Shown here: piece by piece, positions 1 through 42,157 of the stretch | How positions within the stretch are numbered: position 1 is the first letter of the stretch | How the letters are laid out: every line of letters starts with the position of its first letter | Source of the DNA: a virus | Strand: one strand, 5' to 3' | IMG/VR virus record: IMGVR_UViG_3300001199_000019 | Location: 1-42,157 of that record | Length of the DNA stretch: 42,157 nucleotides | Position numbers and translations under genes: made by a program | Notes under the pieces: model-generated | What the model saw: the letters and a program-made list of their open reading frames with translations, nothing else | Databases searched by the model: none | Told to the model about the DNA's origin: nothing

Positions 1-79
1 GCGGCCGTTACAGCTTCCACGGCGCGACCCATATCGGGATACTGCTACAGTCAACACCCTTGAACGGGGCGTCCCCAGC
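1..79. repeat. terminal overlap, copy 1 (identical to 42079..42157)
   Basis: Base-by-base identity read directly. It lies inside the recombinase ORF. Confidence 0.95.
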
Positions 80-143
80 CGGTTCCGTCGAACAAGGGCG
101 TTTAATCCTGCCATTTTCAGGACCGCTGGATCTAGCGGCCTAA
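1..143 (+). CDS. large serine recombinase, C-terminal tail (continuation of 40506..42157 across the circular junction)
   Basis: The frame of 40506..42157 continues in phase (codons start at 3, 6, 9...) to TAA at 141..143. Confidence 0.8.
   Translation, partial: GRYSFHGATHIGILLQSTPLNGASPAGSVEQGRLILPFSGPLDLAA
123..138. repeat. 16-bp near-perfect palindrome CCGCTGGA/TCTAGCGG
   Basis: Read directly. It sits at the convergence point of the recombinase 3' end and the last late gene. Confidence 0.6.
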
Positions 144-156
144 TATACCCAGTTTT

Positions 157-393
157 TCAGTCGCCGGTGCCGCGGCTGGACGGGGTTTTGCATTTCACCA
201 CGCCGACGCCGTGGCGGGTTGCGACCTCCAGCTCGGCCGAGGGGCCGCAGCCGAGGGCCAGCGCCAGGCTCTGCGTCTCGCGCTCAAGCTGTTTGCCGGC
301 GTGCCAGACCAGCACGCCGGCAAACGCTGCGGGCAGCGTGATCGCAACGCCCAGAGCGGCACCGACGAGCAGGGAGCGGAGATCGAGGGTCAC
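157..393 (-). CDS. small single-pass membrane protein (lysis-accessory candidate)
   Basis: 78 codons. The GTG start overlaps the upstream stop (GTGA). Hydrophobic helix LLVGAALGVAITLPAAFAGVLVW. Last gene of the late operon. Confidence 0.35.
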   Translation of the reverse strand: MTLDLRSLLVGAALGVAITLPAAFAGVLVWHAGKQLERETQSLALALGCGPSAELEVATRHGVGVVKCKTPSSRGTGD

Positions 394-635
394 CCGGCCC
401 ACCCCTCCAACTGCACGTGGTCTTGAAAACCGCATCCGTGTTCGCAGGCGAATTGCCGGTCGACGGTGCCGTCAGGCGCGACGGTATGCCGGGGCGGTTC
501 GAGCAGGCCGATGCGCCCACATCCCGGGCAACTCATGCCGGCGATGAGTTGGCCCTGTATGCGCACCGGCCACCAGCGGCCGCTGTGGCGATCGCTGGCG
601 CTGGTGGAGCGAAACAGGATTACCGGGACGGTCAC
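390..635 (-). CDS. small Cys-rich protein, unknown function
   Basis: 81 aa. The GTG at 635 overlaps the holin-like stop (GTGA). Paired cysteines CPGC and CEHGC. Confidence 0.35.
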   Translation of the reverse strand: MTVPVILFRSTSASDRHSGRWWPVRIQGQLIAGMSCPGCGRIGLLEPPRHTVAPDGTVDRQFACEHGCGFQDHVQLEGWAG

Positions 636-1216
636 GCAGTCTTCGGCGCTGCTTGTTTGTTGCGAGTACCAAACCACCACAGCACACAGGTCGTCGTGAG
701 ATAAAGCACCGTGGCGACGATCATTTTCACCAAGTCGAACGCCTGTGTAGTGGTCAGGCCGGCCCCGATAAGACTGGTGGCATGGAGATACATCAGCGTA
801 GTGAGCCAGCAGAGATATGTCGTCAGCCCCGGGCGCACGAGGCCGCGGAACACGTCCACCAGCCCGAGCAGGAAGCGCATAAGTTGGCCCCACCCGCCCC
901 TGAGCTTGTCGATGGCACCGATGGAATAGGTCGCCTTGTCGTGCTGGAACGATTGCGCGAACGCAGCCGATTCAGCAGTGTCCATAGCCGCGCCCGCCTC
1001 GACCTCGGCCACGCGGGTTCGGCCCGCCCACTCTTTCTCCATGATGACGGCGTCCTTGTCACGCTTGGAGAGTTCAAAGTCCTGCTGTTGCTTCTCGCGT
1101 TGCAGGTCGAGTTGCTTGTTCTTGTAATCTGCCCACCGCTGAGCCACAACACCGATCAGCCCAGTCGCGCCGCCGGCAAGGACGGAAGAAACGATCGTAC
1201 CGATGAAATCAAGCAT
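632..1216 (-). CDS. holin-like membrane protein (3-TM, GTA-type holin architecture)
   Basis: 194 aa. One N-terminal TM segment, a charged central region, and two C-terminal TM segments. Adjacent to wall-hydrolase candidates. Confidence 0.5.
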   Translation of the reverse strand: MLDFIGTIVSSVLAGGATGLIGVVAQRWADYKNKQLDLQREKQQQDFELSKRDKDAVIMEKEWAGRTRVAEVEAGAAMDTAESAAFAQSFQHDKATYSIGAIDKLRGGWGQLMRFLLGLVDVFRGLVRPGLTTYLCWLTTLMYLHATSLIGAGLTTTQAFDLVKMIVATVLYLTTTCVLWWFGTRNKQAAPKTA

Positions 1217-1631
1217 ATCGAACCTCCAAAATAAACGGACGATGGTTCATGGCTTCCTCGAAGCGGCGCACGGCGGGCGCAGAGAGCAGCACCGCCTTCT
1301 GCATGTCTAGCCACCCCAACCGCTCGCCAAGCGCGATGCAGCCGTTGAGCTGGGACTTGTAGCCGAGCGCGGCATCACCCATCAGGTTCGCGGAATGCTT
1401 GCGGATGCCACTGCGCCCGACGACGCCGTCCACCAGGTACATGAACCGCCGGAAGCGCGGCGACCAGGTCCATTCAACGCGATAGAAACCTTCGGGGATG
1501 CAGGAGATCGATGGCCGGTTCTCCCGCCACGGCAGTTCGCCGGTAAGAAGGGTAATGCCGGGGCCGACGATGCGGCCGAACGTGCCCTGGTCGGAACTAT
1601 CGAGGCGCGTCAGGATCGCGTCGGTTCGCAC
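1209..1631 (-). CDS. DUF5675-like protein (candidate cell-wall enzyme)
   Basis: 140 aa with GTFGRI, ELPWRENRPSISCIPEGFY, SGIRKHSAN and NGCIALG blocks, which are typical of DUF5675 phage proteins. Confidence 0.55.
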   Translation of the reverse strand: MRTDAILTRLDSSDQGTFGRIVGPGITLLTGELPWRENRPSISCIPEGFYRVEWTWSPRFRRFMYLVDGVVGRSGIRKHSANLMGDAALGYKSQLNGCIALGERLGWLDMQKAVLLSAPAVRRFEEAMNHRPFILEVRYA

Positions 1632-1632
1632 G

Positions 1633-2163
1633 TCATGCTATCCGATCAAGCCTTGCCTTCGGCACCATCCCCAGCGCGCGCACGACGTCGCCCGGCGAGG
1701 CGATGGACGGCAGGGTGTGGCGCGGCTGCCAGCGACAATAGAGATAGGCCCGCGCCGAGAAGGCGCTGCACACCATCTGGTCGTCGTCCTGCGCCGGCGG
1801 CGGGATGCCGAGCAGGCGGTGGGCGGCGATGCGCGCCAGGTCGCGCACGTCGTAGTCGATCTTGCTGCGCAGCCGTTCTAGCAGCCAGGCGCGCAGGCCG
1901 TCCCGGTCCACCTCCGGCGGGCAATCGAACACGTCGAAGTCCTCGTTCGCACGCTGCGACAGCGGCACCAGCACGTTCCCGCCCGAGCGCATCTCGGCGA
2001 TCCACAACCCGCCTTCGAGCCACAGCGCGAGCGCGGTATGGGTGTAGGGCGAGCCGGTGACGAGGCGCGTGAGGTTCGGGAATACACCGTGGCGCGAGCG
2101 CACTGCCACCAGGTCGCCGTCGGCGACGTGCGGGCGGATCTCGGGGTAAGTGCCGGCGATCAT
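1633..2163 (-). CDS. permuted papain / NlpC-P60 (YiiX-like) hydrolase candidate
   Basis: 176 aa. A His block (SPYTHTALAL) precedes a Cys block (QMVCSAFS), and GDLVAVRS lies near the N-terminus. The ATG at 2163 avoids overlap with the upstream gene. Confidence 0.4.
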   Translation of the reverse strand: MIAGTYPEIRPHVADGDLVAVRSRHGVFPNLTRLVTGSPYTHTALALWLEGGLWIAEMRSGGNVLVPLSQRANEDFDVFDCPPEVDRDGLRAWLLERLRSKIDYDVRDLARIAAHRLLGIPPPAQDDDQMVCSAFSARAYLYCRWQPRHTLPSIASPGDVVRALGMVPKARLDRIA

Positions 2164-2194
2164 GGCTTCCGCGACTCGGAAAATTGCAGGACGA

Positions 2195-2578
2195 TCACAA
2201 TGTCGCTGCCAACCGGAACAAGTCATCAAGTTGCGTCTCGGTCAGCCCGAGCGCGGGAGCGATTGCCTGTACGAGAGCCTTGTCACGCTCCACCGTGCTC
2301 GAATACTCCCACTCGATTTGCGCAGCCTGTCCTGCGCCGGCTACCGCCGACTCGACCTGTGACAGCATACCTTGCTGCAACAAAGCCAAGCGTGCCTGAC
2401 GCATTGTGATGACGCTCGGAGCAGGGGGCGTAATTGCCACCCAAGTTTGCCCGCCATCGAGGGTGACATGCCACCTATCAGGTGGCTTAGATACGCACTC
2501 GATAAAACTATCCGGGTCATCAGGAAGGAATTCGGATGAGTGGCTGAAATGCCCATCGAGTGTTGCGTAGTGTTTCAT
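2195..2578 (-). CDS. tail fibre assembly/chaperone-like protein
   Basis: 127 aa ORF directly downstream of the fibre gene. The call is by position only. Confidence 0.4.
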   Translation of the reverse strand: MKHYATLDGHFSHSSEFLPDDPDSFIECVSKPPDRWHVTLDGGQTWVAITPPAPSVITMRQARLALLQQGMLSQVESAVAGAGQAAQIEWEYSSTVERDKALVQAIAPALGLTETQLDDLFRLAATL

Positions 2579-2587
2579 TTGTTGTCC

Positions 2588-3454
2588 TTATGCCGTTGCC
2601 GGAACCCAGGAGATTTGGCTGGTATTCAGTGTCCCTGACGTTGTTACCTTCCAGTAATCACCACTACGGACAGGGAAAGTAATTGCGCCGTTAAGGTTAT
2701 ACGTGGCGTCGTATTGTGTATTGGCGGCTCGTTGCGTAGTCGGTGGATTGGAAGAATCCGTATAGCCGAGTAAGCCGCCCAACGTTCCGGCTACTTGGTA
2801 GGTAGCTACCACAAACCCGTCCGTGCTGGCTTGATACACGGTGTCAATAGTTTTCGATGCCCACGCCTGTAGTGCAAATGCGGTGGAAACAACAACCGCC
2901 GTCCCATCGGCCTTGATGATGAAAGCGTACTTAGTCGTGCCGTCGTAGTAGCACATCACCATGTCACCGGCAGCAAGTGTCTTGTCCACGCCACCGCTAT
3001 TCAGCTTGAGGTTCGTGGCGTGATACGTCAGCGGCCAGGCGGCATCTGCGATGAGCCAAACCACCTGACCACTGTTCATGGTCAAGCCAGTCGTGAGGGT
3101 CGTGCCGGTGATGTGGACGAGATTGCCGGTGGCAGCGGTCAGGTCAACCGTCGTGGCGCTGGCGATGTTCGCGCCTTTAAAAAACGTGAGCAGCCCCGTG
3201 AGCGTTCCACCGGAAAGCGCGAGCAGTCCGAGGTTTGTACTCGCCAGCGTCCCCACCGTGACCCACGCGCTGTTCGCCGCGTTGCGAATCTTGAGCAGGC
3301 CGGTGGTCGTGTCGGCCCACCATTGATAAGCGTAGGTCGTGGGTGGCGCGGTCGCGCCGCTGTTCTGACTAACGATAGCGAGCAAGGCGTTGTTCAGATC
3401 GGCGCGAAACGCGGCCCCCGCCGCATTGTCTAGGACGTGGTCATGCTGTGCCAT
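2588..3454 (-). CDS. tail fibre protein
   Basis: 288 aa. The N-terminal block LDNAAGAAFRADLNNAL...YQWWADTTTGLLKIRNAANSAWV is common in phage fibres. The C-terminal half is Gly/Thr/Ala-rich. Confidence 0.6.
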   Translation of the reverse strand: MAQHDHVLDNAAGAAFRADLNNALLAIVSQNSGATAPPTTYAYQWWADTTTGLLKIRNAANSAWVTVGTLASTNLGLLALSGGTLTGLLTFFKGANIASATTVDLTAATGNLVHITGTTLTTGLTMNSGQVVWLIADAAWPLTYHATNLKLNSGGVDKTLAAGDMVMCYYDGTTKYAFIIKADGTAVVVSTAFALQAWASKTIDTVYQASTDGFVVATYQVAGTLGGLLGYTDSSNPPTTQRAANTQYDATYNLNGAITFPVRSGDYWKVTTSGTLNTSQISWVPATA

Positions 3455-3843
3455 CAGCGCACCCTCGCTATGAACTGCCGAACCATTTCAGCCGTAGCAT
3501 CGGAACGACCCTCAAGGAAATCCATCGTGCCGATGTAATAATCCAGCCAAACTAATGTTTCCGGTGGCAACGAAACTCTCTGCGCGTGTAACGCGATCAA
3601 ACCGAGTGCGATGGCATTGAGCGCCATCGGCGGTTGATCGCGCGTGACCTTGTCGTCGCGCAGTGGCAGAAACGTCTTGCGCGTGCGGTCCCATCGGTAC
3701 TTGCCGGGCGATAGATCGCATCCGTCCTGCAACACAACATGCCCCGGCGTTACATCTGCGGCGTCGATTTCCTCGGTACCGTGATACACGTCATGTGCAT
3801 CGAGCTTTGCGACGATGAGCTTCTTGTTTGCCTTCTTTACCAT
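3454..3843 (-). CDS. hypothetical protein between J and fibre
   Basis: 129 aa ORF. It has a 1-nt stop/start overlap with the fibre gene. Confidence 0.5.
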   Translation of the reverse strand: MVKKANKKLIVAKLDAHDVYHGTEEIDAADVTPGHVVLQDGCDLSPGKYRWDRTRKTFLPLRDDKVTRDQPPMALNAIALGLIALHAQRVSLPPETLVWLDYYIGTMDFLEGRSDATAEMVRQFIARVR

Positions 3844-3855
3844 TAGCGTTCTCCG

Positions 3856-6800
3856 TTAAACGGGTTCTTTCACATGCAGCGTGAGCGCGGACACGGAAAT
3901 GTTGTGGTTCGGGTTGCCGCTTACGAAATCGAGCTTGAATTTCGCGGCACGGCAGGTGAAATCGGCGACGAAGAACGGCGTCCATGCACCCCAGGTCGGC
4001 GCGCCCGCCGGGTCGTCGTCGGTCGTGGCGGCGTACAGCGTCACGTCGCAGTCGTTGATGACGTTGCCGTCGATTAAGCCCCAGTCGTCGATGTTCTCGG
4101 TCTTGGAGTCAATCAGATCGCCGGTGTCGAACGACAGCGCCGTGAGGTCGGACTCGAAGCGGCGTGTTGCCACCGAACCCATATCCAGATAGGTGTCGAA
4201 GGCATAGCTCCCGGTTGCGGAAATGCCACCGAGAGAGTCAATGAACGGCCAGTCATCGATGTTCGTCGCCATCGAATCGATCAGCGTGGTGCCATCAAGC
4301 TGAATCGCGCTGCCAACCTTGGCGACGTTGGTTTTAGCACCGGTAAAACCGGCCGCCTGCGTGCTGGTGGCGACGGTCGTGAAGCCCGTAACCATGCCCT
4401 CGGTCGCCACAAAACTGACGGCGTTGGCCGAGTAGTTGCCGCTCGAATCCAGCGCCTTGAGCATGTAGGTGCCGGTGATCAGCGGCACCTGCCCGTTCAC
4501 GGCGTTGCCGTCGAACTCGTCGAGAATGACGCCGTCGTTCCACGTCGCGCCGCTGGTCAACGGCGAGTGCCGGACGATGATCCGGCCGCCGATGCGCACG
4601 TCCAGATCGTCGTGCAGGTTCCATCCCGCTTGCGCCACGCCACCGACCTTGCTGACCGAGAAGCCGGTTAAATCGGCGGGATCGGCGGCCAACCCCTGCA
4701 GTTGGATCGTCGCGTAAGGCGCGTTTTGCAGTTTGGTGCGTTCACCGATCTGATTGATGGTGAGCACCGCGACCTTGTGCTGGCCGATCTGAGTCAGATT
4801 CGGGACGTTATAAAAATTTTCCGTGGTCGTGCCGGCAAAGCGCCACACCGAAGCATCGTGATACCAGACATCGAACCCGGCGACGAAATCGCTGCCGGGC
4901 CGTGTCCAACGCACGTCGATGGACGTCACCACCGTCGTCGGGTTCACGACCACCAGACGCTCGGACAGGATGATCCCCGTGACCGGCGGCAGCGGATCCA
5001 ACGCCGAGTAATTGGCCGTCGGCAGCACCGGCTGGTCGGTGTCCACGTTGTAGATGCTCGCGTTGTACTCGACGAGCGACAGCGTCGCGGCCTGGTCCGA
5101 CTTGCGCTGGATACCGATGACCAGGAACGGCTTGGTCTCGATGGTTGCCTCGCCGAAGGCGTACACGTCGTATTGCGCCGGCGTTGCCGAATACGGCGTC
5201 GAGACGTTCAGCACCGTGTAGCTGCCGGGCGTATTCGTCACCGTGCGCGTGACGATGGTATCGTCCGACAACCGCACCATGACCTCGTAGGTCTTGCCGG
5301 ACTCGATGGTTACGGTCTTGTCCAGGGTGACGCTCGTGCTTGTGGCCGACACCAGCCGCCCGCCCTCGCCCCACTGCGGCACGTCGTGTTGGACGTACAC
5401 CAGGTCGCCGACGGTGCAGGCGAGCGAATCCACGTCCACGTCCAGTTCGCAGGTGCGGGTGATGTACTGGTTGCGGTACAGCCGGTACATCGCCTCGCGC
5501 CACGCCTGGGACGCACGGGTCACGCCGAACAGTTGCAGGTTGACCTTGTTGACCGTGCTGTCGATGCTGGTATTGATGACCGTGAGCTTGTCGCGCTCGT
5601 AGTCGCGGTCCTCGCTGGTGAAATCCACCTCGATCTCGGAGGCGCGTTCCACCATCGGCAGGAACGTCTCGCGGAACTTGTCGGCGCCGATATTGCCGAC
5701 GCTAAAGAGCTGCGCCGCCGTGCTGCGGGCGGCGTCGTGCACGACCGTCAGGTTGATGCCGTTCCAGACGAGAATCGCGCGGGCGCTGGCGCAGACCTTG
5801 AGCGCGGCTTCCCACATCGTCGTTTCGGAATCGAACCCGCCGTCGAACAGGCAGCGTTTCTCGGTGCCGCCGGCGCCGTCCGGCACCAGACCGTCGCACC
5901 AGTCGGCCCAGGCTTTGAAGGCCGTGGTATCGAGCCGCGTCGGGGCTATGCCGTCGAACCGGATCACGCCGTCGTGCGTGGCGCCGGCGCGGCAGGTCCA
6001 CACCACCGTGCCATCGGCCACGGTATTGCCCACCGTGGTCGGCCACGTCGGCTCGCTGGCGGCCGTGGTGCCGGCGGTGGTGCATTCGTAGAGCTTGCCG
6101 TTGCCGGTGGTGGGCCGGATAGTCGTTCCAGCACTGACCACCGTGGCAACGCGCCAGGGATCGTAAAACACCGGCTGCGTCAGCACGTCGTAACAAACCC
6201 ACGCGGGGTTGTTGGACAGGCCGATCGGCCACGCCGACCCGGTATAGCTGCGCACCAACGCGGCTTCGACCAGGCACGAGAATTTCAGCGAGCCGGAAAT
6301 CTGGTCCGTCGCCAAGGCACGCACTGCGGCCAGCACCGTGCGCGGATACTGGAAGTCGTCGTACAACACTTCGGTCACGCCGCTCAGGTACAGGTCGTCG
6401 CCGTAGCGCGAGCTGGTCTGGTCGGCGGTGTTGTTTGTGACGCGCACGTCATACTTGCCATGCGCCAGGTTGTCGGCGCGAAAAACCCGCCGCAGCGACT
6501 GCTGCTGCGCGGCGGTGATCGTGGCGTAGTCCACGGTCGAGACGACGGTCCTGACGGTCGTGGCGTCCGCGATCCAGCGCCAATAGTCGCCGTCCGTGCC
6601 GTAGGCTTCGCCGTCGGTGTGCGCGTAGGCGTCGGTCGAACCCGCCGCCGCTTCCTGCCAAGAATCGGCGCCATCCGACCCGCCGAGCCAGCGGCCGGCG
6701 CTCCACCGGCTGGTGTAGACCGTTTCGGTCGATGTGACCGTGGACGTCGTCAGCGTCTTCCAGCTCGGGTCGCCCTGTTTCTTGTACTCAACCTTGACGC

Positions 6801-7713
6801 TGACGGAATAGTTATCCAGCCCGCCGTTGTCGTTCGCGTACCAGAGCCCGTTCGGGAACAGAATCTCGACTTCCAGCGCGTCGAAGGCGTTGCCGGTCGT
6901 GGCGTAGGTATAGGGCACGCCGTTGACGACTTTTACACTCGGCTGGTAGGCCGCCTTGGTGTCGTTGAACGCCGGGATCACGGACTGGTCCATGTTCCCG
7001 AGCCGCGTTTCAACCGTCACGCCCTGGTAGTTCTCTATCGGCTGGTCGTTGACCTTGAAATCGTATAGCCGCTTGTACGGCCCGAGGCCCAAATCAACCA
7101 GCGCGTTCAGGTACTGTTTGGTCCCGTCGCTCTCGATGTAGGCCGAGATGATGTTGCCGTAGAGCTTGTGCGTGCCGTAGAAGCGCGGCACGACCAGCCC
7201 CTGCTGCTGCGTCGTTAGCGGATTCCACGCATAGGTCTGGCTGGTGTCGAAATCCGACGTGTCCGTCGTTGGCAGCTTCGGCTTCGGCGGCGGCAGCAGC
7301 GAGTTGATGACAAGGCCACCGACCATCGCAATGCCGGCGGTGAGCATTGCGGCCTGGAAGGCGGTAAACGTGCCGCCCATGAACATCATCGCTTCGCCGG
7401 CCAAATACGGCGCGGCCACGACCAGCGCGATCATGGCGACGGTGCGCAGAATATTCTTCTCGCCACCATCGCCGCCGCCGTCATGCACCTGCGGGACCAT
7501 CAACACCTGGTCGCCGGCGCGCAGCGTCACGAGGTCAAGCTGTTCGGTGGAAATCACCGCGCCGTTCAGGCTGACCACCACCGGCAGGCTGGCGGGAAAA
7601 TATTGCGCCCGCAGAAGTCCCAGCGACAACTCGGACCGGTACGGAAGTGTGGACACGTCCCGCTCCCGCCGGTCGAACGGGTTGCGGACGACGACGAGGC
7701 TCAGTTCTCCCAT
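3856..7713 (-). CDS. fused tail assembly I-like / host specificity J-like protein
   Basis: About 1285 aa. The N-terminal ~190 aa look like lambda gpI (ubiquitin-like start, hydrophobic Gly/Ala-rich segment, PPPKPKLP, YAWNPLTTQQQGLVVPRFYG) and run without a stop into a J-sized body. ATG at 7713; an alternative GTG lies at 7743. Confidence 0.85.
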   Translation of the reverse strand: MGELSLVVVRNPFDRRERDVSTLPYRSELSLGLLRAQYFPASLPVVVSLNGAVISTEQLDLVTLRAGDQVLMVPQVHDGGGDGGEKNILRTVAMIALVVAAPYLAGEAMMFMGGTFTAFQAAMLTAGIAMVGGLVINSLLPPPKPKLPTTDTSDFDTSQTYAWNPLTTQQQGLVVPRFYGTHKLYGNIISAYIESDGTKQYLNALVDLGLGPYKRLYDFKVNDQPIENYQGVTVETRLGNMDQSVIPAFNDTKAAYQPSVKVVNGVPYTYATTGNAFDALEVEILFPNGLWYANDNGGLDNYSVSVKVEYKKQGDPSWKTLTTSTVTSTETVYTSRWSAGRWLGGSDGADSWQEAAAGSTDAYAHTDGEAYGTDGDYWRWIADATTVRTVVSTVDYATITAAQQQSLRRVFRADNLAHGKYDVRVTNNTADQTSSRYGDDLYLSGVTEVLYDDFQYPRTVLAAVRALATDQISGSLKFSCLVEAALVRSYTGSAWPIGLSNNPAWVCYDVLTQPVFYDPWRVATVVSAGTTIRPTTGNGKLYECTTAGTTAASEPTWPTTVGNTVADGTVVWTCRAGATHDGVIRFDGIAPTRLDTTAFKAWADWCDGLVPDGAGGTEKRCLFDGGFDSETTMWEAALKVCASARAILVWNGINLTVVHDAARSTAAQLFSVGNIGADKFRETFLPMVERASEIEVDFTSEDRDYERDKLTVINTSIDSTVNKVNLQLFGVTRASQAWREAMYRLYRNQYITRTCELDVDVDSLACTVGDLVYVQHDVPQWGEGGRLVSATSTSVTLDKTVTIESGKTYEVMVRLSDDTIVTRTVTNTPGSYTVLNVSTPYSATPAQYDVYAFGEATIETKPFLVIGIQRKSDQAATLSLVEYNASIYNVDTDQPVLPTANYSALDPLPPVTGIILSERLVVVNPTTVVTSIDVRWTRPGSDFVAGFDVWYHDASVWRFAGTTTENFYNVPNLTQIGQHKVAVLTINQIGERTKLQNAPYATIQLQGLAADPADLTGFSVSKVGGVAQAGWNLHDDLDVRIGGRIIVRHSPLTSGATWNDGVILDEFDGNAVNGQVPLITGTYMLKALDSSGNYSANAVSFVATEGMVTGFTTVATSTQAAGFTGAKTNVAKVGSAIQLDGTTLIDSMATNIDDWPFIDSLGGISATGSYAFDTYLDMGSVATRRFESDLTALSFDTGDLIDSKTENIDDWGLIDGNVINDCDVTLYAATTDDDPAGAPTWGAWTPFFVADFTCRAAKFKLDFVSGNPNHNISVSALTLHVKEPV

Positions 7714-8081
7714 CGGTAAAACCCCCGTATTCTCGGCGTCCACTCCGGCGCGTCCAGCCGCTCGGCGGTCACGCTGGTTTTTTCCATGATGTGGATGAAC
7801 CGGCGGCAGTCATCGAGCACCACGCCGACGTGCGACACGAAGCGCGGGTGGATGGCGAACGTGACCACGCACCACGGCGCTGGTTCGATCAGGGGCGTGA
7901 ACAGTCCGCGTCCCTGCATCACCATCTGGTGAATCAGACTCTTGTCGGTCGTGGACAGATACTCGGGCAGGTCAATGCCGCGATCGGCGTGGATCGCCTT
8001 CACCAACCCGTAACAGTCGTACACGTCCGGCCCGCGCCCGCCGTAAGCGAAGCCCTTGCCGAGATATTTGTTTAAGCTCAT
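7701..8081 (-). CDS. tail assembly K-like NlpC/P60 peptidase
   Basis: 126 aa. Catalytic-type Cys (DVYDCYGLV) and His (FVSHVGVV). ATGA overlap with the L stop. Same position as lambda K. Confidence 0.8.
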   Translation of the reverse strand: MSLNKYLGKGFAYGGRGPDVYDCYGLVKAIHADRGIDLPEYLSTTDKSLIHQMVMQGRGLFTPLIEPAPWCVVTFAIHPRFVSHVGVVLDDCRRFIHIMEKTSVTAERLDAPEWTPRIRGFYRWEN

Positions 8082-8689
8082 GCAAGGCGTATCCCCGTGC
8101 TGGAGAGTCCGGGACGCCCGCCGAAGCGGGCGGAATTGCTGTGCGCCTGACAATCCGCCAGCGTGCGCTTGCAGGTGGCGAGCGCGCCGGTGTAGTTGCA
8201 CTCCCGGCCCTTGTAGGTCCAGTTGCAGTGATTGGCGATGGCGCGATACAGCGGGTACCGGCGCCGCAGCGGGTTCGGCGCACCCAGGGTGAACGTGACC
8301 CACTGGCTGTCCGATTGGCACGCCAGCACATCGAACGTCATCTCAAGCTCGGCGTAACTCTCCGCGAGCAGCGCGGAATTGACGACGATGATCTTGACCG
8401 TGAACCCGACGCCGCCGTTGTATTGCTCGATATACGCCTGCAACAGCCGCGTAACGTTGGATACGCGCAGTTGAACCTGCGGGATCTCTCCCTGGCCGCT
8501 CGACTTGGTAGAGTCAATATCGAACGGAAACGCCAAGTAGTTATTGGCCTGAAACGGGACGTCCACGTTGTTCCGCGCCAGGCGAATGACCGTCGCGTTC
8601 GGCAGCGTGATCTCGACCAGCACCAGCCACGCGCTGGTCGTGGCGAGCTTGTTCTTTTCGAGAATGAGATTTGCCGGCAGCGTCTTCAT
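8078..8689 (-). CDS. minor tail protein L-like
   Basis: 203 aa. C-terminal Cys cluster CNWTYKGRECNYTG..C..C and FGGRPG. Located between M and K. Confidence 0.8.
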   Translation of the reverse strand: MKTLPANLILEKNKLATTSAWLVLVEITLPNATVIRLARNNVDVPFQANNYLAFPFDIDSTKSSGQGEIPQVQLRVSNVTRLLQAYIEQYNGGVGFTVKIIVVNSALLAESYAELEMTFDVLACQSDSQWVTFTLGAPNPLRRRYPLYRAIANHCNWTYKGRECNYTGALATCKRTLADCQAHSNSARFGGRPGLSSTGIRLA

Positions 8690-8692
8690 GTG

Positions 8693-8833
8693 CTACCCAA
8701 AAACCGCAGCGCGGTATGCCTTCCATCTGGAGCGCGTCAGAAAATAGTGCAGAGAGAAACCCATGCGCAATTGCTCCAGATTCTTGCCGGATATCCTCAT
8801 ACACAGCTTCTGGACAAATGCCTTCATTGTCAT
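8693..8833 (-). CDS. 46-aa basic ORF inserted between M and L (moron candidate)
   Basis: A visibly AT-richer insert of about 140 nt. ATGA overlap with the M stop, and the TAG lies 3 nt before the L start. Confidence 0.3.
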   Translation of the reverse strand: MTMKAFVQKLCMRISGKNLEQLRMGFSLHYFLTRSRWKAYRAAVFG

Positions 8834-9180
8834 ACCTCGCGCAGCATGAACGACGCCGAATAGACGCCGACCGTGACGTAGGCGAACTTCACCGGTCCGG
8901 TGAAGCGCACGGTGTAGACCGTCGCGGTCTTGGGATGCGTCCAGGTAAAGCTGTCGGCCCCGCCCTTCACGGTGTCCTTCTCGAAAGTGGCGAGCGAATC
9001 CTTGTCGGTCTGGCCCAGCGCCTCGTAGCGCACGCCCCAGTTGCGCCGGGTGCGCGTGAACTTCTGGCGCGTCAGCTCGTAGCCGCCCTCGAAGGGCGAG
9101 CGCAGCGTGGCATCTTCCAGTTCGCCATCCGGGTCGAGCGGCCAGCTCGGGTTGATCGTCAGCGTCGGGAAAGCAGCCAT
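8830..9180 (-). CDS. minor tail protein M-like
   Basis: 116 aa, directly after the tape measure gene. Its size and position match lambda gpM. Confidence 0.7.
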   Translation of the reverse strand: MAAFPTLTINPSWPLDPDGELEDATLRSPFEGGYELTRQKFTRTRRNWGVRYEALGQTDKDSLATFEKDTVKGGADSFTWTHPKTATVYTVRFTGPVKFAYVTVGVYSASFMLREV

Positions 9181-9185
9181 TACGG

Positions 9186-10988
9186 TCAGACTCCCGCGAT
9201 GGCCGTGCGCAGCGGGCCGTAGTTATCGATATTCCTGAGCACCACGTCCACGATGTACGTCTCGCCATCGAACCGGCCGCCGCGGTTGTCGGCCTGTACG
9301 GGCGTGCCGGACTGGTTGATGACGTTGACGGTGACGTTCGCGCCGCCTGCCTGCTGTCCCGGCGTTTCCACCGACACGCGCTCACCGGGGGTCGCCATGA
9401 ATTGCACTAACTGGCTGTCGGTGCCGCCGGAACCGCCGACGTTGAAACTGCCGCCATGAGCAAAACCCATCATGCTGCCGATGGCTTGAAAGAACCCGCC
9501 GGATTCCATCGAGGAAAACAACGGGCCGGTGATGTTTTTCTGTGTCGCCAGCCGCAGCAAGTCACGCAGGGCGGAGTTCACGAAGTCGCGGACGGTGTTT
9601 TTACCGGTCATGCCCCACTCGACGATCGCGTCGGTCGAGCTCTTCGCCCAACCGGCCGTCGCCAGTTGCATCTGTTTGGTGGAGTTCTGCCATTCGTCGT
9701 TGAGTTTCTCCATCTCCGTGCGCGACGTGTAGTTGGCCTTGGCCTGCTCCGAGGCAAGCCACTTGTTGTAATCCGATTCAACCGCCTTGCGCGAAATACC
9801 CGTTCTTTCAAGTATCTTTAATTTTTTCTCCATCTCCTGTTTCGCGGCATCAACACGCAGTTGCGCCTTTTCTTTTTCGTCTTCCGTGATGGCGGCCTGA
9901 TTTTCCAGTGTCGCCTTGCGCAGGTCGTCCAGCAGATTTTCGAGTTGTTTTTCCGATTCAACGCCTAAAAACAGCTTAGCTTTGGCGGCAGCCGCGGCAG
10001 CGGCGAGCGGGTCGGGCGGCGGCTTTATTACGACTCCCGGCGGCGTTAACCTCTTCTTTTCTTCTTCGAGAGCGTCTATTGATGCGCGGATTTTCGCCAA
10101 GGCATCCTGTCCGAGCTTTACATTAGGAATCAGGAAGGAAAATAAACTATTGTTCGCGCCGGGCGGATTTAGACTGCCGGCCGCAAGCTGCTTTGTCATC
10201 ACTGCGAGTTCGTCGTTGATCTCCCGGATTCGAGCGCTCGACTTTTGCGCGTCCGACATGCCAAGCAGGTTCGCCATCACCCCACCCAGACCAACCCAGA
10301 CTGTTAACAGCAACCCGCCTTCTTTTGCAGCCTCTTGCATCGCTTTGGCGATATCGTTCATACCAGGCAACATATCTGCAACCAGCTTGGTTTTTGTGGC
10401 CCCCAGCGTGATATTCAGCTTGGCCAGATCATCGTTGAACTTATCTGCGTTGACCCCCATGGACTCCGTCATTTTTGAGAGCTTTTTGCCCTCCTCGACA
10501 ACCTCGCCAATTTTCTTCCCGCCCTCCGACAGCGCCGGCGCCATCTCCGTCCAGGACTTGCTGAACACGGACTGTGCCAGGGCATTGCGCTGCTGGATGT
10601 CCGGCAGCAAATTGAAAATATCGGCTAATTGCTTGAACGCTTCGACGTTGTCCTTGGCGGTGACGCCGAGCGCGCGGAATTTATCGGGGTCTTTCCCGAT
10701 TGCCACCGACATTTTGTTGATGCCCTTGGCCAGGCCATCCAGATCCGTGCCAGTTTGTTTTGCCAGCAGGTTGAGCCCGGCCAAATCTTCGACGGTGATT
10801 CCGGTTGTCTTGCTCAAGTCATGCAGGCGGTCCGCCGCGTCAATCGAGCTTTTGACGAGCGAGACGAAATAGCCGGCACCGAGTCCGACGCCGAGCACGC
10901 CGGCCAACTTTTGCAGATTATTTTGCACCGACCGAAACGCCGCTTGGGTGCGGTCCTCGGCCTTGATAATGACTTTAGCTTCTGCCAT
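9186..10988 (-). CDS. tail tape measure protein
   Basis: 600 aa. Ala/Lys/Leu/Glu-rich and helical, with a Gly-rich hydrophobic segment (GGLLLTVWVGLGGVMANLLG). Located downstream of the chaperone pair. Confidence 0.85.
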   Translation of the reverse strand: MAEAKVIIKAEDRTQAAFRSVQNNLQKLAGVLGVGLGAGYFVSLVKSSIDAADRLHDLSKTTGITVEDLAGLNLLAKQTGTDLDGLAKGINKMSVAIGKDPDKFRALGVTAKDNVEAFKQLADIFNLLPDIQQRNALAQSVFSKSWTEMAPALSEGGKKIGEVVEEGKKLSKMTESMGVNADKFNDDLAKLNITLGATKTKLVADMLPGMNDIAKAMQEAAKEGGLLLTVWVGLGGVMANLLGMSDAQKSSARIREINDELAVMTKQLAAGSLNPPGANNSLFSFLIPNVKLGQDALAKIRASIDALEEEKKRLTPPGVVIKPPPDPLAAAAAAAKAKLFLGVESEKQLENLLDDLRKATLENQAAITEDEKEKAQLRVDAAKQEMEKKLKILERTGISRKAVESDYNKWLASEQAKANYTSRTEMEKLNDEWQNSTKQMQLATAGWAKSSTDAIVEWGMTGKNTVRDFVNSALRDLLRLATQKNITGPLFSSMESGGFFQAIGSMMGFAHGGSFNVGGSGGTDSQLVQFMATPGERVSVETPGQQAGGANVTVNVINQSGTPVQADNRGGRFDGETYIVDVVLRNIDNYGPLRTAIAGV

Positions 10989-11274
10989 TTTCGCGCGATA
11001 TCCGGTTAAAGGTTGACTCCAGGGTTCGCATCGCCTCGGTGTAGATCGCCGGCTGCTCCAGCACGCCGCCGGCGAACGGCAGCAGGCGATTCTGGTAGTG
11101 GCCGTAAAGCTCGACCATGAACCACGAAAACGGCGTGATCATCGGCAGCAGGCAGGTGCGCGACTCGATAACACCCGCGATGGCCCACTGCGGGAACGGC
11201 GCCGGATTGGTGTCGTCGCAATGCCGCCCCCATATGCAGTGCTGACAGTCGAACTTCGACCGGTTTGCCGCCAC
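10975..11274 (-). CDS. tail assembly chaperone T-part (DUF1799-like), probably made only as a G-T frameshift fusion
   Basis: It lies in the -1 frame relative to the G-like ORF and is open back to the slippery site. It has no convincing ribosome-binding site (RBS) of its own. Confidence 0.6.
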   Translation of the reverse strand: MAANRSKFDCQHCIWGRHCDDTNPAPFPQWAIAGVIESRTCLLPMITPFSWFMVELYGHYQNRLLPFAGGVLEQPAIYTEAMRTLESTFNRISRENGRS

Positions 11275-11288
11275 GTGGGCGGCGATGA

Positions 11289-11651
11289 TCAGTTTTTTCT
11301 TGCGGTCTCCGACAGGACTGAGCGGTTGACGATGGCGCTAAACAGCTCAATCACAAACTCGAACGGGATGCGCGCGACGTTGATCGCGCGGTCGGCGTCG
11401 AACGTCACTGGATTCCCCGCGGAGTCCGCGAAGTTTTCCCACCCGATCAGGCCGGCGCGCAGCGCGGTGCGCGCGCAGGCCGCCGTGGTGACCATCTGGC
11501 CATCGTCGTCGAATTTGATCATCGAGCGGATGCCGAACATCTCCACCCCATCGAGGGGCTTGAGATGAAACCGCGTCGGATTTTCTTTGCCTTCTTCCGA
11601 GACAGGCGTGTACCAGAACGGCGTGATGGGATCGGCAGCGCGAATAGCCAT
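11289..11651 (-). CDS. tail assembly chaperone G-like
   Basis: 120 aa ORF between the tail tube and tape measure genes. It ends AGA AAA AAC TGA. Confidence 0.6.
   Translation of the reverse strand: MAIRAADPITPFWYTPVSEEGKENPTRFHLKPLDGVEMFGIRSMIKFDDDGQMVTTAACARTALRAGLIGWENFADSAGNPVTFDADRAINVARIPFEFVIELFSAIVNRSVLSETARKN
11292..11298 (-). promoter_or_regulatory. -1 programmed ribosomal frameshift heptamer A AAA AAC
   Basis: An X XXY YYZ heptamer in the zero frame, 1 codon before the G-like stop. The -1 frame reads LIIAAHVAANRSKFD... into the T-like ORF without a stop. Confidence 0.7.
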
Positions 11652-11667
11652 GAATAAAACCCCTTGA

Positions 11668-12594
11668 TTAAGTGAACGCGATGGAAACTTCGTCGTCGGT
11701 CGCCGACTCGGCGCCCTGGAACGCGAGGTCGAAGGTGCTGATCCGGTCCTTGTCGCCCTTGCCGACCTCGGTGTAGGTCACGGCCGGCATGGTGATGGCG
11801 AAACGGTTGCCGGCGGTGCCACCGATAACACCGGTGGTGAGCGCCATGGCACTGCCGCCGGTCCACTTGCTGATGAAATTGTGCGCGGCCACCAGTACCG
11901 TCTCGGCGTCGAACGAGCCGATGAGCTTACGCTCGACGATCTGGATCTGGCCGTAACCGTCAGCCGCCGAGATATCGCCCGGCGTGATGACGTTGTTGCC
12001 GAGATCGAACTCAAGCCCAGTGATGATGGCGGCGTAGGAATCGATGGTGAACGCCGAGGAAAGCACCGGCACCGGCACCGTGGCGTTGTAGGTCGCGCTC
12101 GGCAGCGCCACGTCCGTCGGGCCGGAGAAATGGCCGACGAACTCGAACGAGAATTTGCCGACTTCGCCGACCTTGAGCATGCTCTTGATCCGCCCGCGCG
12201 CGCCGGTGAGTTTGTAGAGCAGGCCGTCCTGGTGGAAATAGAGCGTCAGGCTCTTGAGCGAGGTCGAGGCGGGTTTGTAGGTAACGGAGGTGGCGCCCAC
12301 GACGGTCTCGGACATACCGCAGCCCTGCAGCAATACACCAAGCTCGGGCGCGGTGCCGGCGGCACCGGAGCCTTTGATCTCAACATCGAAACTGAACTGC
12401 ATGAGCGAGCCGGCGTACAGCGGCTTGAGCTGGCCCAGACTGGCGCGGATCGCCGGACGTTCCGCCATGCGGCTGCCTGCGAACGACCAGCCAAGGTTCT
12501 CGACCAGGATGGCGTTGGTGCCCGCCACCGGCGTGGGATCGGTGTTGTAGGTGGTTTCGGCCTTGGCGAGAATGACTTCACGGTTTTTCAGCAT
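11668..12594 (-). CDS. major tail tube protein
   Basis: 308 aa. GAGGAG RBS. The position immediately upstream of the chaperone pair is the basis for the call. Confidence 0.65.
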   Translation of the reverse strand: MLKNREVILAKAETTYNTDPTPVAGTNAILVENLGWSFAGSRMAERPAIRASLGQLKPLYAGSLMQFSFDVEIKGSGAAGTAPELGVLLQGCGMSETVVGATSVTYKPASTSLKSLTLYFHQDGLLYKLTGARGRIKSMLKVGEVGKFSFEFVGHFSGPTDVALPSATYNATVPVPVLSSAFTIDSYAAIITGLEFDLGNNVITPGDISAADGYGQIQIVERKLIGSFDAETVLVAAHNFISKWTGGSAMALTTGVIGGTAGNRFAITMPAVTYTEVGKGDKDRISTFDLAFQGAESATDDEVSIAFT

Positions 12595-12733
12595 TGACGG
12601 GCTCCTCGGGTTTGTCGGCGCTGGCGGGCTGGGTGGCCGGCGCGATCGTGACGGTATCGCCGGACGTCGGTTCGACGGTCATCGTCGGGACCTTGGGCGC
12701 TGGCGGTGCGGGATCTGGTTTGGGTTTGGCCAT
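12578..12733 (-). CDS. 51-aa Pro/Ala-rich small protein
   Basis: Strong GAGGAGG RBS 9 nt upstream of the ATG at 12733. It overlaps the tail tube start by 17 nt. Confidence 0.4.
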   Translation of the reverse strand: MAKPKPDPAPPAPKVPTMTVEPTSGDTVTIAPATQPASADKPEEPVNAEKP

Positions 12734-12752
12734 GAATCGAATCCTCCTCGGA

Positions 12753-13205
12753 TTAAGCGCTGCCGTCGGCGCGCGAGCGCCGGTAAAGCACGGTCCACTC
12801 CATACGCAGCGACCCGGTGGGTTTGTCGCCATCGCCTTTCAGATCCGGCTCAGCCGGGCCTTCGAGCGAATCGAGGACAAACGCCAGGCCCTGCGTGTGG
12901 TCGGCGCGCAGCGCGACGATCGCCTCCTTGCGTATCTGGTTGAGCTGCGTATCCACCTGCGTGGCGGAGGTCTTGGACAGCGCCTCGATGAACACCGTAA
13001 GGCGGCTGTCGAGATACTGAAACGACGACGACGCGCCCTCGTCGTGCATCGGCACGTCCGGCCCGAGATACACCAGAATCGCCGGCAGCTTGTTGTCCGG
13101 CACCGGATGCACGCGCCCGCGGAACACGTTGGCGCCCGTGGTCGCGAGGCTGGTCACCTTGGTCACGAAGGCGGCGACAATCTGCTCGGCGCGGAGGTCG
13201 GCCAT
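12753..13205 (-). CDS. head-tail connector / tail terminator-like protein
   Basis: 150 aa. Called by position upstream of the tail tube gene. Its start overlaps the TAA of mini-ORF cassette C. Confidence 0.45.
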   Translation of the reverse strand: MADLRAEQIVAAFVTKVTSLATTGANVFRGRVHPVPDNKLPAILVYLGPDVPMHDEGASSSFQYLDSRLTVFIEALSKTSATQVDTQLNQIRKEAIVALRADHTQGLAFVLDSLEGPAEPDLKGDGDKPTGSLRMEWTVLYRRSRADGSA

Positions 13206-13249
13206 TAGTGTCTACCTGCTACGCGCTTCACGCTCGCTCGTCCGGTCAT
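13205..13249 (-). CDS. conserved 14-codon mini-ORF, copy C (MTGRASVKRVAGRH)
   Basis: ATG at 13249. The TAA shares its last A with the ATG at 13205 (TAATG). The 45 nt are near-identical to the copies at 18154..18198 and 20999..21043. Confidence 0.5.
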   Translation of the reverse strand: MTGRASVKRVAGRH

Positions 13250-13251
13250 AT

Positions 13252-13524
13252 TCAGTGCACCTTGGATTTCTGGTAAAGCTCGATGACGAACACGCCGACG
13301 TTGTAAAGAGCGGTCATCGCGCCGCCGACGATGAGCAGCAACAGCCCGCCGATCAGGGTCGCCTTGATCTTGTCGACCAGCTCCTGGCGCCGGAGATCGC
13401 GGCGCTTATCGCGTTCGATGCGCTGGTTGATGTAGTCGTGATGCGCCCGGTGCGTATCGTGGTCGAGACCATCGCGCTCGTTGAGCGCGGCGTGCACTGC
13501 CTGCTTGATTGCCGCTGCATCCAT
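13252..13524 (-). CDS. small membrane protein
   Basis: About 90 aa with the C-terminal TM segment LIGGLLLLIVGGAMTALYNVGVFVI. AAGGGG lies 9 nt upstream of the ATG at 13524 (alternative ATG at 13533). TAATG overlap with the TraR-like stop. Confidence 0.45.
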   Translation of the reverse strand: MDAAAIKQAVHAALNERDGLDHDTHRAHHDYINQRIERDKRRDLRRQELVDKIKATLIGGLLLLIVGGAMTALYNVGVFVIELYQKSKVH

Positions 13525-13760
13525 TAACGCCATCCCCTTGCGCGCCCCTGTTGATGTTCGTGTTTTTCCTGACACTCCGCGCAGCGCACCGCCTGCGGAT
13601 TGGCAGCTAACCGCTGCTCGTTGATCGGGTCGTCGCAGTCGAGACACAGCCGGACACCGCCCACCGTGCGCGGCGCTTCGCGCGGACGGTTGCGCGCCGA
13701 CGCAATCGCCTCATCTCGCAACTCGTCCTCGCGCGCCTGTGCTTTATCAACGGCGTCCAT
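13524..13760 (-). CDS. TraR/DksA-family C4 zinc-finger protein
   Basis: 78 aa with CLDCDDPI...RCAECQ, as in phage TraR/DksA-type zinc fingers. Confidence 0.75.
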   Translation of the reverse strand: MDAVDKAQAREDELRDEAIASARNRPREAPRTVGGVRLCLDCDDPINEQRLAANPQAVRCAECQEKHEHQQGRARGWR

Positions 13761-13778
13761 TAACGTCTGGCCATTTTT

Positions 13779-14063
13779 CTATTCGCGCAATACCAGGCGA
13801 ACCATGCCGTTGCCGTCCGGTTGTACGGCCACGACCGTGTAGGTGATGCTATTAATCAGCAGCGTGTCGCCCTGCGCCGCGGCCGACACATCCGCCGCGC
13901 GGCATATAAAGCTCGGTTGGCTACCCTCCATGCCCGGCGTGCCCGACCCGATCTCGAAATACTCGTTGTCGAAAATGCCGTTGACGGTCGTGGCGCCGTT
14001 GTAGGTGGCGGTATCCCAATCGGCCAACATCGTGGCCCGGTCGTCGGCGTCCTCGACAGCCAC
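13779..14063 (-). CDS. head-tail joining protein (FII-like)
   Basis: 94 aa. Size and position fit, and the C-terminal ITYTVVAVQPDGNGMVRLVLRE beta-rich pattern is typical of head-tail adaptors. Confidence 0.45.
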   Translation of the reverse strand: MAVEDADDRATMLADWDTATYNGATTVNGIFDNEYFEIGSGTPGMEGSQPSFICRAADVSAAAQGDTLLINSITYTVVAVQPDGNGMVRLVLRE

Positions 14064-14066
14064 GGG

Positions 14067-14624
14067 TTATTTCTTCTTTGTCAGGCTGTCGGTGTGCGAG
14101 GCCAGCGCGGCGGTCGCCGCCTTGAGGCCTTCGACATCGCCGTCGTCGGCGAAAATCCCCATGTCTTCGATGGTCTGCTCGATCGCCTGCATCACGGCCG
14201 GGTCGGCCTTGTTACCGAGATCGCCCAAGGCTTTACGGGCGGATGCCACCGCCTTGTCCGCATCACCGACGGCCCGCGCCATCGTTTCCGCTTTCTCGTT
14301 GGCCGCGTCTTCTCCAGCTTTCTTTTTGGCCGCCGCATCAGCGGTGGCCTTGGCCTTGGCTTTCTTTTCTTCCTTCGCTTTCGCGTCGGCCTCGGCCCTG
14401 ATCTGTTCCGGCGTCATGAGTTCGCCGGCCAGGGCCTTGGTCAAGATGCCGTCGTAACCAAAACTTTCTCCGCGCTTAAACTGCACGGGCTTTGCGATTT
14501 CGTACACACCGTCGGCGGCATTGACCGGCGCCAGGTTGTGCGCGCGCGTCTTGTATTGGTCCGGTGTCAACTTCACCTGACCGGACACAAGGGTGATGAC
14601 GGCGGCGGCGGAATAGTTTTTCAT
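14067..14624 (-). CDS. hypothetical Ala/Lys/Glu-rich protein after the capsid gene
   Basis: 185 aa. GGAGAGG RBS. It follows the capsid terminator. Confidence 0.5.
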   Translation of the reverse strand: MKNYSAAAVITLVSGQVKLTPDQYKTRAHNLAPVNAADGVYEIAKPVQFKRGESFGYDGILTKALAGELMTPEQIRAEADAKAKEEKKAKAKATADAAAKKKAGEDAANEKAETMARAVGDADKAVASARKALGDLGNKADPAVMQAIEQTIEDMGIFADDGDVEGLKAATAALASHTDSLTKKK

Positions 14625-14636
14625 GTTTCCTCTCCT

Positions 14637-14669
14637 GAAATAAAAACGGGGTGGCTTTCGCCACCCCGT
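14637..14669 (-). terminator. rho-independent terminator after the major capsid gene
   Basis: On the minus strand: a 10-bp stem ACGGGGTGGC/GCCACCCCGT, a GAAA loop, then TTTTTATTT. Confidence 0.75.
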
Positions 14670-14699
14670 CGTTGCATTGACGATTGCCCGTTACTGCGA

Positions 14700-15650
14700 T
14701 CAGATCATCGTGACGTAGCAGCCCCGCTGCCAGTAGCCGTAACCGACGCCGCGCCAGGCGTCGATGCCGAACTGCCAGGCATCGTTGTCGAACTCGAACT
14801 CGGAGCCCTCGGCCTTCGCCTTGAGTTCCACTTCCTGCTCGGTCTGACGAATGAAGGCCTTGATCGGGCTGTCGGTGCGGAACACCGCGAAGCTGTCGGT
14901 CCAGGTGAGGCGCGCGTTCATCTGCACGTCCACCGTCAGGCCGGCGATCAGGTTCGGGTTGAGGTTCTGCTGCAGGGCCGCCGTAACCAGAGTGCTGACC
15001 GCCGCCACCGCGGTGAGGTACAGACTAACCGGCACGGTCACCACGAAGCGGCGGGCATTTTCGTTCATCGGCTCGCCGCGATCGTCCTTGAACGACAGGA
15101 TCTGCGCGATCCCTTTCAGGATCGACTGCTGCATCTCCTCCACGCTCGGGGCCGTTACCACGCCGTGCACCGCGGCCGGCAGGGCCGAGATATCCACCGT
15201 GATGTCGTTGTCCTGCGTGCCGCTGTCGCCCTCGCTGTGATCGGTGTCGAAGAAAAACTGGCCGTCATAGCAGGCCGTGGACGGACCGTTCAGCAGCAGC
15301 GTGGACAACAGGCTGGTCCAATGCGTTTGCGAACGTGCGTAGAACTCCTCGATGCGCGCCTTGATCTGCGGGGTCTTGTCGCGGCGCGCGTCCTTCTTGG
15401 CGACCTCGATCGTGGCCTCGTAGTGGCTGTTGACGATGGTGACGCCCTGGCCGCTGAAGCCCTTGGCCTGACGGCCACCGACCCACAGGCGCATGGCCGG
15501 CGACTGGCCGAGGAAGTTGTAGGTTTCGCTCGCCTGATCGGAGTTAAACAGATTCGACACTCCGTCGACGAACGCCAGGCCGGGATCGGCCTCCTGCTGG
15601 GCGAAGTACATGCCCATGATGGCACGGCTGGAAAGAATGCTTTGGTCCAT
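14700..15650 (-). CDS. major capsid protein, Mu gpT-like
   Basis: 316 aa. The CYDGQFFFDTDH block matches the remembered CYDGQNFFDTDH of Mu gpT, and the overall length is the same. Confidence 0.85.
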   Translation of the reverse strand: MDQSILSSRAIMGMYFAQQEADPGLAFVDGVSNLFNSDQASETYNFLGQSPAMRLWVGGRQAKGFSGQGVTIVNSHYEATIEVAKKDARRDKTPQIKARIEEFYARSQTHWTSLLSTLLLNGPSTACYDGQFFFDTDHSEGDSGTQDNDITVDISALPAAVHGVVTAPSVEEMQQSILKGIAQILSFKDDRGEPMNENARRFVVTVPVSLYLTAVAAVSTLVTAALQQNLNPNLIAGLTVDVQMNARLTWTDSFAVFRTDSPIKAFIRQTEQEVELKAKAEGSEFEFDNDAWQFGIDAWRGVGYGYWQRGCYVTMI

Positions 15651-15707
15651 GATTTTGTCCTCTTGTCGGTTCGGTTGTTGTGGCGGTCCTGTTACGGGCC
15701 GTCAGGA

Positions 15708-16592
15708 TTAGGCTTCGGTCGCCCAGATGCCGCGTAGCTCAGCCACGATCGCACCGTTGGCGTCGCCCGTGGTCAACACCACATAGTCGCCGCGCTTGGC
15801 GGTGGCCTTGGTGTTGATCAGGTCTTTGTTGTCGGTGCCCGGCAGATCCGGCCCTTGCACCTTGTCGGCGGCAGCCGGATCGATCGACAACTTCACCGCG
15901 CCATACGCGCCGATGTTGACGATCTTGGCGTTGACGGGGGTGGCGACGACCGGCAGGGTAACGACCACGGCGTCGGTATCAACGAAGAAAACCTTGCCGT
16001 TGTCCTCGATGTCGAGCGTCTTGTTGGCGGAGAGCGTCTCGCGGATGGTGTACTCGGCGTAGGGGTCGCGATAGTTCAGCGCGTCGAACGCCACCACCAC
16101 CACGCCGGAACTCACGAAGCGGTGCACGAAGCCGATAAACACGGCGGCCGTCGGCACGAACGTGAAGGCGTTGTCGTCGGTGGCATACACCGGCTGGCCG
16201 ACGTCGGTGATCACCGCACCGGTGACGGACAATTGGATTTTGCCGGATTCGACAACGCGCACGTTGATGGCCGCCGCCGCGCCGGCCGCGTTGTCGGCCT
16301 TGGCTTCGGCGAAGCCGGCGAAGCGATCGGTGGCCGCCAGCGGACGGGCATGGCCCGTGCCGATGACGACGCCGACGGCGGCGCCTTCGTAGACGATGTC
16401 CGACGCGATGACCGGGATTTCGTTGCGGGACCCGCCCTCGAAGGCACGGGGGGTATTGGCCGCGAGCGTGGTCATGCCGATCATCGACATGCTGAGCATG
16501 TCGGTGCTGACATAGGCCTGCGCTTCGGGGAACATCCCCAACACGCCGACAATTACGGCGAGGGCGAACAAATACTGACTCTTGATTTTCAT
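15708..16592 (-). CDS. head decoration-like protein (two DUF2190-like halves) with a hydrophobic N-terminus
   Basis: 294 aa. GAGGAAA RBS. The N-terminus MKIKSQYLFALAVIVGVLGMFPEAQA is followed by two Val/Gly/Ala-rich beta-type halves. Confidence 0.55.
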   Translation of the reverse strand: MKIKSQYLFALAVIVGVLGMFPEAQAYVSTDMLSMSMIGMTTLAANTPRAFEGGSRNEIPVIASDIVYEGAAVGVVIGTGHARPLAATDRFAGFAEAKADNAAGAAAAINVRVVESGKIQLSVTGAVITDVGQPVYATDDNAFTFVPTAAVFIGFVHRFVSSGVVVVAFDALNYRDPYAEYTIRETLSANKTLDIEDNGKVFFVDTDAVVVTLPVVATPVNAKIVNIGAYGAVKLSIDPAAADKVQGPDLPGTDNKDLINTKATAKRGDYVVLTTGDANGAIVAELRGIWATEA

Positions 16593-16652
16593 GTTGGTTT
16601 CCTCAGATTGGTTTCAGTCGCCGCCCAAACGGCGGGCGGTTTTGGGTTTGGT

Positions 16653-17192
16653 TCAGGCGCTACGCTTGCCGAGCAGCTTGACGCGACCGGCTTCTTCGGC
16701 CTTCACGTAGGCGGTGTAGGCCTCGACGGACGTGAACTCCGACCGGATGGCCGAGTCCTTGTCCCACTTGGCCTTGCAGCGCTCCTCGACCGGCAGGTTG
16801 GCGTCCACTTCGCTGGCGGCCGGCAGGTTCGCCGGACCGGATTGGACGACGGCCGGCGCCGCGCCGTCCTTGCGCAATGCGTCGAGTTTGTTGCCGCGCG
16901 TGGCGTTGTCCGCCGCGACGATTTTCTGCGCCACATCGCCGGCGGTGCTCTGGCCGTCGAACATCGCGTCCTTGATCAGCGCCTCGTGACCCGGCGTCTG
17001 CAAGGCGAAAATCGTCTGAATGCGCGCGCGCTCGGCGGACGCGCCGGCGGCGAGGCCTTCGGCCTTGCCGTTTACGTGGCCTTCGGCACGAAGCTTGTCG
17101 GCGTCCACGCTGGTTTTGCCTTCGGCGATGAGCGCCTCGGCGATGGCGGGGTATTCCGCCTTGAAAGTCTGGATGGTCATTTTCGGGTCCAT
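16653..17192 (-). CDS. scaffolding-like protein
   Basis: 179 aa, Ala/Glu/Lys-rich. GAGGA RBS. It lies between the protease and decoration/capsid genes. Confidence 0.5.
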   Translation of the reverse strand: MDPKMTIQTFKAEYPAIAEALIAEGKTSVDADKLRAEGHVNGKAEGLAAGASAERARIQTIFALQTPGHEALIKDAMFDGQSTAGDVAQKIVAADNATRGNKLDALRKDGAAPAVVQSGPANLPAASEVDANLPVEERCKAKWDKDSAIRSEFTSVEAYTAYVKAEEAGRVKLLGKRSA

Positions 17193-17260
17193 TGCGTTGT
17201 CCTCAAAAGGTTGTGGTTGCGCGCACACCGGCGCGGATCTCGTTCGTCTGGATATAAGAT

Positions 17261-18154
17261 TTAACGACTGAGCGATGCGTTGAGATCGGCCAAGTTGGCG
17301 CGGCGCTGTGCCACATCCGTCCTGTCCGCATTGAGTTTGGCGATCAGACCGTTCATCGTGGCAACACCGTCCACGAGTCCCGCGCTGACCGCCTGCTGGC
17401 CGGTGAAAACGCGACCGTCGGCCATGTTCTGTAACACCATCTCCGTGTCCACGCCGCGCTGCTTGGCGACATCGCCCACGAAAACAGAATAGAGGTAATC
17501 CACCATGTCCTGGATGTACTGCTGGCCAGCCTCGGACAACGGCTTGTGGCTAGAGGCGATGCGTTTGTACTTGCCGGCGAAGATTTCGGTGGTCTTCATG
17601 CCGAGCATTTCCTCGCGCCGGGAATAATCCGTGTGGCTCGCGACCACGCCGATCGATCCCACCTGAGCGGTGTCGGAACCGATGAACACCTTGTCGGCGG
17701 CGCTGCCGATCCAGTAAGCCGCCGAGGCCATCATGCCGTCCACGTAGGTGACGATGGGTTTCTGCCCGCGGGCGCCGTGAATCAGTTGCGCCAGTTCCTG
17801 CGTGCCGTCCACGGTGCCGCCGGGCGAATCCACCTGCAGCAACAGCGAATGCACCGCCGGGTCGGCCAAAGCGGCGCGGATGTCGCGCCCGATGAGTTCG
17901 GTGCTGGCCCCGCCGCTGATCTGCGAGAACAGGTTCATACGCTTGCTGACGACGCCGTCGATCGGGATCACCGCCACGCCGTCAATGACCTCGTAACCCT
18001 GTTCCTTGTTCTGCAGCGGCTGGCCGAGCTTGGCCTCGATGCCTTTGATGTCGATCTTGTCGCCGCGCAGATGCGTGGCGTAGATCGCCTGAATCTCTTG
18101 CAACTTGTCGGGGACGATGGCCCAGGGAGAATTCAAAACATCAATCACGCGCAT
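17261..18154 (-). CDS. S49-family (SppA/ClpP-like) prohead protease
   Basis: 297 aa with VDSPGGTVDG and MMASAAYWIGSAADKVF blocks. It lies directly after the portal gene. Confidence 0.85.
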   Translation of the reverse strand: MRVIDVLNSPWAIVPDKLQEIQAIYATHLRGDKIDIKGIEAKLGQPLQNKEQGYEVIDGVAVIPIDGVVSKRMNLFSQISGGASTELIGRDIRAALADPAVHSLLLQVDSPGGTVDGTQELAQLIHGARGQKPIVTYVDGMMASAAYWIGSAADKVFIGSDTAQVGSIGVVASHTDYSRREEMLGMKTTEIFAGKYKRIASSHKPLSEAGQQYIQDMVDYLYSVFVGDVAKQRGVDTEMVLQNMADGRVFTGQQAVSAGLVDGVATMNGLIAKLNADRTDVAQRRANLADLNASLSR

Positions 18155-18198
18155 TAACGTAGCCCTGCTACGCGCAGCGCGCTCGCTCGTCTTGTCAT
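18154..18198 (-). CDS. conserved 14-codon mini-ORF, copy B (MTRRASALRVAGLR)
   Basis: A GGAG RBS lies within the portal 3' end. ATG at 18198. The TAA overlaps the protease ATG (TAATG). Confidence 0.5.
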   Translation of the reverse strand: MTRRASALRVAGLR

Positions 18199-18202
18199 AA
18201 AA

Positions 18203-19831
18203 TTAATTCTCCTCGGGCTTGTCCGGCGCATCGGCCGGGTTATCCATGGGCCGTGACGGCATCGTCGGCGCCGACACAACGACCGGTTCCAGTCCGCCGT
18301 CCTTGCGCGCCTTTTTTTCGCGCACAGCTTGGGCGTGTGTGTCTTCCCAATCACCGCCGTTGTAGTCGGCGATTTCCTGTTCTAGATTGGTGATACCGAT
18401 CTCGATGCGCGTCTGTGCGGCATTCGCCTCCTGCGCCGGCTGGATATGCCCCATCGGCACGCCGTACCAAGTCGCCATGCAGTACGCGCGACGGATGTAC
18501 GGGTCATCGAGGAACCCGGGCGCGCGCAGCAACCCGCGCGCGACGCACTCCATCAGAAACTCCTCATACACCGGCTGGCAAAACGAGCTCGCGAGCCATG
18601 CGCGTTTCTTGCGGTAGAAGCGCCAGGCCTCGAGCAGCGCGGCGCGGGCAGCGGAATATGACGCCGTAAAATGCTTGACCAGCACCTCGTATGGCAATTC
18701 AAGCGCCACGCCGATCTGCTCGGCGATGGCACGCACGAATCCGTCAAACGCCGTGTTCGGACGGCCCGGATTGGCGGTGTCGATCTCCTCGCCATCGGCC
18801 AGACCGATAATGGCGCCGTTACCGAGCTTATAGTCCGTGTCGGACGCGGAACCGCCAACCTCGGAGGTCGGCGACATCGCGGCCAGACCATCGGCACCGC
18901 TGCCATCCTTATTTTTAACGAACACCGTGAAATATCCGCTGACGACCGCGGCCATCAGTTCAGCGTCGGTATAATCCGAGATCATCTTCAGCGCCTCGAT
19001 CACCGGCGTGAAATACGGCACGCCGCGATTCTGGCCGGGGCGCAGCCGGGTGAAATGGTGCAGCACGTTGCGCCGGCCGGTCTGTTCGCCGAAGGCCGGG
19101 ACGGTAATCCATTCGCGGTTCTTGAGCGTGACCGCGCCCGGGTGAATCTTCAGGACATCGTAGGCGGTGGGCGAGCCGTTGACGTCAAGATGTACGCCGC
19201 CAGCGCACTCCAGCGTGTCTATCTTCCAGCCATCGTTGCAGACGCGCGCGCCTTCGATCAGCGTGACTTTGAGTCCGAACGGAGACCCGCGGCGCTCGAT
19301 GAACGGCAACATGGAAAACACGTCGCCGGATTCGAGCGAGGCGCGCAACACCAGGTCGCACAGGCCGTGAAAATTCTGCGTGCGCGTGGTGTCGCACTCG
19401 GGCGAATCCGCCCACATATTCCAGAAAAACTCGGCGTCCGCTTCCCAGGCTTCCGCCTCCGCGTCCGTCAGACCAAGAAATTCGCGGTCGATGTTGCTCT
19501 TGGCTTTTATCCAGGGACCGACCACCGACGTGCAGACGGTGTTGATCGCGCCGGCGGCCAGCGGCGAATTGCGGACCAAGTCGCTGGAGCGGTCGCGCAG
19601 GACCGCCAGGTCGGGCAGCAGGGCGGCATCCGCGCTCAGCTCCGCCGGTTTGAACGTGCTCAGGGAACGGCGCGTTCGCGAACCGCCGGTATAGCCGCCG
19701 ACGACCGCCAGCGTCATGCGCGCCCGATAACGCTGGGCGGCGCGCACCGGATCGGCCCAACGGATCGCCTTGTCGAGCAGATTCTCCGTAACGCTGAGGC
19801 GCCGGAGTTTTTCGTTGCCGGTGTCGCGCAT
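18203..19831 (-). CDS. portal protein, lambda family
   Basis: 542 aa. The size, position after gpW and sequence character match lambda gpB-type portals. Confidence 0.85.
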   Translation of the reverse strand: MRDTGNEKLRRLSVTENLLDKAIRWADPVRAAQRYRARMTLAVVGGYTGGSRTRRSLSTFKPAELSADAALLPDLAVLRDRSSDLVRNSPLAAGAINTVCTSVVGPWIKAKSNIDREFLGLTDAEAEAWEADAEFFWNMWADSPECDTTRTQNFHGLCDLVLRASLESGDVFSMLPFIERRGSPFGLKVTLIEGARVCNDGWKIDTLECAGGVHLDVNGSPTAYDVLKIHPGAVTLKNREWITVPAFGEQTGRRNVLHHFTRLRPGQNRGVPYFTPVIEALKMISDYTDAELMAAVVSGYFTVFVKNKDGSGADGLAAMSPTSEVGGSASDTDYKLGNGAIIGLADGEEIDTANPGRPNTAFDGFVRAIAEQIGVALELPYEVLVKHFTASYSAARAALLEAWRFYRKKRAWLASSFCQPVYEEFLMECVARGLLRAPGFLDDPYIRRAYCMATWYGVPMGHIQPAQEANAAQTRIEIGITNLEQEIADYNGGDWEDTHAQAVREKKARKDGGLEPVVVSAPTMPSRPMDNPADAPDKPEEN

Positions 19832-20052
19832 CAGCCGCGGGTGATCGTCGCGCCGCGCACGCTGATGCCGCCGCGGGTCAGGCGCTTGACCTGGTTGTCC
19901 CAGTATTCCACCTGTTTCTGTACCTCGCCCAAATTCGCGCGAGTAAGCGTGCGGCTGCCAATGCTGTAGCTTTGTCCGACCGCGATCTTGTCCATCGCCG
20001 CCAGCCAGGTAGTGAGCTTGGCTTCGGCCTGCTCCAGAGTAATGCCTGCCAT
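19831..20052 (-). CDS. head-tail joining protein gpW-like
   Basis: 73 aa. It begins MAGITLEQAEAKL and ends in a basic tail. It has a 1-nt stop/start overlap with the portal gene. Confidence 0.75.
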   Translation of the reverse strand: MAGITLEQAEAKLTTWLAAMDKIAVGQSYSIGSRTLTRANLGEVQKQVEYWDNQVKRLTRGGISVRGATITRG

Positions 20053-20091
20053 AAAGAATTTCTCCGGGTCTGGTTGTTACAGTTCCAAGGC

Positions 20092-20787
20092 CTAGTATCC
20101 CCGGCGCAAGCGCGCCGATATTTGCTTCTCGAAATTATTTCGCCAGGACCGCGCCACCACTCTCTCGACCACGGAATAAAACCGAAACCGCGTGCGGTAC
20201 TGCGGCTGCTTGACGAACACCAGCACCGGCACCACGCCACCGGCGCGACGGCGCCAGATGCCATTGGTGCCGTCGAGGATGGCGTGAAAATACTCCGTGC
20301 GCCGGTTGTGCGGCGTGCGCTGTAGCGGGTCGAAGTGCGCCCGCACCTGCGCGAGGATCTGTTGCATCTGCCCGCGACTCATATTGCCGTGGCTGTCGAT
20401 GCGCGCGCCGGCACCGGGCACGATGAACATATTCGCCGGCAAAATGCCGCGTGCGCGCAGTAGCTTCTCCGAGCGCTTGGCCGGCCGCGGGCCACCCTCG
20501 ATTTGTGGATTGAGGTAGGCATAGGCGTCCGTGGATTTGAACGCCTTGCCCTGCAAGTTGACTTCCGACACCAGTCGGAACGATCGCGCCTTCACCACCC
20601 ACGGCGCGTTGAGCGTCCAGCGCGTCGGACGATCGAAAACCTGCTTCATTTCTTCTTGCGCGACGCGCCGGCCCTCGAAGGCCGTATCGTTCAGTGCCGC
20701 CGCGGCGGCTTTCGGAACCACCTCGGAACCGATCAGGCGCAGTTGACGGATGGCGTCCTGCACATCGGCACGAACGCTGATCTCCAT
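20092..20787 (-). CDS. hypothetical virion-associated protein
   Basis: 231 aa. ATGA overlap with the csp stop. No family was recognised. Confidence 0.5.
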   Translation of the reverse strand: MEISVRADVQDAIRQLRLIGSEVVPKAAAAALNDTAFEGRRVAQEEMKQVFDRPTRWTLNAPWVVKARSFRLVSEVNLQGKAFKSTDAYAYLNPQIEGGPRPAKRSEKLLRARGILPANMFIVPGAGARIDSHGNMSRGQMQQILAQVRAHFDPLQRTPHNRRTEYFHAILDGTNGIWRRRAGGVVPVLVFVKQPQYRTRFRFYSVVERVVARSWRNNFEKQISARLRRGY

Positions 20788-20999
20788 CAGCCGCCCGCGA
20801 GCGGCGCGACGTGCGCTGCCTGCTGGCCTTTGGGGCCCTCGACGGTATCGAACTCGACGCGCGAACCATCCTTGAGCGTGCGGTAGCCCGTGCCGTCGAT
20901 TGCCGTGTAATGCACAAACACGTCCGCAGAGCCGTCCTCGGGTGTGATGAAGCCGAAACCCTTCTTGGCGTCGAACCACTTCACGATACCGGTGCGCAT
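20787..20999 (-). CDS. csp: cold-shock domain protein (CspA family)
   Basis: 70 aa. [34 protein letters not shown] carries the RNP1-like (KGFGFI) and RNP2-like (VFVHY) motifs. Confidence 0.9.
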
Positions 21000-21043
21000 T
21001 AATGTCGCCCTGCTACGCGCTGCGCGCTCGCTCGTCTGGACAT
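20999..21043 (-). CDS. conserved 14-codon mini-ORF, copy A ([14 protein letters not shown])
   Basis: A GAGGA RBS lies 8 nt upstream of the ATG at 21043. The TAA overlaps the csp ATG (TAATG). Confidence 0.5.
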
Positions 21044-21057
21044 ATGAATTTCCTCGG

Positions 21058-21085
21058 CAAATAAAAAGCCCGCACGGAGGCGGGC
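21058..21085 (-). terminator. rho-independent terminator t2 (second of a tandem pair)
   Basis: On the minus strand: GCCCGC-CTCCGT-GCGGGC followed by TTTTTATTTG. Confidence 0.75.
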
Positions 21086-21086
21086 A

Positions 21087-21113
21087 TAAAAAAACCCGGC
21101 ACGGGGCCGGGTT
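21087..21113 (-). terminator. rho-independent terminator t1 (first of a tandem pair)
   Basis: On the minus strand: CCCGGC-CCCGT-GCCGGG followed by TTTTTTT. Confidence 0.8.
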
Positions 21114-21161
21114 CGGTTTGGGTGCGGGCGCAGTTCCTTTGGGGGACACTACGACCAGCGT
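21087..21161 (-). ncRNA. putative short terminated leader transcript (lambda 6S/PR'-type)
   Basis: Inferred from the promoter at 21168..21196 and terminator t1 about 75 nt downstream. No ORF lies in between. Confidence 0.35.
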
Positions 21162-21167
21162 GGCGAA

Positions 21168-21196
21168 ATTAGAACTAAAAACCGTACGGCTGTCAA
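21168..21196 (-). promoter_or_regulatory. late promoter candidate (PR'-like): TTGACA-N17-TCTAAT
   Basis: The -35 hexamer is exact consensus, the spacer is 17 nt, and the -10 matches 5 of 6. The TGA of the Q-like gene lies inside the -35 hexamer. Confidence 0.65.
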
Positions 21197-21843
21197 TACC
21201 CTCTCGGCATTTTTTTGAAAAGAATTTGATCGATATTCACGTAGGCCGCACGCAGCGTTTTCTCGTAGAAACTTTGCGACACCCGGAGCTGCTGCGCCTT
21301 GGTCTCCTGAGTACCGTTCCAGAAGTATTCGCGGACGACCACACGGTTCATCCAGAACGTCTGGTCGCGCTCACGCCAGCCGGTGATGAGGTCGTCGAGA
21401 ATCAGCGACTGGCTGTCGCCGGCACCGGCGCCGACGGAAAAACGGGTGCCACGGATGCCGGTGGGATTCACCTTGAGTTGGATCACCTGCACCGTCCCCG
21501 TGCCCTTGCAGCGGTAGCAATAGTCGCCGGAAAATTTTTTGCTGCCTTCGCATATCGGACACACCCGCGTAACCGTGCGCTGGATGGCCGTGAGCTTCAA
21601 CAACAGCCGGCCAGTGCCGCGACAGTCCGGGCACCAGGGGTCGTGCCCGCGTCCGGCCTGCGCGTCCTCGATCCAACCCGGGCAGACGTTCGAGCGCGCG
21701 CCCTGCATCAACCGGCCAGTGAGGGAAATACCGCCGGCGCGGCTGCCGCTGCACCATCGCGCCCAGGACTCGCACGCGCCCTTGACGTAGGGCAAGTCGC
21801 GGATACCGGGTTGTTTCCAGTCCATGACAAAGTTCGATTTCAC
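21193..21843 (-). CDS. Q82-type late antiterminator candidate
   Basis: 216 aa. GTG start with a GAGGAG RBS. CxxCxGxG-type zinc motifs ([24 protein letters not shown]) resemble the remembered CRDCHGTG / CGRCKGVG of E. coli prophage Q82-type proteins. A promoter plus terminators lie immediately downstream. Confidence 0.55.
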
Positions 21844-21871
21844 GTCGTGATCTCCTCTGTGTGTCGCGGCG

Positions 21872-23887
21872 TCATTGTTTCCATCGGTTCACGAATCCGA
21901 CGCCCTTACTGATAACACGGCGGCGGGATTTATCGGGCGGCAGCGGCGGCGTGGTGGCCGGCGCCGGCGCGCCCGGCTCCACCGGCAATGCTTCCGGCGG
22001 CTCCAGCAGCTGCTCGAGGTACTGCCAGTCGCGCGGGCGCATGGCGTGCACGCGCACCTCGGGGTGGTACGCCGCCGCGGCGCCGTACACCCACAGGTCG
22101 AGCGCCTCGTTGCGACGGTTGCGCAGCTTCACCCACTTGTTTTTTTCGGGATCGAAGCGTTCGGCGGTGAGCTGGATGTAGTAATCCTCCGGCAGGTCCT
22201 TCGAGAAGTGCACCAGGCGCGCGGCCGGGTCCTGCCCGGCGTCGCTCTTGAGGCGATCGAACAGCAGCGACTTGGCGGTGTCGGTGCCGACCATCCAGAG
22301 CATCACGCCGTTTTTGATGACCTTGCCGCGCCAGTTCACGTCCTGCGGCTGCGGCCGGCCGGCGAGGATCGGCTTGCCTGGCGCGTTCGCGCCCTTCACG
22401 GCCATTAGCCGGCGCGGGCGGCGCGCCTGCGGCAGCTGCTTGGCGGCGCGCACGAAGTTGTAGACCTCCTGCGTGTGGTGGCCGCCGGTGTCGATCGCCA
22501 CGCTTTCGATGCGCAGTTCCTTGCCGAAGCGGTTGGCGAACCGCGCGACCAGGTAATCCGCGAGCGGGCCCTCGCCGCGCGCGGCGGCATCCAAAAGCCG
22601 CGCCGGGTCGCCGGGGATGACCAGGTGGTCGAGTGTCCAGGTCCGGCGCCCGCGTCCGTGGCCGAACAGCCCGACCTCGAGGCGGTCGCCCTGCACGTCG
22701 ATCGCGGCGGTGAGGACGAGGCAGCCGGGCGGGATCTCGCGCAGGCCGTAGGCCTCGGCACGGTCGGCGAGCGCCTTGTCGCTCAGCGTTCCGTCGCGGT
22801 CTTCCCAGGGTTCGCCGAGCACGGTGTTGATGAACACCTTGAGCTTGGTGCGGTCGCCCTGGGCCGCGAGCCAATCGGCCACCATCTCGTGCCAGCGCAG
22901 CCCGAGGCCGATGGGCGCGTAGAGACTGTTGAGGTGGTAGCTGCGCGCGGTACGGTGCGGGTACTTCGGAATCCAGCGGCCGTGTTCCAGCATCCACGGT
23001 TTGTGGTGCTCGTCGATTTCGCTGCCGCAATGGCCGCAGACGTACACCACGTCGCGCGGCTGCTTGGTGGCGGGGTCGATGGACCACTTGAGCTGGCCGT
23101 GGTGCGGCTCCTCCGGGTTCGCGGTCCAGTGCAGCACCAACAGCTCGTGGCAGTGCGGGCACGGCACGTGGTAGCGGCGCTGGTCGCCGGCCAGATACAG
23201 CGCTTCGATGCGCGAGGCGTCCTTGATCGTGGGCGAGGAGACGTTCAGTTCCTTGCGCCGCGGGAACGTGCGCTGGCGCGCGCGGATCAGTTCCAGCGGG
23301 TCGCCCTCCTCGCCGACCTCCCACGGGAAGCGGTCGATCTCGTCGTTCACCACGTACTTGATCGGCATCGAGGCGAGCGAGGCCGGCGAGTTCGCGCCGC
23401 CGATGATGATCAGGCCGCCGGGGTAATCCTTCATGCCCTCGGTGTTGGCCGCGGCGCGTTTGCGCTTGGCGTCGAACACCTCCGCCAGCCGCGCGGTCTC
23501 GGTGAGCATGGGGTCGAGGCGCTGTTTCACCCAGCGCTCGCGCACGTCGAGCGTCGGCACCACCACGAGCATCGGCGCCGGCGCGTGGTCGGCGACGTAG
23601 CCGGTCCAGTTGAGCGCAATCTCGGTGCCGGTAATCTGCGACGCCTTCATGAACGACACCGAGCGCACCGGCGATTCCACCGACAGGCAGTCCATGATTT
23701 CGCGCGCGAACGGCACGCGCGCCGTGCGCCACGCGCTCGCCTCGCTCGATGCCTTGGTCGTGAGCACGCGGTGTGCGTCCGCCCACTGGCTGACCGTCAG
23801 CCGCTTGCGCGGCCGGCACGCCGCCGCCATCGCGCCGAGGAACAGCGCGCGGCCGGAGGGACGGGCAGTGGGTTGGGCGGCGGTCAT
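21872..23887 (-). CDS. terL: terminase large subunit, GpA family
   Basis: About 671 aa. The size and blocks such as VVPTLDVRERWVKQRLDPM and VVNDEIDRFP are typical of lambda GpA-type terminases. ATGA overlap with the DUF4031 stop. Confidence 0.9.
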   Translation of the reverse strand: MTAAQPTARPSGRALFLGAMAAACRPRKRLTVSQWADAHRVLTTKASSEASAWRTARVPFAREIMDCLSVESPVRSVSFMKASQITGTEIALNWTGYVADHAPAPMLVVVPTLDVRERWVKQRLDPMLTETARLAEVFDAKRKRAAANTEGMKDYPGGLIIIGGANSPASLASMPIKYVVNDEIDRFPWEVGEEGDPLELIRARQRTFPRRKELNVSSPTIKDASRIEALYLAGDQRRYHVPCPHCHELLVLHWTANPEEPHHGQLKWSIDPATKQPRDVVYVCGHCGSEIDEHHKPWMLEHGRWIPKYPHRTARSYHLNSLYAPIGLGLRWHEMVADWLAAQGDRTKLKVFINTVLGEPWEDRDGTLSDKALADRAEAYGLREIPPGCLVLTAAIDVQGDRLEVGLFGHGRGRRTWTLDHLVIPGDPARLLDAAARGEGPLADYLVARFANRFGKELRIESVAIDTGGHHTQEVYNFVRAAKQLPQARRPRRLMAVKGANAPGKPILAGRPQPQDVNWRGKVIKNGVMLWMVGTDTAKSLLFDRLKSDAGQDPAARLVHFSKDLPEDYYIQLTAERFDPEKNKWVKLRNRRNEALDLWVYGAAAAYHPEVRVHAMRPRDWQYLEQLLEPPEALPVEPGAPAPATTPPLPPDKSRRRVISKGVGFVNRWKQ

Positions 23888-24150
23888 GTGCTGGCCTTTG
23901 TCTTTCTGTGGCATCTGATTATTTCGACGAGTTCGCGCCGGCCAATCTCGATCGCACCGTACCGCACCGCGAGCGCGCGCTTCGATTTGCAGATGTCATA
24001 GTGCGGCGCGGTCGAATCCATCTGGAAATGTCGTCGCGCCACGCCGATCTGGTCGGCCATGGCGTGCAGCTCGTCGAGCGTGTCGGCGAGCATGTGGCAC
24101 ATGACCATACGACCGAACGGGTACGCTGATTTATCGACGTAGACGCTCAT
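23884..24150 (-). CDS. DUF4031-like protein
   Basis: 88 aa. The VYVDK...MCHMLADTLDELHAMADQIGV...PHYDI pattern is typical of DUF4031. Confidence 0.6.
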   Translation of the reverse strand: MSVYVDKSAYPFGRMVMCHMLADTLDELHAMADQIGVARRHFQMDSTAPHYDICKSKRALAVRYGAIEIGRRELVEIIRCHRKTKAST

Positions 24151-24162
24151 CGTTTGCAAACA

Positions 24163-24507
24163 TCAGTTCCCGACTTCCTCGAATACCATCACCAGTTGCC
24201 GCGCCTGCTCGGCCTTACGCTCGGACTTTTCGCTGTCCTCGATCATGCGCGTCGCGATGAAGGCGCGGATCACCGACGGCTCGACGCCGGACTTCTCGGC
24301 CACGGCCGCGATCTTCTCCTTGAACACTGTGCGCGACGCGCGCATCAGCTCGTAGGCGTTTTCGAGTTCCTTGAGTCCGTCACGCAGCGGCTTGAGTTTC
24401 ACCACTGCGCTCTGTTCCGGTACGGGCTCACTCTTCGTCTTGGTGCTACTGACTGGCTGCGTTTCCATGGTCGCCTCCTTGGGCGGATTGGGTGAAGCAG
24501 TGTTCAT
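24163..24507 (-). CDS. hypothetical protein (possible GapR/DUF2312-like DNA binder)
   Basis: 114 aa. The helical C-terminal half (KEKIAAVAEKSGVEPSVIRAFIATRM) gives only a weak resemblance. Confidence 0.45.
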   Translation of the reverse strand: MNTASPNPPKEATMETQPVSSTKTKSEPVPEQSAVVKLKPLRDGLKELENAYELMRASRTVFKEKIAAVAEKSGVEPSVIRAFIATRMIEDSEKSERKAEQARQLVMVFEEVGN

Positions 24508-24761
24508 TTAAGTGCCCTCAATCTTGGCGCGGTACCGATGAACCCAGTGCCAACACCACCATCGGGATTCGCCTGCACGCGTACTCCGAGATTTTCGAGT
24601 GCACGCAGGTGATCGACCTCGACCTTAGCCGAATCGATCACCACCTTCGCGACGCCGGCAATGGCCTTGGCCCGTTCAATGTCCATCGGTTTTTCCTTGT
24701 CCTTCAACGATTCGATCGTCTCGAACAGGTGATCACGCAGATCTTCGATTCGGTTTTTCAT
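24504..24761 (-). CDS. hypothetical protein
   Basis: 85 aa ORF. ATGA overlap with the downstream gene. Confidence 0.45.
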   Translation of the reverse strand: MKNRIEDLRDHLFETIESLKDKEKPMDIERAKAIAGVAKVVIDSAKVEVDHLRALENLGVRVQANPDGGVGTGFIGTAPRLRALK

Positions 24762-25422
24762 CTTTCATTCTCCGGTTGATTTGACGCACGAGGGCGCCGC
24801 GCAGTTGGATCAGGCGACCGATCTCTTTCGGGTATCGGTTGTGATACGTGTTGAGGCGCATTCGTTCAGCCCAGTTGAGCAGCATAAGGTTGTCGAGCCG
24901 AATATCGCGTTTGTCCCCATTGAGAAAGCACACCATGTACCCGCGCGGGATCGGTCCATAGTTTTCCTCCCACAGCAAGATGTGCACACCGCGCCAGTCG
25001 CGCGGCGGATAGCCGGTGTCGCTGATCTTGCGGTCAAGATAGCCGTCGGCGTTGATGCGTTCGGTACCGATCGGTTTCCACGTGTGCGATTTCCGGCCCT
25101 TCTTGAACTGTGTCTCGGCCATGCGCCCTGGCGCGTAGCCTGGCCGACGTAGGCCTTTGTTCGCTGGCACATGTCCCTTTTGGAAGCGGCACGCGGCTCC
25201 GACATTGTCGCCACGACGGAGCCGACAAGCCGCCGGACTGGCGAGATAGGCCGCGCTTTTCTTAAGGCCGAGGACAGAGGCTTTGTTATAAACTTGCTCG
25301 ATCCGCCGACCCAACAATGCCGCAATTTCTGTAGTCGGCGTATTGGGATACAGACGCTTCAGTGTCTCCAGCTCGGCGGGTGACGACCACGGGTGACGCC
25401 GCTTGTATTTCCTGCATTTCAT
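24733..25422 (-). CDS. HNH_3-like endonuclease-family protein (motif possibly degenerate)
   Basis: 229 aa. HILLWEENYGPIPRGYMVCFLNGDKRDIRLDNL resembles the HNH_3 core, but Phe sits where the motif His is expected. ATGA overlap with the terS-like stop. Confidence 0.65.
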   Translation of the reverse strand: MKCRKYKRRHPWSSPAELETLKRLYPNTPTTEIAALLGRRIEQVYNKASVLGLKKSAAYLASPAACRLRRGDNVGAACRFQKGHVPANKGLRRPGYAPGRMAETQFKKGRKSHTWKPIGTERINADGYLDRKISDTGYPPRDWRGVHILLWEENYGPIPRGYMVCFLNGDKRDIRLDNLMLLNWAERMRLNTYHNRYPKEIGRLIQLRGALVRQINRRMKDEKPNRRSA

Positions 25423-26024
25423 GTTTGGGTACCCACGGTCTGTTCGCTCAACGCCTTGTTGATCTTGTTGGAAATTTCAGTCAGTACGAGTTCGACGTGC
25501 TCAGCCAGGCGCGCGCGGATACGCTCCTCACGCTCGGGGTTGCCTTCGGCGAGAAGCGGCGCCACCTGGTCTGGCAGGTTTTCCAGCGCCGCGCGCAGCA
25601 CCGTGCCCGCTTCCGCGCCGGCAGCGCGCACGGCGGCGGTCTCGACGAGGTCGCCCTTGAGCTTCGCCAGCTCGATTTCGCGGGTCTCCGCGCGCGCCGC
25701 GGCCTCGCGCCGCTCCCAATGGGCGCGTGAGTTTGAGATCGGTTCTTCACCGCCACCCTCTGGTGTTGGTGGTGTTTCGTTCACCGGCGGCACATCCGGC
25801 TCGGACGCGCCATCGCGCCGCTCTTGCTGATGGCGGCGGCTGGCCACGTGCTGTGGCTGACCGCTTTCGGTTTCCTTGATGCGCGCCAGCGAGGCCTCGA
25901 CGCGCACGCGTTTGCCGTTCTCCGTCAGCACCAGGCGATCGGCATCCTTGAGTTTGCTCACGTAGCTCGGACTCCAGCCCTGGAGCCGGGCGAACTTGCT
26001 GAAGCTGGCGGTCGTTTCGTTCAC
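25419..26024 (-). CDS. terminase small subunit candidate (Nu1-like)
   Basis: 201 aa. The GTG start overlaps the upstream stop (GTGA). N-terminal HTH-like FSKFARLQGWSPSYVSKL, and a C-terminal REIELAKLKGDLVE block like the Nu1 family. Confidence 0.45.
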   Translation of the reverse strand: MNETTASFSKFARLQGWSPSYVSKLKDADRLVLTENGKRVRVEASLARIKETESGQPQHVASRRHQQERRDGASEPDVPPVNETPPTPEGGGEEPISNSRAHWERREAAARAETREIELAKLKGDLVETAAVRAAGAEAGTVLRAALENLPDQVAPLLAEGNPEREERIRARLAEHVELVLTEISNKINKALSEQTVGTQT

Positions 26025-26374
26025 GAGGCGGCCCTCTTCAGTGGCGAGTGCTCGGCGTGGCTCTCCATTACCTTGCCGAGGCGCGCGACCATCGAAATAC
26101 AGCGCTGCCCGCCCGGCAGAAAATGCGCGCTGGACGCACCGCTGTGGATAATCTGCAATTCCTGGCCGATTTCCTTGAGCGACATGCCACGCTGCAACAA
26201 CTTGCTCACCAACAGCGTCAGCGCCGTGATCCACTCGTAGAGCTGTGGATGATCGCAGCGCACGAACACCTCGAACGGCCGGCCTTCCTGCTCGTTGATC
26301 GTCACGTAAACCCGGTAACGCCGCTCCGGCGTTTCGACCACGACCTTGTAGGTCGCGCCCGGGAGTTGCTCCAT
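26021..26374 (-). CDS. stand-alone TSCPD-domain protein
   Basis: 117 aa. The pattern GATYKV....YVTINE..GRPFEVFV....EW...L..LVSKLLQRG resembles the TSCPD domain at the C-terminus of class II ribonucleotide reductases. Confidence 0.55.
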   Translation of the reverse strand: MEQLPGATYKVVVETPERRYRVYVTINEQEGRPFEVFVRCDHPQLYEWITALTLLVSKLLQRGMSLKEIGQELQIIHSGASSAHFLPGGQRCISMVARLGKVMESHAEHSPLKRAAS

Positions 26375-26387
26375 GCGTGCTGTCGGA

Positions 26388-26651
26388 TCAGTCACCGGAA
26401 CCCCGCGCCGCTTTCCTGCGTATGAATCGCTTGTGCACGACGATGGAGGCCGAGGCACCGAGGGCGCCGCCGGTACCGAGCCAAAACGCCCCGAGCGCGT
26501 CGGTGACGACGGATTCCTGCACGAACATCACTTGCGCTGCGGCGATGGCATAGCTCGTCAGCACACTCCAACCGTGGTTCTCGTGTGCGATGTGCTGCTG
26601 TTGCAGCCCAAGCAGGAATATCAACGCGAAACCGATGGCGAGCAGCGTCAC
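26388..26651 (-). CDS. small multi-pass membrane protein
   Basis: 87 aa with 2-3 hydrophobic segments and a basic C-terminus. Confidence 0.5.
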   Translation of the reverse strand: MTLLAIGFALIFLLGLQQQHIAHENHGWSVLTSYAIAAAQVMFVQESVVTDALGAFWLGTGGALGASASIVVHKRFIRRKAARGSGD

Positions 26652-26965
26652 GTGGTTCCCCGTTGCGCATCGAACGCCGCCAGCGCAGAGCGGGCGCCAT
26701 TGCGGGCTGCCTTGAGCGGCCCGAGCACGCGCGCATCGGCGACGGTGGCGAGGTATTCGTCGAGCGCCGCTTGGGTGGCGGCGGCATTACGTTCCAGCAC
26801 CGCGCGGGCGTCTGCGTGCATTGGGCGCAGATCTGTGTGCGTTGTACGCAGATGGCGCTGCGCATCGAGCAACTTGCCAGCGTGCCGTTTGGCGGCGGAT
26901 TTCGAGGTCACGCGCATCGGCTTGCCGGTGAACGGATTCATGCGGATCTGTTCCTGCCGGGTCAT
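26648..26965 (-). CDS. hypothetical protein
   Basis: 105 aa. It has 4-nt overlaps at both ends. Confidence 0.5.
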   Translation of the reverse strand: MTRQEQIRMNPFTGKPMRVTSKSAAKRHAGKLLDAQRHLRTTHTDLRPMHADARAVLERNAAATQAALDEYLATVADARVLGPLKAARNGARSALAAFDAQRGTT

Positions 26966-27096
26966 GGCACCAGCATCCGTACCTGTGGCGGAACGGCGGC
27001 CGGATCCGGCGTTGGACCGCCGCAGGCAACGGCCGGCGGTGTCACGTGGAACACCAGAACCGCAAACAGAACCAGCAGCCTTTTGCTTCGTTTCAT
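26962..27096 (-). CDS. 44-aa putative lipoprotein
   Basis: GGAGGA RBS. MKRSKRLLVLFAVLVFHVTPPAVAC has a lipobox-like AVAC and is followed by a Pro-rich mature part. Confidence 0.45.
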   Translation of the reverse strand: MKRSKRLLVLFAVLVFHVTPPAVACGGPTPDPAAVPPQVRMLVP

Positions 27097-27103
27097 CCTT
27101 TCC

Positions 27104-27357
27104 TCCATTCGATACACCTGATACACACCTTGATACACACCCCGATACACACTAAGTGCATGAATACACTTACTTGATACGGGCGATACATACATTCCCG
27201 TGCTACGCGCACGGGAAAGACATACCTATATATGTGTAACCGTCAGGCTCTCGCGCGCGCGCGCGCGTAAGTCCGTATCGCCCGTATCATTCAAATAAAA
27301 TCAATATCTTTGCCTGTATCGGCGCGCGTATCGGCGTGTGTATCGCCCGTATCGGAA
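27104..27357. promoter_or_regulatory. putative replication origin: inverted iteron arrays, hairpin, (CG)8 tract and AT-rich core
   Basis: YGATACAC occurs four times (27110-27150), with degenerate copies extending to 27191. A hairpin lies at 27197-27215 and a (CG)8 tract at 27252-27267. YGTATCG occurs six times (27274-27354), flanking the AT-rich stretch 27288-27314. The region abuts the primase-helicase stop. Confidence 0.6.
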
Positions 27358-29835
27358 TCACGCGCGCAACTCCTCCAGCACGCTCCTGAATTTGAAAAAA
27401 CATCCCGTCAGCCACTGCGCGGTGCTCGTGGCCTCGTCCTTCCATGCCCCCGCCTTGATGAGCGCCGACTCTTCCGGAATAACGACGCGCCGCGGGCGCG
27501 TGGGCCCGGCATAGGCGCACGACTCGTAGACGTGCCGGGGCTGGTTGCTCCAGCCCCTGATCTTGGCGACGTGGCCCAGGAACTGATTGCTCTCGCGCGG
27601 TCGCTGCACGCCGTTGGCGCGGCACCATCGGAGATAGGCGGCGTAGAGGTCCATGCTGGCGCACGGGCAGAACGGAAAATCGGTCTCGCCGGCCATCCAG
27701 TCCGAGATAAACCGCTCGACCGAGTCGAGCGAGATCGCGATGAGGTCGGTCTTGGCGCTGGTAACGGGCGGATCGGTCCACGGCCGGAAGTCGCCGAGAT
27801 CGAGATTGAGCAGGTAGTCATGCAGCGCCGCGCCGCCGCCGGCCTTTATCTCCGCGCTGACATCGTTGTAGAAGTCGCGCGACAGCTTCTCGGGCGTCCA
27901 GATGACGGTGAAGCGGCGGTCGTCCTTTTCGAGCACCAGCGGCTGGCGCTCGTTGGACAGGAACACGATGTTGACGTGGTTGCGCTCGTCGTGGGCGGCG
28001 ACGTTTTTCGGGTTGATGCGGATCCACTCGCCGGTGATGAAGCCCTTGAGTTTGTTCTTGGTGTGGAACAGCTCCTGGCGCGCCACGACCTCGTCGCCGA
28101 TAAGGAATAACTTCTTGCTCGCCCAATCGTTGAATTTGTCCTCGATCGCGGCCTGGTCGACGATGCGGCCGTAGGTGCCGTATATCCCCATGATGGCCTC
28201 GAAGAACAGGTTTTTGCCCACGCCCTGGGGGCCATGGAAAATCAGCGCTGTTTTCATCTTCGCGCCGGGATGCTGAATCGGGTACGCGAGCCACTTGAGC
28301 ACCCAGCGATTCACGTCGCGCGCGCCGGCATCCGATGAACACATGTATTCGAGCATCTCGAGCAGGTGCTCGCAGGAACCGGCCGCGGGCTTTGTCGGCC
28401 AGCCGCCCCAAAGGTTACAGCGGATGGTCTGGTCGGATTCCGTGGGGTCGAAACCGACCTCCTTGAGCCGCACCACCTTGCGTGCGGCGCGGGTCTTCCA
28501 TTCTTTCCAGCCGTGGTCTTGCAACAGATCGAGCACGTCTGGCTTCGGGACGAGCTCGTGCTCCTGGTGGTCGAACAACGTGCCGCGACCGCCGTAGACG
28601 AGCGAGTAGCGCTCGACGGCTTCCTCCACGGTGAGCACCGGTTTGAGCGGTTTGTCGCCCCCGTCCCCATCGTCCGGCGCAGCGAGCGGCGCGGGCGCCG
28701 AATGCACCCACCCCAACTCGGCGATCTTGGCTTCGGTCTGCGTCCGCACCACGTGAAGACCTTCGGCCAGGTGCAGGTCGTTGAAGTCGGTGATCTTCTT
28801 TTTGCCGCGATCCGTGGAAAAGACCGGCGCGATCCACCCGCCCCCTACAGCAAGCGCAGCGGCCTGTGCCTGTTCCACCCCCGTGTTGCCATGCGTATAG
28901 GCCGTGCCACACACAGGGCACTTGCCGAGCGAGACGAGGTCGAGCGTGCCGCAGGTCTGGTTCGGACAGCGGGCGAGGAAATCATCGTCGGCGCATACCA
29001 AAATGCGTGCGCGCGGGTACTGCCTGTGCAGTTTTTTGGCGACCGCCAGCAGGTTGCCGGCATCGAACGCCGCGGCCGTCGGGTAAGTCGTGGCCTCGTG
29101 CAGCGAGGCGGCGGTGGCGTATCCCTCGGTAAGCAGGACGATCCACGACGGCGCGCCGGTGAGAAGAAACAGGCCCTGCTTGGCTAGTCCGAACGGCCAG
29201 TATTGCTTGTTCGTATCCTCGCGTTTTTTCTTGACCTCGGGGCCGATGAACTGCAGTCCGCGCACCTGCGCGTGCTCGTCGTGCATCGGCACCACCAGCG
29301 TGCCGGTAGACGTGAACCGCGCGCCGTGGGCCTGCACGCCCTTCTCAATGAGGTAGGGGGACTCGCCGGTCGACAGGCACTTCTCCCACATCGTCCGCGC
29401 CCGGGCGGCCGCGCGCTCAGCTTCCCGCCGGCGCTGTGCCTCCTCGCGTTTCCGGTGTTCGGCGAGCCGGATACGGATCGCCTCCTTCTGCTCCTTTGTC
29501 AGCTCGCGCCGCTTGACGCTGGCCGATCCGCAGGCCGGGCATTTACGTTCCTTGAATGGGACGCTCTGCCGGCATTCCTCGCACTGCTTGGTGAGCTCGA
29601 TTTTTTGAGTGCCGGGGTCGTTGCCCTGGTAGACACCGAACGCACCGACCAGGTAGCAGCGACCGTCGATGTAGATATCGTGCAGCCAATACCAGCCGCG
29701 CTTCTCCCGGCCACGTCCCTCGACACGACACCGCGCCGACTTGCCGCCGCCGATCTGCAGCCCACCGTCGGGAATGATGAGCCCGACGGCACGCAGCTGG
29801 TTGAGCACGTCGTCGTAGTTATCGGCGACGCTCAA
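27358..29835 (-). CDS. bifunctional primase (Toprim) / SF3 helicase (P4/D5-type)
   Basis: 825 aa. TTG start with a GGAGAGG RBS. Zinc-ribbon CxxC pairs, Toprim-like LTEGYATA...CADDD, and a Walker A motif FHGPQGVGKN with downstream DUF5906/D5-like blocks. Confidence 0.85.
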   Translation of the reverse strand: MSVADNYDDVLNQLRAVGLIIPDGGLQIGGGKSARCRVEGRGREKRGWYWLHDIYIDGRCYLVGAFGVYQGNDPGTQKIELTKQCEECRQSVPFKERKCPACGSASVKRRELTKEQKEAIRIRLAEHRKREEAQRRREAERAAARARTMWEKCLSTGESPYLIEKGVQAHGARFTSTGTLVVPMHDEHAQVRGLQFIGPEVKKKREDTNKQYWPFGLAKQGLFLLTGAPSWIVLLTEGYATAASLHEATTYPTAAAFDAGNLLAVAKKLHRQYPRARILVCADDDFLARCPNQTCGTLDLVSLGKCPVCGTAYTHGNTGVEQAQAAALAVGGGWIAPVFSTDRGKKKITDFNDLHLAEGLHVVRTQTEAKIAELGWVHSAPAPLAAPDDGDGGDKPLKPVLTVEEAVERYSLVYGGRGTLFDHQEHELVPKPDVLDLLQDHGWKEWKTRAARKVVRLKEVGFDPTESDQTIRCNLWGGWPTKPAAGSCEHLLEMLEYMCSSDAGARDVNRWVLKWLAYPIQHPGAKMKTALIFHGPQGVGKNLFFEAIMGIYGTYGRIVDQAAIEDKFNDWASKKLFLIGDEVVARQELFHTKNKLKGFITGEWIRINPKNVAAHDERNHVNIVFLSNERQPLVLEKDDRRFTVIWTPEKLSRDFYNDVSAEIKAGGGAALHDYLLNLDLGDFRPWTDPPVTSAKTDLIAISLDSVERFISDWMAGETDFPFCPCASMDLYAAYLRWCRANGVQRPRESNQFLGHVAKIRGWSNQPRHVYESCAYAGPTRPRRVVIPEESALIKAGAWKDEATSTAQWLTGCFFKFRSVLEELRA

Positions 29836-30086
29836 GGCAGCCTCTCCAGCATCAGGATTTCACTATGTTTCAAGCTCATCCCCTAGCGACAAAGTGGGGT
29901 TCGAATTACCCGCACGCCAAGAAGCTGGGAAGGACCCGTTAATGCTGGCTTGTCTTGTTGTAGTGGCTGTTCGAGCGAGACACGCACAGTGAAAAAATAT
30001 GCGCGAAAAAACTCGCATCATGGGGAGACGGGGTAACACACGAAAGTCTCTCAACTGAACTGCCCTCCATTCTTGTTTTTTGCAAG

Positions 30087-30106
30087 CATCAACATCTAGG
30101 TTGATG
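30087..30106. repeat. perfect palindrome CATCAAC-ATCTAG-GTTGATG in a 360-nt non-coding stretch
   Basis: Read directly. The surrounding region 29836..30195 has no convincing ORF and is visibly less GC-rich. Confidence 0.6.
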
Positions 30107-30195
30107 ATGTGCCGGGACCTACCTGAGCATCACGACCAAGGCAGTCCATCCGTCGCCGGCATTAGGTACTACTTATCGCTTCGTTCCTTCGGAAT

Positions 30196-30804
30196 TCAAT
30201 CCGCCTGCGGCTTCGCAAACACGAGATCGTCTACCCGCCGACCCATCACTTGGTGCTCGATCCGCTCACGCATCTCGACGAGCACGGCGAGCGCCTGCTC
30301 GATCTCATTCAATGCAACCGGCGCCAAGTTGGTATCACGCGTATCGATGCGGCCGTCCTTGAGCATCTCCGAGATCGCGACGATAGCCTCGCCCGCTTCC
30401 TTCGCGACTCTTCCCAGGTTCGCGGCATCGGCGCCGGCCATGTTGTGCGGCATGGGCACCGCCAGCAGGTCCTGCCGTCGGGCCATCTCCTGCTGCAATG
30501 CGAAGCGGCGCTCCGCGGGGAACGCCGCAATAAACGCCTCCAGGGCCTCGACGGGGAAACGCGCATGCACGTCATCACGAAACCAGCGACTGAGCTTCTC
30601 GGCGTCACGGCGCATCCGTGTCGTGGGGTCCGGGTGCTGACTCCACTCGATGGAGCGCGAAGATGGGGGCACCAGGTGTTCGTGGTGCTGGCGCACGTCA
30701 GTCGCGAAAACGTACTCGGAAATAGAAGTCTCATGCAGCAACCGGCGATAGTGCTGCTCCAGTACTTGGGGCATCGTGGGATGCGACCCACGCCGCATAG
30801 TCAT
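30196..30804 (-). CDS. hypothetical regulatory protein (possible CII/CP76-like)
   Basis: 202 aa. Called from its position between the cro region and the replication genes, plus a weak resemblance of the C-terminal half to CP76-type CII proteins. Confidence 0.3.
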   Translation of the reverse strand: MTMRRGSHPTMPQVLEQHYRRLLHETSISEYVFATDVRQHHEHLVPPSSRSIEWSQHPDPTTRMRRDAEKLSRWFRDDVHARFPVEALEAFIAAFPAERRFALQQEMARRQDLLAVPMPHNMAGADAANLGRVAKEAGEAIVAISEMLKDGRIDTRDTNLAPVALNEIEQALAVLVEMRERIEHQVMGRRVDDLVFAKPQAD

Positions 30805-30836
30805 GACAACCGCTCCCAGCCATCCTGTATCGGCAC

Positions 30837-30867
30837 GAAAAAAGAACGGCCGCCCGCAAGGGCGGCC
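30837..30867 (-). terminator. rho-independent terminator between the cro-proximal genes and the CII-like/replication genes (tR1-like)
   Basis: On the minus strand: an 8-bp stem GGCCGCCC/GGGCGGCC, a TTGC loop, then GTTCTTTTTT. Confidence 0.6.
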
Positions 30868-30925
30868 AAACCACCACTAGGAGGATGGAGGAGCACTGCC
30901 GATGAAGAAACTGGAACAAGGGAGG

Positions 30926-31135
30926 TCATGTGGATTTTGCCCTGATTTTCTTAAGGGCACCGTTCAGTCGCAGCACCTTGTTGATTCCGGGGTCGCTGAA
31001 CTCGCCAGCCAAAAACTTGTGGTACCACCGACGCTTGATGTCAGCCGCTTTGCATATCTCAGCCACGGTCATATCGACTTGCCGCGCCAGGCGTTGGGTT
31101 TCGATGACGACGCTGTGCTGTTGGGACTTCTTCAT
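30926..31135 (-). CDS. small HTH-like protein
   Basis: About 69 aa. MTVAEICKAADIKRRWYHKF resembles an HTH. Its start overlaps the cro-like stop. Confidence 0.4.
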   Translation of the reverse strand: MKKSQQHSVVIETQRLARQVDMTVAEICKAADIKRRWYHKFLAGEFSDPGINKVLRLNGALKKIRAKST

Positions 31136-31347
31136 CACGACGCCGCCCGTCGAATCGCAGACACAGCGCGCTGCAGCGGGTTGGGCGACTTAAATTTGCC
31201 GAGCCGTACAGCCGCACCAGTCACGCGGTCAATCTGCTCCTGCGGCAATTCATCCGGCCATTGGTAGATGGCCTGCGGCGTGATATCGAGCGCGGCCGCC
31301 AATTCCTTGACCGTGTTGAAAAGCGAGATTGCTTCGTGTTTTTTCAT
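31135..31347 (-). CDS. Cro/YdaS-like HTH regulator
   Basis: 70 aa. LFNTVKELAAALDITPQAIYQWPDELP is typical of Cro/YdaS-type proteins. It is divergent from the cI-like gene. Confidence 0.6.
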   Translation of the reverse strand: MKKHEAISLFNTVKELAAALDITPQAIYQWPDELPQEQIDRVTGAAVRLGKFKSPNPLQRAVSAIRRAAS

Positions 31348-31357
31348 AGGGGCGCAC

Positions 31358-31387
31358 ATGGTAAGCATTCTTACGTATAACAGTCAA
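31358..31387 (-). promoter_or_regulatory. cro-side early promoter candidate: TTGACT-N18-TACCAT with an embedded operator
   Basis: On the minus strand: TTGACT, 7 nt, then GTAAG-aatg-CTTAC. This architecture matches the promoter at 32732. Confidence 0.5.
31361..31374. promoter_or_regulatory. operator copy 1, GTAAG-N4-CTTAC
   Basis: A perfect 5+5 inverted repeat, read directly. Confidence 0.6.
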
Positions 31388-31419
31388 TACACTTACGGTT
31401 ACGGGCGGCGGTTTATTCA

Positions 31420-31433
31420 GTAAGCTGGCTTAC
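31420..31433. promoter_or_regulatory. operator copy 2, GTAAG-N4-CTTAC, abutting the repressor ATG
   Basis: A perfect inverted repeat ending 1 nt before the ATG at 31434. Half-sites CTTAC/GTTAC lie at 31392-31403. Confidence 0.6.
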
Positions 31434-31778
31434 ATGGAACTAAAGCAACGCATTAAAACAGCGAGAAAAGCAGCGCGGCTAACGCAAGAACAGCTCGCCA
31501 AGCGCGTGGGTGTTTCTCGGCCCGCCGTCGTGCAATGGGAGAGCGGCCATACCAAGGCGCTCGATGGTGCCAATCTCGTCCGCGCGGCTATAGCGACCGA
31601 TGTCGAGCCGCTGTGGCTTGCTACGGAGGAAGGACCAATGCACGCATACATGGTGCGGGACGAACCCTATACCGTGCCGCGCGATCTTGTTCAGGCATGG
31701 CAGTGCATGGACAAGAAATCACGCGACCACCTCCTTGCCATCGCAACCACACTGGCCGAGAAAAATAAAAGAGCTTAA
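31434..31778 (+). CDS. cI-like XRE-family repressor
   Basis: 114 aa. IKTARKAARLTQEQLAKRVGVSRPAVVQWESG is a classic XRE HTH. There is no Shine-Dalgarno sequence before the ATG. It is divergent from the cro-like gene. Confidence 0.75.
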   Translation: MELKQRIKTARKAARLTQEQLAKRVGVSRPAVVQWESGHTKALDGANLVRAAIATDVEPLWLATEEGPMHAYMVRDEPYTVPRDLVQAWQCMDKKSRDHLLAIATTLAEKNKRA

Positions 31779-31787
31779 GATAACGAC

Positions 31788-32162
31788 ATGGAATGGCTGA
31801 TCCTGTGGATCGGGTTGTCGGTGATCGCCGCCGTAATTGCAGCAAACAAAGGCCGTTCGGCTATTGGTTTCTTCTTCCTGGCCATCCTACTCTCGCCCAT
31901 CATCGGAATCCTTGCCGCCTTCATCGTGCAGCCGAACACTGCTCGCATCGAGGACGATAAGCTCGCCGGCGGCGAAACACGGCGCTGCCAGCATTGCGCT
32001 GAGATCGTCCGTTCGGAGGCGCGCATCTGCAAACACTGTGGCCGGGAGCTTGTACCCTTGGAAACAAATCATACCGAGGAGCAATGGGACCGGTTCGTAG
32101 CGACGCTTGAAAAGCGCCCGAAGACGCCACCAGCTACAGGAGATAAAAATGGCACTGATTAA
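31788..32162 (+). CDS. 2-TM membrane protein with a C-terminal zinc ribbon (lysogeny-operon gene)
   Basis: 124 aa. Two N-terminal TM helices, then CQHC...CKHC. It lies downstream of the repressor and upstream of the operon terminator. Confidence 0.6.
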   Translation: MEWLILWIGLSVIAAVIAANKGRSAIGFFFLAILLSPIIGILAAFIVQPNTARIEDDKLAGGETRRCQHCAEIVRSEARICKHCGRELVPLETNHTEEQWDRFVATLEKRPKTPPATGDKNGTD

Positions 32163-32655
32163 ATGCCATGAATGCGAGAAGGAAATCAGCGACGAAGCGA
32201 AGACATGTCCACACTGCGGCGCGAAACCAAAAACAGGCATGGGAATCGGTAAAGTATTAGTGCTGGCACTTTTCGTATTGTTCGTAATCTCCATGGTCAT
32301 GGGCAAAATTTCCTCCGAGAATGCGGAGGAACAAGAATCCACTCGGCGCTCGGCACTCACGCCAGCGGAGCGCGCGACCGAGGACAGGATAAGGGCCGCA
32401 GCAAAGAAAATCCCCGACGCGAGATGGGCCTGTCAGCAGGCACTCATACAAAGCCTGCACGACCCGGACAGCGCGAAACTTGAGCGCGCGAATACCTGGT
32501 ATGCCGAAAATCAGAAAGGCGGGACAGTCCTTGTTCAGCCGACTGGTCGCGCTAAAAACGCCTTCGGCGCCTATATCCAGGGCACATGGGATTGCGTGAC
32601 CAAACAGATTAACGGCAATACCGTGGTCCTGTCTTTGAAGCAAATACGCCCGTAG
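32149..32655 (+). CDS. N-terminal zinc ribbon / single-TM / extracytoplasmic-domain protein (lysogeny-operon gene)
   Basis: 168 aa. GGAGA RBS. CHEC...CPHC, a TM segment VLVLALFVLFVISMVMG, then a soluble domain with two Cys. The DNA is visibly AT-richer here. Confidence 0.6.
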   Translation: MALIKCHECEKEISDEAKTCPHCGAKPKTGMGIGKVLVLALFVLFVISMVMGKISSENAEEQESTRRSALTPAERATEDRIRAAAKKIPDARWACQQALIQSLHDPDSAKLERANTWYAENQKGGTVLVQPTGRAKNAFGAYIQGTWDCVTKQINGNTVVLSLKQIRP

Positions 32656-32681
32656 TTACCAGCTTCTCGCCCTACTGCTAA

Positions 32682-32708
32682 AGCCCCGCTCTGCGGGGCT
32701 TTTTGCTT
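32682..32708 (+). terminator. rho-independent terminator of the repressor operon
   Basis: An 8-bp stem AGCCCCGC/GCGGGGCT and a 3-nt loop, followed by TTTT. Confidence 0.8.
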
Positions 32709-32731
32709 TACACGTTCCGACCGTTAGCGTG

Positions 32732-32760
32732 TTGACACGCTATCGTAAGTGTGCTTACAC
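32732..32760 (+). promoter_or_regulatory. early-operon promoter candidate (PL-like) with embedded operator copy 3
   Basis: TTGACA, 7 nt, then GTAAG-tgtg-CTTAC (operator at 32745..32758). The spacing matches the cro-side promoter. Confidence 0.55.
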
Positions 32761-32771
32761 TGCCCACCGTC

Positions 32772-32891
32772 ATGAACCACCGCACCTGCCACCTCCGCGA
32801 ATCCGCCGCCTTCCGGCTAGGGCTGATGCTCGGCGCCGGCGGAATGGCGATGGCGGTCATGGTGCTGATCGCCATTTTCATCCACCCATAA
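32772..32891 (+). CDS. 39-aa hydrophobic peptide, first ORF of the early operon
   Basis: MNHRTCHLRESAAFRLGLMLGAGGMAMAVMVLIAIFIHP. It lies below the ORF-track size cutoff and was translated by hand. Confidence 0.3.
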   Translation: MNHRTCHLRESAAFRLGLMLGAGGMAMAVMVLIAIFIHP

Positions 32892-32901
32892 GGAGCCACC
32901 A

Positions 32902-33309
32902 ATGCCAACTGCCGAAGCCGCCCAGCAAGCCACCGACCTCGAGTACCCGCTCACCATCGCGTTCCCACAGATCAACCCGGGCGAGAAATTCGCCGGCGTC
33001 ATCGTGAGCGCCGACGGCAAGTACCGCCACGCCTTGATTCTGCTGCCCGGCGAAGCCGAGCCGAACAACTGGCAGGCGCAGATGGAGTGGGCGGCGAGCA
33101 TCGGCGGCGAACTGCCAGACCGCGTCGAAGTCGCGCTCTTGTTCGCCACGCTACGCGATGAGTTCAAGCCGGAATGGTACTGGACCAACGAGCAGCTCGC
33201 CGCGGGCAGCGACTGTGCCTGGCTGCAGATTTTCGGCTACGGCACCCAGAGCTACGGCCCCAAGTCGGACTACGCCCGCGCACGTGCTGTCCGCAGATCG
33301 CCCATTTAG
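32902..33309 (+). CDS. DGR target protein 2 (DUF1566 / C-type-lectin-fold-like, VR at the C-terminus)
   Basis: 135 aa. AAGGAG RBS. The C-terminus WYWTNEQLAAGSDCAWLQIFGYGTQSYGPKSDYARARAVRR is homologous to the TR. Confidence 0.8.
   Translation: MPTAEAAQQATDLEYPLTIAFPQINPGEKFAGVIVSADGKYRHALILLPGEAEPNNWQAQMEWAASIGGELPDRVEVALLFATLRDEFKPEWYWTNEQLAAGSDCAWLQIFGYGTQSYGPKSDYARARAVRRSPI
33192..33299 (+). repeat. variable region VR2
   Basis: It aligns without gaps to TR 37962..38069. In a hand alignment, the differences fall on TR adenines except at TR T38044. Confidence 0.8.
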
Positions 33310-33331
33310 TCATTCAGCAATTTAACAATTT
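33306..33331 (+). promoter_or_regulatory. conserved AT-rich element downstream of VR2
   Basis: TTAGTCATTCAGCAATTTAACAATTT matches 22 of 26 positions of the element after VR1. It is absent after the TR. Confidence 0.5.
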
Positions 33332-33343
33332 CGGGAGGCCGCC

Positions 33344-33646
33344 ATGCCGAACGCCGCCGCTAGTCTCAACCACGCCGTTGTCGATCCCAGCGCGCGAGCG
33401 TTGCGGACACATCGCCTCGGCACGGTCAACTTCACCACCACGCCGCACCACATCGAGCGCATCGGACCCCGGGTGTTCCTCGTGTTCGAGGAGCACGGCA
33501 CCAAATACAGCCTGAACCTCACCACGGCAAACGCCCGCTTGGTTGCCACCTGCCTCACGGTCGGCGCCTGCGAGGCCGAAGCCATGGAGCGCAAGGCACG
33601 CCAGAAGGCCGAACGCCGCGCGGCGGCAATCGCAAAACCCGCCTAA
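33344..33646 (+). CDS. hypothetical protein
   Basis: 100 aa ORF with a GGGAGG RBS. Confidence 0.5.
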   Translation: MPNAAASLNHAVVDPSARALRTHRLGTVNFTTTPHHIERIGPRVFLVFEEHGTKYSLNLTTANARLVATCLTVGACEAEAMERKARQKAERRAAAIAKPA

Positions 33647-33651
33647 TCCCC

Positions 33652-33846
33652 ATGAGCCAGAACCGCGACTACGCCACACGCGACCACGCCATCCGCTACG
33701 CGTTGCACGAACACGCTGAAGCAACGCTGGCCCTACGCGCAGCCGGTTGCCCACATACCGAGGCTTCACAAGTGGCATACCGCGCCGTTCAAGGCGACAA
33801 GGGACAAATCCGAAAAGGCCGTGCCTTACTGAGGAAACCAACATGA
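33652..33846 (+). CDS. hypothetical protein
   Basis: 64 aa ORF. ATGA overlap with the ParB-like start. Confidence 0.4.
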   Translation: MSQNRDYATRDHAIRYALHEHAEATLALRAAGCPHTEASQVAYRAVQGDKGQIRKGRALLRKPT

Positions 33847-35393
33847 CCACCACCCTGCAGCAGATCCCGATCACGCAGCTGCACGAGTCGCCGCTGAACC
33901 CACGGCGCACCTTCGACGAAAAGACACTCAAGGAACTCGCCGCCAACATCGCTCAGGTCGGCGTGCTCACGCCGCTGCTGGTGCGCCCGAACGCCAAGGG
34001 CTACGAGATTGCCGCCGGCCACCGCCGCTTCCGCGCCGCCAAGCTCGCGAAGCTCGCCGAGGTGCCGTGCGTCGTGCGGGATCTCGACGACAAGACGTTC
34101 CTCGAGATCATGACCATCGAGAACCTCCAGCGCGAGGACGTCCACCCGATCGACGAGGCCCTGGGCTACCAGGTGCTGATCGACAAGACCGGCATGGAGG
34201 TCGCCGCGATCGCGGCCAAGGTCGGCAAGTCCGAGTCCTACGTCTACCAGCGCCTGAAACTCGCCGCGCTCATCAAGCCGGCGCAGAAGGCCTTCCTCGA
34301 CAACAAGGTCACCGCCGGCCACGCCATCCTGATCGCGCGACTGCAGCCCAAGGACCAGGAGGAAGCGCTCAAGTTTTCTACGCGCGGATTTAACAGCAGC
34401 GTGCGGAATCTGGCGGACTGGATCGACGACAACATCCACATGGACCTGCACGCGGCGCCATTCAAGAAGGATGACGCGCAGCTGGTGCCCAAGGCCGGCC
34501 CCTGCACGACCTGCCCCAAGCGCACCGGGTTCACCCCCGCCCTCTTCCCCGACATCGCCAAAAAGGACACCTGCACCGACCGCGTATGCTTCCAGGCGAA
34601 GCGCGCGGCGTTCGTCGCGGGCAGGAAGGCCGAGCTCGCGGAGCAAGGCGAAAAACCGGTCGAGCTGTCCGAGGAATACTACCGCGCCGCAAAAGGCGCG
34701 CTCGCCAAAGACCACTGGATCGAGGTCGGCAACCGGTTCAACAAGGTCTGCGAACACACCCGCGCCGGCATCATCGTGGAAGGCGACGACCTCGGGCGCG
34801 TGCTCAAGGTCTGCATCGAACCGAAATGCCGCGTCCACCGCGGCGCGCAGGAACGCGAGGGCCGATACATGGCGCAGACGGGCCGCAACTTCGCCCAAGA
34901 GCGCCGGCACCAGGCCAAGCAACAGGCGCGCGACCAGGCCATCGGCGTCATCGTCGAAAAAACCAAAGCGCTCGCCACCGACGACCTGCGCCTGCTCGCC
35001 AAGGCCTGCATGCACAACCTCTGGCACGACCACCTCAAGGGCCTCGTCAAGCGCCGTGGCTGGGACGTGAAAAAGGATAAATACGGCGGCTGGAATTACG
35101 CGGAACTTGCCGAGCAGAAGATCGACGGCATGAGCGCCGCCGAGGTCGCCGGCCTCCTCATGGAATACACCATGCTCGGTCGCGGCAGCGACGAGATGCT
35201 GCCGAAGGTCGCCAAGCAGCACGGCGTGAACCTCGCGAAGCTCGAAAAGACCGCGCTGGCCGCACTCACGGCCAAGGCCCGGGAGAAAGCCGCGAAGCAA
35301 AAGGCGGCCGCGAAAGCCAGCGCCAAGGCGAAAGTGCAGACGTCTGCAAAACCGAAAACGCCGGCGGCAAAGAAAAAGAAGGCACGCGCGTGA
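33843..35393 (+). CDS. ParB/Srx N-terminal-domain protein
   Basis: 516 aa. IPITQLHESPLNPRR...YEIAAGHRRFRAAK is the ParB-box signature. The C-terminal tail is Lys/Ala-rich. Confidence 0.8.
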   Translation: MTTTLQQIPITQLHESPLNPRRTFDEKTLKELAANIAQVGVLTPLLVRPNAKGYEIAAGHRRFRAAKLAKLAEVPCVVRDLDDKTFLEIMTIENLQREDVHPIDEALGYQVLIDKTGMEVAAIAAKVGKSESYVYQRLKLAALIKPAQKAFLDNKVTAGHAILIARLQPKDQEEALKFSTRGFNSSVRNLADWIDDNIHMDLHAAPFKKDDAQLVPKAGPCTTCPKRTGFTPALFPDIAKKDTCTDRVCFQAKRAAFVAGRKAELAEQGEKPVELSEEYYRAAKGALAKDHWIEVGNRFNKVCEHTRAGIIVEGDDLGRVLKVCIEPKCRVHRGAQEREGRYMAQTGRNFAQERRHQAKQQARDQAIGVIVEKTKALATDDLRLLAKACMHNLWHDHLKGLVKRRGWDVKKDKYGGWNYAELAEQKIDGMSAAEVAGLLMEYTMLGRGSDEMLPKVAKQHGVNLAKLEKTALAALTAKAREKAAKQKAAAKASAKAKVQTSAKPKTPAAKKKKARA

Positions 35394-35794
35394 ACGACAC
35401 CGATACACCGCACGGTGCGACCATGCGCGACGCGCACACAACCGATCCCGTCAAGCCGTGGCATAAATGGCCAACCAAGCATGTGCGCCTGCGCCTGCGC
35501 GTCGGCGATCACCAGACAACCATCGACGTGGAGATCGTCTCCGACGCCGCCGAGCTGGGTTTCAACGCCATGGAAAACGCGATCGGCGAAGCCTACCAGC
35601 ACCTGCCATCGCGCGACGTGCCCGCCGACCCCGACGACCCGGCGCTCGGCACCGTGCGCATGGCCTTCGCCGAACTCACCGACGTCGATGGTAATCAGCG
35701 CATCGTCGAGGACACCGACTTGCGCGGCGAGGAATGGCTCAAGGATTTAGTCGCGGGAATCGAAATCATCAACCAACAGGAAACCACACGATGA
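35390..35794 (+). CDS. hypothetical acidic protein
   Basis: 134 aa. The GTG start overlaps the ParB-like stop (GTGA). Confidence 0.45.
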   Translation: MNDTDTPHGATMRDAHTTDPVKPWHKWPTKHVRLRLRVGDHQTTIDVEIVSDAAELGFNAMENAIGEAYQHLPSRDVPADPDDPALGTVRMAFAELTDVDGNQRIVEDTDLRGEEWLKDLVAGIEIINQQETTR

Positions 35795-35997
35795 AAGCGA
35801 GACCCTTCAAGAAACTACGCGCTGCCTGGTTCCGCTTCCGCGCACGGCGGCTTAACCGCCATGCCGATGCGCTGCTGAAAGAAGCTGAGTATCACAAGGC
35901 TGCGGCGAAAACACACACCGCCGCATCGTCGATGTTTTGGTCGAAGGCGAGCGATGTCCGCACGGCGGCGCGCAAGCTACTCGGAGCGCTGTCATGA
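35791..35997 (+). CDS. hypothetical basic protein
   Basis: 68 aa. ATGA overlap. Confidence 0.4.
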   Translation: MKARPFKKLRAAWFRFRARRLNRHADALLKEAEYHKAAAKTHTAASSMFWSKASDVRTAARKLLGALS

Positions 35998-36191
35998 GCA
36001 TCGCCTCGGCAACTGCTCCCGGCGTTGCTCTACCTCCGCCATCCGTGGAGTCGTATATCCCGCGCATCGACTACGACCGGCGCCAGGCGACCGTGGTCGA
36101 GCGCTACCAGGGCGCGAAGGTCTGTGCGCGGATCTCCGTGCACCCGCTGCACACGGCACTGCGGTATTTTCTCCCAACCACCAAAACTTAG
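35994..36191 (+). CDS. hypothetical protein
   Basis: 65 aa. ATGA overlap. Confidence 0.4.
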   Translation: MSIASATAPGVALPPPSVESYIPRIDYDRRQATVVERYQGAKVCARISVHPLHTALRYFLPTTKT

Positions 36192-36205
36192 AGGAAGGAT
36201 TTGCG

Positions 36206-36607
36206 ATGGGATATATGACGGATGGACTGACGTTCAACACGCTACGCGCTGGCAATGTTGCGCGGTTGCCTACGTTCAAAAACAAACACGGCCAACTTGC
36301 CCACGATAAAGCAGATGGGTCGGATTGGTCGCCCGCCCAGTGGCTACAAGCGACCGTCGGGGAACTGGGTGAATACGCGAACATCCGCAAAAAATTTGAA
36401 CGTGGCGATTTAACCGAAGCCGAGTTCATGCGTGAAGCTACGCGCGAGTTGGCCGATGTGCAGATATATCTCGACCTGTTGGCGTTCCGGTTGGGCATCG
36501 ATTTAGGTCACGCAACAATGGAAAAGTTTAACGAAGTCAGTGCGCGGGTTGGAAGTCCGATCACCATAGATGCAGACGGTTGGCATCGCATCCAGCGAAG
36601 CCACTGA
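36206..36607 (+). CDS. MazG-like nucleotide pyrophosphohydrolase
   Basis: 133 aa. The ATVGELGEYANIRKK....REATRELADVQIYLDLLA helical pair is typical of the MazG/dimeric dUTPase-like family. Confidence 0.65.
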   Translation: MGYMTDGLTFNTLRAGNVARLPTFKNKHGQLAHDKADGSDWSPAQWLQATVGELGEYANIRKKFERGDLTEAEFMREATRELADVQIYLDLLAFRLGIDLGHATMEKFNEVSARVGSPITIDADGWHRIQRSH

Positions 36608-36828
36608 TGGTCGTGTACTTCCACAACCGTCACACCGAACCGCTGCAGGGGCTCATCCGGCGCTTACAGGCCGAGCCGGACCTGACGTCGGCCGAGACCG
36701 ATGCGCTGACCGATCTCACGCGCAACATCGAGCACGAAACAACCTGCGCGCCCTATCGCCTGTGGCAGCGCGACCAGATTAAAACGGAGAAACACGATCC
36801 ACAACCCGCAATCTCGGAGGCACCATGA
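36607..36828 (+). CDS. hypothetical protein
   Basis: 73 aa. TGATG overlap upstream and ATGA overlap downstream. Confidence 0.4.
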   Translation: MVVYFHNRHTEPLQGLIRRLQAEPDLTSAETDALTDLTRNIEHETTCAPYRLWQRDQIKTEKHDPQPAISEAP

Positions 36829-37439
36829 AGACCAGCACTAAAACCCCCACCATCCCCGGCACCGCCTTCGGCGGCGGGTTCTATGTCGGCCGCATCCGCG
36901 TCGACGACGCCGAATACGCTCTTATCGTTGCGCCGAAGGCCGAGGGCCAGCACGCCGACGGACCGTGGAACGAGTCGTCCGCCAGCGTGAAAGGCGCACG
37001 GAGCTACTGCGACGGACTCGCCAACACGAAGGCCATGGCCAAGGCGGGCAGCAAGCTCGCGCAGTGGGTGCTGGGGCTGCGCAGCGGCGGACACAAGAAC
37101 TGGTATCTGCCGAGCCAGGACGAGCTGGAGCTTTGCTATCGCCATCTCAAGCCCGGCACCGGGGGAAACTCGCTCTATGGCCGCTCGGGGCTGAACATCA
37201 GCGCGGTGCCGCCGACCTACCCCTACTGCACCGATGCCGCGAAGCAAACCAAGGCCAAAGCATTCCGCGAAGGCGGCGCACAGGCGTTCGATCAGGCCTG
37301 GTACTGGAGCTCAACGCAGCTCGCCGCGGACAGCGCCTATGCCTGGATGCAGCATTTCGGCTACGGCTACCAGTACGACGACCACAAGTCGTACGGCGGC
37401 TCGCGCGCACGTGCTGTCCGCAGATTAGTTATTCAGTAA
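36825..37439 (+). CDS. DGR target protein 1 (DUF1566 / C-type-lectin-fold-like, VR at the C-terminus)
   Basis: 204 aa. The NWYLPSQDELELCY block is typical of DUF1566. The C-terminus WYWSSTQLAADSAYAWMQHFGYGYQYDDHKSYGGSRARAVRR is homologous to the TR. Confidence 0.85.
   Translation: MKTSTKTPTIPGTAFGGGFYVGRIRVDDAEYALIVAPKAEGQHADGPWNESSASVKGARSYCDGLANTKAMAKAGSKLAQWVLGLRSGGHKNWYLPSQDELELCYRHLKPGTGGNSLYGRSGLNISAVPPTYPYCTDAAKQTKAKAFREGGAQAFDQAWYWSSTQLAADSAYAWMQHFGYGYQYDDHKSYGGSRARAVRRLVIQ
37312..37425 (+). repeat. variable region VR1
   Basis: It aligns to TR 37958..38068. In a hand alignment, about 12 differences fall on TR adenines, with one T-to-G difference and one 3-nt insertion near the 3' end. 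Confidence 0.85.
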
Positions 37440-37450
37440 TTTAATTATTT
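37425..37450 (+). promoter_or_regulatory. conserved AT-rich element downstream of VR1
   Basis: TTAGTTATTCAGTAATTTAATTATTT matches 22 of 26 positions of the element after VR2. Confidence 0.5.
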
Positions 37451-37461
37451 GGTTTTTCAGC

Positions 37462-37818
37462 ATGGCCTTTCATACCGATTTGCAGATTTACAAGGTCGCC
37501 TACGACCTGCTGGGCGTGGCCGGCGATTACGTGCGCAACATGCCGCGCCCGATCAAGGCTGCGCTCGGCAACCGGGTGACCGAGCTGTGCGTTGAGATCG
37601 TGCTGTTGATTGCCAAGGCAAACAGCGTCCGGGACAAGGTGCCGCCTCTCGAAACCTTGCTCGAACGCAACGAGGAACTGAACCTGCTACTCCGGCTCTG
37701 CAAGGACAAGCGGTTTATTTCCCTCAAGCAGTACGCCGCGGCCATTGGTCTCACCGCCAGCGTCGGCAAACAGGCCAACGGATGGAAAAAACACAATGCA
37801 GCGTCGCCCGTTGCCTGA
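37462..37818 (+). CDS. avd: accessory variability determinant (Avd, four-helix-bundle protein)
   Basis: 118 aa. The helical pattern with a basic C-terminus (GKQANGWKKH) is typical of Avd / 23S rRNA IVS-type four-helix-bundle proteins. It lies between the target and the TR. Confidence 0.8.
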   Translation: MAFHTDLQIYKVAYDLLGVAGDYVRNMPRPIKAALGNRVTELCVEIVLLIAKANSVRDKVPPLETLLERNEELNLLLRLCKDKRFISLKQYAAAIGLTASVGKQANGWKKHNAASPVA

Positions 37819-37942
37819 CCGTCACGGCGGTCTGGCCTGTGCGACTTTTGATCTGGTCGCGCCGCTGGCCCACGAGGCCACCGCTATGCACGCGCGAGAC
37901 CACTCCGGTGCAGTTCCCCCGCTGAACATTCGGCGGGGCGAC

Positions 37943-39190
37943 ATGGAATGCGCGAACCAACGCAGCACGCCGCGAACAGCGACTATGCCTGGATGCAGAA
38001 TTTCGGCAACGGCAACCAGAACAACGACCACAAGTCGAACAACTACCGCGCACGTGCTGTCCGCAGATCACTGCCATCCGGGCCATGCTGACTTTTCTTT
38101 CGAGGAGTTGGTGGTCGCGTATTTCGACTGCCGGCGCACCAAGCGCAACAAACCCTCGGCGCTCGCCTTTGAGCAGGACCTGGAGCGCAACCTGGTACGG
38201 CTCCACGACGAGCTGCAGGCCGGCACCTACCGCCCGGGCGCCTCCGTCTGCTTCGTCATCACGCGGCCCAAGCCGCGCGAGGTATGGGCGGCGGACTTCC
38301 GCGATCGCATCGTCCATCACCTGCTCTACAACCGCATCGCGCCCCGGTTCTACGCCACGTTCATTGCCGACTCCTGTGCCTGCATCCCGGGCCGCGGTAC
38401 GCTCTACGCCGCCCAGCGTCTCGATGCCAAGGTGCGCTCGATCACGCAGAACTGGTCCCGGCCGGCGTGGTACCTCAAGTGCGACCTCGCCAACTTCTTC
38501 GTCTCAATCGACAAGCGCATCCTGCGGGATCTGCTGGCCAAGCGTATCACCGAACCATGGTGGCTGTGGCTGGCCGAGACCATCCTGTTCCATGACCCGC
38601 GCCCGGACGCGGTGCTGCACAGCCCGGCGGAACGCCTGGCGCTGATCCCGCCGTACAAGAGCCTGTTCAACCAAGACGCCGACCACGGCCTGCCGATCGG
38701 CAACCTGTCGTCGCAATTCTTCGCCAACGTCTACCTGGACAGCCTCGACCAACACGTCAAGCACAAGCTGCGCGCGCGGCACTACATCCGCTACGTCGAC
38801 GACTTCGTGCTGCTGCACGAATCGCCGCAGTGGCTCAATGCCGCGCTGGCCGACATCGAGGCCTTCCTGCCAGAGGTCCTGGGTGTCCGGCTGAACCCGA
38901 CCAAGACCATCCTGCAGCCGGTTGTGCGCGGCATCGACTTCGTCGGCCAGGTCATCAAGCCCTGGCGCCGGACCTTGCGTCGACGCACGTTCAACGAGGC
39001 CCTGCACCGCGTGAGTGGTATGGACGCCGGCGACCTGTTCGAGTCGGCCAACAGCTACTTCGGCCTGCTGCGCCAAGCCACGCACAGCCACGCCGACCGC
39101 GTGCGGCTGGCGAGGATCGTTCGCCGACGCGGATTCGCGGTGAACGGGACGCTGACCAAGACTTACCGCGGGAGAAATCAAAGAGCATGA
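37943..39190 (+). CDS. DGR reverse transcriptase
   Basis: LPIGNLSSQFFANVYL (the DGR-type IGxxxSQ motif), the IRYVDDFVLL catalytic box, and FRDRIVHHLLY. The start is uncertain: in-frame ATG at 37943 or 37985, or GTG at 38054. The conserved N-terminus begins near 38090. Confidence 0.85.
   Translation: MECANQRSTPRTATMPGCRISATATRTTTTSRTTTAHVLSADHCHPGHADFSFEELVVAYFDCRRTKRNKPSALAFEQDLERNLVRLHDELQAGTYRPGASVCFVITRPKPREVWAADFRDRIVHHLLYNRIAPRFYATFIADSCACIPGRGTLYAAQRLDAKVRSITQNWSRPAWYLKCDLANFFVSIDKRILRDLLAKRITEPWWLWLAETILFHDPRPDAVLHSPAERLALIPPYKSLFNQDADHGLPIGNLSSQFFANVYLDSLDQHVKHKLRARHYIRYVDDFVLLHESPQWLNAALADIEAFLPEVLGVRLNPTKTILQPVVRGIDFVGQVIKPWRRTLRRRTFNEALHRVSGMDAGDLFESANSYFGLLRQATHSHADRVRLARIVRRRGFAVNGTLTKTYRGRNQRA
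37958..38069 (+). repeat. template repeat (TR)
   Basis: In the VR reading frame it reads NSDYAWMQNFGNGNQNNDHKSNNYRARAVRR, with seven AAC codons. The 3' 22 nt are identical in TR, VR1 and VR2. Confidence 0.85.
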
Positions 39191-39441
39191 ACAGCGATAA
39201 CGTCAGGCCCAAGAAGTGCTGCGTGCCGGGAACCTACGAGTGCCAAGTTCCGATGCCAATCCGCCGCCGCATTGAGTACATCGACTACTGCATCGCTGAC
39301 ATCGTGGCGGCGCTGAACGCGGCAAATATCCTAACTGTCGCGTCGTGCTGTGGGCACGCAGAGTTTGACGCCATCATCTCGCTGAATGATGGGAGAGAGA
39401 TTCGTATCAAAAACGCCGTGAGGCCGTGGGAGAAAACATGA
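39187..39441 (+). CDS. Cys-rich small protein directly after the RT
   Basis: 84 aa. KKCCVPGTYEC...YCIADIVAALNAANILTVASCCGH. ATGA overlap with the RT stop. The DNA is visibly AT-richer here. Confidence 0.5.
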   Translation: MNSDNVRPKKCCVPGTYECQVPMPIRRRIEYIDYCIADIVAALNAANILTVASCCGHAEFDAIISLNDGREIRIKNAVRPWEKT

Positions 39442-39701
39442 GCGCATTTATCAGACAGTTTCGATACACAGTCTTGAAAGACCGGGACGTACACCTTGGC
39501 TTGAACAAGGCCGAGCGTACCGAGCTTGAGGCGCTGTGCGTCAAGGTTGACCAATACCGCGCCAGCGTAGGCCGTCCGTCGCTTATCTGCGTAGTCGTCG
39601 AGGCCGACTGGCCGGAATACGAGCCGACGTGGGATGCCATCGAGAAGCGCGTGACGACAGAGGGATCGCTTGGCGCTGGGCAAGTAGGAGAAAGTTCATG
39701 A
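39438..39701 (+). CDS. hypothetical protein
   Basis: 87 aa. ATGA overlaps at both ends. Confidence 0.45.
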   Translation: MSAFIRQFRYTVLKDRDVHLGLNKAERTELEALCVKVDQYRASVGRPSLICVVVEADWPEYEPTWDAIEKRVTTEGSLGAGQVGESS

Positions 39702-39973
39702 GCGCAACGCCGAATGCACCGAAGCCGATGAAATCTCAGCCCGACAAAGAGCCAGTGGCCGAAGAAACATTCGGCAGCAAGCTCAAACAGATGCGCAAGG
39801 ATCTGATCTCGATCGCCAATCGCATGAACATCGACAAGAGCGAGGACATCGCCGACATGGCGCAGAAGGCGCTGAAACACATCACCGAGCTCGAACGGGA
39901 GATAAAGAGAACTTTCGAGGACCTGGAGTGGGACTGGCAGCCTCACGACCCGGACGATGAGGACGACGCATGA
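39698..39973 (+). CDS. hypothetical acidic protein
   Basis: 91 aa. ATGA overlaps. Confidence 0.45.
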   Translation: MSATPNAPKPMKSQPDKEPVAEETFGSKLKQMRKDLISIANRMNIDKSEDIADMAQKALKHITELEREIKRTFEDLEWDWQPHDPDDEDDA

Positions 39974-40185
39974 CCCGCAAGCTCGAAACCGAAGGTTATT
40001 GCTACATCGACGTCGAGGTCGAGGTCCGGCACATGACCGCCAAAGCGGCGCTCGTGCACGACGGCTCGCGCGAGGCCTGGCTGCCGTACTCGCAGATCGA
40101 GGACGGACTGGAGACGCTTGAAGTCGGCAAGCACGTCACGCTGCTCGTCCCCGAGTGGCTGGCGACGGAGAAGGGACTGGTCTGA
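39970..40185 (+). CDS. hypothetical protein
   Basis: 71 aa ORF. Confidence 0.45.
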   Translation: MTRKLETEGYCYIDVEVEVRHMTAKAALVHDGSREAWLPYSQIEDGLETLEVGKHVTLLVPEWLATEKGLV

Positions 40186-40337
40186 TGAAAGAATGCCCCA
40201 TCCTCCACCGCTGGTATCTCCGCCTCCAAGTCAGTCGCGCTGACCGTAGACGCGAGGCATATCCGTCGCGGGAGAATATAAAAGCATTTGGGGCAGCGCA
40301 TTACCGGTTACAAGCTGCGTTGTCGAGGCTGGCATGA
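40185..40337 (+). CDS. hypothetical 50-aa basic protein
   Basis: TGATG overlap upstream and ATGA overlap downstream. Confidence 0.3.
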   Translation: MKECPILHRWYLRLQVSRADRRREAYPSRENIKAFGAAHYRLQAALSRLA

Positions 40338-40534
40338 GCGCCACCCTCTCAACTTTACGCCGCCCGGCCAACGTGGCTATAGTGCCACCGGCACACCGGC
40401 GCGCGCCGCCGGTGGAAACTGTGGACCCGCAGCTGGAGCCGTTCCTGCAGGCCCTGGCCGACATGATCTGGTGCGATATCCAACGGGAAACGGAACAACA
40501 AACGAATGCCCCGAGCCGCGATCCTCGCCCGTAA
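40334..40534 (+). CDS. hypothetical 66-aa protein overlapping the recombinase start
   Basis: It overlaps the recombinase ATG by 29 nt. It is a candidate directionality factor by position only. Confidence 0.35.
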   Translation: MSATLSTLRRPANVAIVPPAHRRAPPVETVDPQLEPFLQALADMIWCDIQRETEQQTNAPSRDPRP

Positions 40535-42157
40535 ATCCACGGACGACAACGACAAAAACGAGGACAGCAAGTCGGTCACGCGCCAGGTGGCGCATGCCCG
40601 CGACTACATCGCCGGCAAGGGCTGGACCCTCGACGACGCCCACGTCTACGTGGACGACGATGTCAGCGGCGCCGAGTTCAAAAACCGCCCCGGCCTGCTG
40701 CGACTGCTCAACCACCTGAAAGAGTTTGACACGGTCGTGATGTCCGAGTTCTCCCGGCTCGGGCGCGAACAAAGCAACACCGCGATCGTGCTGGCGCAGA
40801 TACACGCCGCCGGCGTGCGGGTGTTCTTCTACCTCACCGACGAGGAGCTGCGCTACGAATCGGCGATCGAGAAATTCATGGTTTCGGCCGCCGCCTTCGC
40901 GGCCGAGCTGGAGCGCGAAAAAGCATCGCAGCGGGCGCGGGATGCGGCGCTCAAGCGTGCGCGGGAGGGGAAAAACTTTGGCGGGCGGGCGTACGGCTAT
41001 GACAACGTGCCGGTTTACGGCGCAGCCGTGAACGGCCAGGAAGTGCGCACGCATACCGACTACCGCATCAACCCGGATGAAGCCGAGGTCGTGCGCGGGA
41101 TCTTCCGCGCCTGCGCCGGCGGGCGCGGGCTAACGGCCATCGCCAAGGCGCTGAACGGCGACCCGGGATGCCGCGACATCGCCGAGCGATACTTCGATGG
41201 CAAACAACCGCCACCGCCGCGCAAGGGCACGGGCTCCTGGGCGCCGTCGAGCGTCCGTGAAATCCTCCACCGGCCGCGCTACACCGGCAAGATACCGTTC
41301 GGCGAACACCGCAAGGTCCTGCGCGCCGGCTCGACCGCGCGCGTGCGCCAGGCTAACTACTTGCTCACGGAGCGCCCGGACCTGCGCATCGTCCCCGACG
41401 ACCTATGGATAGCCGTGCAGACGCGCCTGAAAGCGCTGCACGCGCAATACAGCCACCTGAACACGGGCCGGGTCGAGTCAAAATACCTCCTGAGCGGCCT
41501 GATGCGTTGCGAACACTGCGGCGGGCCGATGGTCGGAACGACCGTGTCCGTCGGATCGTACGGGAAGCGCCGACGTGTACCGCGTTATTCCTGCAGCTAC
41601 GCCAACACCCGCGGCGTGACCGTCTGCACAAACAACTGCAAACCGGGCATCGAGGTCCTCGACGGGCAGGTGCTGGACGCGATCGAGCAAATGGCCCTGT
41701 CCCCAGCCGCAGTGCAGCGAGTGCTAGACCTTGTGGTCGAACGCGCCAGAGCCGAGCGCCAGCAAAGCCCAACGCGTCGGCGAGACATGGAAGCGGAGCG
41801 GCGGAAACTACAACAGGAGATCGACCGGCTGGTCGCGCTGGTGGTCGGCGGGAGAGCGCCGGCGAGAATACTCGAGGAAATCACGCGGCGGGAAGTGCGA
41901 CTGAAGGAGATGGAGCGTCAGCCGGCGGTTACCGGCAAAATCGACCCGCGACGCATCGAGGCCATGGCGTTCGAGCGCATCGCGGACTTCAAGGGCCTGC
42001 TGCGCAGCAGGCCCTCCGAGGGCCGCCATGCGCTTCGGCAACTTCTTGCCGGCCACATCGCCTTCCGGGTGCTGGAAGGCGGCCGTTACAGCTTCCACGG
42101 CGCGACCCATATCGGGATACTGCTACAGTCAACACCCTTGAACGGGGCGTCCCCAGC
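40506..42157 (+). CDS. large serine recombinase (integrase), 3' end runs off the window and continues at nt 80..143
   Basis: AILARKSTDD catalytic-Ser block, SEFSRLGRE, a recombinase domain, a zinc-ribbon block (CEHCGG...YSCSY...C) and a coiled-coil C-terminus. There is no stop before 42157. Confidence 0.9.
   Translation, partial: MPRAAILARKSTDDNDKNEDSKSVTRQVAHARDYIAGKGWTLDDAHVYVDDDVSGAEFKNRPGLLRLLNHLKEFDTVVMSEFSRLGREQSNTAIVLAQIHAAGVRVFFYLTDEELRYESAIEKFMVSAAAFAAELEREKASQRARDAALKRAREGKNFGGRAYGYDNVPVYGAAVNGQEVRTHTDYRINPDEAEVVRGIFRACAGGRGLTAIAKALNGDPGCRDIAERYFDGKQPPPPRKGTGSWAPSSVREILHRPRYTGKIPFGEHRKVLRAGSTARVRQANYLLTERPDLRIVPDDLWIAVQTRLKALHAQYSHLNTGRVESKYLLSGLMRCEHCGGPMVGTTVSVGSYGKRRRVPRYSCSYANTRGVTVCTNNCKPGIEVLDGQVLDAIEQMALSPAAVQRVLDLVVERARAERQQSPTRRRDMEAERRKLQQEIDRLVALVVGGRAPARILEEITRREVRLKEMERQPAVTGKIDPRRIEAMAFERIADFKGLLRSRPSEGRHALRQLLAGHIAFRVLEGGRYSFHGATHIGILLQSTPLNGASP
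42079..42157. repeat. terminal overlap, copy 2 (identical to 1..79)
   Basis: Base-by-base identity read directly. Confidence 0.95.

Follow-up and report, generated by a model that had tools for sequence, protein, structure and literature searches.

Results

Three cassettes in the head-tail operon of the phage

The window, i.e. the whole 42,157-nt stretch of viral DNA that we analysed (IMG/VR record IMGVR_UViG_3300001199_000019), carries three co-oriented 45-nt cassettes on its minus strand, all of them located in the head-tail operon and all present where the initial annotation had placed them. Cassette 1 (20999..21043) precedes csp (20787..20999, minus strand), which codes for a 70-aa cold-shock domain protein (PF00313, E 4.6e-30), cassette 2 (18154..18198) precedes the S49 head-maturation protease gene (17261..18154, minus strand; PF01343, E 2.1e-37) and cassette 3 (13205..13249) precedes the tail terminator gene (12753..13205, minus strand; phrog_4204, E 1e-14); these Pfam and PHROG matches agree with the gene identities proposed before. 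Each cassette contains a 14-codon mini-ORF, which reads MTRRASALRVAGLR in cassette 2 and MTGRASVKRVAGRH in cassette 3. The peptides given in the initial annotation were correct and so was the overlap that it described, the last A of the TAA being the first base of the downstream ATG in all three (in cassette 1, TAA at 20999-21001 and csp ATG at 20997-20999).

The core GACGAGCGAGCG-N4-GCGCGTAGCAGG, allowing up to three mismatches, occurs three times in the window compared to 0.00 expected from 100 dinucleotide-preserving shuffles. Additionally, a covariance model of the family (R1) returned exactly three matches in the window, which were the cassettes (65.9, 58.6 and 67.9 bits for cassettes 1, 2 and 3), and its next-best match scored 9.8 bits (E ~1). 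At Rfam gathering thresholds no family was found at the cassettes, the sole match in the whole window being an unrelated RT-15 at 37802-37962, and the late region had no megablast match among phages. The earlier statement that no named element has this sequence was borne out in Rfam and in the literature, where the core strings led only to unrelated primers. The core had also been reported in the origin hairpin at 27197-27215. Its 10-mer GCGCGTAGCA does lie there, at 27201-27210 (loop and 3' arm), but the site is not a cassette: with 0.22 exact copies expected, a single additional one is not significant, and R1 scored 5.6 bits at the site (E 8.5), so the hairpin was rejected as a cassette relative on both its R1 score and the expected copy count.

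Translation signals around the cassettes

A purine-rich run of the Shine-Dalgarno (SD) type was found 7-10 nt upstream of all three mini-ORF ATGs, in line with the claim that at least two copies have their own SD. GAGGA (21051..21055, minus strand) stands 7 nt upstream of the cassette 1 ATG, with a duplex energy of -5.9 kcal/mol, and is probably the original csp SD. Cassette 2 is preceded by GAGGAG (18209..18214, minus strand; -8.9 kcal/mol), which lies inside the end of the portal gene (stop codon at 18203-18205), and cassette 3 by the SD-like AAGGTG (13258..13263, minus strand; -3.9 kcal/mol), next to an upstream ORF (13252-13647) whose TGA (13252-13254) ends 2 nt before the cassette ATG. 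The pairing with the anti-SD is about as strong as for other late genes in two of the three (-5.9 and -8.9), and the third (-3.9) is near background. The downstream genes had been said to have no SD, which holds roughly for the window copies (-3.8, -3.8 and -4.6 versus a random mean of -3.1) but not for the family as a whole, since the 3' part of the family consensus, GGGAGAC, is a strong SD (-8.2) placed 6-7 nt before the downstream ATG. In the window cassettes, then, the internal SD pairing is weak, i.e. weakened with respect to the consensus. Directly upstream of cassette 1 there are two tandem intrinsic-terminator-like hairpins with T runs (21063..21113, minus strand), which places this cassette in a short leader and not between two coupled ORFs.

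Structure of the repeat unit

The family consensus consists of ATGACCGGACGAGCGA, a GC hairpin and then GTAGCAGGGAGAC..TTA. The unit starts with ATG (usually ATGACC or ATGAAC). Two conserved boxes, GGACGAGCGA on the 5' side and GTAGCAGG on the 3' side, enclose a small GC-rich hairpin whose sequence varies, and in most copies the 3' box continues into the SD-like GGGAGAC; a short tail then supplies the stop codon, which overlaps or adjoins the start of the unit or gene that follows. The collection searches demanded exact core boxes, so that the invariance of the boxes is partly an effect of ascertainment, whereas the ATG is invariant in 22/22 distinct copies though absent from the search pattern. 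A subfamily of the repeat, GGACGAACG...CGAAGCG, was also observed.

The central hairpin of cassette 1, GCGC-GCA-GCGC, lies at 21017..21027 on the minus strand, with equivalents at 18172-18182 in cassette 2 and 13223-13233 in cassette 3. Across the family alignment 95.5% of the cells of this 4-bp hairpin are paired. Furthermore, 13 distinct copies have G-C at pair 19-25 where 7 others have C-G, a value reached in 0/500 shuffles; this covariation concerns one pair and probably few independent events, because the hairpin variants are locus-specific. In the IMG/VR phage L001, the stem of one copy (1313) is extended to 9 bp. The thermodynamic stability of the cassette RNA was not exceptional (z-scores from -1.1 to +2.2). 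CsrA-type GGA sites were considered and dropped, as two window copies are without both GGA motifs.

Among the peptides, the motif M-[TN]-G-R-A-S...V-A-G-R recurs. However, residues 7-9 vary together with the hairpin covariation (AQR, PKG, PNG, VKR, ATR, plus an 18-residue version), a diverged copy reads MTGRTQRSGVESL and keeps only the reading frame, and the array and composite units encode products of 16, 27, 30, 41 and 42 residues. In addition, the third-codon positions of the boxes are as fixed as the first and second ones. The conserved coding mini-ORF that had been suggested is not supported by this pattern: conservation lies elsewhere than in the peptide, and we regard the mini-ORF peptide as having no function of its own.

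Distribution in bacteria and in a second phage

The cassette is not phage-specific. Copies were found in a Sulfurifustaceae MAG and in metagenome contigs, one of them of 1.03 Mb, and the genome-collection matches that showed the cassette features came from this Sulfurifustaceae MAG and a Burkholderiales MAG. On chromosomes the family occupies intercistronic junctions such as ilvI-ilvH, tolR-tolA, ratA-rnfH and cydA-cydB. The flanking genes were verified with Pfam for SRPBCC/RatA-like to RnfH, CydA to CydB, ExbD/TolR to TolA, Zn-ribbon to DUF502 and glycosyltransferase to trehalose phosphatase; a cassette lies upstream of IlvH as well, where the upstream fragment had no Pfam match. In total, the family was present at more than 8 distinct chromosomal and 6 phage junctions, and the element is retained at orthologous junctions across genomes (tolR-tolA, ratA-rnfH and ilvH).

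Phage L001 carries 4 copies at three junctions and has no detectable protein similarity to the window phage, which points to independent acquisition. A BLAST search with the unit as query, covering 50,697 phage records and 72,556 plasmids, gave only chance matches of 18-28 nt, and the pattern matches L005-L007, L010, L013, L019 and L025 were discarded as chance (no ATG, 15-25 bits). All these data show that the cassettes belong to a short, interspersed and tandem-capable family that resides mainly in intercistronic junctions of Sulfurifustaceae-like Proteobacteria and has entered at least two unrelated phages.

Closed ORF chains in tandem arrays

In 18/18 arrays examined (42-260 nt) an unbroken mini-ORF chain runs from the first ATG to the downstream start, with junction spacings of only -4, -1, 0 or +2. 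Frame-breaking indels, which had been proposed as an argument against a coding mini-ORF, were sought; indels of +12, -3, +1, +2 and +3 nt do exist, together with composites of 80 and 122 nt, and none interrupts the chain. After shuffling, the long arrays closed in only 0.8-5% of the trials and single 44-nt units in 12-23%, which is not rare, so the statistical weight of closure rests on the length variants and the long arrays.

Tandem periods were only 47 nt, with TGA overlapping the next ATG, or 48 nt, with in-frame read-through. Neighbouring units within an array are near-identical, the hairpin variants being locus-specific, and arrays include degenerate and composite units. The copy number at the ilvH junction differs between contigs (1 versus at least 2), and at two unlinked loci (operons) of one MAG the same 122-nt composite unit occurs with ~97% identity. 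Copies were co-oriented with the downstream gene at every junction examined, and the unit boundaries, from ATG to stop/start, were identical at every locus.

Filled and empty sites in related phages

No cassette was found in any relative of the window phage (L028-L040), the closest of which share only 72-87% protein identity with it. In L039, whose portal is 72% identical to that of the window, the same two terminators are present (89% identity for the first one of 21063..21113) and AAGGAG stands directly before the csp ATG, with no cassette. At the protease junction the homology to L039 is lost exactly over 18155-18201 (it ends at 18202 and resumes at 18154), and in the relatives the protease gene has an SD followed directly by ATGCGYGTGATCGAC. 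At the tail-terminator junction, stop and start overlap directly as TAATG in L036 and L037 and abut as TAA-ATG in L038. Because the same gene starts lack the cassette in these relatives, the cassette is an insertion at the start codon relative to related phages. The empty sites are not clean: ahead of the protease gene the flanking sequence differs too, and the diverged flanks fix the boundaries no more closely than to within the ATG.

A larger insertion that included the SD, suggested by the CCGAGGA(G)AATT upstream of cassettes 1 and 2, was rejected, since in cassette 2 this stretch encodes the portal C-terminus ...PEEN*, which is conserved and present in L039 as well. Beyond the ATG (sometimes ATGA) there was no clear target-site duplication, nor a consistent 4-nt duplication among the three window copies, and neither the window ORFs scanned nor the fetched loci yielded a transposase or any other mobilising gene.

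Discussion

The cassettes as insertions probably tolerated through translational coupling

The reading that we favour, with moderate confidence, is that the cassettes are a MIRU-like, probably mobile repeat, whose presence would be tolerated because the mini-ORF preserves translational coupling of the downstream gene. Among the options offered in the initial annotation, the coupling device and the small mobile element fit together, and they also fit the insertion, the dispersed family and the closed chains. Each unit of the window sits exactly 5' of the original start codon of a late gene, with a purine-rich SD-type run at start-codon spacing. Ribosomes would initiate at the cassette ATG, either through this pre-existing SD or by coupling to the upstream gene, translate the 14 codons with the hairpin melted, terminate at UAAUG and reinitiate on csp, the protease gene or the tail-terminator gene. 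With such coupled reinitiation an insertion would cost little or no expression, which could explain the finding that all copies seen have an intact mini-ORF in the correct phase. The hairpin and its flanking boxes are most likely the features recognised by a putative copying machinery, and arrays may enlarge through local duplication. From these sequence patterns we infer translation of the mini-ORF, reinitiation, and active mobility together with its mechanism.

The nucleotide-level conservation of two boxes that flank a structure-conserving hairpin could also reflect a selected cis-regulatory module, in which boxes and hairpin would bind a host or phage factor on mRNA or DNA, with translational repression or activation, RNase processing or differential stability within operons as possible roles; phages would then have acquired the cassette to plug their late genes into a host circuit. 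Strict mRNA orientation in all junctions examined and persistence of the element at tolR-tolA, ratA-rnfH and ilvH would be expected of such a module, and one copy does precede the gene for a cold-shock (RNA-binding) protein. We nevertheless consider a regulatory module unlikely, given that the flanking genes are functionally disparate (ilvH, tolA, cydB, rnfH, otsB-like, phage head/tail), that copy number is 1 or at least 2 at the same junction and arrays hold degenerate, composite units, and that close phage relatives express the same genes with no cassette; box invariance is partly imposed by the search pattern and no candidate binding factor is known. An assignment to the REP/RAYT-type or IS200/IS605-derived hairpin elements, with ssDNA moved by a host Y1 (HUH) transposase recognising hairpin and GTAG, concerns the mobilisation step and would be compatible with the coupling model, closure of the mini-ORF being a mere selection filter on surviving insertions. 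The small GC hairpin of variable sequence and conserved pairing next to an invariant GTAG, the 9-bp stem of one copy and the dispersal over chromosome and phages all recall such elements. In classical REPs, though, GTAG marks the 5' foot of an imperfect palindrome, whereas the sense strand of the cassette has it at the 3' foot of the hairpin, with CTAC at the 5' foot when the opposite strand is read; copies are direct tandems and never the inverted pairs of REPINs and BIMEs, all have a single orientation relative to genes, and neither the window ORFs scanned nor the fetched loci showed a Y1 transposase. We give this assignment little credence.

A non-mobile minisatellite, with one origin per junction and spread only by slippage, unequal recombination, gene conversion and horizontal transfer of the DNA around it, would account for near-identical neighbours and locus-specific hairpin variants by local duplication, for the varying copy number at the ilvH junction, and for the failure to find a transposase or a clear target duplication. 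The phage copies would then have come from illegitimate or short-homology recombination with host DNA or transcripts. Such an origin is improbable in view of three precise start-codon placements in one phage and three junctions in an unrelated one with no co-transferred host flank, a complex 122-nt composite common to two unlinked operons at 97% identity, and unit boundaries that are the same at every locus. Finally, the intact ORF (ATG and stop) in all copies and the recurrence of M-[TN]-G-R-A-S...V-A-G-R could be read as a functional 14-residue micropeptide, kept in three copies for dosage. With residues 7-9 following the hairpin, the divergence of MTGRTQRSGVESL, products of 16-42 residues, third-codon positions as fixed as the others in the boxes, and a distribution that is repeat-like and not gene-like, a functional micropeptide seems very improbable.

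Returning to the MIRU-like repeat, one might tentatively go further and propose that the cassettes are recent products of an active, start-codon-targeting mobile element, driven in trans by the host and invading infecting or resident phages, and that with MIRUs they form a cross-phylum class of translation-neutral mini-ORF insertion elements; we see this as possible and rather doubtful. That two unrelated phages have precise insertions, acquired independently, is circumstantial evidence of mobility in trans. If the element is indeed active, the phages with cassettes would be an experimental handle, tractable for catching new insertions and the mobilising enzyme. A second, sequence-unrelated family with MIRU architecture, in Proteobacteria, argues for a general solution beyond mycobacteria: a repeat can occupy a start codon if a phased mini-ORF hands the ribosomes to the gene. 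Such cassettes will also cause wrong start-codon calls and spurious N-terminal extensions in annotation; in public records the called length of RegX3 ranges from 227 to 347 residues. For engineering, the unit is a natural counterpart of synthetic bicistronic expression cassettes.

Comparison with known systems

The likeness to the start-associated sequences (SAS) of mycobacteriophages, put forward in the initial annotation, did not hold. SAS and ESAS were described in Cluster K mycobacteriophages, the SAS being a 13-bp asymmetric motif, GGGATAGGAGCCC, located 3-7 bp upstream of the start (PMC3203893), i.e. in the SD position and unlike the cassette. Both are phage repeats just upstream of starts, in one orientation and with a suspected role in translation initiation. 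However, SAS have no ATG, ORF or stop-start overlap, whereas the cassette is a 45-nt ORF with its own ATG and stop. SAS are confined to phage non-structural genes and exact copies are absent from the host genomes examined, while ESAS have 17-bp inverted repeats with no pairing-preserving changes (PMC3203893); the cassettes, in contrast, are in structural genes and their family is abundant in bacterial chromosomes.

REP elements are short, extragenic, GC-rich hairpin repeats dispersed intergenically in Proteobacteria (PMC3184786). REPs, BIMEs and REPINs share with the cassette a very short GC-rich hairpin repeat, a GTAG next to the hairpin and an intergenic dispersal in Proteobacteria. They differ in the side of the hairpin on which GTAG lies and in forming inverted pairs instead of direct tandems; moreover, cassette orientation is strictly that of the genes, and the start codon and phased stop are conserved.

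Synthetic bicistronic design (BCD) cassettes for translation initiation were reportedly introduced by Mutalik et al. in 2013. Here the likeness is one of layout, with an upstream SD, a short leader ORF that holds the SD of the gene and a leader stop overlapping the ATG (TAATG). In contrast to BCDs, the cassette is natural, repeated and dispersed, its window copies have a weakened internal SD, and it has a conserved hairpin and boxes, which BCDs are not known to contain. The idea of a short ORF delivering ribosomes is also mentioned in PMC12548453.

The obvious named analogue by architecture, which the initial annotation missed, is the mycobacterial interspersed repetitive unit, or MIRU (Supply et al. 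1997, as reviewed in PMC12548453 and PMC3184786). To our knowledge, how MIRUs spread has been unknown since 1997. They are described as mobile, and are said to insert at start codons, to couple an ORF of their own to the target gene and to affect expression only minimally (PMC12548453, PMC3184786); they have been called 'found only in mycobacteria' (PMC6286618). The host phyla differ, Actinobacteria for MIRUs and Proteobacteria for the cassettes, which occur in a Sulfurifustaceae MAG, a Burkholderiales MAG, metagenome contigs and also phage genomes (L001 besides the window). Both are short, 40-100 bp in MIRUs and 45 nt in the cassette (80 and 122 nt in composites), although the basic unit of the cassette is shorter. 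Both are dispersed between operon genes in the orientation of the flanking genes, often in tandem and with variable copy number (cassette arrays reach 260 nt). In both, a small ORF starting at ATG (ATGACC in the two of them) ends in a stop that overlaps the next start, through TGATG or ATGA in MIRUs and through TAATG, TAGTG, TGATG or ATGA in the cassette family, and an internal GC-rich inverted repeat is common to the two, as is an SD-like, purine-rich stretch close to the 3' end. Filled and empty sites at start codons are a further common feature, seen for the csp, protease and tail-terminator starts with diverged flanks, whereas the tetranucleotide direct repeats of filled MIRU sites were not seen for the cassettes.

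The real M. tuberculosis senX3-regX3 MIRUs, put through the same ORF-chain walk, gave 25-codon ORFs with -1 spacing, laid out as in the cassettes. At the sequence level no homology to these MIRUs was detected (no match with R1, nhmmer E 7.3, pairwise alignment versus shuffles p 0.02-0.2). Homology to the MIRU consensus, with motifs such as GGCGCCGGTGACGATGCAGAGCGTAGCGA, was not significant versus shuffles either and is not claimed, and a MIRU motif search in plasmids gave nothing usable. The shared strings are only short ones (ATGACC, GCAG and GCGTAGC). They come in the same order in both, ATGACC ... GACGA ... GCAG.GCGTAGC ... purine-rich SD ... stop/ATG, and the cassette family and MIRUs may have a shared origin.

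The cassettes and their family

Three 45-nt minus-strand cassettes lie directly 5' of genes of the late operon: cassette 1 (21043-20999) precedes the cold-shock protein gene csp (PF00313), cassette 2 (18198-18154) the S49 protease gene (PF01343) and cassette 3 (13249-13205) the tail terminator gene (phrog_4204). The operon is lambda-like, with terminase gpA, a lambda-family portal, the S49 protease, a Mu gpT-like capsid protein and tail genes. The core GACGAGCGAGCG-N4-GCGCGTAGCAGG, with up to three mismatches allowed, occurred three times in the window against zero expected (100 dinucleotide-preserving shuffles), and R1, a covariance model built on the cassette family, recovered exactly these three cassettes from the 42 kb. 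Each is made of an ATG, 13 sense codons and a TAA whose last A begins the downstream ATG. The positions, gene names and mini-ORF peptides of the initial annotation were all confirmed, by these searches, the domain matches and translation of the arrays, respectively.

Alignment of 22 distinct copies gave the consensus ATGACCGGACGAGCGA-GC[GC]-NNN-[GC]GC-GTAGCAGGGAGAC-n-TTA followed by the next start codon, and the ATG was invariant though it lay outside the search pattern. The centre forms a 4-bp stem with a 3-nt loop (95.5% of cells paired), of unexceptional stability, and in one copy of the phage contig L001 (position 1313) a 12-nt frame-preserving insertion lengthens the stem to 9 bp. The 3' box of the family consensus, GGGAGAC, is a strong Shine-Dalgarno (SD) sequence for the downstream start (-8.2 kcal/mol), weakened in all three window cassettes to between -3.8 and -4.6 kcal/mol, against a background of -3.1. 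Purine-rich SD-type runs were found 7-10 nt 5' of the window cassette ATGs (GAGGA, GAGGAG and AAGGTG; -5.9, -8.9 and -3.9 kcal/mol, the last near background).

Family members elsewhere were found by exact-pattern scans, so that their ascertainment is pattern-based. L001, an IMG/VR contig, carries four units, two in tandem; it has no detectable protein similarity to the window, which indicates that two unrelated phages carry the element independently. Units were also found in a Sulfurifustaceae MAG, and a Burkholderiales MAG has contigs with the same sequence flanking the cassette as in L001. Of 18 metagenome contigs matching the pattern, most hold true copies, among them a bacterial contig of 1.03 Mb, and four are chance matches; seven additional matches were rejected as chance, lacking the ATG and reaching no more than 15-25 bits with R1. 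Units in the bacterial contigs sit at junctions between cistrons of ordinary operons: SRPBCC/RatA-like to RnfH, CydA to CydB, ExbD/TolR to TolA, zinc-ribbon protein to DUF502, glycosyltransferase to trehalose phosphatase, and upstream of the acetolactate synthase small subunit (IlvH) and of an AAA_22 ATPase. This last unit (L012, 562-606, +) directly precedes a 423-aa protein resembling a transposition or Mu B-type helper, and may represent a third mobile-element context for the repeat. No Rfam family matches the cassette, and the literature searched, which spans part of the journals, held no account of its sequence, and none of MIRU-type repeats from Proteobacteria or phages.

Conservation of the reading frame

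Walking every array from its first ATG (18 arrays, 42-260 nt) revealed unbroken chains of mini-ORFs in all 18, each stop overlapping or abutting the next start (spacing -4, -1, 0 or +2) and the final stop coinciding with the start of the downstream gene. Closure was seen over seven junction types (TAATG, TAGTG, TGATG, ATGA, TAA-ATG, TAG-ATG and TAA-cg-ATG), and just two tandem periods occurred, 47 nt, where the TGA overlaps the following ATG, and 48 nt, where reading continues in frame. The initial annotation had held that frame-breaking indels in relatives would argue against a coding function; indels are present among the 18 arrays and none breaks the chain, which stays closed in a diverged 42-nt copy with an in-frame 3-nt loss (L015, 9701; peptide MTGRTQRSGVESL), in the +12-nt copy and in composite units of 80 and 122 nt. 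Chains closed in 0.8-7% of shuffles of long or length-variant arrays and in 12-23% of shuffled single 44-nt units, so the statistical weight of closure lies in the variants.

Insertion at start codons and dispersal

At the csp junction of L039, a related phage whose portal is 72% identical, the two terminators found in the window are followed by caAGGAGttttATG-csp with the cassette absent, whereas the window reads terminators, GAGGAaattcatATG, cassette 1, ATG-csp. At the portal-protease junction L039 homology stops at 18202 and restarts at 18154, and in relatives an SD is followed directly by ATGCGYGTGATCGAC. In two relatives the tail terminator start directly overlaps the stop of the preceding gene (TAATG), and a third has TAA-ATG; cassettes were found in none of the 13 related loci. 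Judged from these alignments, the cassette shows itself as an insertion at start codons.

The terminators are two back-to-back intrinsic-terminator-like hairpins (21063-21113, minus) that separate csp from the terminase region; the first is 89% conserved in L039. Only about 20 nt separate the second from the cassette 1 ATG, which leaves no room for a promoter, so that csp and later genes would need read-through.

The composite units (L002 6228-6349, -; L009 1045-1169, +; L015 1379-1458, -) have the hairpin of a canonical unit interrupted by 36-80 nt of degenerate second-subfamily copies (GGACGAACGAGCGAAGCGAAGCAGGG) plus a hairpin-less copy (ACGAGCGCAGCAGGGCGAC). The latter and window cassette 1 have TCCAGACGAGCG and GCAGGGCGAC in common, a link between the phage copies and this bacterial lineage. 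Additionally, a RatA-like gene (L014, 14190-14231, +) ends in ...LYGERAAGEQVV instead of ...LYGERS and overlaps the following unit through ATGA; it appears to have taken up the 3' half of a unit, so the repeat can change the C-terminus of a protein.

Other features of the window

A minus-strand hairpin, TTCCCGTG-CGCGTAG-CACGGGAA (~27197-27219, region 27186-27262), contains the 10-mer GCGCGTAGCA, through which the initial annotation had linked it to the cassettes; the two are unrelated, R1 finding the three cassettes only. A (GC)n run some 16 nt long precedes the hairpin, which has the primase/helicase gene (27358-29835; Toprim and DUF5906/VapE-like) on one side and small ORFs on the other, and may be an origin or regulatory site. 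A diversity-generating retroelement (36825-39190, +) comprises a target ORF (36825-37439, +) with a C-terminal Lcl_C (C-type-lectin-like) domain holding the variable repeat (37312-37394), a template repeat (37958-38040) 89% identical to it, with all nine differences at template adenines, an Rfam RT-15 RNA match (37802-37962, 131 bits) and a reverse transcriptase ORF ending at 39190 (PF00078, phrog_1423). The longest ORF overlapping csp in another frame (20092-20979, minus; 295 aa, GTG start) matches phrog_1924 (minor tail protein) only from residue 65, and its true start is probably just 3' of the csp stop at about 20787. An HNH_3 endonuclease gene (24733-25422, minus) adjoins the terminase region, a ParB-like protein (33747-35393, +; ParB_N and HTH_ParB) is encoded in the oppositely oriented right-hand part, and no tRNA genes were found in the window.

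Proposed mechanism and alternatives

The family, its distribution, position, phase and insertion status are established here by sequence comparison. We consider it fairly probable that the cassette is a translationally coupled insertion with a phased mini-ORF, copied by way of its boxes and hairpin. Initiation at the cassette ATG would use the former SD of the gene or coupling to the upstream gene, whose stop lies 2 nt (cassette 3) or 4 nt (cassette 2) before that ATG; ribosomes would translate 14 codons and stop at UAAUG, then start again at the late gene. Reinitiation would make the insertion nearly neutral and only phased copies would survive, the boxes and hairpin being the likely recognition features for copying.

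The mini-ORF peptide is not conserved, and its residues 7-9 track the hairpin (AQR, PKG, PNG, VKR, ATR); selection acts on the open, correctly phased frame and not on the peptide product, and a functional micropeptide is very improbable. At one stem pair, 13 copies have G-C and seven have C-G, a covariation reached in 0/500 shuffles. It concerns a single pair and, hairpin variants being locus-specific, probably reflects few events. That the cassette is a selected regulatory binding site seems unlikely to us. Slightly less likely still is a REP/RAYT- or IS200/605-type single-strand hairpin element, a proposal that concerns mobilisation and is compatible with coupling. Adjacent units of one array hardly differ, and contigs vary in copy number at the ilvH junction, indicating that arrays grow by local duplication as well. 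In the Sulfurifustaceae MAG, the derived 122-nt composite occurs with ~97% identity at ratA-rnfH and at cydA-cydB, two junctions that are not linked, a pattern difficult to account for unless units are copied from locus to locus; we regard a non-mobile minisatellite spread by recombination alone as improbable.

Comparison with known elements

The initial annotation had likened the cassettes to the start-associated sequences of mycobacteriophages, an identity we rejected since the two differ in size and sequence as well as in gene class and host distribution. They are not classical REPs either, having GTAG on the opposite side of the hairpin and direct, not inverted, copies. Synthetic bicistronic-design cassettes resemble the phage cassette.

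Among known systems, the mycobacterial interspersed repetitive unit (MIRU) comes closest. MIRUs are 40-100 bp long, number about 40-50 per genome and lie in intergenic regions of polycistronic operons, with ORF ends that overlap neighbouring genes and with internal inverted repeats rich in GC; filled and empty sites are known, and they appear to insert at start codons, coupling the MIRU ORF to the target gene (PMC3184786; PMC12548453). The M. tuberculosis senX3-regX3 units start with ATGACC, contain GCAGAGCGTAGC, a GC-rich palindrome and GGGGGAGAG, and end in GCTGATG; by the same frame walk they give 25-codon ORFs with TGATG overlaps, an architecture equal to that of the cassette units. Homology to this array was not detected (no R1 match; nhmmer E 7.3; alignment within the shuffle range, p 0.02-0.2), and no tetranucleotide direct repeats were seen at the cassettes. 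By analogy, the cassette would work like a MIRU without being a member of that family.

At the M. tuberculosis locus (L041, 9856-10090; protein matches P0001-P0010), public RegX3 calls range from 227 to 347 residues because gene callers extend the ORF into in-frame upstream MIRU units, and the same start-annotation artefact is expected at the phage and bacterial cassettes; a separate 58-nt tandem repeat lies at 6580-6767. The design principle was already known; what is new is its occurrence outside mycobacteria together with precise insertions into phage late operons, which offer a handle on the old question of how such repeats move.

Follow-up and report, generated by a model that had tools for sequence, protein, structure and literature searches.

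Does the single diversity-generating retroelement (DGR) of this phage diversify one protein or two? A small gene lying well upstream of the cassette ends in a stretch that closely resembles the template (TR), which raises the question of whether that gene is a second target of the same reverse transcriptase (RT) and, if so, whether its variable region (VR2) is still being rewritten. The whole stretch of DNA analyzed, hereafter the window, is 42,157 nt long and is a complete, circularly closed genome (bases 1-79 recur at 42079-42157), so that no part of the DGR lies outside it. It is a 42-kb lambdoid, siphophage-type, temperate phage genome, with the large terminase, portal, major head protein, tape measure, J-like tail protein, primase and a CII-like regulator encoded on the minus strand. 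Both DGR targets lie on the strand opposite to the structural genes, in the early region.

The order of genes on the plus strand provides a frame for what follows (Table 1). A terminator-like hairpin ends the unit formed by the HTH repressor and the zinc-ribbon ORFs, 5' of target gene 2. Downstream of a promoter-like site come an ORF of 39-46 aa, target gene 2, a 100-aa ORF, a gene for a 548-aa ParB-like protein, three ORFs with no assigned function, target gene 1, avd, the RT-15 RNA, TR and RT. The promoter-like site could be the start of an operon comprising target 2, the parB-like gene, target 1, avd, TR and RT, and both targets and the cassette may, judging by this layout, form one early transcription unit. 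An earlier, sequence-only reading of this DNA had placed the second target about 4 kb upstream of the cassette. The remoteness holds, and the figures become 4770 nt between the starts of VR2 and TR, and 3.5 kb between the end of the upstream target-2 ORF and the start of target gene 1, with the ParB-like gene and other ORFs separating VR2 from target 1.

Table 1. Positions of the DGR components and neighboring features in the window.
Feature	Position	Strand	Remarks
HTH_3 repressor-like gene	31434-31778	+	followed by zinc-ribbon ORFs
Terminator-like hairpin	32680-32702	+	10-bp stem and T-run; consensus scan only
Promoter-like site, TTGACA-18-TACACT	32732-32761	+	10/12 matches; predicted, consensus scan only
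Target gene 2	32902-33309	+	135-aa leaderless single-domain Lcl_C/DUF1566 C-type-lectin fold protein; ORF and model
VR2, variable region templated by TR	33192-33299	+	gapless 108-nt alignment to 37962-38069
GC-rich 3' block identical to TR, IMH-like part 1	33277-33299	+	22-23 nt identical; its 3 adenines unmutated
AT-rich VR-flanking motif TTAGTCATTCAGCAATTTAACAATTT after VR2, IMH-like part 2	33306-33331	+	7 nt farther from AGAT than at VR1
Target gene 1, adjoining avd	36825-37439	+	204-aa Lcl_C-domain protein; Pfam Lcl_C 40.9 bits, above cut-off; phrog_4245
VR1	37312-37425	+	3-nt in-frame insertion relative to TR, within 37395-37403
AT-rich VR-flanking motif TTAGTTATTCAGTAATTTAATTATTT after VR1	37425-37450	+	
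avd accessory gene	37462-37818	+	118 aa; Pfam bAvd 52.9 bits, cut-off 40
Structured RNA, Rfam RF03018 (RT-15), between avd and TR	37802-37962	+	131.4 bits, gathering score 82; full-length
TR	37958-38069	+	37962-38069 common with VR2; VR1 match from 37958; sole adenine-rich copy in window
DGR reverse transcriptase	38090-39190	+	conserved coding part of ORF 37745-39190; RVT_1 58.7 bits; start codon uncertain

The central evidence is the way in which VR2 differs from TR. A gapless match between the two had been claimed from a hand alignment, and the computed alignment agrees with it over all 108 nt. VR2 carries 16 mismatches, 15 of which fall on TR adenines; the hand count had been about 15 with all but one at adenine, so that the adenine bias stands and the number is corrected. 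The one remaining mismatch is T38044 of the TR, which is G at 33274 in VR2, and it is the sole difference among the 76 non-A positions. Given a composition of 32 A, 36 C, 27 G and 13 T in the TR stretch 37962-38069, at least 15 of 16 mismatches would fall on the 32 adenines of 108 bases by chance with P = 8.6e-9 (hypergeometric). As the sequence-only reading had anticipated, the substitutions, tabulated by TR base, are not spread over the four bases. The adenines are changed six times to G, five times to T and four times to C, and the mutated ones are confined to codon positions 1 and 2 of the VR2 frame. All 14 changed codons are nonsynonymous: AAC, for instance, appears as GGC, TAC, ACC, AGC and GAC, the last four of which had been singled out earlier and are each present. 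VR2 ends 10 nt short of the end of the ORF, stop codon included.

Similarity between TR and VR2 could in principle stem from plain paralogy, or from gene conversion among lectin-fold genes that then diverged in the usual way, with no reverse transcription involved, and the two target proteins do have a C-terminal WYW...RARAVRR framework in common. Such a history would spread mismatches over all four bases and over synonymous sites, whereas those observed are nearly all at adenines and every codon change alters the protein; moreover, when read in the VR frame the TR copy does not code for protein, and it sits between avd and a DGR-type RT. Because of the substitution spectrum, ordinary paralogy is effectively refuted, and we assign it virtually no weight. 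The best-supported reading is instead that retrohoming with mutagenesis at adenines wrote VR2 from this TR lineage, probably independently of VR1.

Independence of the two variable regions can be judged from VR1, which differs from TR by 12 mismatches at adenines, one at a non-adenine and a 3-nt indel beside the AAC AAC repeat of the TR. The VR1/TR alignment is therefore not gapless, unlike that of VR2, and it is VR1 rather than VR2 that carries the indel. Two equally parsimonious alignments exist. One places a G opposite T38044, as in VR2, and would suggest a point mutation of the TR after the last homing; the other requires a C-to-G change together with an additional codon derived from AAC. 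At the T38044 codon, related TRs read TAC or AAC. The idea that a G opposite T38044 in both VRs records a TR that mutated after the last homing is therefore tentative, as it depends on which VR1 alignment is chosen. Indels of 3 nt beside AAC repeats have been found in 7% of DGRs and attributed to RT slippage (Wu et al., 2018, PMC5758913), and because such indels are reported in this way we also reject, as a firm conclusion, that the insertion marks VR1 as dead. VR1 and VR2 had been said to differ from each other at many positions, and they do so at 16 of the 82 positions that can be compared gaplessly. Six adenines are mutated in both VRs, three of them to the same base, an overlap at chance level (P = 0.5). 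This pattern fits independent homing events.

If VR2 was written from a template, is that template the one in the window? When TR was run along both strands of the entire window, with scores given to its non-A positions alone, the scan recovered VR2 (one non-A mismatch) and, when gapped, VR1, and detected no third VR and no second TR. It is conceivable that VR2 is served by a different DGR, for example one on a host chromosome: there is the one non-A mismatch to the local TR, and DGRs are capable of working in trans (Wu et al., 2018, PMC5758913). Against this, the local TR accounts for VR2 bar one base and is the only TR of a complete genome, and a phage gene relying on a host TR would not be co-inherited with its template (an argument made in PMC5758913). 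Scans with the TR pattern, in which each A is replaced by N, also gave no match in genome or metagenome contig collections; among viral contigs the pattern matched only one (L008), which holds a VR1-type orthologue. We regard service by another DGR as very improbable.

Retrohoming also calls for signals on the recipient side, and both VRs have candidates for them. The final 22 nt had been described as common to TR, VR1 and VR2, and the window indeed contains exactly three copies of the 22-mer CGCGCACGTGCTGTCCGCAGAT, one each at the ends of VR2 (33277), VR1 (37404) and TR (38047). Beyond this block the TR side diverges right after AGATC, and the two VRs continue into an AT-rich motif. The 26-mer pattern TTAGTNATTCAGNAATTTAANNATTT has two matches in the window and none in 100 shuffles. 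Its start coincides with the final T of AGAT at VR1 and lies 7 nt later at VR2, and the same DNA motif therefore stands in different reading-frame contexts at the two sites. Among related cassettes examined, the motif lies downstream of the VRs in nearly all and never after the TR. Moreover, 2.9 million IMG/VR contigs contain 11 copies of the exact 20-mer ATTCAGTAATTTAATTATTT, every one of which sits 6-16 nt after a VR end in ...GTCCGCAGAT. The sequence thus has the arrangement that is a hallmark of the IMH, a GC-rich block common with TR followed by an AT-rich motif that distinguishes the VR. IMH and IMH* can be identical, in which case recognition must extend downstream (Wu et al., 2018, PMC5758913), and we infer that the AT-rich motif is probably the VR-specific part of the IMH. 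Neither DNA folding nor a search for inverted repeats gave a GC-rich hairpin or cruciform better than shuffled controls after VR1, VR2 or the VRs of the related phage Magia; a GC hairpin follows the VR in 34% of DGRs and is absent in 66% (Wu et al., 2018, PMC5758913). As a practical matter, the AT-rich motif offers a sequence handle for remote VRs that TR-based tools might miss.

The machinery itself has the hallmarks of a DGR: an RT of the DGR clade, an Avd-type accessory gene, TR/VR differences falling almost exclusively at TR adenines, and VR2 at the 3' end of an ORF with a C-type-lectin fold. The RT translation contains the DGR-typical motif IGNLSSQ and YVDD. Its best PDB sequence match is chain 8ub7_A (E = 6.5e-39), named 'Reverse transcriptase', which we take to be the bRT of Bordetella phage BPP-1. 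The match begins at about 38099, pairing residue 4 of the translated query 38090-39187 with residue 15 of the chain. The part of ORF 37745-39190 upstream of about 38053-38090 is a Thr-rich, low-complexity read-through of AAC repeats, which we treat as probably non-coding. The Avd/RT/TR cassette, on the same strand as target 2, is intact.

The protein at the remote locus had been described as a DUF1566-like ORF of 135 aa. The ORF is present, with a GC3 of 0.85 and an AAGGAG RBS read from the sequence, and the fold is confirmed by its model even though the Pfam match to Lcl_C (DUF1566), covering residues 88-131, scores 20.7 bits and so falls below the gathering score of 34.9. An AlphaFold model built with 108 homologues as input reaches pLDDT 90.8 and pTM 0.82; its best PDB match is the C-terminal domain of Legionella Lcl (8q4e, TM 0.63-0.65), followed by many C-type-lectin domains, and its matches in a viral structure library are DUF1566 proteins of uncultured phages. 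Inspected by eye, the N-terminal sequence has no visible signal peptide, hydrophobic leader or lipobox. Targets 1 and 2 are 54% identical over the TR-templated C-terminal ~50 residues and otherwise have scaffolds with no significant similarity. The earlier description of two paralogous proteins therefore applies to the fold and to this C-terminal part, and not to the scaffolds: the two are of the same fold class and are not close paralogues.

Variation among relatives of target 2 follows the template. We found 620 homologues, and in an alignment of 108 of them mean entropy is 2.20 bits over the 22 VR codons whose TR counterpart has an adenine in first or second place, as compared with 0.73 bits over the remaining 14 VR codons (P = 4.6e-4) and 1.10 bits in the scaffold (P = 2.8e-5). 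In an orthologue cluster at 90% identity, comprising P0082 and 10 members, residues 1-118 are essentially invariant and about 13 VR positions differ in every member. This is the signature, at the level of a population, of an orthologue undergoing active diversification. In a second cluster, P0042, there is almost no variation, and activity is therefore not universal in the target-2 family.

These observations bear on whether VR2 is an inactive relic, that is, a region once written from this TR lineage that mutagenic homing no longer reaches or that is no longer competent for it. Near-invariance of some orthologue clusters such as P0042 is in keeping with a relic, as is the T38044/G mismatch: if that mismatch arose by mutation of the TR, then no rewriting of VR2 has taken place after it. 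The AT-rich motif downstream of VR2 also departs from both VR1 and the clade consensus, by three substitutions in 20 positions and by its 7-nt displacement. The displaced form, however, is kept at many VRs of related cassettes (those of Magia, L002, L015, L021, L022 and L024), the cassette is intact, and the indel is found in VR1, the adjacent and 'canonical' target. VR2 also shows no other non-A mismatch in 76 positions, so there has been little time to drift. We consider a relic quite unlikely, and active service of VR2 by the cassette the stronger reading; VR2 may well be subject to rewriting at present.

Taken with the arrangement kept in relatives, described below, the adenine-specific mismatches to the only TR of a complete circular genome, the C-type-lectin-fold ORF, the 3' block with its AT-rich motif and the intact cassette support the proposal, first made in the sequence-only reading, that one RT/TR pair serves two targets. 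The gene at 32902-33309 is very probably a genuine second, non-adjacent target of the phage's single DGR. By analogy with BPP-1, the avd-RT-15-TR-RT region would be transcribed, and an RT-Avd complex would copy the TR RNA into cDNA, misincorporating opposite adenines. The cDNA would then replace the homologous stretch wherever the recipient signal is present, the putative signal being the GC-rich block CGCGCACGTGCTGTCCGCAGAT followed by the clade's AT-rich motif. The window offers two sites with that signal, VR1 beside avd and VR2 4.8 kb upstream, so that one template would independently recode about 14 surface codons of two lectin-fold proteins.

Related cassettes show comparable arrangements. 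IMG/VR relatives have two or three VRs per TR, and in one (L004) a VR lies 3.7 kb upstream. The closest cassette found (L015), with an RT that is 82% identical and gap-free, carries two target genes in a row ahead of avd, one of the target-1 type (194 aa) and one of the target-2 type (153 aa). A Logan contig (L012) has the gene order of the window, with a repressor, small genes, a target-2 orthologue, ParB, more genes and an Lcl_C protein; no convincing TR copy was found 3' of its Lcl_C gene within the contig, and it was for this reason used for synteny only. Exact-protein look-ups of Avd and target 2 returned no record, and a search of genome contigs for loci related to target 2 gave no confirmed relative.

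One named relative is Magia, a Burkholderia cenocepacia phage (NC_070954), whose RT region is 74% identical to that of the window at the nucleotide level. As in the window, the RT-15 RNA lies directly 5' of TR, and the VRs have the same 3' end, GTCCGCAGAT, with a related flanking motif after it. Magia also has a remote target, the small lectin-fold protein gp57, which is encoded 6 kb upstream, near the immunity repressor, and matches target 2 with 46% identity over the full length. The Magia GenBank record annotates gp44 as RT, gp45 as Avd, the adjacent gp47 and gp57 as 'lectin fold domain protein, possible DGR target', and IMH-like regions; gp47 and gp57 were published as possible DGR targets in the genome announcement (Microbiol Resour Announc, 2021, PMC7883833). 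The two phages also differ. Magia has three VRs, the third of them in gp46, which is not annotated as a target, and the avd-adjacent target of the window (the 204-aa type) resembles gp46 in the VR part only. Between remote target and cassette Magia encodes an exonuclease, RecT and an ATPase, whereas the window encodes the ParB-like protein and ORFs of unknown function. Magia is described as a myophage (PMC7883833), in contrast to the lambda-J-type siphophage tail genes of the window.

How does this locus compare with DGRs at large? Non-adjacent targets were reported for 45 of 372 DGRs, multi-target DGRs make up about 15%, and many phage-associated DGRs combine, within a single prophage, a target beside the cassette with a non-adjacent one (Wu et al., 2018, NAR 46:11, PMC5758913). 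In that catalogue a non-adjacent target is one that shows only A-to-N differences, with minor exceptions, does not belong to another DGR and is separated by other genes; VR2 has all of these properties, T38044 to G being its one exception. DUF1566-type VRs form category 'd' of the same study. The window element is absent from the 2017 data set, and we see no categorical difference from the cases catalogued, which include Treponema denticola and phages. Such a pairing of a near with a remote target has been described before in related phages and is not new. We regard the finding as correct but ordinary, because multi-target and non-adjacent DGRs are documented and the orthologous remote target of Magia is annotated. 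It adds one example to the documented class of phage DGRs with an adjacent and a non-adjacent target, here in a complete 42-kb phage in which one template appears to serve two structurally related, otherwise dissimilar early-region lectin-fold proteins.

Set beside BPP-1, the window has the same order of target, avd, TR and RT, a bAvd-family accessory protein, an RT homologous to 8ub7_A, adenine-specific mutagenesis and a VR situated 3' in an ORF for a C-type-lectin fold, at its end. It differs in having the structured RNA RT-15 5' of TR. The single target of BPP-1 (Mtd) is the tail-fibre receptor-binding protein, whereas those of the window are two small leaderless early-region proteins, and BPP-1 and Legionella have a GC-rich inverted repeat after the VR, in contrast to the window, where neither VR is followed by a hairpin. 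The Legionella pneumophila Lcl_C protein (DUF1566, 'CLec2') is close in structure, the Lcl C-terminal domain being the best match of target 2. Legionella LdtA, however, is a surface lipoprotein (Wu et al., PMC5758913), unlike target 2 with its lack of a visible signal peptide or lipobox.

What such small, leaderless, non-tail targets of the early region do is a question raised by this locus. In the window, Magia, L009 and L012, small leaderless single-domain lectin-fold proteins are encoded at the head of, and within, a putative early operon beside the immunity region. One tentative and on the whole doubtful reading is that the diversified proteins of this clade are not virion receptor-binders and would act inside the lysogen or infected cell as hypervariable binders, directed for instance at host defence or at rival phages. 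If true, these targets would form a class of their own among those of phage DGRs, with a function other than the switching of tropism through tail fibres. On that reading the cis signals of the lineage would be the RT-15 RNA on the donor side and the AT-rich motif after the VRs on the recipient side. As a separate observation on the RNA, RT-15 lies directly 5' of TR in all ten related cassettes (11 of 11 counting the window), which places an orphan Rfam family at a fixed site.

In this DGR clade, a flanking sequence element sets nearly all variable regions (VRs) apart from the template repeats (TRs). An AT-rich motif with an approximate consensus of TTARTTATTCAGTAATTTAATTATTT lies 3′ of nearly every VR in the window and in the related loci L001–L025, and in the same set it was never found after a TR. 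An exact 20-mer of the motif retrieved 11 matches from IMG/VR, every one of them 6–16 nt past the end of a VR. The motif occurs at two spacings from AGAT, either 0 or about 7 nt, and is therefore conserved at the DNA level, independent of reading frame. On these sequence comparisons, the motif is proposed as a candidate for the recipient signal (IMH).

On the template side, the window and all ten related cassettes examined have a full-length match to the Rfam RT-15 RNA (RF03018) between avd and the TR, and in each case its 3′ end abuts the first base of the TR. Rfam lists RF03018 as an sRNA without an assigned function, and DGR membership of RT motifs other than RT-10 has been raised only as speculation (Weinberg et al., 2017). 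The RT frame, which within the TR is +1 relative to the VR frame, is open across the entire TR and back to 37745 (window ORF 37745–39190). Because the translation upstream of about 38053–38090 is low-complexity and Thr-rich, the true RT start is uncertain; the annotated RT CDS of Burkholderia phage Magia likewise takes in its TR.

Coordinates of RNA, motif and gene features in the window and in related loci (L numbers; L001 is Magia)
Feature	Location	Strand	Remark
RT-15	window 37802-37962	+	RF03018 match
RT-15	L001 8694-8876		RF03018 match
RT-15	L002 2795-2977		RF03018 match
RT-15	L005 11201-11392		RF03018 match
RT-15	L006 11046-11249		RF03018 match
RT-15	L015 2797-2966		RF03018 match
RT-15	L016 1696-1887		RF03018 match
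RT-15	L021 2070-2251		RF03018 match
RT-15	L022 1284-1453	-	RF03018 match
RT-15	L024 11098-11281		RF03018 match
RT-15	L025 441-610		RF03018 match
AT-rich post-VR motif	window 33306-33331		after VR2
AT-rich post-VR motif	window 37425-37450		after VR1
ParB-like protein, 548 aa	window 33747-35393	+	ParB_N + HTH_ParB domains
Magia gp46	L001 7876-8340		annotated only as hypothetical protein

The sole non-A mismatch of VR2, the VR of the remote target, is a G at 33274 opposite the TR T at 38044. VR1, in the cassette-adjacent target, carries one non-A mismatch to the TR and a 3-nt in-frame insertion (within 37395–37403) beside an AAC AAC repeat. Two alignments fit VR1 equally well, and one of them also places a G (37398) opposite T38044. 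A VR1 orthologue in the related locus L008 (IMGVR_UViG_3300003312_000140) lacks the insertion and has G at the corresponding position, and the codon holding T38044 reads TAC or AAC in related TRs. T38044 may be a point mutation of the TR that postdates the last homing.

The L008 orthologue of target gene 1 (2641–3283; 89% nucleotide identity) carries both a VR and the AT-rich motif. The match between this contig and the window breaks off about 8 codons into avd, and no TR-like copy was found in the remaining 1.6 kb; the cassette may have been deleted here, or the target orphaned. By sequence match, the Magia DGR has three targets where the annotation and the published description give two, because gp46 holds a third VR (L001 8231–8320) matching the Magia TR (8875–8964). 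Among the relatives found, L015 has the cassette closest to that of the window (RT identity 82%), and there 194-aa and 153-aa target types stand in tandem immediately 5′ of avd (1340–2432). In the window, by comparison, the 135-aa type (32902–33309) is displaced 3.5 kb upstream, and the 204-aa target (36825–37439) has the 3′ flank of the second tandem gene of L015, an LVIQ* terminus followed by the motif and the start of avd. Together, the displacement and the matching flank hint at a rearrangement through recombination between VRs.

Orthologues of the remote target differ in variability. In the cluster headed by P0082 (90% identity), the scaffold is invariant and the VR is different in each of 11 members, whereas the P0042 cluster is almost invariant; on this evidence, the family appears to include both active and quiescent DGR targets.

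No tRNA genes were found in the window. Bases 1–79 are repeated exactly at 42079–42157, and this terminal repeat points to a phage genome that is complete and was assembled as a circle of about 42,078 bp. The ParB-like gene sits between the two DGR targets, and in the syntenic relative L012 the same ParB-like gene comes after the orthologue of the remote target.

Follow-up and report, generated by a model that had tools for sequence, protein, structure and literature searches.

The experimental paradigm for diversity-generating retroelements (DGRs) is BPP-1 (mtd-avd-TR-brt), whose target Mtd, a protein of 381 aa at the tip of the tail fibre, is encoded in the late/tail region. All characterised phage DGR targets are receptor-binding proteins (Wu 2018; Roux 2021), and Wu et al. 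(2018) describe layouts with multiple and remote targets in 15% of DGRs. Targets of the DUF1566/CLec2 class (category 'd' of Wu et al. 2018, including Legionella LdtA) carry a C-terminal VR on a PF07603 (Lcl_C/DUF1566) domain; LdtA and the Fib_succ_major-type members are exported surface lipoproteins. Two viral target clusters, PC_00009 and PC_00007, were labelled 'non-structural/unknown' by Roux et al. (2021): predictors called only 1.6-15.8% of them structural, and the authors left open that they might be unrecognised structural proteins. PC_00009 is proteobacterial, viral and often multi-target, with a prophage in a Chromobacteriaceae betaproteobacterium as its reference; genomic context, expression signals and cis elements lay outside the scope of that study. 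Finally, the genome note of Burkholderia phage Magia (MT701587) describes a DGR with targets in two short ORFs of one operon (Gafford-Gaby et al. 2021, PMC7883833).

The window analysed here (the whole 42,157-nucleotide IMG/VR record IMGVR_UViG_3300001199_000019, a complete circular phage genome of ~42.1 kb with identical 79-bp ends) almost certainly carries a complete canonical DGR. It shares with BPP-1 the gene order target - avd - template repeat (TR) - reverse transcriptase (RT), an Avd together with an RT that belongs to the same clade (its best PDB match has E 4e-38), adenine-specific TR-to-VR differences, and a C-terminal VR on a C-type-lectin-type fold. It differs in its 135- and 204-aa targets in an early operon, in the RT-15 RNA 5' of the TR, in a TR inside the RT ORF, in an IMH that equals IMH* over 22 nt, and in the AT-rich periodic motif that follows the VR where BPP-1 has a GC-rich hairpin. 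Target 1 resembles the DUF1566/CLec2 class in its domain and VR position, but both window targets are without an export signal and lie in a phage early operon. PC_00009 and PC_00007 are candidate counterparts among phage-encoded targets.

Magia resembles the window in its RT (74% identical at the nucleotide level), in the order small target(s) - avd - RT-15 RNA - TR - RT, in a remote target that is the first plus-strand gene past the immunity repressor, and in the location of the cassette, which lies in a repressor - RecT - integrase arm as it does in the repressor-to-integrase arm of the window. Two of its proteins, gp46 and gp57, are full-length homologues of target 2. However, the two phages differ in tail type (Magia is a myovirus according to its genome note, the window a J-type siphovirus), in integrase (tyrosine in Magia, serine in the window) and in neighbours (RecT/nuclease against ParB), and their flanking early genes are not related to each other. 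Three VRs are present in Magia, of which the one in gp46 goes unmentioned in PMC7883833, against two in the window, and Magia lacks a 200-aa DUF1566-type target.

A complete DGR with a remote second target

The first-pass annotation had proposed a complete DGR in the order target - avd - TR - RT, and all of its listed features were recovered in place (Table 1), including the 204-aa target and the 118-aa avd as ORFs. The full cassette reads target 1 - avd - RT-15 RNA - TR - RT, and target 2 lies 4.1 kb upstream of it; this second VR-bearing gene, absent from the earlier coordinates, bears out the plural 'targets' of that annotation. The avd product also matches NCBIfam DivGenRetAVD (1.1e-13, below its cut-off). 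The RT-15 RNA fills the avd-TR gap, beginning in the 3' end of avd and reaching the first TR bases. All related loci tested (9 of 9, Magia, LPPA56, QDWS and SC_8 among them) have it at the corresponding place.

Table 1. Features of the DGR, its targets and the surrounding phage genes, in window coordinates
Feature	Position	Strand	Evidence or remark
Cro-like regulator	31138..31347	-	Pfam P22_Cro E 1.2e-10, above gathering score
Two operators GTAAG-N4-CTTAC	31361-31374, 31420-31433	.	between cro-like and repressor-like genes
HTH repressor-like gene, CI position	31434..31778	+	Pfam HTH_3 E 4.9e-13
Two zinc-ribbon proteins with hydrophobic segments	31788-32162, 32149-32655		after repressor; Zn_ribbon matches
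Terminator-like hairpin and T-run	32680..32702	+	10-pair stem, 7 G-C pairs, then TTGCTTT
Promoter-like site TTGACA-18-TACACT	32732..32761	+	contains third operator copy 32745-32758
Target 2, 135 aa	32902..33309	+	first gene past operator-bearing promoter
VR2	33188-33299	+	3' end of target 2; IMH 33277-33298
AT-rich element, ~7-nt period	33300..33335	+	just 3' of VR2 (ATTTAGTCATTCAGCAATTTAACAATT)
ParB-like protein, 548 aa	33747..35393	+	Pfam ParB_N 2.2e-29, HTH_ParB 3.1e-15
Target 1, 204 aa, single DUF1566/C-type-lectin-like domain	36825..37439	+	Pfam Lcl_C 2.9e-10, above gathering score
VR1	37312-37425	+	in target 1; IMH 37404-37425
AT-rich periodic element	37426..37455	+	just 3' of VR1 (TAGTTATTCAGTAATTTAATTATTTGG)
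avd (accessory variability determinant), 118 aa	37462..37818	+	Pfam bAvd 5.9e-14, above gathering score
Structured RNA, Rfam RF03018 (RT-15)	37802..37962	+	131.4 bits (gathering score 82), E 7.6e-31, full-length model
Template repeat (TR)	37958..38069	+	IMH* 38047-38068 (CGCGCACGTGCTGTCCGCAGAT)
DGR reverse transcriptase	38054..39190, start uncertain	+	RVT_1 6.7e-16
Large serine integrase, 571 aa	40506..42157, on into 80-143	+	Resolvase 4.6e-23, Recombinase 5.2e-15, Zn_ribbon_recom 5.3e-11

Both the DGR signature and the IRYVDDF box claimed for the RT are present in the ORF ending at 39190, whose motifs comprise LPIGNLSSQFFANVYL, IGNLSSQ and IRYVDDF/YVDD. The best solved relative is a DGR RT, the 328-aa RT of 8ub7 and related entries (E 4.4e-38), whereas group II, retron and Drt RTs match at 2e-9 or weaker; the window RT is thus nearest the BPP-1-type DGR RT structure by ~29 orders of magnitude over other RT classes. 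From 37745 on, and through the TR, the RT frame has no stop, and the conserved ADFSFEEL N-terminus starts at 38087, so initiation must be upstream; GTG 38054 (inside IMH*) and ATG 37985 (inside the TR) are candidate starts, and the choice between them is uncertain.

Read in the VR frame, the TR holds the seven AAC codons noted before plus one AAT. The differences on computed alignment are adenine-biased, with 12 of the 32 TR adenines changed in VR1 (binomial P 4e-6) and 15 of 32 in VR2 (P = 1.4e-7). An earlier hand count for VR1 (about 12 of about 29) was right in the changes and low in the denominator. VR1 had also been said to differ almost nowhere else; this holds for one T>G (TR 38044) and one boundary mismatch, but there is in addition a 3-nt insertion, TCG, at 37401-37403. 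The insertion is found neither in the TR nor in any of 34 aligned homologues. T38044>G is common to both VRs and is the sole non-A substitution in VR2; one change in the TR itself would explain it. The 22-nt IMH is identical (22/22) in the TR (IMH*) and both VRs, and the 21 variable codons of the TR allow for about 10^17.6 different proteins. When the whole window was scanned on both strands with tolerance for adenine changes, no VR beyond VR1 and VR2 came up; neither the fibre-like gene (2588-3454) nor the J-like gene (3856-7743) therefore has a VR, as first proposed.

The AT-rich element that follows VR1 spans the last codons of target 1, its stop and the gap before avd. Within the window, the motif ATTNA-N2-3-ATTNA-N2-3-ATT is confined to the two VR flanks. 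Across related loci totalling 1.1 Mb it is located 3' of 87 of the 176 VRs, with one match elsewhere, and it was not found after the TRs of the window or of the related loci. The RT-15 RNA in the avd-TR gap and this AT-rich 7-nt motif, present at the VRs and not at the TR, are the details that are new here.

Target proteins

The first-pass annotation assigned the targets to DUF1566. The assignment is solid for target 1, but the Lcl_C match of target 2 is weak (E 5e-4, below the Pfam cut-off). For the AF2 model of target 1 (pLDDT 83, pTM 0.85), the best PDB neighbour is the C-terminal domain of Lcl (8q4e, prob 0.98), and C-type lectins come next with weak matches, consistent with the lectin fold that the first-pass annotation had proposed to look for; the model of target 2 is poor (pLDDT 58). 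The two targets have only their C-terminal 50 residues in common, and target 2 has a family of its own (620 homologues, 135-155 aa). As had been noted, the targets are small and have no signal peptide; nor was a transmembrane segment, a lipobox or an N-terminal docking domain found among 164 unique targets (signal peptides were assessed by a hydropathy heuristic and not by a trained predictor). The lectin fold is preceded by only ~12 poorly conserved residues, and the targets gave no PADLOC match.

Close homologues vary where a DGR would act. In one 90%-identity cluster of 203-aa homologues, all 16 variable columns (16/16) fall at residues 165-191 and none at 1-164, and in another 90%-identity cluster, 15 VR columns hold 2 to 6 different residues, versus 4 variable columns elsewhere. 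This hypervariability points to a DGR family that is active in nature.

The immunity switch and the early operon

The lambdoid assignment was borne out: the P22_Cro regulator, HTH repressor, J-like central fibre, tape-measure protein and large serine integrase mark the genome as that of a lambda-like temperate siphovirus, and its bacterial host is probably a betaproteobacterium. The Cro-like gene, which opens the rightward minus-strand arm leading to the replication and late genes, and the repressor gene (NCBIfam DicA/RstR matches weak) are divergently transcribed. The operator GTAAG-N4-CTTAC has exactly 3 copies in 42 kb, even at 1 mismatch (chance expectation 0.27; 0 of 100 shuffled sequences reached 3 copies); two are at the switch and the third is found only in the promoter upstream of target 2. 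The position 3' of the repressor, that of rex/sie in lambda, is taken by two zinc-ribbon proteins, and the hairpin closes the repressor transcription unit. The operator-bearing promoter-like site is located just past this strong terminator and 140 nt before target 2, and is read here as the PL/OL analogue driving the operon headed by target 2, in a promoter scan that overall showed no enrichment (4 sites found versus 2.6 expected). A ribosome-binding site (AAGGAG) is found 8 nt before ATG 32902 of target 2.

The predicted operon runs from this promoter through target 2, ParB, target 1, avd and RT to the serine integrase at its end, whose ORF crosses the circular junction because window positions 1-79 repeat 42079-42157. 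All DGR parts are on one strand, between the Cro/repressor switch and the integrase, and ATGA stop/start overlaps couple target 1 (its start with the stop of the upstream ORF) and the RT (its stop with the next start, at 39187) to adjoining early genes. The label 'MazG-like' for ORF 36206-36607 was not upheld by any Pfam, PHROG or NCBIfam match at the thresholds used. As placed by the first-pass annotation among early genes, the DGR very probably lies in a repressor-controlled leftward early operon and not in the late operon.

Related loci

The context had been called unusual. It is indeed neither tail nor late, but it is usual for the RT clade: 2-4 small targets (median 156 aa) are found upstream of the RT in 76 of 80 related IMG/VR contigs and in three cultured phages, and Magia is prior art. 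The layout is common to more than 200 IMG/VR contigs, to ~80 prophages and to cultured phages. Neighbours in the clade are S24 repressors, RecT/ERF/YqaJ, ParB (in 36 of 166 related loci a homologue is close to the cassette), methylases and 32 integrases, while virion families are essentially absent near the cassettes, the sole listed match being a Gp53-like_C tail-fibre domain downstream of the RT. The flanking early genes are not conserved, suggesting that the cassette moves as its own module.

Non-diversified proteins with the fold and size of the window's small DUF1566 protein are encoded by the temperate Pseudomonas phages D3 (Q9MBK5/225-aa ORF) and Medea1 (gp71 and gp72). Like the window targets, they lie downstream of the repressor within the recombination-integrase arm and have a conserved C-terminal ...R(V/A)R(P/A)VRR motif; unlike them, they have no avd, TR or RT nearby. 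An IMH and an AT-rich relic persist in Medea1 gp71, suggesting loss of the DGR there.

Role of the targets

We favour, with a probability of about 0.55, the reading that a lambda-like phage DGR diversifies two soluble early non-virion binders. That the targets are non-virion early binders is by itself about an even bet, and an intracellular role is plausible; the labels 'early' and 'non-virion' are drawn from sequence signals and the order of the genes. It is unlikely that the targets are instead virion components, that is, stand-alone receptor-binding or adhesin modules docked non-covalently on the capsid, the J tip or the tail fibres. On this view the DGR would be a means of changing host range, as it is in BPP-1 and as the Magia authors proposed (PMC7883833), and its early-operon site would be an accident of cassette insertion. 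Such a role matches the receptor-binding targets of all characterised phage DGRs and the surface adhesins formed by bacterial DUF1566/Lcl domains (8q4e). In BFVD, the target fold caps large fibre-like viral proteins at the C-terminus (Peptidase_S74, collagen-repeat, one annotated 'tail fiber protein'), ACA phages encode an antireceptor apart from the fibre shaft, and the cassette is only ~5 kb from the fibre genes on the circular genome. However, the targets are encoded on the strand opposite the late genes, in a separate operator-controlled operon, and have no docking domain ahead of the lectin fold. The target-2 family is found with both myovirus (full-length in Magia) and J-type siphovirus tails, and the non-diversified homologues of D3 and Medea1 occupy the same post-repressor position. 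The recombination, methylase and integrase neighbours of the clade and the few structural calls by machine learning in the two viral clusters (Roux 2021) also argue against a tail role.

Action outside the infected cell or in the lysogen is improbable. The targets could be soluble lectins released at lysis that coat receptors or cell debris, or prophage-expressed exclusion/defence factors that recognise incoming phage or the molecules of competitors. Lectin folds typically have glycans or surface ligands as their targets, DGR-less homologues persist in Medea1 and D3, and the stretch directly past the repressor unit, a frequent site of lysogenic-conversion/exclusion genes, holds target 2 in the window and the homologue in D3; but in the window a strong terminator splits target 2 from that unit and an operator lies in its promoter, predicting repression in the lysogen, and the targets are without a secretion signal (hydropathy heuristic), effector domain or PADLOC match. 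Just as doubtful is a decaying relic, with VRs frozen from past homing and proteins now evolving conventionally. The intact RT ORF with its catalytic motifs, the intact avd, RT-15 RNA, TR and both IMHs, and the hypervariable close homologues argue against it. The TCG insertion of VR1 and the shared difference at TR 38044 would fit a relic, but DGRs that are considered active are documented to have both indels opposite AAC codons and occasional changes at non-A positions (Wu 2018), and a single TR change would account for the latter. Medea1, which seems to have lost the cassette yet keeps targets, and the identity of VRs within the few near-identical contig pairs at hand are also consistent with decay.

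The early-operon small-target DGR is a catalogued but uncharacterised clade of which the window is a member. Under the favoured reading, and by analogy with BPP-1, the operon would be de-repressed after infection or induction, and the RT-Avd complex would copy TR RNA into cDNA, misincorporating opposite adenines. The cDNA would replace VR1 and VR2, guided by the common 22-nt IMH and probably also by the VR-specific AT-rich 7-nt periodic flank, and up to 21 codons would be rewritten on that face of a conserved lectin-type scaffold which binds the ligand. The weakest step is that both targets would be soluble, early-expressed proteins outside the virion and, judging from context, not tail receptor-binding proteins. 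They may have a variable ligand inside the infected cell or on its surface, the leading candidates being host factors (defence or takeover targets).

A complete retroelement with two variable repeats

The first-pass annotation had described a complete diversity-generating retroelement (DGR), and both component HMM matches and adenine-biased differences between the template repeat (TR) and its variable repeats (VRs) confirm this; every ORF, motif and coordinate that it listed is present. The reverse transcriptase (RT) ORF contains the IGNLSSQ and YVDD motifs and matches RVT_1 of Pfam (E = 6.7e-16). A sequence search of solved RTs agrees with its affiliation to DGRs, as the 328-aa RT of entries 8ub7-8ube was found with E = 4.4e-38, whereas group II, retron and Drt RTs reached 2e-9 at best. 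Judging from chain length, these entries are probably the BPP-1 bRT. The avd product (118 aa) matches bAvd of Pfam (52.9 bits, gathering score 40, E = 5.9e-14) and, under the 80-bit cut-off, DivGenRetAVD of NCBIfam (E = 1.1e-13). The RT reading frame is open right through the TR. The conserved N-terminus of the RT (ADFSFEEL) begins at 38087, at most 18 nt from the TR end (38069), with no in-frame start between the two; a TTG at 38108 lies 38 nt from the TR end. The RT probably starts at GTG 38054 or ATG 37985, both inside the TR.

Comparison of the TR with VR1, at the 3' end of target 1, places 12 of 13 substitutions at adenines, the other being T>G, so that 12 of the 32 TR adenines are substituted; the hand count in the first-pass annotation had given about 12 of about 29. 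VR1 further carries an extra TCG codon (37401-37403) and a single mismatch at its boundary. VR2, at the 3' end of target 2, differs at 15 of 32 TR adenines (15 of 16 substitutions at adenines). Given that adenines make up only 30% of TR positions (32/108), the binomial probabilities of this bias are 4e-6 (VR1) and 1.4e-7 (VR2), and the bias thus stands for both VRs in the computed alignment. Adenine mutagenesis can change 21 TR codons, corresponding to about 10^17.6 protein variants. Both VRs stop 10-14 nt short of the stop codon of their target. When both strands of the entire window were scanned with adenine mismatches tolerated, VR2 was the sole further copy besides VR1; no VR is therefore present in the J-like or fibre-like genes, as had been stated earlier.

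Both VRs have a G where the TR has a T (38044), and neither the TR, VR2 nor any of the 34 aligned homologues has the extra TCG codon of VR1. This suggests either that the TR changed after the last homing or that mutagenesis was non-canonical.

A predicted early-left operon in a lambdoid genome

The window (G+C 62%) has identical 79-nt ends (1-79 and 42079-42157), which mark it as an assembly of about 42,078 bp that is circular (or terminally redundant). Its junction cuts the serine integrase gene, which finishes at 143. The earlier label of lambdoid is borne out by P22_Cro and HTH_3 genes, three operators, a serine integrase, and the J, tape-measure, portal, large terminase (TerL) and major head protein genes; by ORF size alone, the stretch from the head genes to the tape-measure gene has no ORF large enough for a sheath. 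From its gene content, the phage is fairly described as a lambdoid temperate siphovirus.

Features of the phage genome and of the DGR region
Feature	Position	Strand	Remarks
J-type central tail fibre	3856-7743	minus	phrog_31, E = 2.9e-160
Fibre-like gene	2588-3454	minus	
Tape-measure protein	between head genes and J-type fibre	minus	
TerL, portal, major head protein	after primase	minus	
Primase	27358-29835	minus	
51-nt element, three copies	13200-13250, 18149-18199, 20994-21044		each intergenic
P22_Cro-family gene	31138-31347		Pfam; divergent from repressor-like gene
Operators	31361, 31420, 32745-32758		first two between cro-like and repressor-like genes
HTH repressor-like gene	from 31434	plus	HTH_3
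Two zinc-ribbon proteins	31788-32162, 32149-32655	plus	hydrophobic segments; genes overlap
Terminator-like hairpin	32680-32702	plus	10-bp stem and T-run; closes repressor unit
Promoter-like site	32732-32761	plus	TTGACA-18-TACACT, perfect -35 box; right after terminator; encloses third operator
Target 2, 135 aa	32902-33309	plus	between zinc-ribbon and ParB-like genes
VR2	33188-33299	plus	
ParB-like protein, 548 aa	33747-35393	plus	ParB_N and HTH_ParB
Several small ORFs	3' of ParB-like gene	plus	followed by target 1, avd, TR, RT
Target 1, 204 aa	36825-37439	plus	
VR1	37312-37425	plus	
avd	37462-37818	plus	
RT-15 RNA	37802-37962	plus	RF03018
TR	37958-38069	plus	
Four small ORFs	after RT	plus	
Large serine integrase, 571 aa	40506 across junction	plus	last, after four small ORFs

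The genome has exactly three copies of the operator palindrome, GTAAG-N4-CTTAC, also at one mismatch (0.27 expected; none of 100 shuffles gave three). Because an operator-bearing promoter follows the repressor terminator, target 2, whose ATG (32902) has an AAGGAG ribosome-binding site, would be the first gene of a PL-like operon. The order of repressor unit, terminator and operator-bearing promoter mirrors the cI-rex-terminator/PL-OL arrangement of lambda. A window-wide promoter scan gave no enrichment over shuffles. ATGA overlaps join the stop of the preceding ORF to the start of target 1 and the stop of the RT to the start of the next gene, which suggests that the cassette is translationally stitched into the operon. 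The placement of the DGR among early genes, proposed earlier, is thus backed by three lines of sequence signals (operator, promoter/terminator and ATGA overlaps), which argue that the DGR lies in an operator-controlled early-left operon on the strand opposite the tail genes. The label 'MazG-like' for one neighbour was given up, as neither Pfam, PHROG nor NCBIfam supports it.

The zinc-ribbon gene pair lies between the repressor-like gene and the terminator, a position occupied in lambdoid phages by rexAB/sie-type exclusion genes expressed in the lysogen. In the late region, the copies of the 51-nt element are 76-90% identical. Each takes in the initiation codon of a late gene on the minus strand (e.g., those that start at 13205, 18154 and 20979), and none folds better than shuffles (z from -0.6 to +2); the element may serve the late operon as a common signal for translation or transcription. 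Between the integrase and fibre genes, two minus-strand genes (1209-1631 and 1633-2229) encode a DUF5675 protein and a weak match to the PHROG 'enoyl-CoA hydratase-like moron'. The annotation searches of the window identified no canonical endolysin or holin.

An RT-15 RNA and an AT-rich flank

The 140 nt that separate avd from the TR match the RT-15 RNA of Rfam over its full length (131 bits, gathering score 82), the match ending at the TR beginning, and RT-15 has the identical position in all nine related loci examined, four of them from cultured phages. In Weinberg et al. (2017), RT-1 to RT-19 are motifs close to RT genes, and RT-10 alone, the BPP-1 spacer between TR and brt, is tied to a DGR. 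The Rfam scan of the window found no RT-10; RT-15 sits 5' of the TR, and the candidate RT starts lie inside the TR, unlike the arrangement in BPP-1. From its position, we assign RT-15 to the avd–TR spacer of this DGR clade, on the opposite side of the TR from RT-10.

A 22-nt GC-rich block (CGCGCACGTGCTGTCCGCAGAT) is the same in the TR, VR1 and VR2, with its three adenines intact, and the sequences part right after it. Directly 3' of this block, both VRs, and not the TR, have an AT-rich element with a period of about 7 nt (e.g., ATTCAGTAATTTAATTATT). Within the window, the pattern ATTNA-N2-3-ATTNA-N2-3-ATT is confined to the two VR flanks. Related loci (1.1 Mb) have it after 87 of their 176 VRs and at one other place. 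No GC-rich hairpin is present at the VR flanks, and such hairpins were reported in only 34% of DGRs by Wu et al. (2018), who also reasoned that recognition must reach downstream if IMH and IMH* (the matching 3'-end blocks of VR and TR) are the same. The AT-rich flank is thus an obvious candidate for an acceptor signal beyond the identical IMH/IMH*.

Two families of small target proteins

Target 1 matches Lcl_C/DUF1566 (PF07603) with 40.9 bits (cut-off 34.9, E = 2.9e-10), whereas target 2 reaches 20.7 bits, under the threshold; the earlier description of the targets as DUF1566 proteins is therefore solid for target 1 only, although some homologues of target 2 carry PF07603 or the NCBI name DUF1566. 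Target 1 has 1,395 detectable homologues, the best 120 of which are nearly all about 200 aa long with PF07603 alone. Its AlphaFold2 model is a single domain (pLDDT 83, pTM 0.85), in agreement with the lectin fold that had been put forward for checking. The best PDB neighbour of this model is 8q4e, the C-terminal domain of Legionella Lcl (probability 0.98), followed by weak C-type lectin matches; a sequence search of solved structures with target 1 gave no meaningful matches. Target 2 falls in a family of its own, with 620 homologues of 135-155 aa. Its model (pLDDT 58) was kept out of the fold search owing to this low score, and the order of its secondary structures is compatible with a short lectin fold. 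Pfam detects no Mtd or fibre domains in either target.

Three other relationships were considered and dropped. Targets 1 and 2 are not simple paralogues, as profile comparison aligns their C-terminal 50 residues only. PADLOC matched neither the targets nor their neighbours, generic RT models aside, which led us to reject a defence system. A plasmid leading-region origin was also rejected, as a tblastn search of target 1 against 72,556 plasmids found nothing.

The target 1 alignment has a rigid scaffold (residues 1-165) and hypervariable VR positions. Among homologues of 203-211 aa clustered at 90% identity, one cluster has all of its 16 variable columns at residues 165-191, and another has 15 VR columns with two to six residues each versus four variable columns elsewhere. 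Such VR-confined variation is, on these alignments, a signature of DGR activity in natural populations and not of the window genome specifically. The few near-identical IMG/VR contigs compared (L016-L019; L062/L073) have identical VRs. Whether the copy in the window is an inactive relic is a separate question, and we consider this improbable.

A clade of early-region retroelements

IMG/VR holds 206 relatives of the RT. Two to four adenine-mismatched VRs, on the RT's strand and upstream of it, were found in 76 of the 80 relatives fetched, and Burkholderia phage Magia, Shewanella phage QDWS and Pseudomonas phage SC_8_H2H8_2017 likewise have two to four VRs upstream of the RT. The VR-bearing ORFs (n = 176) have a median length of 156 aa (range 115-457). 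By a hydropathy heuristic, essentially all of 164 unique targets lack signal-peptide-like, transmembrane and lipobox features, consistent with the earlier remark that the targets lack an obvious signal peptide. The context, called unusual in the first-pass annotation, is so when compared with experimentally studied DGRs, but it is the norm for this clade (76/80 relatives) and has precedent in the literature. Approximately 80 prophage copies were found, mostly in Betaproteobacteria. Those of Sterolibacterium and Hydrogenophilaceae are the closest (75% identity); Paraburkholderia, Janthinobacterium, Burkholderia, Dechloromonas and Gallionella have further copies, and Pseudomonas and Geobacteraceae account for some.

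Among the larger ORFs around related cassettes, Pfam scans detected integrases (27 tyrosine, 5 serine), 18 DNA methylases, ParB and DUF5131 downstream of the RT, and 12 S24 repressors, HTH proteins, ParB, YqaJ, RecT, ERF and RdgC upstream; the virion-related matches comprise one listed tail-fibre domain. ParB is the only recurring partner gene (36 of 166 related loci). The ParB-like gene lies up- or downstream of the cassette within mosaic early regions, and its product may function in partition, as a nuclease or in anti-restriction. The small ORFs that flank the DGR in the window are not conserved in related loci, bar one that recurs in a single locus, which suggests that the cassette travels as a module.

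Parts of this clade have been described. The genome announcement of Magia (MT701587) reported Avd, RT and two 'lectin fold' targets in the short ORFs 47 and 57, located these in the repressor-to-integrase arm and suggested a role in host range or adaptation (PMC7883833). We found a third adenine-mismatched VR in Magia (8230-8319 of its locus, L001), within gp46 (7876-8340). This 154-aa 'hypothetical protein' is encoded between gp47 and avd, and the published note names genes 47 and 57 only. Magia is a myophage with sheath and baseplate (PMC7883833), whereas the window is a J-type siphovirus, and both share the target 2 family over its full length (hhalign E = 1e-46 and 1e-39). In BPP-1, the target is the tail fibre Mtd, encoded in the tail module, in contrast to the 135- and 204-aa targets encoded here in an early operon on the opposite strand.

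Wu et al. (2018) assigned 14% of DGRs to the DUF1566/CLec2 target class and described multi-target and remote-target DGRs. Roux et al. (2021) classed viral targets as 'tail structure' or 'unknown', and their supplementary note lists two viral clusters as non-structural/unknown, perhaps unrecognised structural proteins; one of these, PC_00009 (proteobacterial, viral, multi-target), probably includes the target family of the window. Broad literature searches on intracellular, early or anti-defence DGR targets yielded generic papers only, and no paper was found on the early-operon context, operator-controlled promoter, RT-15 or AT-rich flank described here. The clade is thus already catalogued, and annotated in one case, and the window adds a member; the strongest new points are the operator-linked promoter of target 2, RT-15 in the avd–TR spacer, the VR-specific AT-rich flank and the clade-wide context statistics.

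Small DUF1566 genes also occur in many Pseudomonas phages. In phi_D3 (D3; L085), a homologue (4782-5459) lies a few genes downstream of the repressor, with no DGR nearby. Medea1 (L086) has tandem DUF1566 genes (11298-11909 and 11986-12606) between ERF/YqaJ/SSB genes and methylases, with no avd or RT near the pair. The first of them ends with GTCCGCAGAT, followed by an AT-rich periodic flank, and looks like a VR left after loss of the DGR. Distant small homologues (~29% identity) are present in D3, PMG1, U7, U9, Haboob, PAN70 and FBPa42 and in the jumbo phages 30-3 and Callisto, and the small DUF1566 family appears to be broader than the DGR clade.

Possible functions of the targets

Our main reading, to which we give a probability of about 0.5, is that the targets are early, soluble binders that are not part of the virion. 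The operon placement with its operator, the lack of export signals or a docking domain in the targets and the early-gene neighbours across the clade all point to this. So do the full-length target 2 family in both the myophage Magia and the J-type siphovirus of the window, the non-diversified D3 homologue at the identical post-repressor position, and the Medea1 homologues between recombination genes and methylases, one of which keeps an IMH and an AT-rich relic without an RT. On the other side, all characterised phage DGR targets are receptor-binding proteins, separately encoded antireceptors are known, and in BFVD the fold forms the C-terminus of large fibre-like proteins (Peptidase_S74, collagen-repeat, 'tail fiber protein'). 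These observations would suit targets that are virion-associated receptor-binding adaptors, which we regard as rather unlikely when set against the early-operon evidence. An extracellular role of the targets, or one in the lysogen, seems to us less probable still.

To our knowledge, prokaryotes and their viruses have no natural means of targeted protein hypermutation other than DGRs, and we know of no phage DGR whose function has been shown for proteins other than tail receptor-binding proteins. The clade is large (>200 viral contigs, ~80 prophages mostly in Betaproteobacteria and several cultured phages). If its targets act inside the cell, this would be a second role for phage DGRs, for example in counter-defence or host takeover, and the targets would be compact natural scaffolds (120-200 aa) that tolerate about 10^17 variants. 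An intracellular or defence-directed function is attractive and, from sequence, unproven; target function is directly testable, since both Magia (host B. cenocepacia) and LPPA56 (host P. aeruginosa) are cultured phages. The RT-15 assignment and the VR-specific AT-rich motif offer leads on how acceptor and donor are told apart in DGRs without a GC hairpin. More speculatively, and in our judgement doubtfully, the clade may equip temperate phages with small cytoplasmic lectin-fold binders that form a self-diversifying library and are produced as infection begins; variants that neutralise host immunity or takeover targets would be selected from it. The cis architecture of the clade would be distinct as well, with RT-15 on the 5' side of the TR and a periodic AT-rich acceptor signal. 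If true, phages would have their own equivalent of an antibody repertoire, directed against intracellular host factors and not surface receptors.
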